The notes under the pieces are model-generated. The model searched no databases. It saw nothing but the letters and a program-made list of their open reading frames with translations, and was not told the DNA's origin. 45,720 bases of DNA, taken from assembly GCA_964247375.1 (NCBI GenBank), contig CAXTUG010000001.1:13077-58796 (forward strand), written 5' to 3'. Positions 1 through 45,720 of this stretch are shown here, one piece after another; within the stretch, counting starts at the first letter, position 1, and each line of letters opens with the position of its first letter. Position numbers and translations under genes: made by a program. The stretch comes from an uncultured Sphingomonadaceae bacterium (GTDB taxonomy: Bacteria; Pseudomonadota; Alphaproteobacteria; Sphingomonadales; Sphingomonadaceae).

Positions 1-1117
1 GGGGCATCTCCTGATTGCCGGTCATGGTCGTATTGACCTGGAATTCGCCGCCCAGTTTGTTGCCCTGCGCGTTGAAGATCTGGGTCTTGATCCCGAAGCC
101 GCTGACGTCGGCGACGAGGTTGCTGTTGTCCCGCCAACTGACCGCAAAGCCTCCGCCCGGCAGGCCGGTTACCACCGGCTGGTCCTGTGCGTTCAGCAAC
201 GTCGTGTTGACGAGGAATTCGCTGCCGACCGCGGCACCATTCGCGTCAAACACCTGGCCTTTGACGCATGAAGGGCTCGGGTCGCCTTGGCCGCTCTGAT
301 CGCGCCATACGATCACGAAACCGCCGGAGGACAGGCTGGCGATGCTGGGGCTGTCCTGCGTGGACAGGATCGCCGTGTTGACGAGGAACTCGCCGCCGAC
401 TTTGCCACCGCTGGCTGAGAAGAGCTGCGCTTTGATGCTCGTGCCCGAGGCGTCGCCGCCCAGTGCGCTGTTGTCCGTCCAAGTCGCGACGAAACCGCCG
501 GAGGCAAGGCTGGCGATCGCCGGGGAAAGCTGGCTGCTCAGGATCGTCGTGTTGACCAGGAACTCGCCGCCCAGCTTCACGCCGCTCGCGCTGTAGATCT
601 GCGCGCGGACGCCGGTGCCCTTGGCATCAGGCGCGGTTCCGCTGGCATCGACCCAGGTTGCCACGAAGCCGCCGGAGGCGAGCGCCGTGATCGCTGGGCC
701 CGCTTGGCTGAGCTTGGTCGTCGTGTTGACGAGAAATTCGCTGCCCACCTTGGCGCCGCTCGCGTCGAATATCTGCGCCTTGACGCCCGAATTGTCGGGA
801 TCGGCACCCATTGCGCTGTTGTCCGTCCAGCTTACGACGAAGCCGCCGGAAGCGAGCGCGGTCACGGCTGCCTCCTGCTGCCCACCGCTCGTTGCGGTGT
901 TGACCAGGAATTCGCTCCCGATCGCCTGTCCGCCAGCGTCAAACAGCTGCGCCTTGACCGATGTGCCGCTCGCATCTCCGCCGAGCCCGCTGTAATCCGT
1001 CCAGCACAGGACGAAACCGCCAGACGAGAGCGCAGCGACAGTAGGATCGGTCTGAAGCCCGGCGGTCGTCGTGTTTACGCGAAACTCGCCGCCGCCCGCA
1101 TACGCGCCGTTTGCCAT
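1..1117 (-). CDS. Repetitive surface/secreted protein, N-terminal part (runs off the window's left edge); tandem ~58-aa repeats
   Basis: Absent from the ORF track because there is no stop in the window. Manual translation from ATG 1117 gives MANGAYAGGGEFRVNTTTAGLQTDPTVAALSSGGFVLCWTD..., open to base 1. The motif EFxVNT...GGFVxxWxD...KAQxF recurs with EF codons at about 1082, 908, 734, 560, 386, 215 and 41. Confidence 0.88.
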   Translation of the reverse strand, partial: MANGAYAGGGEFRVNTTTAGLQTDPTVAALSSGGFVLCWTDYSGLGGDASGTSVKAQLFDAGGQAIGSEFLVNTATSGGQQEAAVTALASGGFVVSWTDNSAMGADPDNSGVKAQIFDASGAKVGSEFLVNTTTKLSQAGPAITALASGGFVATWVDASGTAPDAKGTGVRAQIYSASGVKLGGEFLVNTTILSSQLSPAIASLASGGFVATWTDNSALGGDASGTSIKAQLFSASGGKVGGEFLVNTAILSTQDSPSIASLSSGGFVIVWRDQSGQGDPSPSCVKGQVFDANGAAVGSEFLVNTTLLNAQDQPVVTGLPGGGFAVSWRDNSNLVADVSGFGIKTQIFNAQGNKLGGEFQVNTTMTGNQEMP

Positions 1118-1289
1118 GAGGCCCCCCAGCCAAAATTTCCAAAGCTCCGGAGGTAAGCAGAAACTTGGATGGGCATAATAAGCCGGTCGTGCGCCGCGCG
1201 CACACGCAATTAGTAGCTAGAACATAGGGGCAGGAAAGTCCGAAAGCTAACTCGGACGAGGTATCGACCCTCGGATGCGACGTCTTCCG

Positions 1290-1466
1290 CTAGAAACGGC
1301 AGGTCGGTGAATGCAGCGTCATGTTCGCTGGAAGCAGTTTGGCCGCTGACCAGGGCGATATGCAGGTAAGGGAAAGGGGTGCAGCCTGATGCGACAGCGC
1401 CACGACAAGCGTAGCAATCGCCAATGCGAGGAAACTTCTCGCCAATGGTGCAATGGCAGAAGACAT
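1290..1466 (-). CDS. Small hypothetical protein (58 aa) with hydrophobic N-terminus
   Basis: AAGGAG ribosome-binding site 5 nt before ATG 1466. Translation MSSAIAPLARSFLALAIATLVVALSHQAA... has a signal/TM-like segment and two Cys. Co-oriented with the flanking genes. Confidence 0.5.
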   Translation of the reverse strand: MSSAIAPLARSFLALAIATLVVALSHQAAPLSLTCISPWSAAKLLPANMTLHSPTCRF

Positions 1467-1589
1467 GAAATCTCCTTGTCTCGCTCCGGCCGCCGCGGCC
1501 TGCGTCACCATCCGCCCGGAAGTGTAAATATCTAGTTACCGTCTTGTTCCGTTAGCCCGGTGCCCTGGAGCGCCGGGCCAACGCTGCCA

Positions 1590-2699
1590 TCAGGCAAAAA
1601 TGAAATCGGCTGACGAGAAACTGCTCGCGGACAGGCCGTGCGTCGTATCGGCGACACCTATGCTGAAATGCACGCCGGTGCTCGTCACGACATCCAACTG
1701 AACATCTCCGCTGGCGAGATCGTGAGCGTAGACCGAACCGGCTTTGCCGCCCGCCTGATAGCTTCTGATCCCCAACTTCTCGAGCACGATCCGGTCGACG
1801 CCGTCTTCGTAATCCTCGATGATGTCGCCACCGTCGAGCGCGCCCGCGCCCTTGAACACGAACCAGTCGGCGCCTGAATCACCCCAGAGCTTGTCGCTAC
1901 CGAGTTCACCAAAAATCGTGTCATTGCCCTCGTTGCCGTGGACGCTGTCATTACCGTTGCCGCCGAGGATGAAATCGTTTCCGCGGCCGCCGAAAACCAG
2001 GTCGTCGCCATCCTCGCCATTGACCGAGTCCGCGTCGTTGCCGCCGTCGAGATAATCGTTCCCTGCGCCGGCCTGAAGATTGTCCTGCCCGTCTCCGCCC
2101 TTAAGCGTGTCCCTGCCATCCTCGGTGACGAGAATGTCATTGCCGGTGCCGCCTTCGAGATAGTTGTTGCCGTCGCCGCCATCGACCCGATCGTCGCCAT
2201 TGCCGCCATAGACGTGGTCGTCGCCCGATTGGCCTTTCAGCTTGTCGTTGCCATCCTCCCCGTACAGATAGTCGTTTCCAGGACCGCCTGCGACACCCTC
2301 CGTCGTAAGCTTGCCGGTGGCAGGATTGATCTCGTTGAGAAACCCGTCGTCGCCGGAACCGGCATAAATGGTGTCATTGCCATATCCGCCGTCCAGATAG
2401 TCGCGACCGTCGCCGGCGTAGATCAGGTCGTCTCCGCCGTCCCCGAGAATTTGATCGTGGCCGTTGCCGCCTTCGATCCGGTCGGCATCGTCTCCGCCGG
2501 AGAAGATGTCGTTGCCCTCGCCGCCAATCAGCCAATCTTGGCCGGGCCCACCGTCCAGCTTGTCGTTCGCGTTGCCGCCGTCCAGCGTATCTGCGCCAGG
2601 GCCGCCCTTAAGAAAATCGTCGCCGTCGAACCCACGGGCAAGGTCGCCATCGATCGTCCCGTAAAACATATCAGCCAAATTCGTACCGGTATACAACAC
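1590..2699 (-). CDS. RTX (hemolysin-type) calcium-binding repeat protein, probable type I secretion substrate
   Basis: About 27 GGxGxDxL-type nonapeptides, no signal peptide, C-terminus ...SSADFIFA. GTG start preceded by GGAGAAGG. Confidence 0.92.
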   Translation of the reverse strand: MLYTGTNLADMFYGTIDGDLARGFDGDDFLKGGPGADTLDGGNANDKLDGGPGQDWLIGGEGNDIFSGGDDADRIEGGNGHDQILGDGGDDLIYAGDGRDYLDGGYGNDTIYAGSGDDGFLNEINPATGKLTTEGVAGGPGNDYLYGEDGNDKLKGQSGDDHVYGGNGDDRVDGGDGNNYLEGGTGNDILVTEDGRDTLKGGDGQDNLQAGAGNDYLDGGNDADSVNGEDGDDLVFGGRGNDFILGGNGNDSVHGNEGNDTIFGELGSDKLWGDSGADWFVFKGAGALDGGDIIEDYEDGVDRIVLEKLGIRSYQAGGKAGSVYAHDLASGDVQLDVVTSTGVHFSIGVADTTHGLSASSFSSADFIFA

Positions 2700-2845
2700 T
2701 TTACCTTCTCCCTCGCGCGCGAGGTGGCATAGGCGGGAGAAGTTTCGGAAGTATTGATGAGCCGGGCCGACGGGAAAATCAGCCCAAAAGTGGTACAGCC
2801 ATCATCCGCACGGATAGTGTAGGCAGAGCTGCGGCATAGCGGAGT

Positions 2846-3235
2846 TCAGAACTGCAACAGCAGAAAGCGAGCGAGCTGCTCTTCCTCCAGCTGCTCGATC
2901 ATCTCGCAGCCCAGCGCGTCGCGCGTGACCCAGACCACGCGTGCCGCCCTGCTCGTCTCCTCGTCGAGCTTCACGCTGATCTCACAGTTCACGCCTAGCA
3001 GAGATGCGTGCCTGGCGCTGAAGCCATTGAGCGAGATGTTCGTCAGAACGACGGGTATGATAGCGCCATCGGCGGTGACAAGCTCTACCGTTGCGCTAGG
3101 TCTGAACCGCTCGTCACGGCGCTGATCAATGCTCATTCCGTTCGACGATGCGACAGGAGCTTCTGGCGCCCGCTCGCAATCCGCCAACGCGCTTGATCCG
3201 AAATCTTGAGGATTTTCCAGAACATATTTAGACAT
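2846..3235 (-). CDS. PilZ domain protein (putative c-di-GMP receptor)
   Basis: RxxxR motif (QRRDERF) and (D/N)xSxxG motif (NISLNG), followed by ARVVW...GCE. Confidence 0.8.
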   Translation of the reverse strand: MSKYVLENPQDFGSSALADCERAPEAPVASSNGMSIDQRRDERFRPSATVELVTADGAIIPVVLTNISLNGFSARHASLLGVNCEISVKLDEETSRAARVVWVTRDALGCEMIEQLEEEQLARFLLLQF

Positions 3236-3325
3236 GACGTCGACTCGTCTTTAATCTAGCCCAAGTTGTTTAAGCAACTAAGTTAAAAAATCAAGCCAGA
3301 AAACGCGTGGGAAAAATCATCATGC

Positions 3326-5023
3326 TTAATTAGTTCGTAAGTAAAGAATTGCTTCGCGTTTTGCACGATCAGTTACTGGTTGCGGCATCTTTCTATAGTT
3401 TTGCATGGTTGCAAATGCGACGAGTGGAGCCTCCAGCTCGCCTTCCAGCCCTACTAGGACAGACGAGGGCGGTGTTCGGGCGAGAACCGCGCCCACGAGT
3501 GTGGGCGACGTTAGCCGACGATAGTGACTTGCATCTGTTCGGTGCAGGATATCACCCACCCGATACACGAAGGGGCCGCTCGCAAGCTCCGGATAGATCG
3601 GCAGCCCCGCTTCTAATGGATAGAGCGGCGCGAGCGTTGCGACAGGTCCGTGATCTCGTCCCGTCTCGCTCGCCAGCGCCTCGGCGTTGCGATGTACGGC
3701 AATACCGGTCCAGCTGCGCGGATGGACGAGGGCGCCGATACCGGAGCAGAGCTGCGGGCCGCCGGCAACTGCCGCGATCACCGTCAGCGTGAACACGAAC
3801 GGCGTTGCCTGGTCTCGTTCCGCACGGTCCAGCATGCCGTAGAGCAGAACTACCAGGACGATGCCGAAAACGATCGGCGGCGCGTAATATTGCGGGAAGG
3901 AGGGGGTCGGGATGAACGAGACCATGCAGCCGAGGACGACAAGGCCGGTCACGATCAGGACAGGCGCATTCGCCAGCGCGATCAGTGTGGCGCGCGGTCC
4001 TCTCCTGATGCCAATCAGGCAGAGCAGATAGCCGATGCCGAGCGGGATGCAGCCGCCGGCGCCCAGCAGCCATAATTGATGAGCCAACATGATTTTCTGG
4101 CCGGGGCCGACCGCAACCTCGTCGTTGCCGGCCCAGTATTCGACCTGCGCGACGCGATGGTAGCGGACGACGTGTGCCCAGAGATTAGCGGGATCTGACA
4201 GAAAGAAGATCAATGTCGGCAAACCGCCGAGCAGCGCGCCCGCCACGAACGGCAGGATCATCAGGCGGACGCGTTCGTGCACGGAGGCTGCGGTCGGTGC
4301 GAACAGCACGGCGCAGCCGAAGCAGGGCAGGAGAAAAACGTAGTTGATCTTGAAGCCGACCGCGGCCGCAACCGCGAAGCCGCTAGCCAGCAGGCAGCCT
4401 GCGCGCCGGCGATCCGCACCGGCGCGGGTGCCGAGCAGGAAGAAGTAGAGGCCGATCAGCGATCCCGCGACCGGCACGAAATTGTTCGTCACGGCCATGC
4501 CCGTGGGCCCGAGCAGTACTGGGTTGGTCACGTAAAGGGTCACCGCCAGGGCTGCGATCGGCATCGACGCCGTCATCAGCCGCGCGATGAGAATGATGGC
4601 CGCGCCACCCGCCAGCCAAACGGCAAAGAGCAGCAGCCTGCCCGCAAGCAGATAGTGATGCGTGCCGGTCAGGGAGAACAACGCGGACAGCAGTATCGGA
4701 AGGTTGGGAAGATGATTGTATCCGAAATCATAATATAGGCTCATCCGGCTGAACAGGATTCCCGCCGGGACGTAGAACTGCTCGTCATGGCGGAGCGGGA
4801 AGCTCATGATGCGGGTGAAGAGCCCGCAGGTCGCAAGCAGGCCAAGGACTGCAGCGAGGGAGATTGCGCGCGGTGTTGCCGTTTGGGCAGGCAGAGGGAA
4901 GGTCGGCAGGCGCTCCGACTGCGCCGTCATTGCGGCAACGGCGCCGACGAGATTCCCCTTAACGCCCGCTACCGGTCGCGAAGCCGTACCGCTATCGTCA
5001 CCGATCGAGAGCATGGATCGCAT
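3326..5023 (-). CDS. Polytopic membrane glycosyltransferase, GT-C fold (ArnT/GT39/DUF2029-like)
   Basis: Many TM segments; acidic motif RHDEQFY after the first TM, YNHLP loop, GFKINY and FPQYY motifs; soluble C-terminal tail. Start uncertain. Confidence 0.7.
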   Translation of the reverse strand: MRSMLSIGDDSGTASRPVAGVKGNLVGAVAAMTAQSERLPTFPLPAQTATPRAISLAAVLGLLATCGLFTRIMSFPLRHDEQFYVPAGILFSRMSLYYDFGYNHLPNLPILLSALFSLTGTHHYLLAGRLLLFAVWLAGGAAIILIARLMTASMPIAALAVTLYVTNPVLLGPTGMAVTNNFVPVAGSLIGLYFFLLGTRAGADRRRAGCLLASGFAVAAAVGFKINYVFLLPCFGCAVLFAPTAASVHERVRLMILPFVAGALLGGLPTLIFFLSDPANLWAHVVRYHRVAQVEYWAGNDEVAVGPGQKIMLAHQLWLLGAGGCIPLGIGYLLCLIGIRRGPRATLIALANAPVLIVTGLVVLGCMVSFIPTPSFPQYYAPPIVFGIVLVVLLYGMLDRAERDQATPFVFTLTVIAAVAGGPQLCSGIGALVHPRSWTGIAVHRNAEALASETGRDHGPVATLAPLYPLEAGLPIYPELASGPFVYRVGDILHRTDASHYRRLTSPTLVGAVLARTPPSSVLVGLEGELEAPLVAFATMQNYRKMPQPVTDRAKREAILYLRTN

Positions 5024-5452
5024 ACTGGAGCGTTTTGAAATCGGCGACTACTCGCAATGGTTGCCGTCGACAGGCTGCGAACGGCATTTGCCGGAGCTCG
5101 TCTCGAGTGATCTCCGACCGTGCCATCAACCTTCCTTCACGCAAAGCGGGCTGTGAATCTGCAGCCGATGGCGGCATCGTTCCGCCACCGGGCCGACCAT
5201 CCCGGAGAAGCATTCCGGAACGATGTATACGATCTCGCGATCTACCAAGCTCTCGTCACGGATATGCCGGACACAGCCGGATGAGACTGCAAGTTAGCAT
5301 GGGCAGGGCTGCGTAACGCGCGCTATTTTGAAGGGGGCCGCCTGGTCCAAATACCACGAATGATTGCCATGCGTTAACCACGGTGGAGTAGGGAGGACGC
5401 CAGATTCTGGCCTAGTCCCGGACGCGCTACTTGAACGTCCGGGGGTAGAATC

Positions 5453-6928
5453 ATGGCAACCGAATTCAAGATTGCAGAGGCGCCGCATCCGCGCGGCGAA
5501 GATCGTGAGATCCTCACGCTGGAGCAGAGCTTCGACCTGAGCAAGGCCGATGCCAACCGGCTCTATGCGCAGCATCTCAACCGCTACATGCTGCAGCTCT
5601 ACGACGTGCTCGGCCTCGCCGAGATGGACATACTCAGCGCTCAAGGCGCGGAGATTCAGCTCGGCGACGGGCGTCGTCTCCTGGACTTTCACACGGGGTT
5701 GGGGGTGGTCGGTCTGGGCCATAACCATCCGCGTATCATCGCCGCCGAACAGGCATGCCACGAGCGCCTCATACTGGATTGTATCAAGCTTGCGCCGCAC
5801 AAGCTGCAGGGCGCGCTCGCCTACAACCTGGCGCGCTTCCTGCCCGACCCGCTCGCCGTTTCCTTCTTCGCCGTTTCCGGCGCGGAAGCGAACGAGGCGG
5901 CGATGAAGCTCAGCGAGCGCGTCCAGACTCCCAAAGGCAAGCGCAAGTTCCTCTGCATGCGCGGCGCCTTCCACGGCAAGACGCACGGCGCATTGTCCCT
6001 CACCACCGCCACACCGGACGTCCAGGACGGCTTCCTGCTCGGCGTGCCGCGCGAGAACATCGTCTATGTCGAATATGGCAATATCGACGCGCTGCAGGAG
6101 GCGATTCGCAGCGAGAGCGACAGCCGGGGACGTAACCCGATCATCGCTGCGATCGTCGAGTCCATGCGCGGCACATCCTGCCAGGTGCTGCCGGACGGCT
6201 ACCTGCCGGCTTTTGCGCGTATCTGCCGCGAGAACGACATTCTCTCGATCTTCGATGAGGTGAAGGTCGGCATGGGGCGGACCGGCCGGTTCTGCGCGTT
6301 CCAGCACGAGGAAGTCGTTCCCGACATCGTGACGCTCGCCAAGACGCTTGGCGGCGGCAAGCGCGAAGTGGCGGCGATGGTCACGTCCCAGCGGCTGTTC
6401 GACAAGGCCTATGGCAACAAGCAGACCTGCAACCTGCACAGCTCCAGCTTCAGTGGTCTCGGTGAGAGCTGCGCGGTTGCGATCGAGACGCTGAACATCC
6501 TCAAGGACGAGAAGCTGATCGAGAACGCCGAGCGGATGGGAGGATATCTCTCCCGCCGCCTGCACGACCTCAAGGCCAAGCATCCCAAGCGGATCTTGGA
6601 CGTGCGCGGGCGCGGCCTGTTTCAGGCCATGCGGCTCAACTTCGGCCAGGAGCTTGCGACACGGCTCGTCGACATCTCGAAGAATCCGCTCTTCACGACT
6701 TACCAGACGGTGCTGATCGGCGCACTGGCCCGCGAGCTGTACGAGCGGCACGACATCTTGGTCCACTTCCAGCCGGGTGCGCGGGACATCATCCACTTCA
6801 TGCCGCCCTTCATCGTGCAGGAAGCGCAGATCGATCGCCTTATCGCTGCGCTCGACGAGACGCTGACCCGGGGCATCGCCGATGCTACCGTCAAGTTCGT
6901 CGCGAAGAATATCGCCCGTGTCTTCTAG
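5453..6928 (+). CDS. Class III PLP-dependent aminotransferase (ornithine/putrescine/HpnO-like family)
   Basis: Motifs LGHNHP, SGAEANEAAMK, AFHGKT, FDEVKVGMGRTG and PDIVTLAKTLGGG (PLP lysine). Confidence 0.92.
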   Translation: MATEFKIAEAPHPRGEDREILTLEQSFDLSKADANRLYAQHLNRYMLQLYDVLGLAEMDILSAQGAEIQLGDGRRLLDFHTGLGVVGLGHNHPRIIAAEQACHERLILDCIKLAPHKLQGALAYNLARFLPDPLAVSFFAVSGAEANEAAMKLSERVQTPKGKRKFLCMRGAFHGKTHGALSLTTATPDVQDGFLLGVPRENIVYVEYGNIDALQEAIRSESDSRGRNPIIAAIVESMRGTSCQVLPDGYLPAFARICRENDILSIFDEVKVGMGRTGRFCAFQHEEVVPDIVTLAKTLGGGKREVAAMVTSQRLFDKAYGNKQTCNLHSSSFSGLGESCAVAIETLNILKDEKLIENAERMGGYLSRRLHDLKAKHPKRILDVRGRGLFQAMRLNFGQELATRLVDISKNPLFTTYQTVLIGALARELYERHDILVHFQPGARDIIHFMPPFIVQEAQIDRLIAALDETLTRGIADATVKFVAKNIARVF

Positions 6929-8546
6929 CGCCTTCCCGGATGCCGCCGGCTTTAGGGCCGCCCGGAGTTGGGATACGACAACCCGGCCGAGTTCGACGCG
7001 TCCAGACGGCGCGCCAGCTCGTGGCGTGATGGCGGGCGCCGCCATCGCTGCGGCAATCGCCTTCGTGCTGGTGCTGGCCAGCACCCGCCACGGCATCGGC
7101 ATCCTGCCGGACAGCACGCGGTACATGGGGATGAACGACGTCCCCTATGACGCGCCGCTCTATGCTTGGCTGCTCATGCTGCTGAGCCACGCCGGCATCG
7201 GCATGGCCGCCGGCGCGAAGCTGCTCGGTCTCGTGCTCTCGGCGGCCAATGCCGCGCTGACCTGGTACCTGCTGGCGAGGACGACGGGCCGAACCTTTGC
7301 CGCTGCGATCGGTACCGGATTGATCGTGCTCTCACCCCAATTCGTCGATTTGCACTCGAGCGCACTCTCGGAGCCGCTGTTCCTGTTCTTCTTTCTCGCC
7401 ATCTACATTGCGTTCCTGAATTATCTCGAGAGCGAGCGGGTGGCGTGGCTGGTGATCGCCGCGCTCCTGACGGGACTCTGCTCGCTCGTCCGGTTTACGG
7501 CTCCGCCGATCGGGTTTGCACTGGCGGCGACGCTGCTTATCAGCCGTCGTCATCCCTGGCCGCGCCGTCTGCGGGACGCCGCAATACTCAGCCTGATTGC
7601 CGGTGGCCTGTTCGCCGGCTGGTGTGTTGCGAGCCAGTTGACCGCCGGCCAGTCGCTCGGCCGCGAGCTGAGCTTCCACGGCAACATGGGCGCGATGCAG
7701 TGGATGAAGAGTCTTGAGGCAATGGCCGCATGGCTGCTGCCGGATCAGGTGTCGCTGGCAGCCCGCGTCGGCATTCTGGCCACCGTCGCGATAGCAGGCG
7801 CCTACATTGTCGGGCGGACGTCGGGCATGGCCATCGCGCAGAGCCGATGGAGCAAGGTAGCCGAGCCGCTGCTGCCCATGGCGCTGGGTCTGTTCTTCCT
7901 CGCCTACGTGGCGTTCATGGTGCTCGCCACTTCGATCGAGGCCAATCTCTCGCTCACCGGCCGCTACGCCTTTCCGCTCTATGTCTCGGCGGTGCTGATG
8001 ATCTCGATCGCGGCGTCGATGCGCTTCGCGCCGGATGACCGGGTGCGACGCGTGATTACCGGGCTCGCCTGCCTCGCAATCATTGTTCTCTGCGGCCACC
8101 TGATCCGCACCGCCCTGCGGACGAAGCAGGACTTCCAGAACGGCAAGGGCTTCGCAGCGCCGAGCTGGACGGGATCGCCGACGCTCCGGCACGTGGCGGC
8201 GCTCCCGCCTCAAGCGACGATCTGGAGCAATGCACCCGACGCGGTCGCCTATGTCACCGGCCACAAGGCGCATTGGCTGCCCTGGCGTGTCATGCCCCGC
8301 ACCGGCCTTCCCGATCCCGCACATCCCTATGCGGCACAGGTGGAGCAGGTGCGGCAGAGCCTGCGAACGCACGAAGGGTATCTGGTATTCATGAGACATG
8401 TCGAGTGGCGGCCCTATCTCGCGACCGAAACGCGGCTCGTCAGCGACCTGAACCTGCAGCTGGTTGCGAACGAACCTGACGGACGGGTCTACGCCGCAGC
8501 TCTCCGGGATCGCACCAGTCGTCCGATCGGAAAGGAGAACCGGTGA
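6918..8546 (+). CDS. Polytopic membrane glycosyltransferase, GT-C fold (phospholipid-carrier-dependent)
   Basis: GILPDSTRY after TM1, APLY, LSEPLF, LVRF and GRY motifs; about 11-12 TMs plus a periplasmic tail. Start is GTG 6918 (overlapping the upstream stop) or ATG 7029. Confidence 0.75.
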   Translation: MSSSAFPDAAGFRAARSWDTTTRPSSTRPDGAPARGVMAGAAIAAAIAFVLVLASTRHGIGILPDSTRYMGMNDVPYDAPLYAWLLMLLSHAGIGMAAGAKLLGLVLSAANAALTWYLLARTTGRTFAAAIGTGLIVLSPQFVDLHSSALSEPLFLFFFLAIYIAFLNYLESERVAWLVIAALLTGLCSLVRFTAPPIGFALAATLLISRRHPWPRRLRDAAILSLIAGGLFAGWCVASQLTAGQSLGRELSFHGNMGAMQWMKSLEAMAAWLLPDQVSLAARVGILATVAIAGAYIVGRTSGMAIAQSRWSKVAEPLLPMALGLFFLAYVAFMVLATSIEANLSLTGRYAFPLYVSAVLMISIAASMRFAPDDRVRRVITGLACLAIIVLCGHLIRTALRTKQDFQNGKGFAAPSWTGSPTLRHVAALPPQATIWSNAPDAVAYVTGHKAHWLPWRVMPRTGLPDPAHPYAAQVEQVRQSLRTHEGYLVFMRHVEWRPYLATETRLVSDLNLQLVANEPDGRVYAAALRDRTSRPIGKENR

Positions 8547-9568
8547 TGGTAACCGACATCCTGGCTGGTCGCAGCGAGTCCGATGTCCGCACTGATCCGG
8601 ACGAGGGTCCGAAGCCCGCGGGCTTCCGGCAATATCTGGCGATCGCTCGCGTCGATCACATGACGAAGCACGTCTTCATCATTCCGGGGATCATTCTCGC
8701 CTATGTGCTGAGAGGGCCACCGAGCGGGTTCGTTCCGACGGAGCTGCTGTTCGGGCTGCTGAGCGCCGTCTGCATGGCCAGCGCGAACTACGTCATCAAC
8801 GAGTGGCTTGATCGCGAGTTCGACGCCTACCATCCCGAGAAATCGCGCCGGACGGCCTTACGCTGGCGATTGTCGCCGGCGATCATCTACCTGGAATATG
8901 CGTCGCTGATCGTCGCCGGGCTGCTGCTCGCCAGCCTGGTCAACGGATCGTTCCTCGTCGTAGCGGCGGTCTTCGCCTTGTCGGGCGTCCTCTACAATGT
9001 AGAGCCCGTCCGAACCAAGGACCGGGCCTATGTGGACGTCATCTCGGAGTCCGTGAACAATCCGATTCGGCTGACACTCGGCTGGACGATGATCGATGCC
9101 GCGACCCTTCCGCCGGCCAGTCTGCTGCTCGCCTATTGGGCTGCCGGCGCCTTTCTCATGGGCGCCAAGCGGCTTTCCGAATATCGCGACATCACCGCCC
9201 GTATCGGCATCGAGATGCTCGCGCGCTATCGACGGTCGTTCGCGCATTATTCGGCGGAGAACCTGATCGTCTCCTGCTTTCTCTATGCGATGATCTCGGC
9301 ATTCTTCCTCGCCGTGTTCCTGATCCGCTACCGGCTAGAATATCTCGTCGCGTTTCCGTTCATCGCCGGCTTGTTCGCGTCCTATCTGTGGCTCTCGCTG
9401 CTCTCCAACTCGATCGCCCAGCGTCCTGAGCGACTGTTTCGCTCGCGGCGTCTGATGCTGGCTTCGGGGCTTACGGTCGCCGTGCTGCTGGTGACGTCGT
9501 TCGTCGATCTGCCGGTGCTCAGCACGCTGTCTGCACCCAGCTTCGTACCGGTCGGCGCACACCGGTGA
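8543..9568 (+). CDS. UbiA-family prenyltransferase, decaprenyl-phosphate phosphoribosyltransferase-like
   Basis: ARVDHMTKHVF, YVINEWLDREFDAYHPEKSRR and AKRLSE motifs; multi-TM. GTGA overlap with the upstream gene and an AAGGAG RBS. Confidence 0.85.
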   Translation: MMVTDILAGRSESDVRTDPDEGPKPAGFRQYLAIARVDHMTKHVFIIPGIILAYVLRGPPSGFVPTELLFGLLSAVCMASANYVINEWLDREFDAYHPEKSRRTALRWRLSPAIIYLEYASLIVAGLLLASLVNGSFLVVAAVFALSGVLYNVEPVRTKDRAYVDVISESVNNPIRLTLGWTMIDAATLPPASLLLAYWAAGAFLMGAKRLSEYRDITARIGIEMLARYRRSFAHYSAENLIVSCFLYAMISAFFLAVFLIRYRLEYLVAFPFIAGLFASYLWLSLLSNSIAQRPERLFRSRRLMLASGLTVAVLLVTSFVDLPVLSTLSAPSFVPVGAHR

Positions 9569-10014
9569 TGGAACTGGCCTTGCAGCTTCCGGTTGAGCCG
9601 TCCGGCGTCGCACCGTCCCGTGCAAAGGAAGCGCATACGGCTGATCGGGGGAGGGGACGGACACCTGATTTCGAAGCTTGCGTCCACTCGCTGGCTGTCG
9701 CCCTGCTCGACGAGCTGGGAATGCCTTCTTCTCACGGCCATGAGCCCGACGCGGTTGCGGACTACTTGCTTGCCACCTGTCGCGAGATGCCGGATTACCT
9801 CCGAGTCGCGGTGCGGGCGGCCACGCTTGCCATCGACGCGCTGCCTTACGTGACGAGCGGTAAGCCATTTCATTCGCTAGATTTATCGCGACAGGTGCGG
9901 CTGCTGCGCCGCCTCGATCGCCTGCCGATCGGGCCGTTGCGGAGCGTGATCGCCTTCTACCGCGCATTGTCCGTCTATGCCCGGTTCGCCGCGGCCGACG
10001 CCCGGCGCATCTGA
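9565..10014 (+). CDS. Hypothetical protein, possible small partner subunit of the downstream GMC oxidoreductase
   Basis: GTGA-coupled to the UbiA gene and 8 nt before the GMC gene. The helical MPDYLR...FHSLDLSRQVRLL pattern resembles gluconate-2-dehydrogenase subunit-3-like proteins (weak). Confidence 0.6.
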   Translation: MMELALQLPVEPSGVAPSRAKEAHTADRGRGRTPDFEACVHSLAVALLDELGMPSSHGHEPDAVADYLLATCREMPDYLRVAVRAATLAIDALPYVTSGKPFHSLDLSRQVRLLRRLDRLPIGPLRSVIAFYRALSVYARFAAADARRI

Positions 10015-10022
10015 ACTCGGGA

Positions 10023-11510
10023 GTGCTGGCTTTGCGCAGCACGATGACCACAGAAATTCTCGTGATCGGATCCGGACCGGGCGGCGCCGTGACCGCTACC
10101 CTCTGCGCCGAAGCGGGACGCTCCGTGATGATGATCGAAGAGGGGCCAGACCTGCCCGTCTCGTCTGCAGCGCCTTTTTCGCGCGAAGAGCGATTGCAGA
10201 AATATCGCGGCGCCGGGATAGGCATCGCCATGGGGGCGGCCAAGATTGCCTATGTCGAGGGGCGGTGCGTCGGCGGCGGCAGCGAGGTCAATCGCGGTCT
10301 TTATCACCGAACTCCGGCGAGCGTGCTCGAACGATGGCGGGAAGACTACCGCGTTCAGGACAGGTCCGCTGCAGCGCTGGCGCCGCATTTCGAAGCATGT
10401 GAAGCGACGGCCCGCGTCGAGCACCTGCCGGGACCCGCTCCGGGCATCTCGACCCGCTTGGGCGCGGGCGCGGCGGCGCTCGGCTGGGCGGCGACGCCGA
10501 CGGCGCGACTGAACATTTATGACCACAGCGAGCCAAATTCGGGCAAGCAGTCCATGTCGCGCACCTTCGTTCCGCGGTTCCGCGCAGCGGGCGGCCGTCT
10601 GCTGGCCGACCTCCGCGCGTGGCGCATCGTCCGGTCGGGTTCGGGCTGGACGGTCGAGGCGGAACACACCCCCGCCGACGATCCGCCGCGCGCTGTGCTC
10701 ATCCGGGCGGAGCGGGTATACGTCGCGTGCGGGGCGGTGCAGACACCGGCGCTGCTCAGGCGATCGGGTATCCGCCACAATATCGGATCGTCGCTGCGCT
10801 TTCATACGATGCTGAAAGCGGTGGCGGAGTTCGACGATGAAGTGAACCTGCCCGGCGATCTCGATCCTGTCCATCAAATCCGCGAATTCGAGCCCGATAT
10901 CGGGATCGGCTGCTCGATCAGCAGCCCGTCGATGCTCGCGCTAGCGCTCAACGGCAATCCCGAGGGACTCGCTCGGGTGCCGGATCGGTGGCGCCGCATG
11001 GGTATCTACTATGTGCAATCGTCGGCTGGAAAGGCCAAGGTACGAAACCTGCCGTTCGTGCGTGATCCGCTGGTGACCGTCGACTATGCGAAGGACGATC
11101 TAGCCACGTTGACGGGCGGCTTCCACCGCATGGTCGAAGCGCTGTTCGCTGCCGGCGCGAGGCGGGTCTATCCGGCGGTCGCCCACGTCCCAGCGCTCGA
11201 GTCTCCGGCCGATCTGGCGCATTTGCCGGCGCTCGCCGCGCGCGACGGAAGCCTGAGCGCGGTCCATGTCTTCTCTTCCTGCCCGATGGGAGAGAACATG
11301 GCGCGGTGCGCCACCGACTCGTTCGGGCGCGTCCACGGCGTCGAAGGCCTCTATATTGCGGACGCATCCCTGCTGTGCGGGCCGACATCCGTAAATCCTC
11401 AAGGCACCGTAATGGCGATCGCCCACCGGAATGCCAGACACGCGCTGGAATCCGGATGGCAGTGCCGCCGGGCTGCCCACTCCGCAGCGCCGGCCGAAGC
11501 TGTCGTATGA
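10023..11510 (+). CDS. GMC-family FAD-dependent oxidoreductase
   Basis: VIGSGPGG FAD motif, GRCVGGGSEVN, ACGAVQTPALL, HVFSSCPMG, LYIADAS and VNPQGTVMA. Alternative start ATG 10044. Confidence 0.92.
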   Translation: MLALRSTMTTEILVIGSGPGGAVTATLCAEAGRSVMMIEEGPDLPVSSAAPFSREERLQKYRGAGIGIAMGAAKIAYVEGRCVGGGSEVNRGLYHRTPASVLERWREDYRVQDRSAAALAPHFEACEATARVEHLPGPAPGISTRLGAGAAALGWAATPTARLNIYDHSEPNSGKQSMSRTFVPRFRAAGGRLLADLRAWRIVRSGSGWTVEAEHTPADDPPRAVLIRAERVYVACGAVQTPALLRRSGIRHNIGSSLRFHTMLKAVAEFDDEVNLPGDLDPVHQIREFEPDIGIGCSISSPSMLALALNGNPEGLARVPDRWRRMGIYYVQSSAGKAKVRNLPFVRDPLVTVDYAKDDLATLTGGFHRMVEALFAAGARRVYPAVAHVPALESPADLAHLPALAARDGSLSAVHVFSSCPMGENMARCATDSFGRVHGVEGLYIADASLLCGPTSVNPQGTVMAIAHRNARHALESGWQCRRAAHSAAPAEAVV

Positions 11511-12523
11511 GGCATCTGATCACCGGCGGCTCGGGCCTTATCGGCAACCTCGTCGCTCGGCGCCTGCGCACGCGGGGCGATCAGGTACGCGTCCTCGATC
11601 TCTGGTCCGATCCGGAACGGCCGGCCGACATAGAATTCATCCAGGGCAGCATCCTTGATGCTGGTACCGTCGCGTCGGCTATGCGGGACGTTGACGTCGT
11701 GCATCACGGTGCGGCGCTGGTCGCGCAGACCGGGGCGGGCGATGCCTTCCGGGCCGTCAATGTTGAGGGTAGCAGGATTGTGGCGGACGCCGCCGTCGCC
11801 GCACAGGCGAGGGCCGTCGTCCATATCAGTTCGACGTCGGTCTACGGCCTGCCGCCGGATGGGCCGATCACGTCGGCCACGCCCGAGCAACCTTTCGAAT
11901 CCTACGGCCGTTCGAAGCTGGAAGGCGAGCGGATCATGCATGCGGTCTGCGCGCGCGCCGCAATTCCCCTGATCACGATTCGGCCCCGCGTTACGCTCTG
12001 CGCAGGACGGCTCGGCATCTTCGAGCTGCTATTCCAGTGGATCGCGCGAAACCGGCGGGTGTGGATGCTCGGCGACGGCAGCAATCGCATGCAGTTCATT
12101 CATGCTGATGATCTGATCGACTTCTACATGCTCGCGCTCGAGACGCGCCGCACCGGCATCTTCAATGTCGGTACCGATCGCTTCGGCACGTTGCGGTCCG
12201 ACCTGGAGGCGCTGATAGCCCACGCGCGGAGTCGCTCAAGGCTGAGTTCTGTGCCGTCCGCAGCCGCCGGAACCCTGCTGAGCGCGGCGTATCACCTCGG
12301 TCTCTCGCCGATCGTGCCCTGGCACTATCGCACCTATCATCGCCCTTGCCATTTCGACGTGGCGCCGCTGCTCGCGATGGGCTGGCAACCGGTCTACTCG
12401 AACGCGGAAATGCTGTGCGAGAGTTACGACTGGTTCTACCAACAGGCCGGACTTCCCGATCCCGCTCAACAATCCCCGCATCGCTCACGCCTGAAGCGGG
12501 GCCTGCTCCGGCTCACGGCCTGA
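11507..12523 (+). CDS. NAD-dependent epimerase/dehydratase (extended SDR)
   Basis: ATGA overlap with the GMC stop; TGGSGLIG, ISSTSVYG and YGRSK catalytic motif. Confidence 0.9.
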   Translation: MRHLITGGSGLIGNLVARRLRTRGDQVRVLDLWSDPERPADIEFIQGSILDAGTVASAMRDVDVVHHGAALVAQTGAGDAFRAVNVEGSRIVADAAVAAQARAVVHISSTSVYGLPPDGPITSATPEQPFESYGRSKLEGERIMHAVCARAAIPLITIRPRVTLCAGRLGIFELLFQWIARNRRVWMLGDGSNRMQFIHADDLIDFYMLALETRRTGIFNVGTDRFGTLRSDLEALIAHARSRSRLSSVPSAAAGTLLSAAYHLGLSPIVPWHYRTYHRPCHFDVAPLLAMGWQPVYSNAEMLCESYDWFYQQAGLPDPAQQSPHRSRLKRGLLRLTA

Positions 12524-13513
12524 TGCCAAAGGAGAAATGCCGCCTGTCAGCAGCCAAATGATGGTGAAAAGGGCGATCGGCGCCCAGAGAAGCAGGTGGG
12601 TCAGCAGCACTGCCGCAGCCCCGAGCGACCGGTCCACGCCAGCATGGGCGAATGCCTGAACGCCGGCGAATTCAAACGGTCCGAAATGGCCGGGAAGGCT
12701 AGGGACGAGCGTGCCGAGCATGGCGACCGCGTAGGCAAGCAGCGGCGGTGCCGGCGTCCCCGACGAGCCGCCAAGACTGATCCAGGCGCCGCGCGCCACG
12801 CCAGCCTCCAGCCCCCACACCACCAGTGACAGGCCGAACAGCGCAAACAGGCGATCCCATCGGCCGATACGCCCGATCGAGGCCGCTGTGACGACGATAA
12901 TGTCGGCGAGACTCCTTATCCACCGGTTGGAGAAGCGCCGCAGCAGCGTTCGTCCTGCGATGTCGAGCAGCTTGGGAGCGAGCAACAGCGCAACGACGAC
13001 GCCTACCCCCAGCAATGCGGAAACCCTGATGCCTGTCGCGAACTCGCCCATATGTTCTCCGCCCACAGCGAAGAGCGCCACGAGGGCGACGAGCAGCAAC
13101 GACGCCAGATCGAACACCCGCTCGACCACCATCGCGCCGACTACGGTGCCGGCAGGCAGGCCGAAGCGGCGGCCCAACCAGAGGATCCGCAGACCATCGC
13201 CAACCCGTAGCGGCAGGAGATCGCTCATGCCGAAACTCGCCACAAACGGCGCGATCATGCCGCTGAACGGAACCCGTTGTGGTGCGGCGATGCGAAGCAT
13301 AATCCAGAAGCGTGCGCTCCGTAGCACGAAATCCGCCAGTAGCGCGAGCAGTGCGGCGAGCAACGGCAAGGGAGCTGCCCGCGACAGCGATCGTGCGATA
13401 GCCTCGAGATCCAGGCCGCGCGCGACTACGAAGAGCAGCAGGATGCCGGCGGCCGCGCTCAGGCCGACGCGCAGCGCTGGACGGCCATGCCGCGAAACCA
13501 TTCGGTTAATCAT
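12485..13513 (-). CDS. Lysylphosphatidylglycerol-synthase-TM (UPF0104) family membrane protein, putative flippase
   Basis: LRSARF, LLPLRVGDGLR, VVERVFD and PSLPGHFGPFE motifs; multi-TM. Confidence 0.85.
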   Translation of the reverse strand: MINRMVSRHGRPALRVGLSAAAGILLLFVVARGLDLEAIARSLSRAAPLPLLAALLALLADFVLRSARFWIMLRIAAPQRVPFSGMIAPFVASFGMSDLLPLRVGDGLRILWLGRRFGLPAGTVVGAMVVERVFDLASLLLVALVALFAVGGEHMGEFATGIRVSALLGVGVVVALLLAPKLLDIAGRTLLRRFSNRWIRSLADIIVVTAASIGRIGRWDRLFALFGLSLVVWGLEAGVARGAWISLGGSSGTPAPPLLAYAVAMLGTLVPSLPGHFGPFEFAGVQAFAHAGVDRSLGAAAVLLTHLLLWAPIALFTIIWLLTGGISPLASGREPEQAPLQA

Positions 13514-14141
13514 CGTTGGTAAGCTCGTGGCGAAGCTGGAGGGCGGCCAGCATCGTGCGGTTGCTAACGCCGAGCTTCAGATAGATATTCTGCAGATGCA
13601 TTCCTGCCGTGCCCTCTGCGATGCGCAGACGCACCGCGATGGCGCGGTTCGACAGGCCCTCGCAGACGAGGGCGGCCACTTCATGTTCCCTCTGGGTCAG
13701 CGCCGCAATGCTCCTCGTCCGCGGCGACGCCGCCGGTCCCGACAGGCGCGCCATCAAGTCCGGCGGCAGCCAGCGGCCTCCGGCAGCGACGTGTCTCATG
13801 CATTCCAGCAACGTGTCCGCCGCATAGTCTTTGAGCACCAGCCCGCATACGCCGAGCTGGAGCGCTTCCTCGATCTGCGCTCGTGTCAGCGTTGCGGTCA
13901 GAATGACGACCTTGACCGGCAAAGCGCGCTCCGAGACCGATCGCTGAACAGCTAGGCCGCCGAAGTCCGGCATCGAAAGGTCCAGCACCGCGAGATCGGG
14001 AGCCAGCGTCTTGATCAGCGCCAGTGCCCGGCGACCAGACCCGGTCGTGCCGACGATTTCGAACTCGCGTGCCGCCGACATGAGGTCCTGCAATCCCCGC
14101 ATCAGGAGCGGGTGATCGTCGGCGAGAACGACGCGCGGCAT
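13506..14141 (-). CDS. NarL/LuxR-family response regulator
   Basis: REC domain (LADDHPL, VLDLSMPD, VLK) plus HTH (LTQREHEVAALVCEGLSNRAIA...IYLKLGV). Confidence 0.95.
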   Translation of the reverse strand: MPRVVLADDHPLLMRGLQDLMSAAREFEIVGTTGSGRRALALIKTLAPDLAVLDLSMPDFGGLAVQRSVSERALPVKVVILTATLTRAQIEEALQLGVCGLVLKDYAADTLLECMRHVAAGGRWLPPDLMARLSGPAASPRTRSIAALTQREHEVAALVCEGLSNRAIAVRLRIAEGTAGMHLQNIYLKLGVSNRTMLAALQLRHELTNDD

Positions 14142-15808
14142 CAGCCGCCGACCGCGCAGGGCAGGGTGATCTCGAGCCCAAGGCCGGGAGCAGCCCGACT
14201 GATCGTAAACAGGCCGCCGAGATCGGCGACCCGGCGCGACAGGGATTGCGGCAGCGTCCGATCCTGCGGATCGAGTCCCCGGCCGTTGTCGATGATCTTC
14301 ATGGTTAGGGTCGAAGGATCACGGAGAAGAAGAACGCGTAGAATCGTGGCGCTGCCATGCCGCACGGCATTTGCAGTGGCTTCCGAGACGATCTGGAACA
14401 CTTCGTGGCCCAGCCAGCTGGGCACCTCCGCCTCCGACGGATGAAGCTCGATGTCGATTCGGCAGTTCCATTGCCGCTGAAGCGTCTCGGCTTGTTCCAG
14501 CAAGCCGTAGAGGGCGACCTTCGCGGTTTCGCCGGTATTCTCGCTTTCCTCGACGAACTGTCGAAGCCGGCGTTGCTGGGCGCTGACGATCGCGGCGATG
14601 TTGCGGAGCGGCTCCTGCGCGCCGTTCTCGGCCGCGTCGGTTAGCGCCTTCAGCTTCAGGTTGGCCGCCGTCAGCCCCTGGAGCACGCTGTCGTGAAGGT
14701 CGCGGGCCAGCCGCAGCCGCTCCTGAGCACGGATCGAATCCGCCGCCTCTTCGAGCAGCCCGGCCTTCTCCAGCTCGGCGCCGATCCGCCCGGCAATGAT
14801 GTCGATCAGCACCTGCGCCTCGTCACGCCGACAGTCCGGATCGACAACCAGCAACCGCCCGCGATAGTTGAGACCGGAGAAGCCGGCCCCGCAGAAGACC
14901 TGCCGCGACGGCCCGCCTGCGGCGTCGGCGGACTGCCGCTGCTTGAACAGGTCGAGCAGCGCGGCGTCCCGCCCCGCACCGGCCGGTGATCCAAGCTGAT
15001 CGGCTGTTTCGGGATCGTGACTATGCCATATTGTTGGATCGGAGATTTGACGAACCTGGATGCGGTGCTCGGCCCATAGTACCGCGCTGCCGCCCTCTGC
15101 GTCCTGGTTCCACCAGATGACCAGCAGCTTCGCCCCGCCGAGAACCGTTGCGGCGTGCTGCAGCGCATCGCCGAGCCACGCATGCTTGGCAAACGACGGC
15201 GCAGTTGAGGGCCATATGGCGAGCGTCGCGAGCTGTCGGCGGCTTCGCTCCCGATAGGCGCCAAGATAGCCGAGCATAACTGCTGCGATCAGAAAATAGA
15301 CCGACCGCATGATCATCAGGTTCAGCTCGGGATTGCCGTCCCGCAGATCCGGCAGGCCGATTACCAGCAGCTCGAGCTGAAGGACGACGGCGGCCATGGC
15401 GGCACCGGCCAAGCCCCACCGCAACGTCATGGCCAGCAGCAGGAACGGCAGGAAGGCAAAGAAAGGACTGGTCAGCTCGTCCGTCAGTGCCGCGAGCCAA
15501 CCGAGCACGCCCGCGTCGATCAGGTGGATGAAGATGTGCGCGCGGGCGTTCAGCGGCCAGTGCGGCGGATACATGACGAGCAGCATCGAGAAGGAGAGAT
15601 ATATGCCGAGCACGACCTGTGCTTCGCGCGCGAACATCGCCGGCTGGGTTGGATCCAGGAAGATCGCAACGACCGCCATGAACGCGGTTAGCAAGCGCGC
15701 AACACCGATAAGCCATTCGGGATCGGTGGCCAGCAGCGCATCCTGCGCCGATCGGCCCAACGAGGACGACCGACGCCTCCTCGGCCCGCTGACTTCGCGT
15801 GACATCAT
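14141..15808 (-). CDS. Membrane sensor histidine kinase (HisKA_3 type)
   Basis: N-terminal TM bundle; ERLRLARDLHDSVLQ H-box, EATANAVRHG N-box and DNGRG G-box. The ORF is open up to 15862, so the start is uncertain. Confidence 0.92.
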   Translation of the reverse strand: MMSREVSGPRRRRSSSLGRSAQDALLATDPEWLIGVARLLTAFMAVVAIFLDPTQPAMFAREAQVVLGIYLSFSMLLVMYPPHWPLNARAHIFIHLIDAGVLGWLAALTDELTSPFFAFLPFLLLAMTLRWGLAGAAMAAVVLQLELLVIGLPDLRDGNPELNLMIMRSVYFLIAAVMLGYLGAYRERSRRQLATLAIWPSTAPSFAKHAWLGDALQHAATVLGGAKLLVIWWNQDAEGGSAVLWAEHRIQVRQISDPTIWHSHDPETADQLGSPAGAGRDAALLDLFKQRQSADAAGGPSRQVFCGAGFSGLNYRGRLLVVDPDCRRDEAQVLIDIIAGRIGAELEKAGLLEEAADSIRAQERLRLARDLHDSVLQGLTAANLKLKALTDAAENGAQEPLRNIAAIVSAQQRRLRQFVEESENTGETAKVALYGLLEQAETLQRQWNCRIDIELHPSEAEVPSWLGHEVFQIVSEATANAVRHGSATILRVLLLRDPSTLTMKIIDNGRGLDPQDRTLPQSLSRRVADLGGLFTISRAAPGLGLEITLPCAVGG

Positions 15809-16016
15809 CGTTGCGCCCCACGCTTTACCGCACGATTGCGGTATATCCTCCCCGCGAGGCATCGAACATAGACCATCTGGATAGGTCAGTGGAGGATGAT
15901 GGGAGCGAAATCGGGCGCTCTGGCGCTTGCGCGAATTTCACGGCCGCGAACGGCGTTCCCATGTAGAGGTGACCTGCGCCGGATCACGCCGCGGCGATGA
16001 TCATGTGCCGACGATC

Positions 16017-16055
16017 GCATACCGCGCGCGCTTCGGCGAAGCGCGCGCGGTATGC
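16017..16055. repeat. Perfect 18-bp inverted repeat with 3-nt spacer
   Basis: GCATACCGCGCGCGCTTC-GGC-GAAGCGCGCGCGGTATGC in the divergent intergenic region. Confidence 0.9.
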
Positions 16056-16173
16056 CGCAATACGGCCCCGCGTCCGGAAGGCTTAGAGGAATGATCCGCC
16101 ACCCTAAAGGGGTAACGCTGCTACCCTTCTTAGCAGTGGGCGGACACGGCGGGAACGTTCATCAATTTGGGCC

Positions 16174-17676
16174 GTGGACGGGGCGACGGGCAATCTCGAA
16201 ATGCTCTCGCGGAGCGAGGCGGACGGGCGTGCCGAGCACGTGCCGCGTGTCAATCCGCGCCCGCTTGTCGTCGATCTCGATGGCACGCTGCTACGCACGG
16301 ACTCGCTCCACGAGACGTTCGTTGCCGCGGCCTTCTCGCAGCCTGGCGGCGTCGTGAAACTCCTGCTGGCGCTGCGGCACGGACGGGCCGGTTTCAAGAG
16401 CGCGGTTGCGCGTGCCGCAGCATTGGACTGTACGACCTTGCCCTATGACGATGCGATCGTTCAGATGATCGTTGCGCGTCGTGCGGCCGGCGGCGAGGTC
16501 CATTTGGTCACCGCAGCGGACCAGAGCATAGCCGACGGCGTCGCCGCCTATCTCGACTGCTTCACCACGGCGACGGGTAGCGACGGCTGCCTGAACCTGA
16601 AGGGTGAAGCCAAGCGGGCGCATCTCGCGGCGCGCTTTCCGGCTGGCTTCGACTATGTCGGTGACAGCGCCGCAGATCTTGCGGTCTGGCGGCAGAGCGG
16701 TGCTGCGATCATGGTCGGGAAATCGCGCAGGCTTACCGGCGAGATCGCCCGGGCGGGGCTTCCGTGCGAGAACATTCCCCGTCGGAAGGCCAGCCTCAAG
16801 GGTTGGATCAAGCAGCTCCGCATTCATCAGTGGAGCAAGAATAGCCTCATTTTCGTGCCGGCTCTGCTGAACCACGATCTCGTTCAGCCCGAAAAGGCAG
16901 GGCTCGCCGTGTTGGCGTTTCTGCTGTTCGGGCTCGTCGCGTCGGCAACCTACCTTATTAATGATCTGAGCGATCTGCGCGTCGACCGGTTGCATCCTAC
17001 CAAATGTCGTCGTGCCCTGGCTTCCGGGCTAGTCTCGATCCGGCTGGCGGCGACGCTCTCGATCGCGATGCTCGGAGTCGGACTGCTCGGCGCGGCCCTG
17101 ATCAGCCCGGCGCTCTGCGCCGCGCTCGGAAGCTACCTCGTGCTGACGCTCGCTTACTCGTTCCGGTTCAAGCGCGAACCGCTGATTGACACCGTTACGA
17201 TTGCCGGACTGTTCACATTGCGAATTCTCGCCGGCATGGCGCTGGTCGACCGGCCGATCTCGCTCTGGCTGGCCACTTTCACGATGGTTCTCTTCCTCTC
17301 GCTCGCGCTCGCGAAGCGAACGGCGGAGCTCGTCAAGGCTGCAGGTGTCGGGCGGGCCGTGCACGGCCGCGGCTACCAGCCCAACGATCAGGCGCTCACG
17401 CAGAGCTTCGGCGTCGCCGCAGGCCTGCTCTCGGCCATCGTGATGGTGATGTATTTCTCCGTGGATGCCGTGCCGGCCGGCCTTTACGCCCGCGAGGCAC
17501 CGCTCTTTCTGATCCCGCTCGTCCTGTCGCTCTGGATCATGCGGGTCTGGATCCGCGCAAGCCGGGGCGTGCTCAACGACGATCCGGTATTGTTCGCGAT
17601 ACGCGATCGCGTGAGCTGGCTTCACGCACTCGCGATCGCAGGCTGCTGGCTGGCAGCGGTGGTGCCCGGCCGGTGA
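16174..17676 (+). CDS. HAD phosphatase-UbiA prenyltransferase fusion (polyprenyl-phosphate phosphoribosyltransferase-like)
   Basis: N-terminal HAD motifs VVDLDGTL and YVGDSAADL; C-terminal LRIHQWSKN, YLINDLSDLRVDRLHPTKCRR, LAKRTAEL and DDPVLFA. Start may be 16201. Confidence 0.92.
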   Translation: MDGATGNLEMLSRSEADGRAEHVPRVNPRPLVVDLDGTLLRTDSLHETFVAAAFSQPGGVVKLLLALRHGRAGFKSAVARAAALDCTTLPYDDAIVQMIVARRAAGGEVHLVTAADQSIADGVAAYLDCFTTATGSDGCLNLKGEAKRAHLAARFPAGFDYVGDSAADLAVWRQSGAAIMVGKSRRLTGEIARAGLPCENIPRRKASLKGWIKQLRIHQWSKNSLIFVPALLNHDLVQPEKAGLAVLAFLLFGLVASATYLINDLSDLRVDRLHPTKCRRALASGLVSIRLAATLSIAMLGVGLLGAALISPALCAALGSYLVLTLAYSFRFKREPLIDTVTIAGLFTLRILAGMALVDRPISLWLATFTMVLFLSLALAKRTAELVKAAGVGRAVHGRGYQPNDQALTQSFGVAAGLLSAIVMVMYFSVDAVPAGLYAREAPLFLIPLVLSLWIMRVWIRASRGVLNDDPVLFAIRDRVSWLHALAIAGCWLAAVVPGR

Positions 17677-18041
17677 ACGCGCTCTTCCTTGCGCTGATCC
17701 TGTTCAGCGTCTCGCTCAATGCATCGGCCCAGATCCTGTTGCGCAAGGCGATGACTGCGGGGCCGCTGCCGCCGGTCAGCCAGGTGGTGCCGCTGGCCGT
17801 ATCGCTTGGCACCAATCCCTGGCTGATCGCAGGGATGCTCGCTTACGCGGTCAGCATCGGTTCGTGGATGATGGTGCTGAGCCGGGTTCAGGTCAGCGCT
17901 GCATACCCGATGTTGTCGATCGGCTACGTGATCGCAGCGTTAATCGGCATGTTCTTCCTGGGAGAGGCGGTAGGACCGATCCGCTGGGCCGGCATCGCGC
18001 TGATCTGTTGCGGCGTGTTCGTGATTGCGAGGACCGCGTGA
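17673..18041 (+). CDS. SMR/EamA small membrane protein, ArnE/ArnF-like putative flippase
   Basis: 122 aa, 4 TMs; AQILLRK, LSRVQVSAAYPMLSIGYV and LGEAVGPIRWAG. GTGA coupling on both sides. Confidence 0.85.
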   Translation: MNALFLALILFSVSLNASAQILLRKAMTAGPLPPVSQVVPLAVSLGTNPWLIAGMLAYAVSIGSWMMVLSRVQVSAAYPMLSIGYVIAALIGMFFLGEAVGPIRWAGIALICCGVFVIARTA

Positions 18042-19061
18042 CGCGCCGCCACGTCGTAACGGGTGGCGCCGGCTTCGTCGGCTGCGAACTCGTGGCCGCG
18101 CTGCTGGCGGGCGGCGAGAAGGTCGTGGTGTTCGATACCGCTTGCGGAGCGTTGCCGGGAGTCGAGCATATCCAGGGCGATGTGCGCCGTGCCGAAGATC
18201 TCGCGCGCATCCAATTGACGGCGGACGACATCGTGCATCATCTCGCCGCGCGTCAATTTCACGGGCCGGTTCCGCATCGGGGGCGCGACGCTTGGTTCGC
18301 CTCTGTCAACGAGGGCGGCACAATCCGCCTGCTTGAGGCGATGGAGCGGGGTGGCGCCCGGCGCCTCGTCTTCGACCGACATGACCTACGGAGTGCCGCA
18401 GCAATCACCGCTGCCGCCGACCCACCCGCAACGCCCGATCGGTGCATATGGCCGGAGCAAGCGTTCCGCGGAGCAGGCGATCGCGCGTGCGACCGCGGCG
18501 TTCGGATTACAGGCGACGATATTCCGCCCGCGATTGATCGCCGGAGCCGGGCGGCTCGGGATCCTGGCCAAGCTCTTCCGCCTGATCGAGCGCGGCCTGC
18601 CCGTGCCGATGATCGGTTCCGGCGCCAACCGCTATCAGATGGTCGCGGTATCCGACTGCGTTGCCGCGGCGTTGCAGGCCGTGGCGCTGGATTGTCCTGC
18701 AGGCCCCTTCAACCTCGGTTCGGATGCTCCGCCGCCCGTTCGCGATCTGCTCCGAAAACTGATTGAGCGCGCCGGCTCCAGCTCGCGGCTGCTGCCGACC
18801 CATGCTGCGGCCGTCAAGACTACCCTGGCTATGCTGGATACGCTCGGCCTGACGCTGCTCCATCCCGAGCAGTACCGGATCGCGGATATTGACTACGTTC
18901 TCGATACTGCGTCGACGCAAGCCGCGCTGGGATGGAAGCCGAGCCGCAGCGACGCCGATATCATTTTCGAGGCATACGATTATTTTGCTCAGGCGTCGTC
19001 GGGCGGAAGCGTGGCGGCCGTTCCATCCGGCACGGTTGCGACCTCTTCCTCCTCAAGCTGA
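18038..19061 (+). pseudogene. NAD-dependent epimerase/dehydratase (extended SDR) split by a frameshift near 18374
   Basis: The frame from GTG 18038 gives VVTGGAGFVG...RRLVF. The expected continuation TDMTYG...YGRSK...RPRLIAGAGRLG lies in another frame ending at 19061. Could be a real lesion or a sequencing error. Confidence 0.85.
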
Positions 19062-19201
19062 GGCACCGCCTTCTCGCGTAGGTCCGACGCCGTTGCTCCA
19101 AAACGGAAGGAGCGAAGCGACGCCCTGCCGGTTCATCAGGCATACTGGCTGCGGGCAGCCTCGCTCGGCCGTAGGGCTGCGGCATATAGCCCGGAAGGAT
19201 A

Positions 19202-20401
19202 ATGTTCGTATCCCGCACAACGGCTTACACGAAGAAAACTCCGAAACGGAGAGGGGGGGTCGTGCTGCTTGCCGATGCGCCACGCGGAGCCGATCTCCCA
19301 CGCGAGCGGGCGCGGCCGGAACCCGTGCGGGGCAGAAGCCGGGAGACCGACACGGGACTGAACGTCGCCATCCATGGAATGCGGGGCATTGCCTCCATGA
19401 TGGTCCTGCTGGCGCATATCATCGGCGGCACAGCCCGGCACATCTACCCGCACGACGCCGATTATGTCCGTCTTATCACCCGCCCCTGGAACTTCGGCAC
19501 GTTCGGCGTCGAGATCTTCTTCGTGGTTAGTGGCTTCGTGATTCTGCCGAGTGCGATGCGCTACAGCGCTGGACAGTTCGCTCTGCGCCGCTTGCTGCGC
19601 CTCTATCCGCTGTTCTTCACATTGTCCTTGCTGTTTGTGGCGCTGAACCATTTCACGAATGCCTATCCGGATTTGACCAGTGCGCGGAGCATCTTGGCCG
19701 CATTCCTGTTCATGAACTTGTTCACGGGCACGGAGCAGCTGACCCCGAATGCGTGGAGTCTGAGCTTCGAGGTTGCTTTCTATGTTCTCACGGCGCTCGT
19801 TGTGAATGCGGGCGTGAAAAGGCACAGCATCGCCGGCGGAACGGCGGCGTGCCTGATCGTCATGGCCTTCCTGCTGGCATTTCCCATCACCATCTACTTT
19901 CTGATAGGGGTCGCCATGCGCATCACAGGCCGCGAGAAGCTGCTGGCCACCGCTACGTCACGAACGATCGAAGCGATGAGCCTGGCACTGCTGGTCGTCG
20001 TCGCCAGCCGCGCACATTTCGATTATACGAACTGGGCACAGTTCCGGGATCCGACCGTGCCAATGATTGTCGCCTTGATCACGACCTTCTTCGGCGCGGC
20101 GCTGATGCGCAACAGCCTTACTGCCGTGCTGCTCGACCGGCGGCCTTTCATTTATCTCGGCAACGTGAGCTACAGCCTCTATCTCGTGCATCCGTTCATC
20201 TATTTCGCCGCGCGCGCAATCTTCGTCCACGAACACTGGTTCACGGACGACGTGGCGCTTTCGCTGATCTGCTTTTCCGTGGTGGTCGTCATCAGTTCGC
20301 TGCTCGCGACCAACATCGTGCATCGCTGGCTGGAAGTGTGGCCGTATGAGGCGTTCTTTCACCAGCGGGTTTACCGCACGCAGGCGAGGCAGGGAGGATG
20401 A
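19202..20401 (+). CDS. Acyltransferase family 3 (OafA-like membrane O-acyltransferase)
   Basis: GMRGIA...H, GVEIFFVVSGF, RRLLRLYP, AWSLSFE and LGNVSYSLYLVH. True start may be downstream. Confidence 0.92.
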   Translation: MFVSRTTAYTKKTPKRRGGVVLLADAPRGADLPRERARPEPVRGRSRETDTGLNVAIHGMRGIASMMVLLAHIIGGTARHIYPHDADYVRLITRPWNFGTFGVEIFFVVSGFVILPSAMRYSAGQFALRRLLRLYPLFFTLSLLFVALNHFTNAYPDLTSARSILAAFLFMNLFTGTEQLTPNAWSLSFEVAFYVLTALVVNAGVKRHSIAGGTAACLIVMAFLLAFPITIYFLIGVAMRITGREKLLATATSRTIEAMSLALLVVVASRAHFDYTNWAQFRDPTVPMIVALITTFFGAALMRNSLTAVLLDRRPFIYLGNVSYSLYLVHPFIYFAARAIFVHEHWFTDDVALSLICFSVVVVISSLLATNIVHRWLEVWPYEAFFHQRVYRTQARQGG

Positions 20402-21717
20402 TCCATCAGCTTCCGTTGCGCCTGCCCCGGCGCCGTTTACTGGTCGGCACCGGGTGGGGGATCCCGTTCGCGAGCCTGGCCGGAGTGTTCCTGTCTTGCT
20501 ATCTTACCTGGCGTCCAATCTCGGACGTCATGTTTACGCTCAGCGATGCATTGTTTCTGATCGGACTGGCTCAGCTCGCCTATCGGCGCCGCCTGCCGTT
20601 GGAGCCGTTTCGCTTCTTGACGCCCGTCTGGATGGGCGGGCTGATGATGCTGATCCTCGGTCTCCTGATCGGATCGGTGAATGCGCCCGATCCGACCCGT
20701 TGGCCGATCGTCGCAAGCCAGTATGTGTTCGCTTGGTTCGTCCTGCCGATGATCCTGCTCGGTCACGGAGAAGCGAACACGATCCGGATGCTGAAGGCAT
20801 TCGTATGGGGCGTCTTCGCGATGAATCTGTTCGGCGCGATCATCTACTTCACGTACAGCGGCACGTTCCTGGAGGCGCGCGCGCTGCTCGGGCTGGATTT
20901 CCTCTCCGGCGGCCGCCGATTGGGTGCGTTCGCGAGCGATGCCAACTGGAATGGTGCCGTGCTGGCGATGGCCGTGCCCGCCGCGCTCTACCTTCGGGCG
21001 AAGAATGCGGTGAGCCTGGTCCAGATTCTGGCCTGGCTCGCTGTCCTGCTGCTCGGCGTGATGCTGTCGGCCTCGTTTACGGCCTTCATGTGCTGTGTGT
21101 TCGCGCTCGTGGTCTTCGCCGCGACCAGCCCGCTGCGCATCGCGCCCAAGCAATTCGCGATCGGAATGGGTATCGCGATAGTCGCGGCACTCGCGCTGAT
21201 GTCGGTCAATGACGGCCTTTTTCTTCCCAAGACTTTCATGGCCCGCGTCGGCAATGCCGTCGGCAACGGCGACATTTCGGAAGCAGGGACGTTCGAGGGG
21301 CGGATGGAACTGATGGAAGAGGCATGGGCGATGGTCAATCGCCACACCTTCGTCGGCCTTGGCGCAGACCAGTTCCGCGTCGTCAGCGAGCAGAAGGCGC
21401 CCGTCCACAACATGTACATGCTGCTGTGGGTCGAGGGTGGTGTGATCTCTCTGTTCGGCTGGATCACGATGCAGCTTGTTCCATTCATCGCTGCGGCACG
21501 GGCGTATCGGCGGGACCGGACGGCGGCTGCCCTGACGCTTTCCACGGCAGTGACGTTCGTTATCGCTTCTACAGCGAGCCCGCACATGTATGCCAGGCTC
21601 TGGTCGACGCCGATCCTGCTAGCGCTTGCCGCATCGCTCAACGTCGCGGCGAACGTGCGGCTGGACCGGCGAAGGAGCCGGTTCGATCGCCTGGACGGAG
21701 CATCGATCGCTGCATGA
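20398..21717 (+). CDS. O-antigen ligase/Wzy polymerase family membrane protein
   Basis: Multi-TM; RLGAFASDAN, GR...W...GLG and PVHNMYMLLWVEGG Wzy_C signature. Confidence 0.85.
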   Translation: MIHQLPLRLPRRRLLVGTGWGIPFASLAGVFLSCYLTWRPISDVMFTLSDALFLIGLAQLAYRRRLPLEPFRFLTPVWMGGLMMLILGLLIGSVNAPDPTRWPIVASQYVFAWFVLPMILLGHGEANTIRMLKAFVWGVFAMNLFGAIIYFTYSGTFLEARALLGLDFLSGGRRLGAFASDANWNGAVLAMAVPAALYLRAKNAVSLVQILAWLAVLLLGVMLSASFTAFMCCVFALVVFAATSPLRIAPKQFAIGMGIAIVAALALMSVNDGLFLPKTFMARVGNAVGNGDISEAGTFEGRMELMEEAWAMVNRHTFVGLGADQFRVVSEQKAPVHNMYMLLWVEGGVISLFGWITMQLVPFIAAARAYRRDRTAAALTLSTAVTFVIASTASPHMYARLWSTPILLALAASLNVAANVRLDRRRSRFDRLDGASIAA

Positions 21718-22859
21718 CGGAGCAGACGCGGCCGCTTCACGTCGCGCTGGTGATAGCAGGTCTCGGCGCCGGTGGCGCAGAGCGGGTGATCAGTCTGCTC
21801 GCAAAGGCGTGGGCCGACCGCGGCTATCGCATCACGCTCATCGCCTTCGACGCGCCGGATGCCCCTGTCTTCCATGAAATCGACGGGAGAGTCGAGCTGG
21901 TAAGGCTTGGTATTGCGCCCGGCAACGGCGGCCTCGGCGGGCTCATCGCCACGCTGCGCCGTCTCCTAGCCCTTCAGCGGAGCTTAAGGGCGTGCGACCC
22001 CGACGTCGCAGTCGCTTTCCTCACCAAGGTCAGCGTGCTCACGCTGCTTGCCGGTCTCTCCAGCCGATGCCCGATCATCGTCTCCGAGCGGAACAATCCC
22101 CGACTGCAACGTGCCAACAGCCTGTGGCGGTTGGCATTTCGCTGGCTGTGCCGGCGTGCCGACGCGATCGTTCTGCAAACGCGGGCAAGCATCGAAGCCG
22201 TCCCGCGATCCTCGCGTGGGCGCGTCAGCATCATCGCCAATCCGATCGCGATCGGAACTTCGGCGCGACGCACCGAAACCAAGCTGACATGCGTCGCTAC
22301 GGGGCGGCTGACGTGGCAGAAAGGATTCGACCTCCTGATCGAGGCTTTCGCCCGGATCGCCATGCGACACCCTGGTTGGCAGCTCACAATCTGGGGCGAG
22401 GGAGAGCGACGGAGCGCACTCCAGGGTCAGATCGATGCGAGCGGCTTCACTGACCGAATCCTGCTGGCCGGAAACAGCGCCTCTCCGGAAGAGTGGGTCG
22501 CGCAGGCCGATGCATTCGCGCTGCCCTCGCGCTTCGAAGGTTTTCCGAACGTATTGGGGGAGGCGATGGCGGCCGGGCTTCCCGTCATCGCCTTCGATTG
22601 CGCCTACGGACCCGCCGATCTGATCACGGCCGAGCTGGACGGACTGCTCGTGCCCGATGGCGACGTCTCCGCACTGGCGGCGGCGCTCGACCGGCTGCTC
22701 GGCGACGAGGTGCTCAGGTCGCGGCTCGGTGCTGCGGCACGCGCCGTTGCACATCGCCTGCAGCCCGACGCGATCGCGGCGCAGTGGGATGCCGTGCTTG
22801 CGGCCGCCATCCTGCCAAGAGCATCGGGCCTGAAATCCGAACCAAATTTCTTCGTTTAG
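21714..22859 (+). CDS. Glycosyltransferase family 4
   Basis: ATGA overlap; GGAERV, VSERN, GRLTWQKGFD and EGFPNVLGEAM (E-X7-E). Confidence 0.93.
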   Translation: MTEQTRPLHVALVIAGLGAGGAERVISLLAKAWADRGYRITLIAFDAPDAPVFHEIDGRVELVRLGIAPGNGGLGGLIATLRRLLALQRSLRACDPDVAVAFLTKVSVLTLLAGLSSRCPIIVSERNNPRLQRANSLWRLAFRWLCRRADAIVLQTRASIEAVPRSSRGRVSIIANPIAIGTSARRTETKLTCVATGRLTWQKGFDLLIEAFARIAMRHPGWQLTIWGEGERRSALQGQIDASGFTDRILLAGNSASPEEWVAQADAFALPSRFEGFPNVLGEAMAAGLPVIAFDCAYGPADLITAELDGLLVPDGDVSALAAALDRLLGDEVLRSRLGAAARAVAHRLQPDAIAAQWDAVLAAAILPRASGLKSEPNFFV

Positions 22860-22900
22860 CGCATCGAGCCTGAAATCTGGACCAAACCTCCTGCGTTCGT
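22821..22900. repeat. Imperfect tandem direct repeat, 2 x 40 bp
   Basis: GCATCGGGCCTGAAATCCGAACCAAATTTC... at 22821 and GCATCGAGCCTGAAATCTGGACCAAACCTC... at 22861. Confidence 0.75.
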
Positions 22901-22968
22901 GTCGAGCGAAGTCGAGAACCGGCCTCGGCTGCCTCGGCAATGCCCCTCGACATCGCTCGGAGTGAACG
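22894..22968. repeat. REP-like extragenic palindromic element between convergent genes
   Basis: Arms CGTTCGTGTCGAGCGAAGTCGAG and CTCGACATCGCTCGGAGTGAACG form an imperfect 23-bp inverted repeat. Confidence 0.7.
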
Positions 22969-23027
22969 GATCACCTATATCGCACGATGGGTAGGTTCGG
23001 CGTAGATGCTGCCTTGCAGCGGCCGCA

Positions 23028-24380
23028 TCACGGTTGGCGGTGCGCGGCGGCAAGGAGCTGCCGATGCCGGAAATCGAGGAATTCGTCGAGATTGCTCCAG
23101 CCGTTATGATCCGCATCTCCCCAGGCGTCCGGCACGCGGGGGTTGGTACCGTGGGCCTTCTCCCAATCGTCCGACATGCCGTCCCCGTCGCTGTCGACAT
23201 AAGGTTGACCCGATCGCATCGGCGGCAGTGACCCGAACGTGCTGACGATATGCCCGGTCCGTGTGGCAACCTCGTGCAGGATCCGGATGTCGACCGCGTC
23301 GCGGGGGAGAGCGCCCGAGTGGGCCAGCACCTCGCCATAGGCATCCTGCGCGCTCGTTACCGGTACGGTGAGCGGGCAAGGGGGCGCAGGAACGCGGATG
23401 CCGGCCACGCCGGCATTTTCCGGCAATACGCCGTCGAACAAATTGCCCTTGTCGTACAGCCGTGCCCGTCCGGTGCTGCCTACCGACTGCTGCACCAAGG
23501 CATGGGCAGAGCCGGCCTTCGTGTCGGGTCCGGCTCGATAGTAATTGCCGAGCACGCTGACCGGCGAACCGCCATAGCTCGCCCAGATTTCGGTAAATTC
23601 GAAGACGCCGTTGTAGAGAACGTTGTTGACCACCTCCACGCACGATCCCGGTGGGACGTTCACGTCGGGATTGCGGTCGCCGTTGTGAGCGCACAGATTG
23701 TGCAAGAAACTGATGCGTTGTGGGCCCTTCGGATCGCTCGCGAGCAGCGCGCACTTGTCGTGCTTGGGGATGCCTTCCGCGAAGATGGAGTTGGCGATCG
23801 TGATCTCGTCATTCTGCGCGTAGCCGCCGACATTCTCGTCGAGCGACCAGGACGTGCTGACGTGATCCAGGATCACGCGGCGGCTCCCCTCGATGATGAT
23901 GCCGCTGTTTGCCTCGCGCTGCTTGCCGCGACGGTCGGGCCGGACGCGGATATCGCGGATGACCACGTCGTGCGTGTTCTTGATGACCAGCGGCGTAAAG
24001 GCATTCGCGCCGCCGGCATGCGTCAGCAGAATACCGTCGCCTGGGGCGGTCTGACCCGCGATCGTTATGTACGGGTGCGCGATGATCGGTCGTTCCGTGG
24101 TATAGCGGATCACGCCGCCGACGCGGAAGATGCAGACCCGCGGGCCAAGGGCATCGATGCAGGCGCGAAGCGAGCCTGGTCCCCTATCGGCCAGCGTCGT
24201 CACCGCTATGATCCGGCCGCCGCGGCCGCCGCTCGCGAGCCTGCCATAGCCTTGCGCGCCGGGGAACGCCTCCTTCGCCGGCGCGGCTTGCGCTGCGACC
24301 AGATGCAGGCCCAGGGCAGCAAACAGGATCATTCGTAGGTGACGAACGCATTCCGATCTGGTCATAACAGGCCCGATCAT
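23028..24380 (-). CDS. Pectate-lyase-like (PL1-type beta-helix) polysaccharide lyase, exported
   Basis: Signal-like N-terminus; AFPGAQGYG..GGRGG, GPGSLR, IAGQTAPG, DHVSTSWSLDE, DRNP; C-terminal DSDGDGMSDDWE. The ORF-track extension to 24752 overlaps the next gene and was not used. Confidence 0.88.
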   Translation of the reverse strand: MIGPVMTRSECVRHLRMILFAALGLHLVAAQAAPAKEAFPGAQGYGRLASGGRGGRIIAVTTLADRGPGSLRACIDALGPRVCIFRVGGVIRYTTERPIIAHPYITIAGQTAPGDGILLTHAGGANAFTPLVIKNTHDVVIRDIRVRPDRRGKQREANSGIIIEGSRRVILDHVSTSWSLDENVGGYAQNDEITIANSIFAEGIPKHDKCALLASDPKGPQRISFLHNLCAHNGDRNPDVNVPPGSCVEVVNNVLYNGVFEFTEIWASYGGSPVSVLGNYYRAGPDTKAGSAHALVQQSVGSTGRARLYDKGNLFDGVLPENAGVAGIRVPAPPCPLTVPVTSAQDAYGEVLAHSGALPRDAVDIRILHEVATRTGHIVSTFGSLPPMRSGQPYVDSDGDGMSDDWEKAHGTNPRVPDAWGDADHNGWSNLDEFLDFRHRQLLAAAHRQP

Positions 24381-24400
24381 CCTCAACGCTCCTTCGGCCC

Positions 24401-25639
24401 TCAATAGGCCAGCCGAATGCCGAGGCTTGTCTGCCAAGTGTTGAAGCGATCCTCGACGAAGTCTGCTCCGCGATGCGTGTAATTTGAATTCAGCGCCAGC
24501 CAGACGTGCCGGCGTACGAGGTAGCGGATCTCGGCATCGCCGACCGTATAGCGCTGATTGCGATCGATCGTACCGCGATAGTGGACGTTGCGCAGTCCGA
24601 TCGAGCCGTGGAGCAGCAGGTTGTGCCGCGCCTCCTGGTCGATCGCGATGCTCGCACGCGTATCCACCCGTCCGGTCGCGCCGACGCGCACCGAAGCGAC
24701 GTCGCCACGGAACATGTCCAGCACGATGTCGGTCCGCCGCTGGGGATGCCACGAAACATGGCCGCTTGCTGCGACGCCGGTGAAGCCCTGAAGGCGGCGA
24801 TCATCAGGATTTGCGTGGAAGACGCCGATGGCGATGTCGCCTTCCAGCTTACCGGTGGCGCTGAACTGCAGGCCCGCCAGTCCGCCGACGGTGGTTGCAT
24901 CGCGATCGAACCCGCTTCGGTCCAGCGACAGGCGATTATCGCGGCGCGATATGAAGCCTTCGAGGAAGGTGGCGACCGCCGGTCCGGCCGCGTAAAGCGC
25001 GCGAAGCGAGCCGCGATAGGTCCTCAGATCGCGGTCGGCATCCGCCGATGGGAGATAGTTGATGTCGAGCGCCGTAAACCGCGCAACAACCCCAATACGA
25101 GGGCCGCTGACCGCGTAGCGCAGTTCGCCGGACGTTAGATTGATCAGGGCCGGCGGCCGCGTCCGATCGAGATCGGCTTCAGGATCGCTGCGGCGCTGGT
25201 ATGTGCGATCGAATGCCGCGTCGGCGAACAGGTTCTGTCCTTTGGCCAGCGGCTTCGTCGCGCCGAGTTCCGCGCCGAAGGTGGTAACGTTCTCGCGCGT
25301 GTTCGACGCGTAGCGGATAATATCGGCGTGGACGTTGCCGACCAAGTCGAGAAGGGCGTCTTTGTGCTCGAACCCGATGCGCGGCCGTATGTTGAACACC
25401 GCATCGTCGATCCGGTCGGTGTGCGTAGCGGCGATGTTGTCGTTGTACGCAGCAACGAGATCCAGCGTCGGCGCGATAACCAAGCCGCCTAGCCTGATCG
25501 TGCGCATTTCGAATCCGGGCCGCGGAAGATTGGCCACGCCGACATCCGCCTGCTGAGCCTGGGCGGCGGCCTGACTGGAGCACAGAAGCGCGATTGCGGT
25601 TGCGATCGCCGTTATAGGAGGATCGAAATGTGAAATCAC
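24401..25639 (-). CDS. Outer-membrane beta-barrel protein associated with polysaccharide export (BBP2/DUF2320-like)
   Basis: Signal peptide, YNDNI motif, alternating beta-strand pattern, C-terminal aromatic residue (IRLAY); adjacent to the OPX gene. Confidence 0.85.
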   Translation of the reverse strand: MISHFDPPITAIATAIALLCSSQAAAQAQQADVGVANLPRPGFEMRTIRLGGLVIAPTLDLVAAYNDNIAATHTDRIDDAVFNIRPRIGFEHKDALLDLVGNVHADIIRYASNTRENVTTFGAELGATKPLAKGQNLFADAAFDRTYQRRSDPEADLDRTRPPALINLTSGELRYAVSGPRIGVVARFTALDINYLPSADADRDLRTYRGSLRALYAAGPAVATFLEGFISRRDNRLSLDRSGFDRDATTVGGLAGLQFSATGKLEGDIAIGVFHANPDDRRLQGFTGVAASGHVSWHPQRRTDIVLDMFRGDVASVRVGATGRVDTRASIAIDQEARHNLLLHGSIGLRNVHYRGTIDRNQRYTVGDAEIRYLVRRHVWLALNSNYTHRGADFVEDRFNTWQTSLGIRLAY

Positions 25640-25666
25640 GGTGATCGCTGCGACGCCCTTCCCTGA

Positions 25667-26242
25667 CTAGAGCCAGCGTTCCCGAACGAGGATGATATCG
25701 CCGGGAAAAATGGGGGTAGCGGACGTCGCCCGGCCCCTCGTAGCGCCGCGTGTCACGACCGCGGAGCGATTGTCGGCGCGGAAGGTAAATCCGCCGGCGA
25801 TCGACACTGCCGTCATCAGCGACATGCCCGGAACGAACGGATATTGCCCGGGATGCTGCACTTCGCCGGAAATGAAGAATGGCCGGTAGGTCTGCACCTG
25901 AACGCTGACGCTGGGAGCCTGAATGATATGCCGTTCGCGCAATCCGTCGGCAACGGCCGCTTCGGCGTCGCGGAGCGTTTTGCCGTCCACCTTGATCGGG
26001 CGGAGCATCGGCAACGCGATTGTGCCTGTGTCGTCGACGCGGTAGCTGTTGTCGATTGTGGTCAAACCCGCCACGCTGACCCGGATCTCGTCCCCCGGAC
26101 CAAGCCGATAGGGGGAGGGCTGCTTCATGGGCAGCTCCGCCAGGTGCACGTCTTGGCTCGCGCAGCCTAGCGTCAGGGCGCACAGGAAAATTGGCCACGC
26201 GCGTGACGGCCTTTTAAGCACTCCCCCGCTCCCCCCTCGCAA
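25667..26242 (-). CDS. Polysaccharide export protein, short OPX/Wza-like lipoprotein (Poly_export + SLBB)
   Basis: Lipobox LTLGC; YRLGPGDEI, GEVQHPGQY, AGGFTFRA and PGDII. No C-terminal Wza helix. Confidence 0.92.
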   Translation of the reverse strand: MRGGSGGVLKRPSRAWPIFLCALTLGCASQDVHLAELPMKQPSPYRLGPGDEIRVSVAGLTTIDNSYRVDDTGTIALPMLRPIKVDGKTLRDAEAAVADGLRERHIIQAPSVSVQVQTYRPFFISGEVQHPGQYPFVPGMSLMTAVSIAGGFTFRADNRSAVVTRGATRGRATSATPIFPGDIILVRERWL

Positions 26243-26261
26243 TCAAACCAAATAAAACCTA

Positions 26262-27170
26262 CTATAGTCTCGTATCCGCGGCGAGCGCGAAATTCGCTTC
26301 CGTAACCGACACGAGATCAGAATTCTGTGCGTTTCGGGCTTCTCGGTCCTGTAGCCAAGCTGACAAGTCGCGATCGAGCATAACTTCCAGCATTTCTATG
26401 TCCTGCCGGTAGTAATCGCGTAGCCTGTTCGCCAGCGGCTTGCCCAGTGGCGGATAGACGACGGGGCGAACCATCGAGCGGTGGATACGTGCGAACAGCC
26501 GGTTTGCCCTCAGTGGATCGAGGAGAGGCCGTGCAGGGCGCAGCGCCCGGCGCAAAGGCAGGGGCAGCATAGGGCTGCGGCTGTCGTTGCTCGGTTTGCG
26601 AAGCTCGGCACGGGACATGTGGTGCGGGATGGCGAGGTGATCGCAAACTTCGCGCATGACGCCTTCAGGATCGAGCAGGACAGCTTCGTAGAAGAAGATC
26701 TTCAGCCGGGCGTGAGGCAGCCGCTCATTGAGCCGACGGATATGATCGGCGTAGAGGCCACCACGGAGGAAACGCTGGTCGGATGCCCGATCAGGGTCGA
26801 GATAGCGCCCGGGATCGCCGCCCACCGCACCACGCCGGAACAGCATGCAATAGTCCGAATAGGCGCGCGCCACGGGATCGCGGAGTTGCGCGATCATCGG
26901 GATTTCCGGCAATGTAACGGCAATGCGCGCCGCAGCCTCCGGGTGAGCCAGGTAATCGGCGGATTTTTCGCCAACGATGCTGTTTGCGGGCGCTTCGGCG
27001 AACAGCCCGCGATACCAGTCCAGGCCGCGATCAAATTCGGTGCTGAAGAAGTGGGGCTCGGCCTTGGGCAGCCACAGCGCGGGATGGTGGCGGAGCTGCT
27101 CCGAGATCCAGGTCGTAGCGGCCTTGACCGCACCGATCACCATGAAACTCGGGAGACGCGGATCGCCCAT
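26262..27170 (-). CDS. PAPS-dependent sulfotransferase
   Basis: 5'-PSB motif GAVKAATT, EPHFF, GEKSADY and 3'-PB motif LRDPVARAYSDY. Confidence 0.9.
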   Translation of the reverse strand: MGDPRLPSFMVIGAVKAATTWISEQLRHHPALWLPKAEPHFFSTEFDRGLDWYRGLFAEAPANSIVGEKSADYLAHPEAAARIAVTLPEIPMIAQLRDPVARAYSDYCMLFRRGAVGGDPGRYLDPDRASDQRFLRGGLYADHIRRLNERLPHARLKIFFYEAVLLDPEGVMREVCDHLAIPHHMSRAELRKPSNDSRSPMLPLPLRRALRPARPLLDPLRANRLFARIHRSMVRPVVYPPLGKPLANRLRDYYRQDIEMLEVMLDRDLSAWLQDREARNAQNSDLVSVTEANFALAADTRL

Positions 27171-27171
27171 G

Positions 27172-28440
27172 TCAGTTGCTCGCTTCCTCGACGACGCGGC
27201 GGAGCACTTCGCCCATATGCCGGCAATGGGCTTCGCTGAGCGTCGGGTCGACCGGCAACATCAGGCTTGTCTGACCGAGCCGGTGCGCCTCCGGCAACAC
27301 CCGTTCCGGTCCAATGCCGGCGACAGCAAACGCCCGTTCGCGATAGATTTCCGGGCAGATTCCGCTGAGGCATGGGATGCTACGATGGCAGGCTTCCTCC
27401 ACGATCCGGTCGCGCGTCCAGCCGGCGCGCAGCCGTTCGGGTCGTACGAACGTGTAGAATTTGTAATAGGCGTGGCCGATTCGCGCGTCGGGAAGGATGT
27501 TGCGCAGGGCGGGCGTGTCGGTCAGCTCGCCGAGGATCGCCGCGGCGTTGCGGCGCCGGGCTGCGATCCATCGGTCCAGCTTGCCGAGTTGGATCAGTCC
27601 GATCGCGGCCTGCATTTCGGTCAGCCGATAGTTGCTGCCGAAATGGTCGTGGACCCAGCGGAAGACGTGGCCGGACGCCGGCGTCCGCGCTGTCGCCTGC
27701 TCCTTGCCATGGTCCTTCAGCGACCAGGCGCGCCGTGCGACATCCCCGTCGCGGATCAGCAGCATGCCGCCCTCGCCACCTGTCGACATGATCTTGTCGG
27801 TGCAGAAGGAGTAGGCGGCGGCGTCGCCGAAGCCGCCGAGCGGTCGTCCATCAAGCGTGGCGCCGTGCGCTTGGGCACAATCTTCGATCAGCTTGAGACC
27901 GCGTCGCCGCGCCAGCGCTGCGAGCTCGTCCGCAGCCGCCGGATAGCCGCCGATATGGACGAGGATAACGGCTCGGGTCCGTTCGGTCAGTTGCGCCTCG
28001 ACCGACGCGACGGTCAGCCCCTGCGAGGTTTCGTCGATGTCAGCGAAGACCGGCGTCGCCCCGGCTGCGATCACGCAACTCGCAGATGCAACGAAGCTTC
28101 GCGCAGGTACGACAACCTCGTCGCCTGGACCAACCCCTAGAGCACGGAGCCCAACCTCAAGCGCCAAAGTGCCATTCGCCACCGCGATTGCATGCGGCAT
28201 ACCGCAACGCGCGGTGAACGCCGCTTCGAAAGCTGCGCACTGCTCGCCATGATGAAGCGAATTTACACGTCCCGACCGCAACACCTCGACGACGGCGGCT
28301 ATCTCGTCCTCTCCGTGGACGGGCCAACCCGACCGGACTGTCGGCGGTGGCGGCGATGGCTCGCGATCGACGAGATCGCAATCGGGCAGGGGCCGGACGC
28401 CCGCCACGCTCAGATGGCCTGGGCCGTGAGAGCAGGCCAT
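27172..28440 (-). CDS. DegT/DnrJ/EryC1/StrS sugar aminotransferase
   Basis: NGTLAL, IEDCAQAHG, SFCTDKIMSTGGEGG and GSNYRLTEMQAAIG. Start is 28440 or 28407. Confidence 0.93.
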   Translation of the reverse strand: MACSHGPGHLSVAGVRPLPDCDLVDREPSPPPPTVRSGWPVHGEDEIAAVVEVLRSGRVNSLHHGEQCAAFEAAFTARCGMPHAIAVANGTLALEVGLRALGVGPGDEVVVPARSFVASASCVIAAGATPVFADIDETSQGLTVASVEAQLTERTRAVILVHIGGYPAAADELAALARRRGLKLIEDCAQAHGATLDGRPLGGFGDAAAYSFCTDKIMSTGGEGGMLLIRDGDVARRAWSLKDHGKEQATARTPASGHVFRWVHDHFGSNYRLTEMQAAIGLIQLGKLDRWIAARRRNAAAILGELTDTPALRNILPDARIGHAYYKFYTFVRPERLRAGWTRDRIVEEACHRSIPCLSGICPEIYRERAFAVAGIGPERVLPEAHRLGQTSLMLPVDPTLSEAHCRHMGEVLRRVVEEASN

Positions 28441-30593
28441 GCCGGCGTCGGCACGACGGTCTCCTGCGGCTGCGGCGGGGCCGATGCCGGCTTCTCGCCG
28501 ATGTCGAGCATCTCGAAGAGCTGCTGCTTGACGCGCATCTCGTCATGCGCCGTTATCATCTCCGACAGCGCGTCGAAACCCTTACGGAGGATCGAGAGAG
28601 GGATCGGCATCGGCTCGGCCTCGAAAACCCCGGGAAGCTCCGAGGGCAGGCGTTCCTCGCGTTCGTCGAAAAGTTCTTCGTAGAGCTTCTCGCCTGGACG
28701 CAGGCCGATAATCTTGATGGGAACGTCGCGATGCGGCTCCAGGCCAGCGAGCCGGATCATGCGACGGGCAATGTCGATGACCTTTACCGGCTCGCCCATG
28801 TCAAGGACGATGAGGCGGCCCCGCTTGACATCGGATTCAAGCGCGCGTGCCATCGAGTGAAGCACGAGCTGTACCGCCTCGTGCACGGTCATGAAATAGC
28901 GCGTGATCTCGGGGTGAGTGACGGTCAGCGGGGCGCGCCGCCTCAGCTGCCGCTCGAACAGCGGGATTAGCGATCCGCTCGATCCCAGCACGTTACCGAA
29001 GCGTACCGTCATGAAGCGGGGGGCCTCCGGATCGCCGATACCTTCGAGATCCAGCGCCTGCGCGTAGAGCTCGCCCAACCGCTTGGTGGCACCCATCACG
29101 CCGACGGGATTCACGGCCTTGTCGGTCGAGACCTGCACCATCGCCCGGACGCCGTAGCGTCGAGCGGCGTCGGCGACGTTGCGAGTGCCGAGCACGTTGG
29201 TCTGCACGCCTGCGCACGCGTTCGTCTCGACCAGCGGTACGTGCTTCAGCGCAGCGGCGTGCAGCACGAATTCCGGCCGGTGCTGCTCGAACACGGCCAT
29301 CACGTGCTGGCGCTGCCGGATCGAGCAGAGCAGCGGCGTGCAGGGCACATGCGGGAAGTTCTCCCGCAGCTCGAGCTCGACGAGATAGAGGTTGTACTCG
29401 CCATTATCGAGCAGCATCAGTTCGGACGGCTCGATTGCGGCGATCTGCGCGGCGAGTTCGCGCCCGATCGTGCCGCCGGCGCCGGTTACCATCACGCGCC
29501 GACCTTTCAGCGCCCGCCGCACAACATCCTTGTCGAGAGAGATTTGCGGCCGGCCCAGCAGTTCGGCAAGGTTGATTGGCTCGAACTCGAGCCCCTGGTC
29601 CAGCGCGGCTGGCGGGGCGGCCCGGAGCACGGTCAGTCCAAGCGTCTCGGCGGCGGTTACCAGGCGCAGCTTGTCGGATCCTGCCATCCGGTTCACGCCT
29701 TCGGCGAGGATCAGGCAGGTCGGACGCGCGTTGCGGGCTGCCAACTGCGCGACGACATGCTTGACCGCGTCGATGTGGCCGAGGATCGGCACGTGGCGGA
29801 GCCGCATGGCGACATCCTGGTCGCCGACATCGAGAATGCCGACGGCGCGCAGATCGGGATTCCGCGCGGCCTCGATCTGGCGCAGCACCATCTCGACGTC
29901 TTCGGCGAGACCTGCGACGAGCGCGCTCTGTCGGGCCTTGTGCGGCACACGGCTCCCGGTCACGTCCCTCGCAATTGACAGGGTGCGCATCCCGTCGCGG
30001 AGCACGCGCCGCCACACGCGCCCGCCCGCCAGGAGCGCGACGAGTACGAACCACTGGATCACCGGCACCGACGTCGGCAGCCACTGCGCGCGCTCGGTCA
30101 GCGCCAGCAGGATCACGGACAGGAAGATCGCAAACGCGGCGGCCTCGGTCAGCGCTATCAGGTCCACGATCGAGGCAAGGCGCCATACACGCTTGTAGAC
30201 GCCGAAGCCGTAGAAAACGGCGACCCCGCTGACGACGAAGATCGGCAGATTGGCCACGAGCGCCTGCAGCATCGCGGCGGGGATGGTGCCGTTCATACGC
30301 AGCACGGTCGCGATCATGAGCGACGTGCAGATCGCCGCCGCATCGTAGCACGCATATGCCGCATGACGCACGGATCGGCGCCTCAGCAGTCGAGCCCCAA
30401 CTTGCAACGGCCTGCCCCTCTTACTCAGTACGCCCCTGACGCAGGAGGGAAGCAACGTTCGCGCTCCTGAATGTCGACGAAGCATAGCCCGCGAGCAGGG
30501 CAAACGAAGTTGAGCATAGGGGGCAGGTGCCAGCGGATCAGATTGCCGCCTGATCGTAGTAGCCCCCGGTCCAAAAGAGGCATTGCTGCGCAA
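28410..30593 (-). CDS. Membrane-bound UDP-GlcNAc 4,6-dehydratase (PglF/CapD/WbpM-like)
   Basis: N-terminal TMs; TGAGGTIG, HAAALKHVP, STDKAVNP, MGATKR, VRFGNVLGSSGS and RPGEKLYEEL. True start probably 30485 or 30407. Confidence 0.93.
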   Translation of the reverse strand: MRSNASFGPGATTIRRQSDPLAPAPYAQLRLPCSRAMLRRHSGARTLLPSCVRGVLSKRGRPLQVGARLLRRRSVRHAAYACYDAAAICTSLMIATVLRMNGTIPAAMLQALVANLPIFVVSGVAVFYGFGVYKRVWRLASIVDLIALTEAAAFAIFLSVILLALTERAQWLPTSVPVIQWFVLVALLAGGRVWRRVLRDGMRTLSIARDVTGSRVPHKARQSALVAGLAEDVEMVLRQIEAARNPDLRAVGILDVGDQDVAMRLRHVPILGHIDAVKHVVAQLAARNARPTCLILAEGVNRMAGSDKLRLVTAAETLGLTVLRAAPPAALDQGLEFEPINLAELLGRPQISLDKDVVRRALKGRRVMVTGAGGTIGRELAAQIAAIEPSELMLLDNGEYNLYLVELELRENFPHVPCTPLLCSIRQRQHVMAVFEQHRPEFVLHAAALKHVPLVETNACAGVQTNVLGTRNVADAARRYGVRAMVQVSTDKAVNPVGVMGATKRLGELYAQALDLEGIGDPEAPRFMTVRFGNVLGSSGSLIPLFERQLRRRAPLTVTHPEITRYFMTVHEAVQLVLHSMARALESDVKRGRLIVLDMGEPVKVIDIARRMIRLAGLEPHRDVPIKIIGLRPGEKLYEELFDEREERLPSELPGVFEAEPMPIPLSILRKGFDALSEMITAHDEMRVKQQLFEMLDIGEKPASAPPQPQETVVPTPAWPALTAQAI

Positions 30594-30701
30594 AGGAATG
30601 ATGTCCCTGGCAGTACTTTTCCATGCCGACCGTCGCCGTTATGATCATGCCCTGACGGTTCGGACGAGGTTCAGGGAGGCCTGTCCGAGCTGATCGGTCG
30701 A

Positions 30702-31919
30702 GTGTTCTGCGTAAGCGGGGGCGGGCGCTACATCGTGAAAGTGCTGCACGTCATAACCGGCCTTAATGTCGGCGGTGCAGAGACGATGCTCGCTCGTCTG
30801 CTCGAGCAGACGGATGGTATCCCCGGGGCATCGGCTGAAGTCTTGTCGCTATTGCCGCCCGGTCCAGCGGCCGACCGGATAATCCCGCTTGGCGTACCCG
30901 TCCATCACCTCGGCATGCGTGCGGGACGTCCCTCGCTGACGGCGGCATTCAAGCTGGCGGCCACCGTGCGCCGGTTGCGTCCCGATCTCATCATGGGCTG
31001 GATGCACCACGGCCAGATTGCGGCAACCCTCGCGGCGCTCGTGACGCCCGGGCGGCCTCCGGTCATCTGGAATGTGCGTCATTCACTGAGCGGCTTCGTG
31101 CAGGAGAAGCCGCTCACGCGGTTGTTGCTCCGACTGGGAGCGTTGCTCTCACGCACTCCGAAGGCGATCATCTACAACTCGCGTACGGCAGCGGCGCAAT
31201 ATGGCGCATTGGGCTTCGATGGCAGGCGCGCGGTTGTCATTCCGAACGGCTTCCATGTTCCGGCGGCTTCCGCGCCGGCGATCGGCCGTGCCTTCATTCA
31301 GCAGCGGTTAGGAATAGGCATCGAGCCGCTGCTGATTGCCATGGTCGCACGGGACCATCCCATGAAGGACGTGCCCAACCTCGTCATCGCCTTCTCGCGC
31401 CTCATCGCCGCCGGTTTGGACGCGCATCTGCTGCTCGTCGGCCAGAATATGGATCGACCAACCGCAGCCGTCGCCGCACTGCTTGCGCGGATCCCGTCCG
31501 CTCGCTGGACGCTGGCTGGCCACCGGTCGGACGTGGCAGGCTGGCTCGGCGGGGTCGACGTGCTCGCGCTTCCGTCCGCATGGGGCGAGGGATTTCCGAA
31601 TATCGTGGGCGAGGCGATGGCCGCGGGCGTGGCCTGCGTCGCGACCGACGTAGGTGACAGCGGCTGGCTGGTCGCCGAAAACGGGCGCGTCGTTCCGCCT
31701 GCCGACGCCGAGGCTTTGGCGGACGCGCTGCTCGACCTGCACCGCCTCGGGCCGGCAGGCAGGAGAAAGCTCGGCATGGCGGCACGGGAGCGCATCGCGC
31801 GGGATTTCGCACTGCCCGACATTGCGCGGCGCTATCTTGATCTCTGCCGCGCCGTGACGGCGCCTCGGCAGGAGAGAGCGGCGGCGCCCACGGGGATCCC
31901 GCGGAGGGAAGTGTCGTGA
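30702..31919 (+). CDS. Glycosyltransferase family 4
   Basis: HVITGLNVGGAE, IWNVRHS and EGFPNIVGEAM. Likely start GTG 30735. Confidence 0.93.
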   Translation: MFCVSGGGRYIVKVLHVITGLNVGGAETMLARLLEQTDGIPGASAEVLSLLPPGPAADRIIPLGVPVHHLGMRAGRPSLTAAFKLAATVRRLRPDLIMGWMHHGQIAATLAALVTPGRPPVIWNVRHSLSGFVQEKPLTRLLLRLGALLSRTPKAIIYNSRTAAAQYGALGFDGRRAVVIPNGFHVPAASAPAIGRAFIQQRLGIGIEPLLIAMVARDHPMKDVPNLVIAFSRLIAAGLDAHLLLVGQNMDRPTAAVAALLARIPSARWTLAGHRSDVAGWLGGVDVLALPSAWGEGFPNIVGEAMAAGVACVATDVGDSGWLVAENGRVVPPADAEALADALLDLHRLGPAGRRKLGMAARERIARDFALPDIARRYLDLCRAVTAPRQERAAAPTGIPRREVS

Positions 31920-33088
31920 GAGTGATCGTGGTCGCGAGCCTCGCCTTTTCGCTCACCAACTTCCGCGGTCGGCTCCTGTCCGCGATGGTTGAGGCCGGGC
32001 ACGAGGTCATCGCCTGCGCGCCGGAGGATGATCATGACGTCGTGGAGGCGCTGGCCCGGCTCGGGGTGAGCTATCGCATGATGCCGATGGCGCGCGTCGG
32101 ACTGAATCCTCTCGGGGATGTTCGCACGCTGACCTGGCTGTTCGGTCTTTTTCGGCGCGAACGACCCGATCTGGTGCTCGCCTACACGCAGAAGCCAATC
32201 ATATATGGCGGCATTGCAGCACGCCTCGCAGGGATTTCGCGCTATTATGCGATGAACAGCGGTCTCGGGCACGTCTTCAGCGAGGGAAGCGCGCGCTGGC
32301 TCCGTGCGCTGGTCCGCAAACTCTACGCGCTTGCGCTCGCACAGGCGGCGGGCGTGTTCGTCTTCAACGCCGACGATCTGCGGGAGATGACGCGGCTGAG
32401 GATGGTTCCCGCGGGAACACCCTGCACCCGGGTCCCCGGTTCAGGCGTCGACGTCAGCTATTATGCGGCAGCCCCGATCCCGCCGGGACCTATGTGCTTC
32501 CTGATGATCGCGCGGCTTCTCCGCAGCAAGGGCGTGCACGAATATGTCGAGGCTGCCCGGCGCATTCGCCGCCTTCACCCGGACGTCAGCTTCGCACTGT
32601 TGGGGCCGCTCGACCCCAATCCTTCGGGAATCGGCGCCGATCAAGTCGCGGCGTGGCGCAAGGAGGGCGTGATCGAGTATCTGGACGAGGTCAGGGACGT
32701 CCGGCCGATGCTGGCGGCCGCGAGCGTCTTCGTGCTGCCGAGCTGGTACCGGGAAGGCCTGCCCCGTACCATTCTCGAGGCACTGGCTATCGGGCGGGCG
32801 GTCATCACCACCGACATGCCCGGCTGTCGCGAGCCGATCGAGAACGGAGTTAACGGTTTTCTCGTGCAACCACGCGATGTTGGATCGCTTGAAGCCGCGA
32901 TGATGCGGTTCGTCAATGATCCCGCTCTCGCCGAGACCATGGGCGCGAGAAGCCGCCGAATCGCGATCGAGCGCTACGATGTTGACCAGGTGAATGCGCT
33001 GCTCCTCTCGACGATGGGGCTGCGGCGGGCGGAGTCAGCGCGTACTGATGAAGCGGCGATGCGGGCGCTCGTGGGTGCCGCCGCGTGA
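31916..33088 (+). CDS. Glycosyltransferase family 4 (PglA/CapM-like)
   Basis: SLTNFRG, YTQKPIIYG, ARLLRSKGV and REGLPRTILEA. Confidence 0.93.
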   Translation: MRVIVVASLAFSLTNFRGRLLSAMVEAGHEVIACAPEDDHDVVEALARLGVSYRMMPMARVGLNPLGDVRTLTWLFGLFRRERPDLVLAYTQKPIIYGGIAARLAGISRYYAMNSGLGHVFSEGSARWLRALVRKLYALALAQAAGVFVFNADDLREMTRLRMVPAGTPCTRVPGSGVDVSYYAAAPIPPGPMCFLMIARLLRSKGVHEYVEAARRIRRLHPDVSFALLGPLDPNPSGIGADQVAAWRKEGVIEYLDEVRDVRPMLAAASVFVLPSWYREGLPRTILEALAIGRAVITTDMPGCREPIENGVNGFLVQPRDVGSLEAAMMRFVNDPALAETMGARSRRIAIERYDVDQVNALLLSTMGLRRAESARTDEAAMRALVGAAA

Positions 33089-33687
33089 ACGTTCGTCGCG
33101 GGCTTGACCTCGCCGCGGCCTCGCTCGGCCTCCTCTTTACTGCGCCGCTGCTCGTTCTGATCGCAGCCGGCATCGCCCTGCTCGACGAACGGCCGGTGCT
33201 GTTCAGGCAGGTGCGGAGCGGGAGACAGGGCAAGCTCATGACGATCGTAAAATTCAGGACCATGCGCGCCGCGACGAGCGGGGCTGGCGGGCCGCTGCCG
33301 GACGAGGCACGGACGACGCCGTTCGGCCGCTTCCTCCGCAGGACGCGGCTCGATGAACTGCCGCAGCTCTGGAACCTGCTCATCGGCGATATGAGCCTGG
33401 TCGGACCGAGACCGCTGCTCCCCGCAACGATCGCCGAAGTGGGTGAGGCGGGACGACTCAGGGGCAGCATTCGACCAGGGCTCACGGGGCTTGCTCAGGT
33501 CAGCGGCAACACGCTCCTCAGCACGGAGGAGAAGATCGCGCTCGATAATTGGTACATTGCGCATCGTTCGCTGAGCCTGGACGTCGCGATCATCGTCCGG
33601 ACTTTGAGGGTCAGTCTGCTCGGCGAGCGACGCGATCTCCGTCTGCTGGAGAGGGCACATGCGCGCAGTCCTGATCGGCGCGGTTGA
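33085..33687 (+). CDS. Monotopic phosphoglycosyl transferase (PglC-like bacterial sugar transferase)
   Basis: [23 protein letters not shown] and PGLTGLAQV. Confidence 0.93.
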   Translation: MNVRRGLDLAAASLGLLFTAPLLVLIAAGIALLDERPVLFRQVRSGRQGKLMTIVKFRTMRAATSGAGGPLPDEARTTPFGRFLRRTRLDELPQLWNLLIGDMSLVGPRPLLPATIAEVGEAGRLRGSIRPGLTGLAQVSGNTLLSTEEKIALDNWYIAHRSLSLDVAIIVRTLRVSLLGERRDLRLLERAHARSPDRRG

Positions 33688-34570
33688 GAGCACCCGCGTT
33701 GCTCTCGAGGCACTCGCGGGTGCATCCGATTGGGAGGTCGCGGCGGTCGTCACCCTGCCGCTCGAGCTCGCGTCGCGGCATTCCGATTTCGTCGATCTGG
33801 CGCCGGTCGCGGAGGCGGCCGGATGCAGGATGGTGCGGAGCACGAATGCGAACGACCCCGCCACGATCGAATTTATCGAGGGGCTTGCGCCGGATTACCT
33901 GTTCGTCATCGGCTGGTCGCAACTCTGCGGCGACCGGATGATGGCGATTGCGCCGGGGCGGACCGTCGGCTATCATCCCGCGCCGCTGCCGCGGCTGCGC
34001 GGGCGCGGCGTCATCCCCTGGACCATTTTGCTGGAAGAGCCGATCACTGCCGGCACCTTGTTCCTGATCGATCAGGGCGTGGACAGCGGAGCGATCCTCG
34101 CGCAGCATTTCTTCCACGTCGCCAGCGACGAGACCGCAGCCACGCTCTACCATCGCCATATGGCGGCGCTGACGGTGATGCTGCCGCCCGTCCTTGACGG
34201 GCTGGCGAATGGAACGATCGAGCCGCGCGCGCAGGACGATCATTACGCAACCTGGGCGTCCCGGCGCCGGCCGGAGGATGGCGAGATCGACTGGACGGGA
34301 GCCGCGCGCGACATCTGGCGGCTGGTACGGGCATGCGGGCCGCCATACCCGGGCGCCCTTACGCAGCTGGGGAGCACGCCTCTCATCATCACGGCCGCCG
34401 ACCATGTTGCGATCGAGGATCATCGCGCCGCACTGACGGGACAAATCGTCCTGCGTGACGAAGCCGGCTTCATCGTTCGCTGTGGCGACGGCGGCGGCCT
34501 TCGCGTCACTGCCTGGCAATGGGATCGCGCCGGTCCGCCACCGCTTCACGCGAAGCTGGGATCGACATGA
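33659..34570 (+). CDS. Formyltransferase (Fmt/ArnA-N family), probable sugar N-formyltransferase
   Basis: YHPAPLPRLRG, GVDSG, IDW and PYPGA motifs; located inside a glycan operon. Confidence 0.85.
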   Translation: MRAVLIGAVESTRVALEALAGASDWEVAAVVTLPLELASRHSDFVDLAPVAEAAGCRMVRSTNANDPATIEFIEGLAPDYLFVIGWSQLCGDRMMAIAPGRTVGYHPAPLPRLRGRGVIPWTILLEEPITAGTLFLIDQGVDSGAILAQHFFHVASDETAATLYHRHMAALTVMLPPVLDGLANGTIEPRAQDDHYATWASRRRPEDGEIDWTGAARDIWRLVRACGPPYPGALTQLGSTPLIITAADHVAIEDHRAALTGQIVLRDEAGFIVRCGDGGGLRVTAWQWDRAGPPPLHAKLGST

Positions 34571-35250
34571 GCCTCACCGCCCGCATCGCGCGCGCGCTCG
34601 TGCTCGCGCCGCATCCCGACGACGAGGTTCTCGGCTGCGGCGGCACCATCGCGCGTCTCACCGCCCAGGGTAGCGAGGTACATGTGGCGATCGTGACACG
34701 TGGGCGCGAGCCGCGCTTCACCGCCGCCGCCGCCGATACCGTCGCCAACGAGGCGGCGCGTGCTCATGCGATGCTGGGCGTCACGCGCACGCACATGCTC
34801 GGTTTGCCCGCCGCCGAACTCGACCGGTTGCCGCGGGCGGACCTCAATACCGCGATCGCAGCCATCGTGGCGGAGGTCGCGCCCGACACTCTGTTCCTAC
34901 CGTTCGTCGGCGATCTCCATTTCGATCACCAGCTGGTCTTTGAGGCGGCGTTGGTTGCGGCGCGGCCGCGCGGCGCCGATTACCCTCTGCGCCTGCTTGC
35001 CTACGAGACTCTCTCCGAGACGAATTGGTCGGCGCCAACCCTCGCGCCGGCGTTCGCGCCTAACGTGTTCGTCGACATCATGGACCAGATCGACCGCAAG
35101 CTTGAAGCGTTCGCCTGCTTTGCTTCACAATGCCGGCCCTTTCCCGACGAACGCTCGCTAGAGACGCTGCGCGCCCTGGCCATCCTTCGCGGATCCACCG
35201 TGACCCGTGTCGCCGCAGAGGCGTTCATGCTGATCCGGGAGATCGATTGA
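34567..35250 (+). CDS. PIG-L/LmbE-family N-deacetylase
   Basis: APHPDDEVLGCGG and HFDH metal motifs, YETLSET; ATGA overlap. Confidence 0.92.
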   Translation: MSLTARIARALVLAPHPDDEVLGCGGTIARLTAQGSEVHVAIVTRGREPRFTAAAADTVANEAARAHAMLGVTRTHMLGLPAAELDRLPRADLNTAIAAIVAEVAPDTLFLPFVGDLHFDHQLVFEAALVAARPRGADYPLRLLAYETLSETNWSAPTLAPAFAPNVFVDIMDQIDRKLEAFACFASQCRPFPDERSLETLRALAILRGSTVTRVAAEAFMLIREID

Positions 35251-36266
35251 TGCTGGAGATCGCATATGGCTCGCGGCAGCGAAGCACCGTAGGCGCCGAC
35301 CGACCGCACCTCTCGATGCTGCTCAGTTCTGCAGGTCGACGGGTTGCGCTGCTCCGCGCCTTCCGCTCGGCGGCGCAGGCGCTGGGCATCGATCTTGAGA
35401 TCATCGCCGGCGACGTTCGCCCGGAATGGAGCCCGGCCTGTCTCGAGGCCGACCACTATGTTACCATGCCGCCGGCCACCTCGCCCGACTTCATCGAAGC
35501 GATGCTGTCGCTTTGCAAACGGCACGCCGTCGGCCTCGTAATACCGACGATCGACACCGAACTCGGCCCGCTCGCCGGCGCGTGGGATCGTTTCAAGGCG
35601 ATCGGAACGACCGTTGCGGTGAGCGATGCAGCGCTGGTCGCCATGGCGCGCGACAAGCTGGCAACCGCCGAGTTCCTTGCAGCGGCGGACATTCCGGCGC
35701 CGCGCACGACCACGCCGGAAATGCTGCTTCAGGACGGGGGCGACTGGTGCTGGCCGCTGCTGGCGAAACCGCGGCACGGGAGCTCGGGCTTCGGCGTGAT
35801 GCTCGTCCGCGATCCAGAGGACGTGCGCCGTCTGCCGGCCGATCAGCCCTACGTCGTGCAGGCGCTGCTTGGCGGCCGCGAGTTCACCGTGAACCTCTAC
35901 TTCGACGCCGCCGGGCGGCTCGGCAGCGCCGTTCCGCACGAGCGGGTCAAGGTACGGTCGGGGGAAGTGGAAAAGGGCATTACAAAGCGGCATCCGCTGC
36001 TGTGCGACCTTGCCGGGCAGTTGGGCGCGGCGATGCGCGGCGCACGCGGAGCGCTCTGCTTCCAAGCGTTCGTGGCAGATGACGGGCCGGTGTCCGTATT
36101 CGAGATCAATGCCCGGTTCGGCGGCGGCTATCCGCTCGCCGATCATGCCGGAGCGAAGTTCGCACGATGGCTGCTGGAGCAGAGGCTGGGAATGTCGCCC
36201 ACCGTTTCCGACGAATGGCGCGACGGCGTGATGATGCTGCGCTACGACGATGCGGTATTCGTGTGA
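35250..36266 (+). CDS. ATP-grasp domain protein (PylC/carbamoyl-phosphate-synthase-like ligase)
   Basis: SAGRR, IPTIDTEL, RDK, KPRHGSSG, EFTVN and EINARFGGG; TGATG coupling. Confidence 0.9.
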   Translation: MLEIAYGSRQRSTVGADRPHLSMLLSSAGRRVALLRAFRSAAQALGIDLEIIAGDVRPEWSPACLEADHYVTMPPATSPDFIEAMLSLCKRHAVGLVIPTIDTELGPLAGAWDRFKAIGTTVAVSDAALVAMARDKLATAEFLAAADIPAPRTTTPEMLLQDGGDWCWPLLAKPRHGSSGFGVMLVRDPEDVRRLPADQPYVVQALLGGREFTVNLYFDAAGRLGSAVPHERVKVRSGEVEKGITKRHPLLCDLAGQLGAAMRGARGALCFQAFVADDGPVSVFEINARFGGGYPLADHAGAKFARWLLEQRLGMSPTVSDEWRDGVMMLRYDDAVFV

Positions 36267-36958
36267 TAGAAAAGCCGGCTAGGCATAGGGCGCGGTACGT
36301 GGTTGTCTTCGACCTAGACGACACGCTCTACCTTGAGCGGGACTATGTCGAGAGCGGTCTGCGTGCCGTCGGCCGCTGGGCGGAGCTGCAGGTTGGCTTG
36401 CTGGGAGCCGGCGAGGATCTCGTCGGTCGATTTCGCGCCGGACGGCGGGAGCGCTTGTTCGACGCGCTGCTGGCGGACGCCGGCATTCGCCCGGCACAGG
36501 AGCTGATCGCACGCATGCTGCGCGTGTACCGGCAGCACCGTCCCGCGATCGCACCGGCTCAAGATGCCGTTCGATACCTTGCGCGCCGGCCGTCCGATTG
36601 CGCCGTCGCTATCATCACCGATGGTTTTCTGGACGCGCAGAAGCGGAAGATCCGAGCGCTCGGCCTGCATGCACTCGGCGTCGGCATAGCGATCTGCACG
36701 GATCGCTGGGGCCGGGAGCACTGGAAGCCGTCGACCCGCGCATTTGAATATGTGCAATCCCGGTTCGAGTTGCCTTCCGAAGCATTCGCGTACGTTGCGG
36801 ACAATCCCGTGAAGGACTTCCACGCGCCGCGAATGCTGGGCTGGCGAACGGTGCAGGTGACGCGTCCCGATCGCGTTCACAAGGAACATGTTGACGTGAT
36901 CGTACCGGCGGATCTCGCAATCGAGAGCTTGGACGAACTTAGAGTCGATGCTGAATGA
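36263..36958 (+). CDS. HAD-family hydrolase
   Basis: VFDLDDTLY, IITDG, KPS and ADNPVKDF; GTGA overlap. Confidence 0.9.
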   Translation: MIEKPARHRARYVVVFDLDDTLYLERDYVESGLRAVGRWAELQVGLLGAGEDLVGRFRAGRRERLFDALLADAGIRPAQELIARMLRVYRQHRPAIAPAQDAVRYLARRPSDCAVAIITDGFLDAQKRKIRALGLHALGVGIAICTDRWGREHWKPSTRAFEYVQSRFELPSEAFAYVADNPVKDFHAPRMLGWRTVQVTRPDRVHKEHVDVIVPADLAIESLDELRVDAE

Positions 36959-37087
36959 TGCTATTAGTTCTGGTCGGCAAATAGCTTAGTCGTGACGGCT
37001 CGTAACGATACATCAACTCTGATCAAGTATCGTGCAAAATCTCATGTAATAAGCAACTCTGCGTCGATATAATCGGCAGCGTTGCTC

Positions 37088-37786
37088 CTAATAGGAGCCG
37101 CGAGCGAAAATAACTTTCGGGACGGTCATGAACAGGATCTTACAATCCAGTCCGATCGAGCGTGAGCGCGCGTAGGCAACGTCCAGCGCCACCCGGCGGC
37201 GGTAGGACACGTTGTTGCGCCCGCTGATCTGCCACAAGCCGGTGATCCCCGGCCGCACCGCGCGATAGGCGACGATGTGCCGGCCGTAGCGTCCGATCTC
37301 CTCCGCCACGATGGGGCGTGGTCCGACCAAGCTCATTTCGCCCCGCAGCACGTTGAACAGCTGCGGCAATTCGTCGAGGCTGCTCTTGCGCAGAAACCTG
37401 CCGATCGGCGTGACCCGCGGATCGTGCTTGAGCTTGTGATCGCGGTCCCACTCCGCGCGCGCTTTGTCATCCGTGGCCAACAAATGCGCAAGACGTTCTG
37501 CCGAATCGATCACCATGCTGCGGAATTTGAGGCACCGGAACTCACGCCCATGCTGTCCAATCCGGCGATGTCCGAAGAAAATGGGGCCAGGATCAGTCGC
37601 GTAGACCAGTACGGCGATTGTCATCATCAGAGGCGCGAGCAGCAGCAGTAGAACTATACTAATAACGACATCGCAGACGCGCACCAGCATGAGGTCTGCA
37701 CGCTGCAGCCGCGAAGGAGCGTTTGTGCGCTCTCCGGCATTCATTCGCTTTTCCAATAATGCAACGTTGCTCAGCACACTGGCCAT
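37088..37786 (-). CDS. Priming phosphoglycosyl transferase (ExoY/WbaP C-terminal-like)
   Basis: [32 protein letters not shown] and [12 protein letters not shown]. Confidence 0.93.
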
Positions 37787-38054
37787 GGAGCGTTCCCCTT
37801 TCGTCCAGAATCCCTCACTAACATTTTTGCAGTGCAAAAAAAAGCGGTCTCCATGCGACGTATCGCGTACCGAGAACCACTGATCTTCGTTATCGGGCCG
37901 GAATGCGCGGCGTGAATGAATGATCGCGAGAAGGCGGGATGACCGACAAAGATTAACAAACGCGTGCAGGTTGCACCCTGCATCGGTGTTGCGGCCCTAC
38001 TGAACTTCGGAAAAGTCTTAGCCGGTATTGGCTCTGCCGACCTTGTTGATCAAT

Positions 38055-39542
38055 CTACCCGCCTGCCGCCGCATAGCGCTGCAGAAAGGCGCGCTGATCG
38101 GGTAATTGCGCCATCTGCTGAGTAATGCCGGCCTTCAGATCGCCGAGCGCCTTCCGCAACTGGCCCGGCTCCATCATGCGTGCCAGGTGATGATAGGAGC
38201 GCGGCGTCACGCCCTGGCCCAGCATGACCATGATCCAGCTGTCGATCCGGAACATCTCGTCGCTGCCCTGATAGGCCATCGCATTGTCGCGAAAGAGCGC
38301 GATGCGCTCGGCAAGGCTGTCCGGGATCGCCATGTCCCGGCATCGCCGCCAGAAGGGGGAATCGTCCCGCTCGGTCAGCGTGTAATGTAGGATGATGAAG
38401 TCGCGGATATGCTCCATCTCGCGCCGCGACTGGGCGTTGAAGCGCTCGGCCGCGCTCTCGGTTATGCCTTCGAAAGGAAAGTTCTGGATCAGGCGCGTGA
38501 CCGCGATCTTGATCAGGTGGATGCTGGTCGATTCCAGGGGCTCGATGAAGCCGCTCGCCAGCCCCATGGCGATGACGTTGCCGTTCCACGACTTGCGCCG
38601 CATGCCCGCCTTGAAGCGCAGCAGCCGCGGCTCGAACAGCGGCGGTCCGTCGAGTACGGCGAGAAATTGGGTCTTCGCCTCGTCCGGGCTCATATGCTCG
38701 GTCGCGAAGACGAAGCCGTTGCCGACGCGGTTCTGCAGCGGAATGCGCCAGCGCCAGCCCGCCTCATGCGCGATCGCGCGGGTATAGGGCGTGAGCGGCC
38801 CCTTAGACTCGGTCTGGACCGCAAAGGCCGCGTCGGTTGCCAGCCAGTGGCTCCAATCCTCGAAGCCGGTCTTGAGCGTCTGCTCGCTCAGGAGCGCGCG
38901 GAAGCCGGTGCAGTCGAGGAACAGGTCGCCTTCGATCCGCTGCCCGGACTCGAGTTCCAGCGCGGTCACGAAGCCGCTCTCCGGATCCTGCACCACTGTG
39001 CGGATCTTGCCCTCGACCCGGGCGACTCCGGCGGGCTCGGCCAGGCCGCGCAGGAACCTGGCATAGGCGGTCGCGTCGAGGTGGTAGGCGTAGCCGATCG
39101 TCGCACCCTCGTGCGTGGCGAACTTGTTGGCCAGCGCCGCCTGCGCCTCCAGGCTGTAATCGATATATTCGCCGCCGAAGCCCTGCCGGCATGCCTCCAG
39201 CCAGAAATGCTGGAAGTCGGCCATCCACACCGACTTGCCGATCGAGCCGAAGGCGTGGAAGTAGCTGTCGCCCGGGCGCCGCCAATTCTCGAACTGGATG
39301 CCCAGCTTGAAGGTGGCGTTGGTCGCCCGCACGAACGCCTGCTCGTAGATGCCGAGAAAGCCATGGAAGGCGCGGGTGGTGGGAATGGTCGACTCGCCTA
39401 CGCCGACGGTGCCGATCTCGTCCGATTCCACCAGGGTAATGTCGATCAGCGGCCCGAGCTGCTTGACCAGCGCTGCCGCCGCGATCCAGCCGGCGGTGCC
39501 GCCACCGGCGATCACCACGCGCTTGACTGCCTGTCCTGCCAC
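38055..39542 (-). CDS. Flavin-dependent halogenase (tryptophan halogenase family)
   Basis: GGGTAG, GVGESTIP, ATFKLGI (catalytic Lys), WRWRIP (WxWxIP) and GFIEPLESTSIH. GTG start at 39542. Confidence 0.93.
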   Translation of the reverse strand: MAGQAVKRVVIAGGGTAGWIAAAALVKQLGPLIDITLVESDEIGTVGVGESTIPTTRAFHGFLGIYEQAFVRATNATFKLGIQFENWRRPGDSYFHAFGSIGKSVWMADFQHFWLEACRQGFGGEYIDYSLEAQAALANKFATHEGATIGYAYHLDATAYARFLRGLAEPAGVARVEGKIRTVVQDPESGFVTALELESGQRIEGDLFLDCTGFRALLSEQTLKTGFEDWSHWLATDAAFAVQTESKGPLTPYTRAIAHEAGWRWRIPLQNRVGNGFVFATEHMSPDEAKTQFLAVLDGPPLFEPRLLRFKAGMRRKSWNGNVIAMGLASGFIEPLESTSIHLIKIAVTRLIQNFPFEGITESAAERFNAQSRREMEHIRDFIILHYTLTERDDSPFWRRCRDMAIPDSLAERIALFRDNAMAYQGSDEMFRIDSWIMVMLGQGVTPRSYHHLARMMEPGQLRKALGDLKAGITQQMAQLPDQRAFLQRYAAAGG

Positions 39543-39558
39543 GATCCGTTTCGACCTT

Positions 39559-40590
39559 TCAGCGATTGAGCTTGTTGAGCAGCATGGCGCGTAAGCGCCG
39601 CGCGCGCAGGTCGTCCAGCGGCGCCAGCGCACCCTGCGCCGGCTCCGGCAGGTGCGCACGCGGCCGCTCGGCCGGGCCGAAGACATAATAGTCGAACATC
39701 GCCTGCCAGGATTTCTTCTCGGGCTCCGGCCGGTCCCGCAGACTCAGCAGAGCATGCAGCAGCGTGTTCATCGGCGTGTCCATGAATGCCGGCACGGCGT
39801 TCCACCAGTAATTGATCATGGCGTTGAAGCTGCCCAGCGCCTCGACATGGTGCCACCACAGGGCAGGATAGACCAGCACGTCGCCGGGCTCCAACTCGGC
39901 CACCTGGCCCGCCGCCATGGCATCGGCGAAGCGCGGAAAGCGATCCAGGTCCGGCGCGGCAAAGTCGACCATCGACACGACCTGCCCGCCGGGAGTCGGT
40001 TCGAGCGGGCCCGGATAGAGATTGGCGACCTGGTCGGGCGGGAACAGGGTGAAGCGCCGCCGCCCAACCATGCAGCAGGCAATGTTGTTCGACATATCCC
40101 AGTGGGCGGAGGCGATCGTGTGATTGCCCATCCAGATGCTCACCGTCGGCGCATCGGCGACCGGGAAGGGCGCGGCGAGTTGCAGGTCATTCTCGTCACG
40201 TAGGCCGGGCAGGTAGGTATCCACGTCGGTCGAGCCGACGTAGAAGCTCGGCGGCCGCGTATCGTCGGCGTGGCTCATGATGCGATCGAGGAAGGTGTCG
40301 AGCCGGGTACGCTCCGCCGTGAAGTTGAGCGCGGTCGCGTCCGGCATGTAATGGAAGCGGCCGTCAATCTCTGGCGCACCGACATAGCCCACGATCGGCT
40401 GACCGCGATAGAAGCGCAGCAGGTAGCCGATCGCATCCGCCGGCGCGCGCAGCCCGTGCTGCACCAGCGGCCAGTCGCGGGCCACTCCTCGCAGGACCAC
40501 CGGCCGCTGCCGTGCGATCAGTTCGTCAAACGGGATCGCGTCGGGCGCTATCCCGGTCAGCTCCTCGGTCCTGGCGGTGATGCCGGTCAT
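39559..40590 (-). CDS. JmjC/Cupin_8 (Pass1-like) Fe(II)/2-oxoglutarate-type cupin
   Basis: RPVVLRG, HWD...WWHHVE metal triad, FTLFPPDQ and NYWW. Confidence 0.9.
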   Translation of the reverse strand: MTGITARTEELTGIAPDAIPFDELIARQRPVVLRGVARDWPLVQHGLRAPADAIGYLLRFYRGQPIVGYVGAPEIDGRFHYMPDATALNFTAERTRLDTFLDRIMSHADDTRPPSFYVGSTDVDTYLPGLRDENDLQLAAPFPVADAPTVSIWMGNHTIASAHWDMSNNIACCMVGRRRFTLFPPDQVANLYPGPLEPTPGGQVVSMVDFAAPDLDRFPRFADAMAAGQVAELEPGDVLVYPALWWHHVEALGSFNAMINYWWNAVPAFMDTPMNTLLHALLSLRDRPEPEKKSWQAMFDYYVFGPAERPRAHLPEPAQGALAPLDDLRARRLRAMLLNKLNR

Positions 40591-40603
40591 AGGCGCTGTG
40601 CAA

Positions 40604-41332
40604 TCAGGCGTCTGCCCGGCGCGCATTCTTGAGGTCGGCCAGACGGCCGACGTTGCGCAGCGAGGAGGCGACCCAGATTGCGGCCCGCAGGAAATCGGCG
40701 CGGTGCAGCGCCTCGAGCGCCGCACCGTCCAGCTGCATCAGCCGCTCCTGGCTGATCGTATAGCAGTCCGGCACATTGTACTGACGGCCATCGTCCAGCT
40801 TGATCTCGATCGCGATCGGCTCGATCAGGTCATGCTCCGCGAATGCGGCGAAGACGTGCTGCGACACTTCCGATCCGACGAAGATCGCGCGCAGCACGCC
40901 GGCGACATGGTCCAGGTAGGGCGAGTTGCCGCCGTGCGGCAGGAAGATCGGCTGGCCATCGTCCTGCCCGAGCCGGGGATGGTCGATATCGATGTGGATC
41001 ATCGGCTCGCCTATCGGTTCGCCGTCGGGGCCGCGCTCGGGCACGCCGATCGAGAAGGGGCCGCGCTGGAGCAGGGCAGGGACGTAGCGACCCGTCCAGC
41101 CGCCCGCATCCAGGAACAGATTCTCGTCGCGATCCAGGCCGAGCAGCGCGACCGAGTAGTAGCGCCCGTCCGGATCGCGCCGGAACAGGATCGGATAGTC
41201 GCGCTGCAGGTCCTCATATTCGGTCGGGAAGACCGTCACCTGGTTCACATTGTCGCCGAATGCGGCACTCTGCCCGGCTGCGACCGTCAGATCCTTGTGG
41301 TCGATATTATTCAGCAGAACCGGGCTGGCCAT
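40604..41332 (-). CDS. SapC family protein
   Basis: LLNNIDHKDL, QRDYPILF, ENLFL, YVPALLQRGPF, LIEP and SLRN pattern; typical position downstream of a TBDR. Confidence 0.88.
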   Translation of the reverse strand: MASPVLLNNIDHKDLTVAAGQSAAFGDNVNQVTVFPTEYEDLQRDYPILFRRDPDGRYYSVALLGLDRDENLFLDAGGWTGRYVPALLQRGPFSIGVPERGPDGEPIGEPMIHIDIDHPRLGQDDGQPIFLPHGGNSPYLDHVAGVLRAIFVGSEVSQHVFAAFAEHDLIEPIAIEIKLDDGRQYNVPDCYTISQERLMQLDGAALEALHRADFLRAAIWVASSLRNVGRLADLKNARRADA

Positions 41333-41419
41333 CGGCAGACGAACTTTCACCTGACTATGATAGAGCGCATCGACGCGGATGCATGGCTGCACGGACTAGC
41401 CCACTTTGCAGGCGCGCCC

Positions 41420-41449
41420 AAAGAAAAAGGCCGCTGTGAACAGCGGCCT
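41420..41449 (-). terminator. Rho-independent terminator after the TBDR gene
   Basis: On the minus strand, a 9-bp stem AGGCCGCTG-TTCA-CAGCGGCCT followed by TTTTCTTT. Confidence 0.8.
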
Positions 41450-41475
41450 CTCCTCGATCCTCGTTAATCGGCAGA

Positions 41476-44400
41476 TCAGAATTTGAAGCGGACGCCGGCC
41501 AGATAACGGGCCGATGCTTCCGTGTCGGTCCAGATCTGGTTGGTCGACCGCCCGTAGACGGAATTGCCCTCCTCGAAGACGTTGATGCCTTCGATCGAGA
41601 CGGCGATCCGCGGCGTGATGTCGTAGCTCACGTTGAAGTCCACCTGGCTGTGGGCCTTGGTGAATTCGGGGTTGCGGTTGCCGTCGCCGCGATCCGCGCT
41701 GGACAGGAACTTGTCGCGCCAATTGTAGCTCACGCGGGCGGAGATGCCGTTCTTGTCGTAGATCAGCGTGGCGTTGGCGGTGTCGCTCAGGCCCAGCAGC
41801 GCGAACTGCGTGACGCTGGTCGGCGCGGCCACGTCGAAGCCGATATTGCCGCGAACGTGGGTGTAGGCGCCGGCGACGCCGAAGCCAGTATTGCCGAGGA
41901 AGTATTCGCCGGCGACCTCGAAACCCCAGACCTTGGCATCCTTGTTGTTGACCGGCCGGCTGACGTTGAAGCTGAACAGCGGGTCGTTGCTGTCGGCGAT
42001 GATGTCGACCGCGGCGAGCGTCGTGTCCACGAACGCCTGGTTCAACGCGCGCTGTCCCGCATTATAGTTGGCCAGGAAGGTCGTGTCCGCCGCCGCCGTG
42101 CTGCCGCCATTCTGCTGCAGCAGCGCGGTATAGGTGAACAGGTTCACGTCGGTGATGTCGGCCCCCAGCGCCTGGAGCCGCGTCTTGGCGGTGCCGGAAC
42201 GGCTGCCGGGCGCACCCGAGGAGGGATCGCGCAGGCCGAACAGGTTGCCCGCGGTCGTCGCCCGGCTGATGAAGTTGTGGACGCGCTTCTCGAAGAAGCC
42301 TGCCGACACGTAGCTGCCGGGCTTGAAGTACCATTCGAGCGACAGGTCGAAATTGTCCGAGGTCAGCGGCACCAGTCCGGCATTGCCGGTCGATCCCGAG
42401 GCCAGGCCGCCGACCGCGGTCGCGTCGTTCGGCGTACCTGCCGAAGTGGACGCGAACAGGTCGCCATAGCTCGGCCGCGCGATGGTACGGCTGAACGAGA
42501 AGCGGCCGACAATGTCTCGGCGCAGGTTGATCTGAAAATCCATCGACGGCAGCAGGTTGTTATACTTGCCGCGGTCGGTGACCGCCTGCCTGCCGCTCGA
42601 CACCGTCTCCTTGAAGTCGTTGTCCGACTGCCAGATGATCGCGGTCGGTACGGCCTGCAGCGAGGTCGAGTGGACCGTCGTCCGCTCGTAGCGGGCGCCG
42701 GCGAGCAGGCTGGCGTCGTGGTCGCCGATCTGCCCCTTCCACGTGATCTGGCCGTAACCCGCCCAGATATTCTCCTTCACGCGATCGTCGGCGAAGCCGT
42801 TGACGTCGTTCGAGTGGCCCGGGATCTTGGAATAGTAGTTGGACAGCGCGTTGTAGAGCTCGGTCGCATCTTCGGTCCGGAAGGCGGTGAGCGCCTGACC
42901 CGTCGCCTTCGGATCGTGGTGGTGGAAGCGGCATACCAGGCAGAACGCCTCGACCACGCCCGGTGCGATCGTATCCACGTCGCGGGGCGCGGCGTTACCC
43001 CAGTCGCCCAGCGTCTGATAGTAGCTGGTCGTGGTCGAACGCGTGTTGGTGGTGCGGTAATCGCCGCCGAAATCGAAGCGGCTGCCGCCACCCAGATCCC
43101 AGCCCGCGTCCAGCCGGCCTTCCTTGATCCGCTGGCGGAAGGTGATGCGCGACTGGCGGCCGACCTGGCTGCCCAGATCGCCCGTGTCGAGCTGGCCGTT
43201 GCCGTTGCCCTTGATGACCGGGTGGGTCAGGGGATCGGCGGTGGCCGGGTCGACGAAGTTCACCGTCTCGGTCGGGAAACCGCCTTCATAATCCCATGAG
43301 TGCTGCTGCAAGGTCGGCGAGCTGATCGCGATCAGCGTCGACGTCATGCCGTTCGGATTGTGCGGCGTGCTCTTGGATTCGCCGAAATGCCCATCCGCGG
43401 TGATGGTGAAATTGTCGGTAAGGCCGAACTTGGCGTTGAGGCCGAAGTCGGTCAGCCGGTTCTTCTGGCCGCGATACTGCTGCTCGAAGCCCGCGTCCTT
43501 GGTCTCGCCGGCGATCACCTCGTGCAGGTAGGTGGTGGTCGCCACCTTGTGGCCGCTGTCGAACGTGACCTCGTCGAACGGGCGATTGAACCAGTTGGAC
43601 TCGTCGCCGCGGCGCTCCCTGCCGGTCTGCTGCGCGAACAGCGCGTCCGCCGTCACTTCGAACCGATCGCTCGGCTTGAACTGCACCACGCCCTGGGCAT
43701 TGATGCGCGTGCGCGTGCCTTCGGAGAAGTGGTAGCGCGCGTCGTTCGGACGGCCGACCAGCTGGTTCGGATCGGTCGGCGCATTGTTGATCTTGGTCGG
43801 ATTGCCGGTCGAGGCGTCCCGCACGTTGCCGTTGGCGGGATTGATGAAGTCGGCATAGGTGGTGATGTTCCACCCCTGCACGGTCGCCGCGATGTTGGAG
43901 AAGTTGCGCTTCTGATAGCTGCCGAACACCGCCGCGCCGAACGTCTGGTCCGGGTTGCTCCAGCTCAGCACGCCTGACGTTTCGGGGGTGACCTTGGAGC
44001 CGCAGTGCAGGCAATCGTCGACGCTCGTGTCGTACGCCGCCTTCGCGCCGATCGAGCCGTTGAAACCGCCCTCGCGGGCGTCGAGCGGGCGGCGGGTCAC
44101 CACGTTGATGGTGGCGCCGATGCCGCCGGTCGGGATCGCGGCGCGGCCGGTCTTGTAGACTTCCAGCGTCTTCACGCCTTCCGACGCCAGGTTGGAGAAG
44201 TCGAACGAGCGGCTGGTGTTGCGGCCGAAGTCGACATCTTCGCCGCCGCCGATTGGGTTCTGGTCGCTGGCCGCGAGCTGGCGGCCGTTCAGGGTCACCA
44301 GATTATATTGCGGACCGAAGCCGCGCACGGTGACGGTCGCGCCCTCGCCGTTGCGCCGGTCGATCGACACGCCGGTGATGCGCTGGAGCGACTCCGCCAG

Positions 44401-44709
44401 GTTGGTGTCGGCAAACTTGCCGATGTCTTCCGACGAGATCGCGTCGACCACGCCGGCGGAGTCCCGCTTGATCGCGATCGAGCGCTCTAGGGAGGCACGG
44501 ATACCGGTAACAACCACTTCGTCGCCAACGTTGGCGCCGCCCGCGGCATCGCCCGGCGTTGGCTGGGCCACGGCCGGAGCGGTCGTGGTCGGCTGCGCGT
44601 CGGTCGGCGGAGCGGTGGTCTGCGCGCCCGCAGCCGCGGGCATGATCAGGCAGGCGGCGACGGCCATCGCCGACGTCGAGCGGACAAGCAGAATCCTGGA
44701 ATTTCGCAT
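41476..44709 (-). CDS. TonB-dependent receptor
   Basis: Signal peptide, TonB-box region EVVVTGIRASL, plug DIGKFADTNLAESLQRITGV/VRGFGP, C-terminal YLAGVRFKF. Confidence 0.96.
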   Translation of the reverse strand: MRNSRILLVRSTSAMAVAACLIMPAAAGAQTTAPPTDAQPTTTAPAVAQPTPGDAAGGANVGDEVVVTGIRASLERSIAIKRDSAGVVDAISSEDIGKFADTNLAESLQRITGVSIDRRNGEGATVTVRGFGPQYNLVTLNGRQLAASDQNPIGGGEDVDFGRNTSRSFDFSNLASEGVKTLEVYKTGRAAIPTGGIGATINVVTRRPLDAREGGFNGSIGAKAAYDTSVDDCLHCGSKVTPETSGVLSWSNPDQTFGAAVFGSYQKRNFSNIAATVQGWNITTYADFINPANGNVRDASTGNPTKINNAPTDPNQLVGRPNDARYHFSEGTRTRINAQGVVQFKPSDRFEVTADALFAQQTGRERRGDESNWFNRPFDEVTFDSGHKVATTTYLHEVIAGETKDAGFEQQYRGQKNRLTDFGLNAKFGLTDNFTITADGHFGESKSTPHNPNGMTSTLIAISSPTLQQHSWDYEGGFPTETVNFVDPATADPLTHPVIKGNGNGQLDTGDLGSQVGRQSRITFRQRIKEGRLDAGWDLGGGSRFDFGGDYRTTNTRSTTTSYYQTLGDWGNAAPRDVDTIAPGVVEAFCLVCRFHHHDPKATGQALTAFRTEDATELYNALSNYYSKIPGHSNDVNGFADDRVKENIWAGYGQITWKGQIGDHDASLLAGARYERTTVHSTSLQAVPTAIIWQSDNDFKETVSSGRQAVTDRGKYNNLLPSMDFQINLRRDIVGRFSFSRTIARPSYGDLFASTSAGTPNDATAVGGLASGSTGNAGLVPLTSDNFDLSLEWYFKPGSYVSAGFFEKRVHNFISRATTAGNLFGLRDPSSGAPGSRSGTAKTRLQALGADITDVNLFTYTALLQQNGGSTAAADTTFLANYNAGQRALNQAFVDTTLAAVDIIADSNDPLFSFNVSRPVNNKDAKVWGFEVAGEYFLGNTGFGVAGAYTHVRGNIGFDVAAPTSVTQFALLGLSDTANATLIYDKNGISARVSYNWRDKFLSSADRGDGNRNPEFTKAHSQVDFNVSYDITPRIAVSIEGINVFEEGNSVYGRSTNQIWTDTEASARYLAGVRFKF

Positions 44710-44825
44710 ATTTCGGCACCCCCCATGTCGGCCGGCTCTACGGCTGCCGATCAATTGGTTGATGATGACCAATTGCCATCGCGTTCGGCGTAACGGTGGT
44801 GCGGACCGAGTCAATCGAGCCTTCG

Positions 44826-44843
44826 CATGTAAACGGATACATG
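44826..44843. promoter_or_regulatory. Putative LacI-family operator
   Basis: Imperfect palindrome CATGTAAACGGATACATG with central CG, upstream of the TBDR gene. Confidence 0.55.
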
Positions 44844-44936
44844 GTTTTTGACATCGTGGTCAGAGCATTTTTCACGGTAAGATGTGCAAAAATGCAACGC
44901 ATTCTGGCGCGCTGCCGCGACGCTCCGACGCTGTTT

Positions 44937-44952
44937 ATGGTTGCGCAACCAT
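44937..44952. promoter_or_regulatory. Putative LacI-family operator
   Basis: Perfect 16-bp palindrome ATGGTTGCGCAACCAT in the divergent TBDR/peroxiredoxin intergenic region. Confidence 0.55.
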
Positions 44953-45054
44953 TCTCGGCATTGCCCTGATTCGGGAGATGGATGGGTGCAGGCGGTGGCG
45001 CGACGCGGCGGCTTGCGCTAACCCACGGCTCCTCCTCGAGCGAAGGATCCGCCG

Positions 45055-45594
45055 ATGCGCCGCCTGTCATTGATGTCAGCCTTGTTTGCCGTCCTCGCCA
45101 CCACCGCGCATGCAGCGCTGCCCATCGGTGCCAAGGCTCCCGATTTCGCGACGCAGGTGAGCCTCGCCGGCAAGGCCATGCCGTTCACGCTCAAGTCCGC
45201 CCTGAAGAAGGGACCGGTGGTGCTCTACTTCTACCCGGCTGCCTTCACGTCGGGCTGCACGATCGAGGCACATGACTTTGCCGAAGCGACCGATGACTTC
45301 CGCAAACTGGGCGCCACAGTGATCGGCATGTCGGGCGACCCGATCGACAAGCTCAACAAATTCTCCGTATCCGAATGCCGCAACAAGTTCGCGGTGGGAT
45401 CGGCGACGCCTGCGACCATCGCCGCCTATGACGTGACGCTGCCCAAGAATCCGGGCATGTCGGATCGCACCTCCTACGTGATCGCACCCGACGGCAAGGT
45501 GCTCTTCGCCTATTCGGCGATGGATCCGGCCGGGCACGTCAGCGGCACGATGAACGCGGTAAAGGCGTGGGCGGCGCAGCACCACAAGGGGTGA
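45055..45594 (+). CDS. Peroxiredoxin (BCP/AhpC-TSA family) with signal peptide
   Basis: GAKAPDF, YFYPAAFTSGCTIE (PxxxTxxC) and RTSYVI; N-terminal signal ending AHA. Confidence 0.92.
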   Translation: MRRLSLMSALFAVLATTAHAALPIGAKAPDFATQVSLAGKAMPFTLKSALKKGPVVLYFYPAAFTSGCTIEAHDFAEATDDFRKLGATVIGMSGDPIDKLNKFSVSECRNKFAVGSATPATIAAYDVTLPKNPGMSDRTSYVIAPDGKVLFAYSAMDPAGHVSGTMNAVKAWAAQHHKG

Positions 45595-45720
45595 CGGACG
45601 CGGCGGCGCTGATCGCCCACCACGGCCTGACCCCGCACCCGGAGGGTGGCTGGTACCGCGAGACGTGGCGGGCGGAGGCGGCCGCCGGCCGGCGCGCCGC
45701 CGGCACCGCCATCCTGTTCC
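45591..45720 (+). CDS. Cupin, DUF985/Cupin_5 family (N-terminal part, runs off the right edge)
   Basis: Manual translation MTDAAALIAHHGLTPHPEGGWYRETWR...GTAILF contains the HPEGG signature; GTGA overlap with the peroxiredoxin stop. Confidence 0.85.
   Translation, partial: MTDAAALIAHHGLTPHPEGGWYRETWRAEAAAGRRAAGTAILF

Follow-up and report, generated by a model that had tools for sequence, protein, structure and literature searches.

A conserved gene set in a Sphingomonadaceae bacterium predicted to make and transfer a lipid-linked amino-pentofuranose

The DNA analysed here (the window, 45,720 nt) comes from an uncultured Sphingomonadaceae bacterium and contains, at 3326-19061, genes from which we predict a pathway that oxidises and then transaminates polyprenyl-phospho-ribose to an amino-deoxy-pentofuranose, with amination favoured at C5; this sugar would then be flipped and transferred to a surface acceptor. 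Judged from sequence, we give this reading a probability of about 65%. Given amination, our guess for the aminated carbon is C5 at about 45%, C2 at about 30% and C3 at about 15%. The gene set is kept in many soil and water bacteria, and it likely corresponds to a new branch, as yet predicted, of a known sugar-decoration pathway.

According to gene calls, strands and neighbourhood comparison, the interval consists of two modules plus extras, arranged as three strand units and one lone gene; a single operon was not seen (Table 1). Module 1 (5453-15862) comprises a class III aminotransferase (AT3), a GT-C transferase, a divergent UbiA, a small protein with a GMC, an SDR, a UPF0104 flippase and a sensor kinase/regulator pair, and the related aminotransferase loci show it to be kept across rhizobia and sphingomonads. 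Module 2 (16174-19061) comprises a HAD-UbiA fusion, an SMR protein and an SDR; neither it nor the GT-C gene at 3326 is co-conserved with module 1 in 48 aminotransferase loci. A preliminary description of this DNA had treated the genes as one tightly coupled set serving one pathway, which is not supported because SDR2 is broken, SDR1 is optional and module 2 is a separate unit. Gene calls and family scans confirmed its class III aminotransferase, GMC with small ORF, ArnE/F-like SMR protein and UPF0104 protein, as well as both UbiA-family enzymes, one HAD-fused, each keeping 10 of the 12 Rv3806c ligands. As for its two GT-C transferases, GT-C2 is recognised by PMT_2 and GT-C1 through homologues and features, itself lacking a family match; of its two extended SDRs, SDR1 is intact and SDR2 is frameshifted. 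The NarL-type sensor kinase and regulator (13506-15862, minus strand) inside the interval had gone unmentioned.

Table 1. Predicted features of the interval 3326-19061
Feature	Position	Strand	Basis or remark
GT-C-fold transferase 1 (GT-C1), 565 aa, accessory	3326..5023	-	HDE motif after the first of about 10 hydrophobic segments; homologue matches
Class III PLP aminotransferase (AT3), predicted keto/aldehydo-pentose transaminase	5453..6928	+	PF00202
GT-C transferase 2 (GT-C2), module 1 core, start approximate	7029..8546	+	PMT_2 above cut-off
Divergent UbiA (UbiA1), predicted polyprenyl-phosphate phosphoribosyltransferase (PPPRS)	8543..9568	+	Rv3806c ligand residues
Small soluble partner of GMC (predicted)	9565..10014	+	Fused to GMC in L189
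GMC flavoprotein oxidase/dehydrogenase, predicted oxidiser of one lipid-linked ribose carbon	10023..11510	+	PF00732/PF05199
Extended SDR1, optional, candidate C3 epimerase	11507..12523	+	PF01370
UPF0104 / LPG_synthase_TM flippase-like protein	12485..13513	-	PF03706, TIGR00374 above cut-off; kept with module 1
NarL/LuxR-type response regulator	13506..14141	-	Domain matches; kept with module 1
Membrane sensor kinase (HisKA_3)	14141..15862	-	Domain matches; in 34/48 related loci
HAD-UbiA fusion (PRP-PPPRS, ORF15 type)	16174..17676	+	PRK08238; 8J8J; DLDGT motif
SMR/EamA flippase, ArnE/F-like (ORF14 type)	17673..18041	+	Below ArnE/F cut-offs
Extended SDR2, frameshifted near 18372-18388	18038..19061	+	Two frames match one intact homologue

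AT3 falls under every NCBIfam cut-off shown (bits/cut-off: putrescine 231/612, acetylornithine 227/410, PigE aminotransferase 253/850) and forms a separate clade with support 100 in a tree that FastTree built from 68 of the 167 sequences and that carries long-branch warnings. K297 and D268-x-x-K271 at the PLP site are invariant in all 48 AT3 sequences. Some part of the pathway is present in 48/48 loci of the AT3 clade, with a PPPRS-type UbiA in 38, a flavin oxidase in 42, a GT-C-like gene in 43, a flippase in 40 and a HAD in 38; the loci were picked by similarity to AT3 and come from related taxa, so they are not independent draws. None of 30 distant class III aminotransferase loci has a PPPRS-type UbiA or a flavin oxidase. 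Where AT3 loci have no UbiA nearby, one was found elsewhere in the genome in 4/5 cases tested. The preliminary description had made its pathway depend on the aminotransferase travelling with UbiA, and AT3 does co-occur with it. That proposal is partly supported as a whole; its core, in which lipid-linked ribose is oxidised, transaminated, flipped and transferred by a GT-C enzyme, passes on these counts the co-occurrence comparison called for there.

Beside AT3, 36 loci have the GMC as oxidase, five have a divergent GMC-like protein together with HAD-UbiA/SMR, and two have DprE1. In addition, aminotransferases of a sister clade are encoded in an operon with the composition UbiA-DprE1-SMR-SDR-aminotransferase: among 44 metagenome loci with at least 5 kb upstream, DprE1 and UbiA each occur in 37, and SMR and SDR2 each in 43. 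The DprE1 of this operon keeps the motifs around H132/K134, Q336, K367 and K418, which we take to be its functional residues. Since the sister operon uses DprE1, oxidases of three unrelated kinds are found with an aminotransferase of this sort beside a lipid-ribose synthase, and the core proposal is strengthened because DprE1 itself is found there with a related aminotransferase. The idea that the sister clade might be the hopanoid aminotransferase HpnO was set aside on distribution and neighbours, since only 1/300 other genomes of the class matched (E 1e-80) and the neighbours are PPPRS genes.

In the predicted pathway, the GMC and its small partner would oxidise one carbon, AT3 would convert the carbonyl to an amine, and SDR1, where present, might act as a C3 epimerase (ribo to xylo). 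The GMC keeps an invariant pair, His and Asn, within VHVFSSCPMG and NPQ, and its predicted structure shows the GMC fold (pLDDT 81), with structural matches of only 14-19% identity that do not tell the carbon chosen. Its small partner gave no family match in Pfam and NCBIfam scans and is naturally fused to a GMC in locus L189 (E 8e-27). As had been described, the window contains no DprE1-like gene or DprE2-like short SDR, and the interval 3326-19061 no ArnC-like gene; DprE1 is also unmatched in the source genome (77% complete) and in 5/5 module-1 genomes, the same query matching 2/5 other genomes. Both window SDRs are of the extended type and carry TGxxGxxG and YxxxK. SDR2 is not one ORF in the assembled sequence and shows 48% identity to the SDR encoded with DprE1 and the sister aminotransferase; a search of 400 further genomes from the order gave no close SDR2 homologue (E 1e-45). 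Cultured carriers of module 1 include Sphingobium chungbukense, Novosphingobium lindaniclasticum, Sphingomonas aerophila and Mesorhizobium loti; M. loti DSM 2626 carries the DprE1/SDR2/sister-aminotransferase operon and thus has both modules.

These genes could also make a neutral pentose, with GMC and SDR substituting for DprE1/DprE2 in epimerising lipid-linked ribose and AT3 acting elsewhere, for example on the acceptor or a small metabolite. GMC and SDR may be an epimerase pair, because GMC relatives at 36-46% identity occur with SDRs and without an aminotransferase in all eight stretches inspected, and L189 has the GMC with a single SDR only. Sets of GMC, small protein, SDR(s), PPPRS and GT-C-like genes lacking an aminotransferase, found on pNGR234a, in Rhizobium CCGE531 and in genomes G074 and G296, point the same way, as do the SDR2 of 43/44 sister operons and the solved structures nearest to AT3, putrescine aminotransferase (which favours this alternative) and PigE. 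SDR1 occurs in 19/33 GMC+UbiA loci. However, 13 GMC loci lack it, with at least 4.7 kb read downstream, and still keep the oxidase and AT3; no close SDR1 homologue was found in 5/5 genomes of such loci. AT3 also stays beside three different oxidases, in L157-L159 DprE1 directly abuts the sister aminotransferase with no intervening SDR, and an SDR is missing altogether from L019. We therefore consider a neutral pentose unlikely.

Returning to the amino-pentofuranose, the UPF0104 protein would flip the donor and GT-C2 would transfer it beyond the cytoplasm, probably under the control of the kinase/regulator pair. GT-C2 has an invariant D28 after its first helix and is kept beside AT3; its profile found no real match in the PDB and none to GT-C1. 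GT-C1 itself matches no Pfam or NCBIfam family, while 7/9 scanned homologues match PMT, PMT_2 or GT87, and its single-sequence structure model is uninformative (pLDDT 41). It occurs in 1/48 aminotransferase loci and has its closest homologues in sphingomonad EPS clusters. Module 2 and GT-C1 are probably a separate plain pentofuranose system serving the adjacent exopolysaccharide, and as SDR2 is broken, module 2 would give ribofuranose. A later acylation of the amine, or another change to the sugar, could leave a neutral product that masks no charge. The acyltransferase-3 gene found after the locus in this genome and in that of S. aerophila, and the formyltransferase and deacetylase genes of the adjacent EPS cluster, are in keeping with this, but an acyltransferase lies near only 1/48 AT3 loci and the core module has none, which makes such a product improbable.

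Since some GMC enzymes oxidise alcohols twice, the GMC might instead carry the oxidation of C5 through to riburonate, a uronic acid, with AT3 as a side branch. This reading, to which we give very little weight, would fit the alpha-riburonic acid given as terminal residue of the S. meliloti IFO13336 EPS in the portion of the source used here (PMC8227245), but it leaves the constant AT3 linkage unexplained.

At the start of the pathway, a UbiA enzyme would join PRPP to polyprenyl phosphate, as shown for homologues. The HAD-UbiA fusion scores 546 bits against PRK08238 (cut-off 351) and matches the Rv3806c structure 8J8J at E 1.5e-26. UbiA1 is below the PRK12324 threshold (61 bits, cut-off 234), found no PDB match and has its own invariant E-x-x-N-N-P-x-R motif, so a donor other than PRPP, and a start other than ribose-5-phosphate, could be imagined; we hold this highly improbable, because UbiA1 departs from the Rv3806c PRPP/lipid-phosphate ligands only at Q135 and Y157 (the other ten being invariant across 22 sequences), retains every pyrophosphate, Mg and lipid-phosphate lysine/arginine ligand, has distant relatives adjoined by a HAD in 8/10 loci, and at other AT3 loci has its place taken by a canonical HAD-UbiA. 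PRPP use by the two UbiA proteins, on which the preliminary description relied, is thus consistent with the ligands kept in both. The 5-phosphate would then be stripped by a HAD phosphatase. A stand-alone enzyme is present in 30/33 relatives with GMC and UbiA1-type UbiA but is absent from the locus, and a search of the 77%-complete genome gave none; this role probably falls here to the HAD domain of the module 2 fusion.

The closest published system, which the preliminary description did not cite, is the three-component pentofuranose glycosylation encoded by ORF12-15 of Citrobacter youngae O1/O2 (Kelly et al. 2024, PMC11127046), with a HAD-UbiA fusion, an SMR/EamA-like flippase, an extended SDR and a GT-C, a layout that module 2 shares. 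The window has the corresponding parts: PPPRS of Rv3806c/ORF15 type (UbiA1 by its ligands, though below cut-off), a 5'-phosphatase domain with DLDGT, GT-C transferases and, by family matches, putative SMR/EamA and UPF0104 flippases. SDR1 resembles ORF13 at the N-terminus, of which only eight residues, derived from a primer, are readable, and the broken SDR2 parallels the loss of orf13 in Citrobacter O1. Unlike the Citrobacter system, the window also encodes AT3, the divergent UbiA1 as a second UbiA, the UPF0104 flippase-like protein and a two-component system. A relative with a GMC and no aminotransferase is already drawn in the supplement of Kelly et al. (PMC11127046), where 'aminotransferase' occurs 0 times; Rhizobium CCGE531 is listed in Fig. 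S12, which bears the labels 'Choline dehydrogenase' and 'Hypothetical'. The GMC of that strain is 36% identical to ours.

The mycobacterial decaprenyl-phospho-arabinose route (Rv3806c, Rv3807c, DprE1/DprE2) shares the joining of PRPP to polyprenyl phosphate, ribose oxidation by a flavoenzyme and use by GT-C enzymes; in contrast, the window has a GMC instead of DprE1/DprE2, and the carbonyl would be aminated rather than reduced. For the amination itself, the excerpts consulted of PMC11420954 describe GenQ/GenB1, a dehydrogenase and an aminotransferase by whose joint action a sugar alcohol becomes an amine, and place GenB2 Lys202 on the sugar, with the same D-x-x-K spacing as in AT3. As far as these excerpts go, GenQ/GenB1 and NeoQ/NeoB resemble the window in pairing a dehydrogenase with an ornithine-aminotransferase-like PLP enzyme bearing D-x-x-K at the PLP site. 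They act on soluble antibiotic intermediates, and the likeness is functional analogy, not kinship: NeoB/GenB were not among the 60 best PDB matches of the AT3 profile, and a PDB search with the DxxK motif gave no aminoglycoside enzyme among the 60 matches listed. No amino-pentofuranose made by such a route was found in the literature searched.

A wider proposal, which we put forward tentatively and at somewhat less than even odds, is a so far unrecognised family of PRPP-derived amino-pentofuranose pathways with amination on the carrier, swappable oxidases (GMC, the second GMC-like protein, DprE1) and a site of amination that depends on which of two aminotransferase clades is present (C5 or C2, both in L019). 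Rhizobia and sphingomonads would in this way have a cationic surface sugar, regulated and independent of Arn, that is absent from glycans solved so far. If true, amination of a lipid-linked sugar would be new chemistry and bring new sugars to bacterial surface glycobiology, DprE1-type enzymes would serve something besides epimerisation, and an Arn-independent route to positive envelope charge would be predicted in both groups.

In the Arn pathway, a UDP-sugar is aminated by a DegT-type enzyme and loaded by a GT2. The predicted pathway resembles it in a lipid-linked aminopentose, an SMR flippase and a GT-C whose first helix is followed by an acidic motif; in contrast, neither the DegT-type nor the GT2 enzyme is in the module. 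The hybrid with the Arn route envisaged in the preliminary description is not supported, because no Arn enzyme is involved (ArnA, DegT-type ArnB, GT2 ArnC and ArnD being absent from 3326-19061) and SMR flippases belong to the usual make-up of PRPP three-component systems (PMC11127046). The more cationic envelope foreseen there is at this stage conjecture. A search for LpxC in the 77%-complete genome gave no match. A DegT gene at 27172-28440 scores below the ArnB cut-off and is part of the EPS cluster.

The locus is real and conserved, and with a probability of about 0.65 we read it as a predicted three-component pentofuranose pathway carrying a probable added amination step, a feature that distinguishes it from the known three-component pathway. 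In the part available, the study of the Citrobacter youngae system (Kelly et al. 2024, PMC11127046) establishes a polyprenyl-phosphate phosphoribosyltransferase (PPPRS) with HAD, a flippase, a GT-C transferase and an SDR epimerase, and lists Rhizobium CCGE531; the word "aminotransferase" is absent from its supplement. The literature searched, most subscription papers lying outside its coverage, yielded no description of a lipid-linked amino-pentose made from PRPP. Pfam and NCBIfam scans bore out the gene inventory of the preliminary description, except that its last SDR changes frame and that a kinase/regulator pair had been omitted. The window spans C1:13077-58796 of the source genome, which has 3.2 Mb in 387 contigs and is 77% complete; G+C is uniform over blocks of the stretch (63-65%), and the nearest relatives of these genes are from Sphingomonas aerophila (aminotransferase 82% identical).

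Coordinates of features in the window (minus strand marked)
Feature	Position	Content or remark
PilZ protein, RTX-repeat calcium-binding protein, unannotated ORF	2-3235 (-)	ORF present twice in S. aerophila
GT-C1	3326-5023 (-)	own sequence without family match (Pfam, NCBIfam)
Module 1	5453-15862	class III aminotransferase AT3 (5453-6928), GT-C2, UbiA1, small protein, GMC, SDR1, UPF0104, regulator, kinase
Sensor kinase + NarL-type regulator	13506-15862 (-)	inside the interval
Module 2	16174-19061	HAD-UbiA fusion, SMR flippase, SDR2
SDR2	18038-19061	reading frame switches near 18372-18388
EPS cluster	19202-37837	acyltransferase, Wzy-type, GT4s, pectate-lyase-like, Wza-type, sulfotransferase
EPS cluster, further genes	19202-37837	DegT, dehydratase, formyltransferase, PIG-L deacetylase, ATP-grasp, HAD
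Row of TonB-dependent receptor, SapC, cupin and tryptophan-halogenase-family genes	38055-44814 (-)	

AT3 scores under the cut-offs of the putrescine, acetylornithine and PigE models and forms a clade separate from the housekeeping class III enzymes of the genome (FastTree, 68 of 167 rows). From 80 genome loci retrieved with the aminotransferase profile, the AT3 clade was counted as 48 loci (L003-L050, at least 54% identical), excluding L051 (40%) and the fragment L052. At least one pathway part occurs at 48/48 of these loci versus 0/30 distant outgroup loci, 21 of which span at least 10 kb and in which the markers may overlook very distant genes. The AT3 loci carry a PPPRS-type UbiA (38), an oxidase (42), a GT-C-like protein (43), a flippase (40), HAD (38) and an SDR (19). 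Four of five tested AT3 loci without a nearby UbiA have UbiA1 elsewhere in the genome, and the fifth genome carries a HAD-UbiA-DprE1-short SDR operon at another place. Because the loci are kin and were selected via the aminotransferase, these counts indicate linkage rather than amounting to a statistical test. Module 1 was found again in Rhizobium, Mesorhizobium, Ensifer, Aureimonas, Sphingobium, Novosphingobium and others, as AT3, GT-C2, UbiA1, a stand-alone HAD, the small protein, GMC, optional SDR1, UPF0104 and kinase/regulator. Module 2 and GT-C1 do not travel with it (GT-C1 at 1/48 AT3 loci). In three Novosphingobium genomes (L028/L046, L035/L047, L037/L194) module 1 is divided, with HAD, flippase and regulators at one locus, GT-C, UbiA, GMC and SDR at the other, and the aminotransferase duplicated.

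The HAD-UbiA fusion exceeds the PRK08238 cut-off and matches Rv3806c, the mycobacterial PRPP-using UbiA; its identity to UbiA1 is only 26%. When the 12 ligand residues named in the available part of PMC10994848 were placed on UbiA1 by eye via alignments, R22, K28, Y70, N73, D77, K87, R90, Y138, K143 and K191 were retained, each invariant in 22 sequences, and two positions departed (Q135 to G, Y157 to N). Among ten distant UbiA1-type loci (4 of 21 plasmid matches and 6/6 genome matches), HAD adjoins the UbiA1-type gene in eight, in many cases accompanied by GtrA plus a membrane-protein gene; neither AT3 nor GMC is present in any of the ten. Given the kept ligands and the HAD neighbours, UbiA1 is best read as a predicted PPPRS subfamily. 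At three distant loci (L097, L098, L099) the UbiA1-type and HAD genes adjoin B12-radical-SAM genes together with a PMT_2 GT-C; such sets may be a variant for a methylated pentose. The stand-alone HAD, found in 30/33 GMC+UbiA1 loci, is absent from the window and from S. aerophila. The latter keeps an intact HAD part in a truncated HAD-UbiA immediately upstream of AT3 (L034:8783-9901), which suggests that the fusion provides the phosphatase. In Rhodobacter (L091:9290-11947), an 885-aa fusion of HAD, UbiA fragment and membrane domain directly precedes a UbiA1-type gene.

The oxidase varies inside the AT3 clade: GMC at 36 loci, DprE1 at two, and at five a divergent GMC-like protein beside HAD-UbiA, SMR and other GT-Cs. 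A sister clade, AT3b (at least 2501 proteins, 35% identical to AT3), belongs to a five-gene operon of HAD-UbiA, DprE1, SMR, extended SDR2 and AT3b, within which gene maps show no short SDR. Among the 44 of 80 sampled metagenome loci with at least 5 kb upstream, DprE1 occurs at 37 (7/44 lack it nearby), UbiA at 37, SDR2 and SMR at 43 each, and GMC at none. The operon is highly conserved (L100:7677-13374, L198, L199, most of L102-L181) and commoner than the window's version. Of 56 long loci, 18 have AT3b followed by one and 11 by the other of two unnamed families of membrane proteins with 7-10 helices, neither of which matches Pfam. Since DprE1 oxidises C2, as is established and as the available part of PMC11127046 states, AT3b would yield a 2-amino sugar, making the operon a candidate 2-amino-2-deoxy-pentose pathway. 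The SDR of this operon and SDR2 of the window share 48% identity, so module 2 is either the operon without its DprE1 and AT3b genes or a unit of the Citrobacter type. Module 1 and the AT3b operon occur together in two Mesorhizobium genomes, and locus L019 (2297-10925) holds both aminotransferases, DprE1, the divergent GMC-like gene, SMR and one HAD-UbiA, with no SDR; the product of this set may be a diamino-pentose or a pair of amino-pentoses. Such coexistence argues for different products.

Which carbon is aminated in the AT3/GMC pathway is a guess; the GMC fold search gave no indication of it. Indirect points favour C5. The GMC/AT3 set coexists with a C2 system, and C5-oxidised alpha-ribofuranose, as alpha-riburonic acid, is described in a rhizobial EPS in the available part of PMC8227245. 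D268-x-x-K271, conserved in 48/48 AT3 sequences (Q in 83/83 AT3b), is spaced like D199 and K202 of GenB2 in the part of PMC11420954 available, an analogy that may point to C5. The SDR1 N-terminus resembles that of ORF13, the C3 epimerase of Citrobacter (8 residues compared, taken from a primer); a C3 epimerase would be pointless were C3 aminated. For C2 speaks locus L048, where DprE1 has an enzyme of the AT3 clade as its neighbour and whose genome gave no match for GMC; in addition, a C5 oxidise-reduce cycle makes little sense for aminotransferase-free sets.

Against the amination reading, such sets occur around GMC relatives: no aminotransferase was present in the stretches inspected (3 of 9 plasmid matches, 5/5 genome matches). 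Two SDRs accompany GMC in pNGR234a, CCGE531 and genomes G074 and G296, which fits an epimerase role in which AT3 would stand in for the reductase. However, L189 with its single SDR matches this pattern more poorly, and SDR1 is absent from 13 module-1 loci despite at least 4.7 kb of downstream sequence; in five such genomes, a search gave no match in three and only a 30% sister-operon SDR in two. The stable core is oxidase plus aminotransferase. The small protein is naturally fused to GMC in L189, which supports its predicted role as GMC partner. On rhizobial symbiotic plasmids (L186:7037-15102 in pNGR234a, L187, L188) the order is SDR-SMR-small-GMC plus membrane protein-SDR-HAD-UbiA, with no aminotransferase in these sets; that of pNGR234a lies a few kb from nodS.

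Rhizobia make LPS and sphingomonads generally do not. The module spans both groups, so lipid A is unlikely to be the only acceptor; LpxC had no match in the window's 77% complete genome. An EPS cluster adjoins the module here and in S. aerophila, not at most other loci. The three closest GT-C1 homologues (L215, L216, L217) lie in similar clusters, and GT-C1 is therefore likely, by prediction, to decorate EPS; 7/9 homologues scanned match PMT/PMT_2/GT87. Their neighbours at L215-L217 are nucleotide-sugar genes (nucleotidyltransferase, DegT-type enzyme) and GT2, not PPPRS, with GtrA confirmed in L217; thus this transferase family occurs there with a different lipid-donor route. The EPS cluster of the window is large and mostly syntenic with that of S. 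aerophila.
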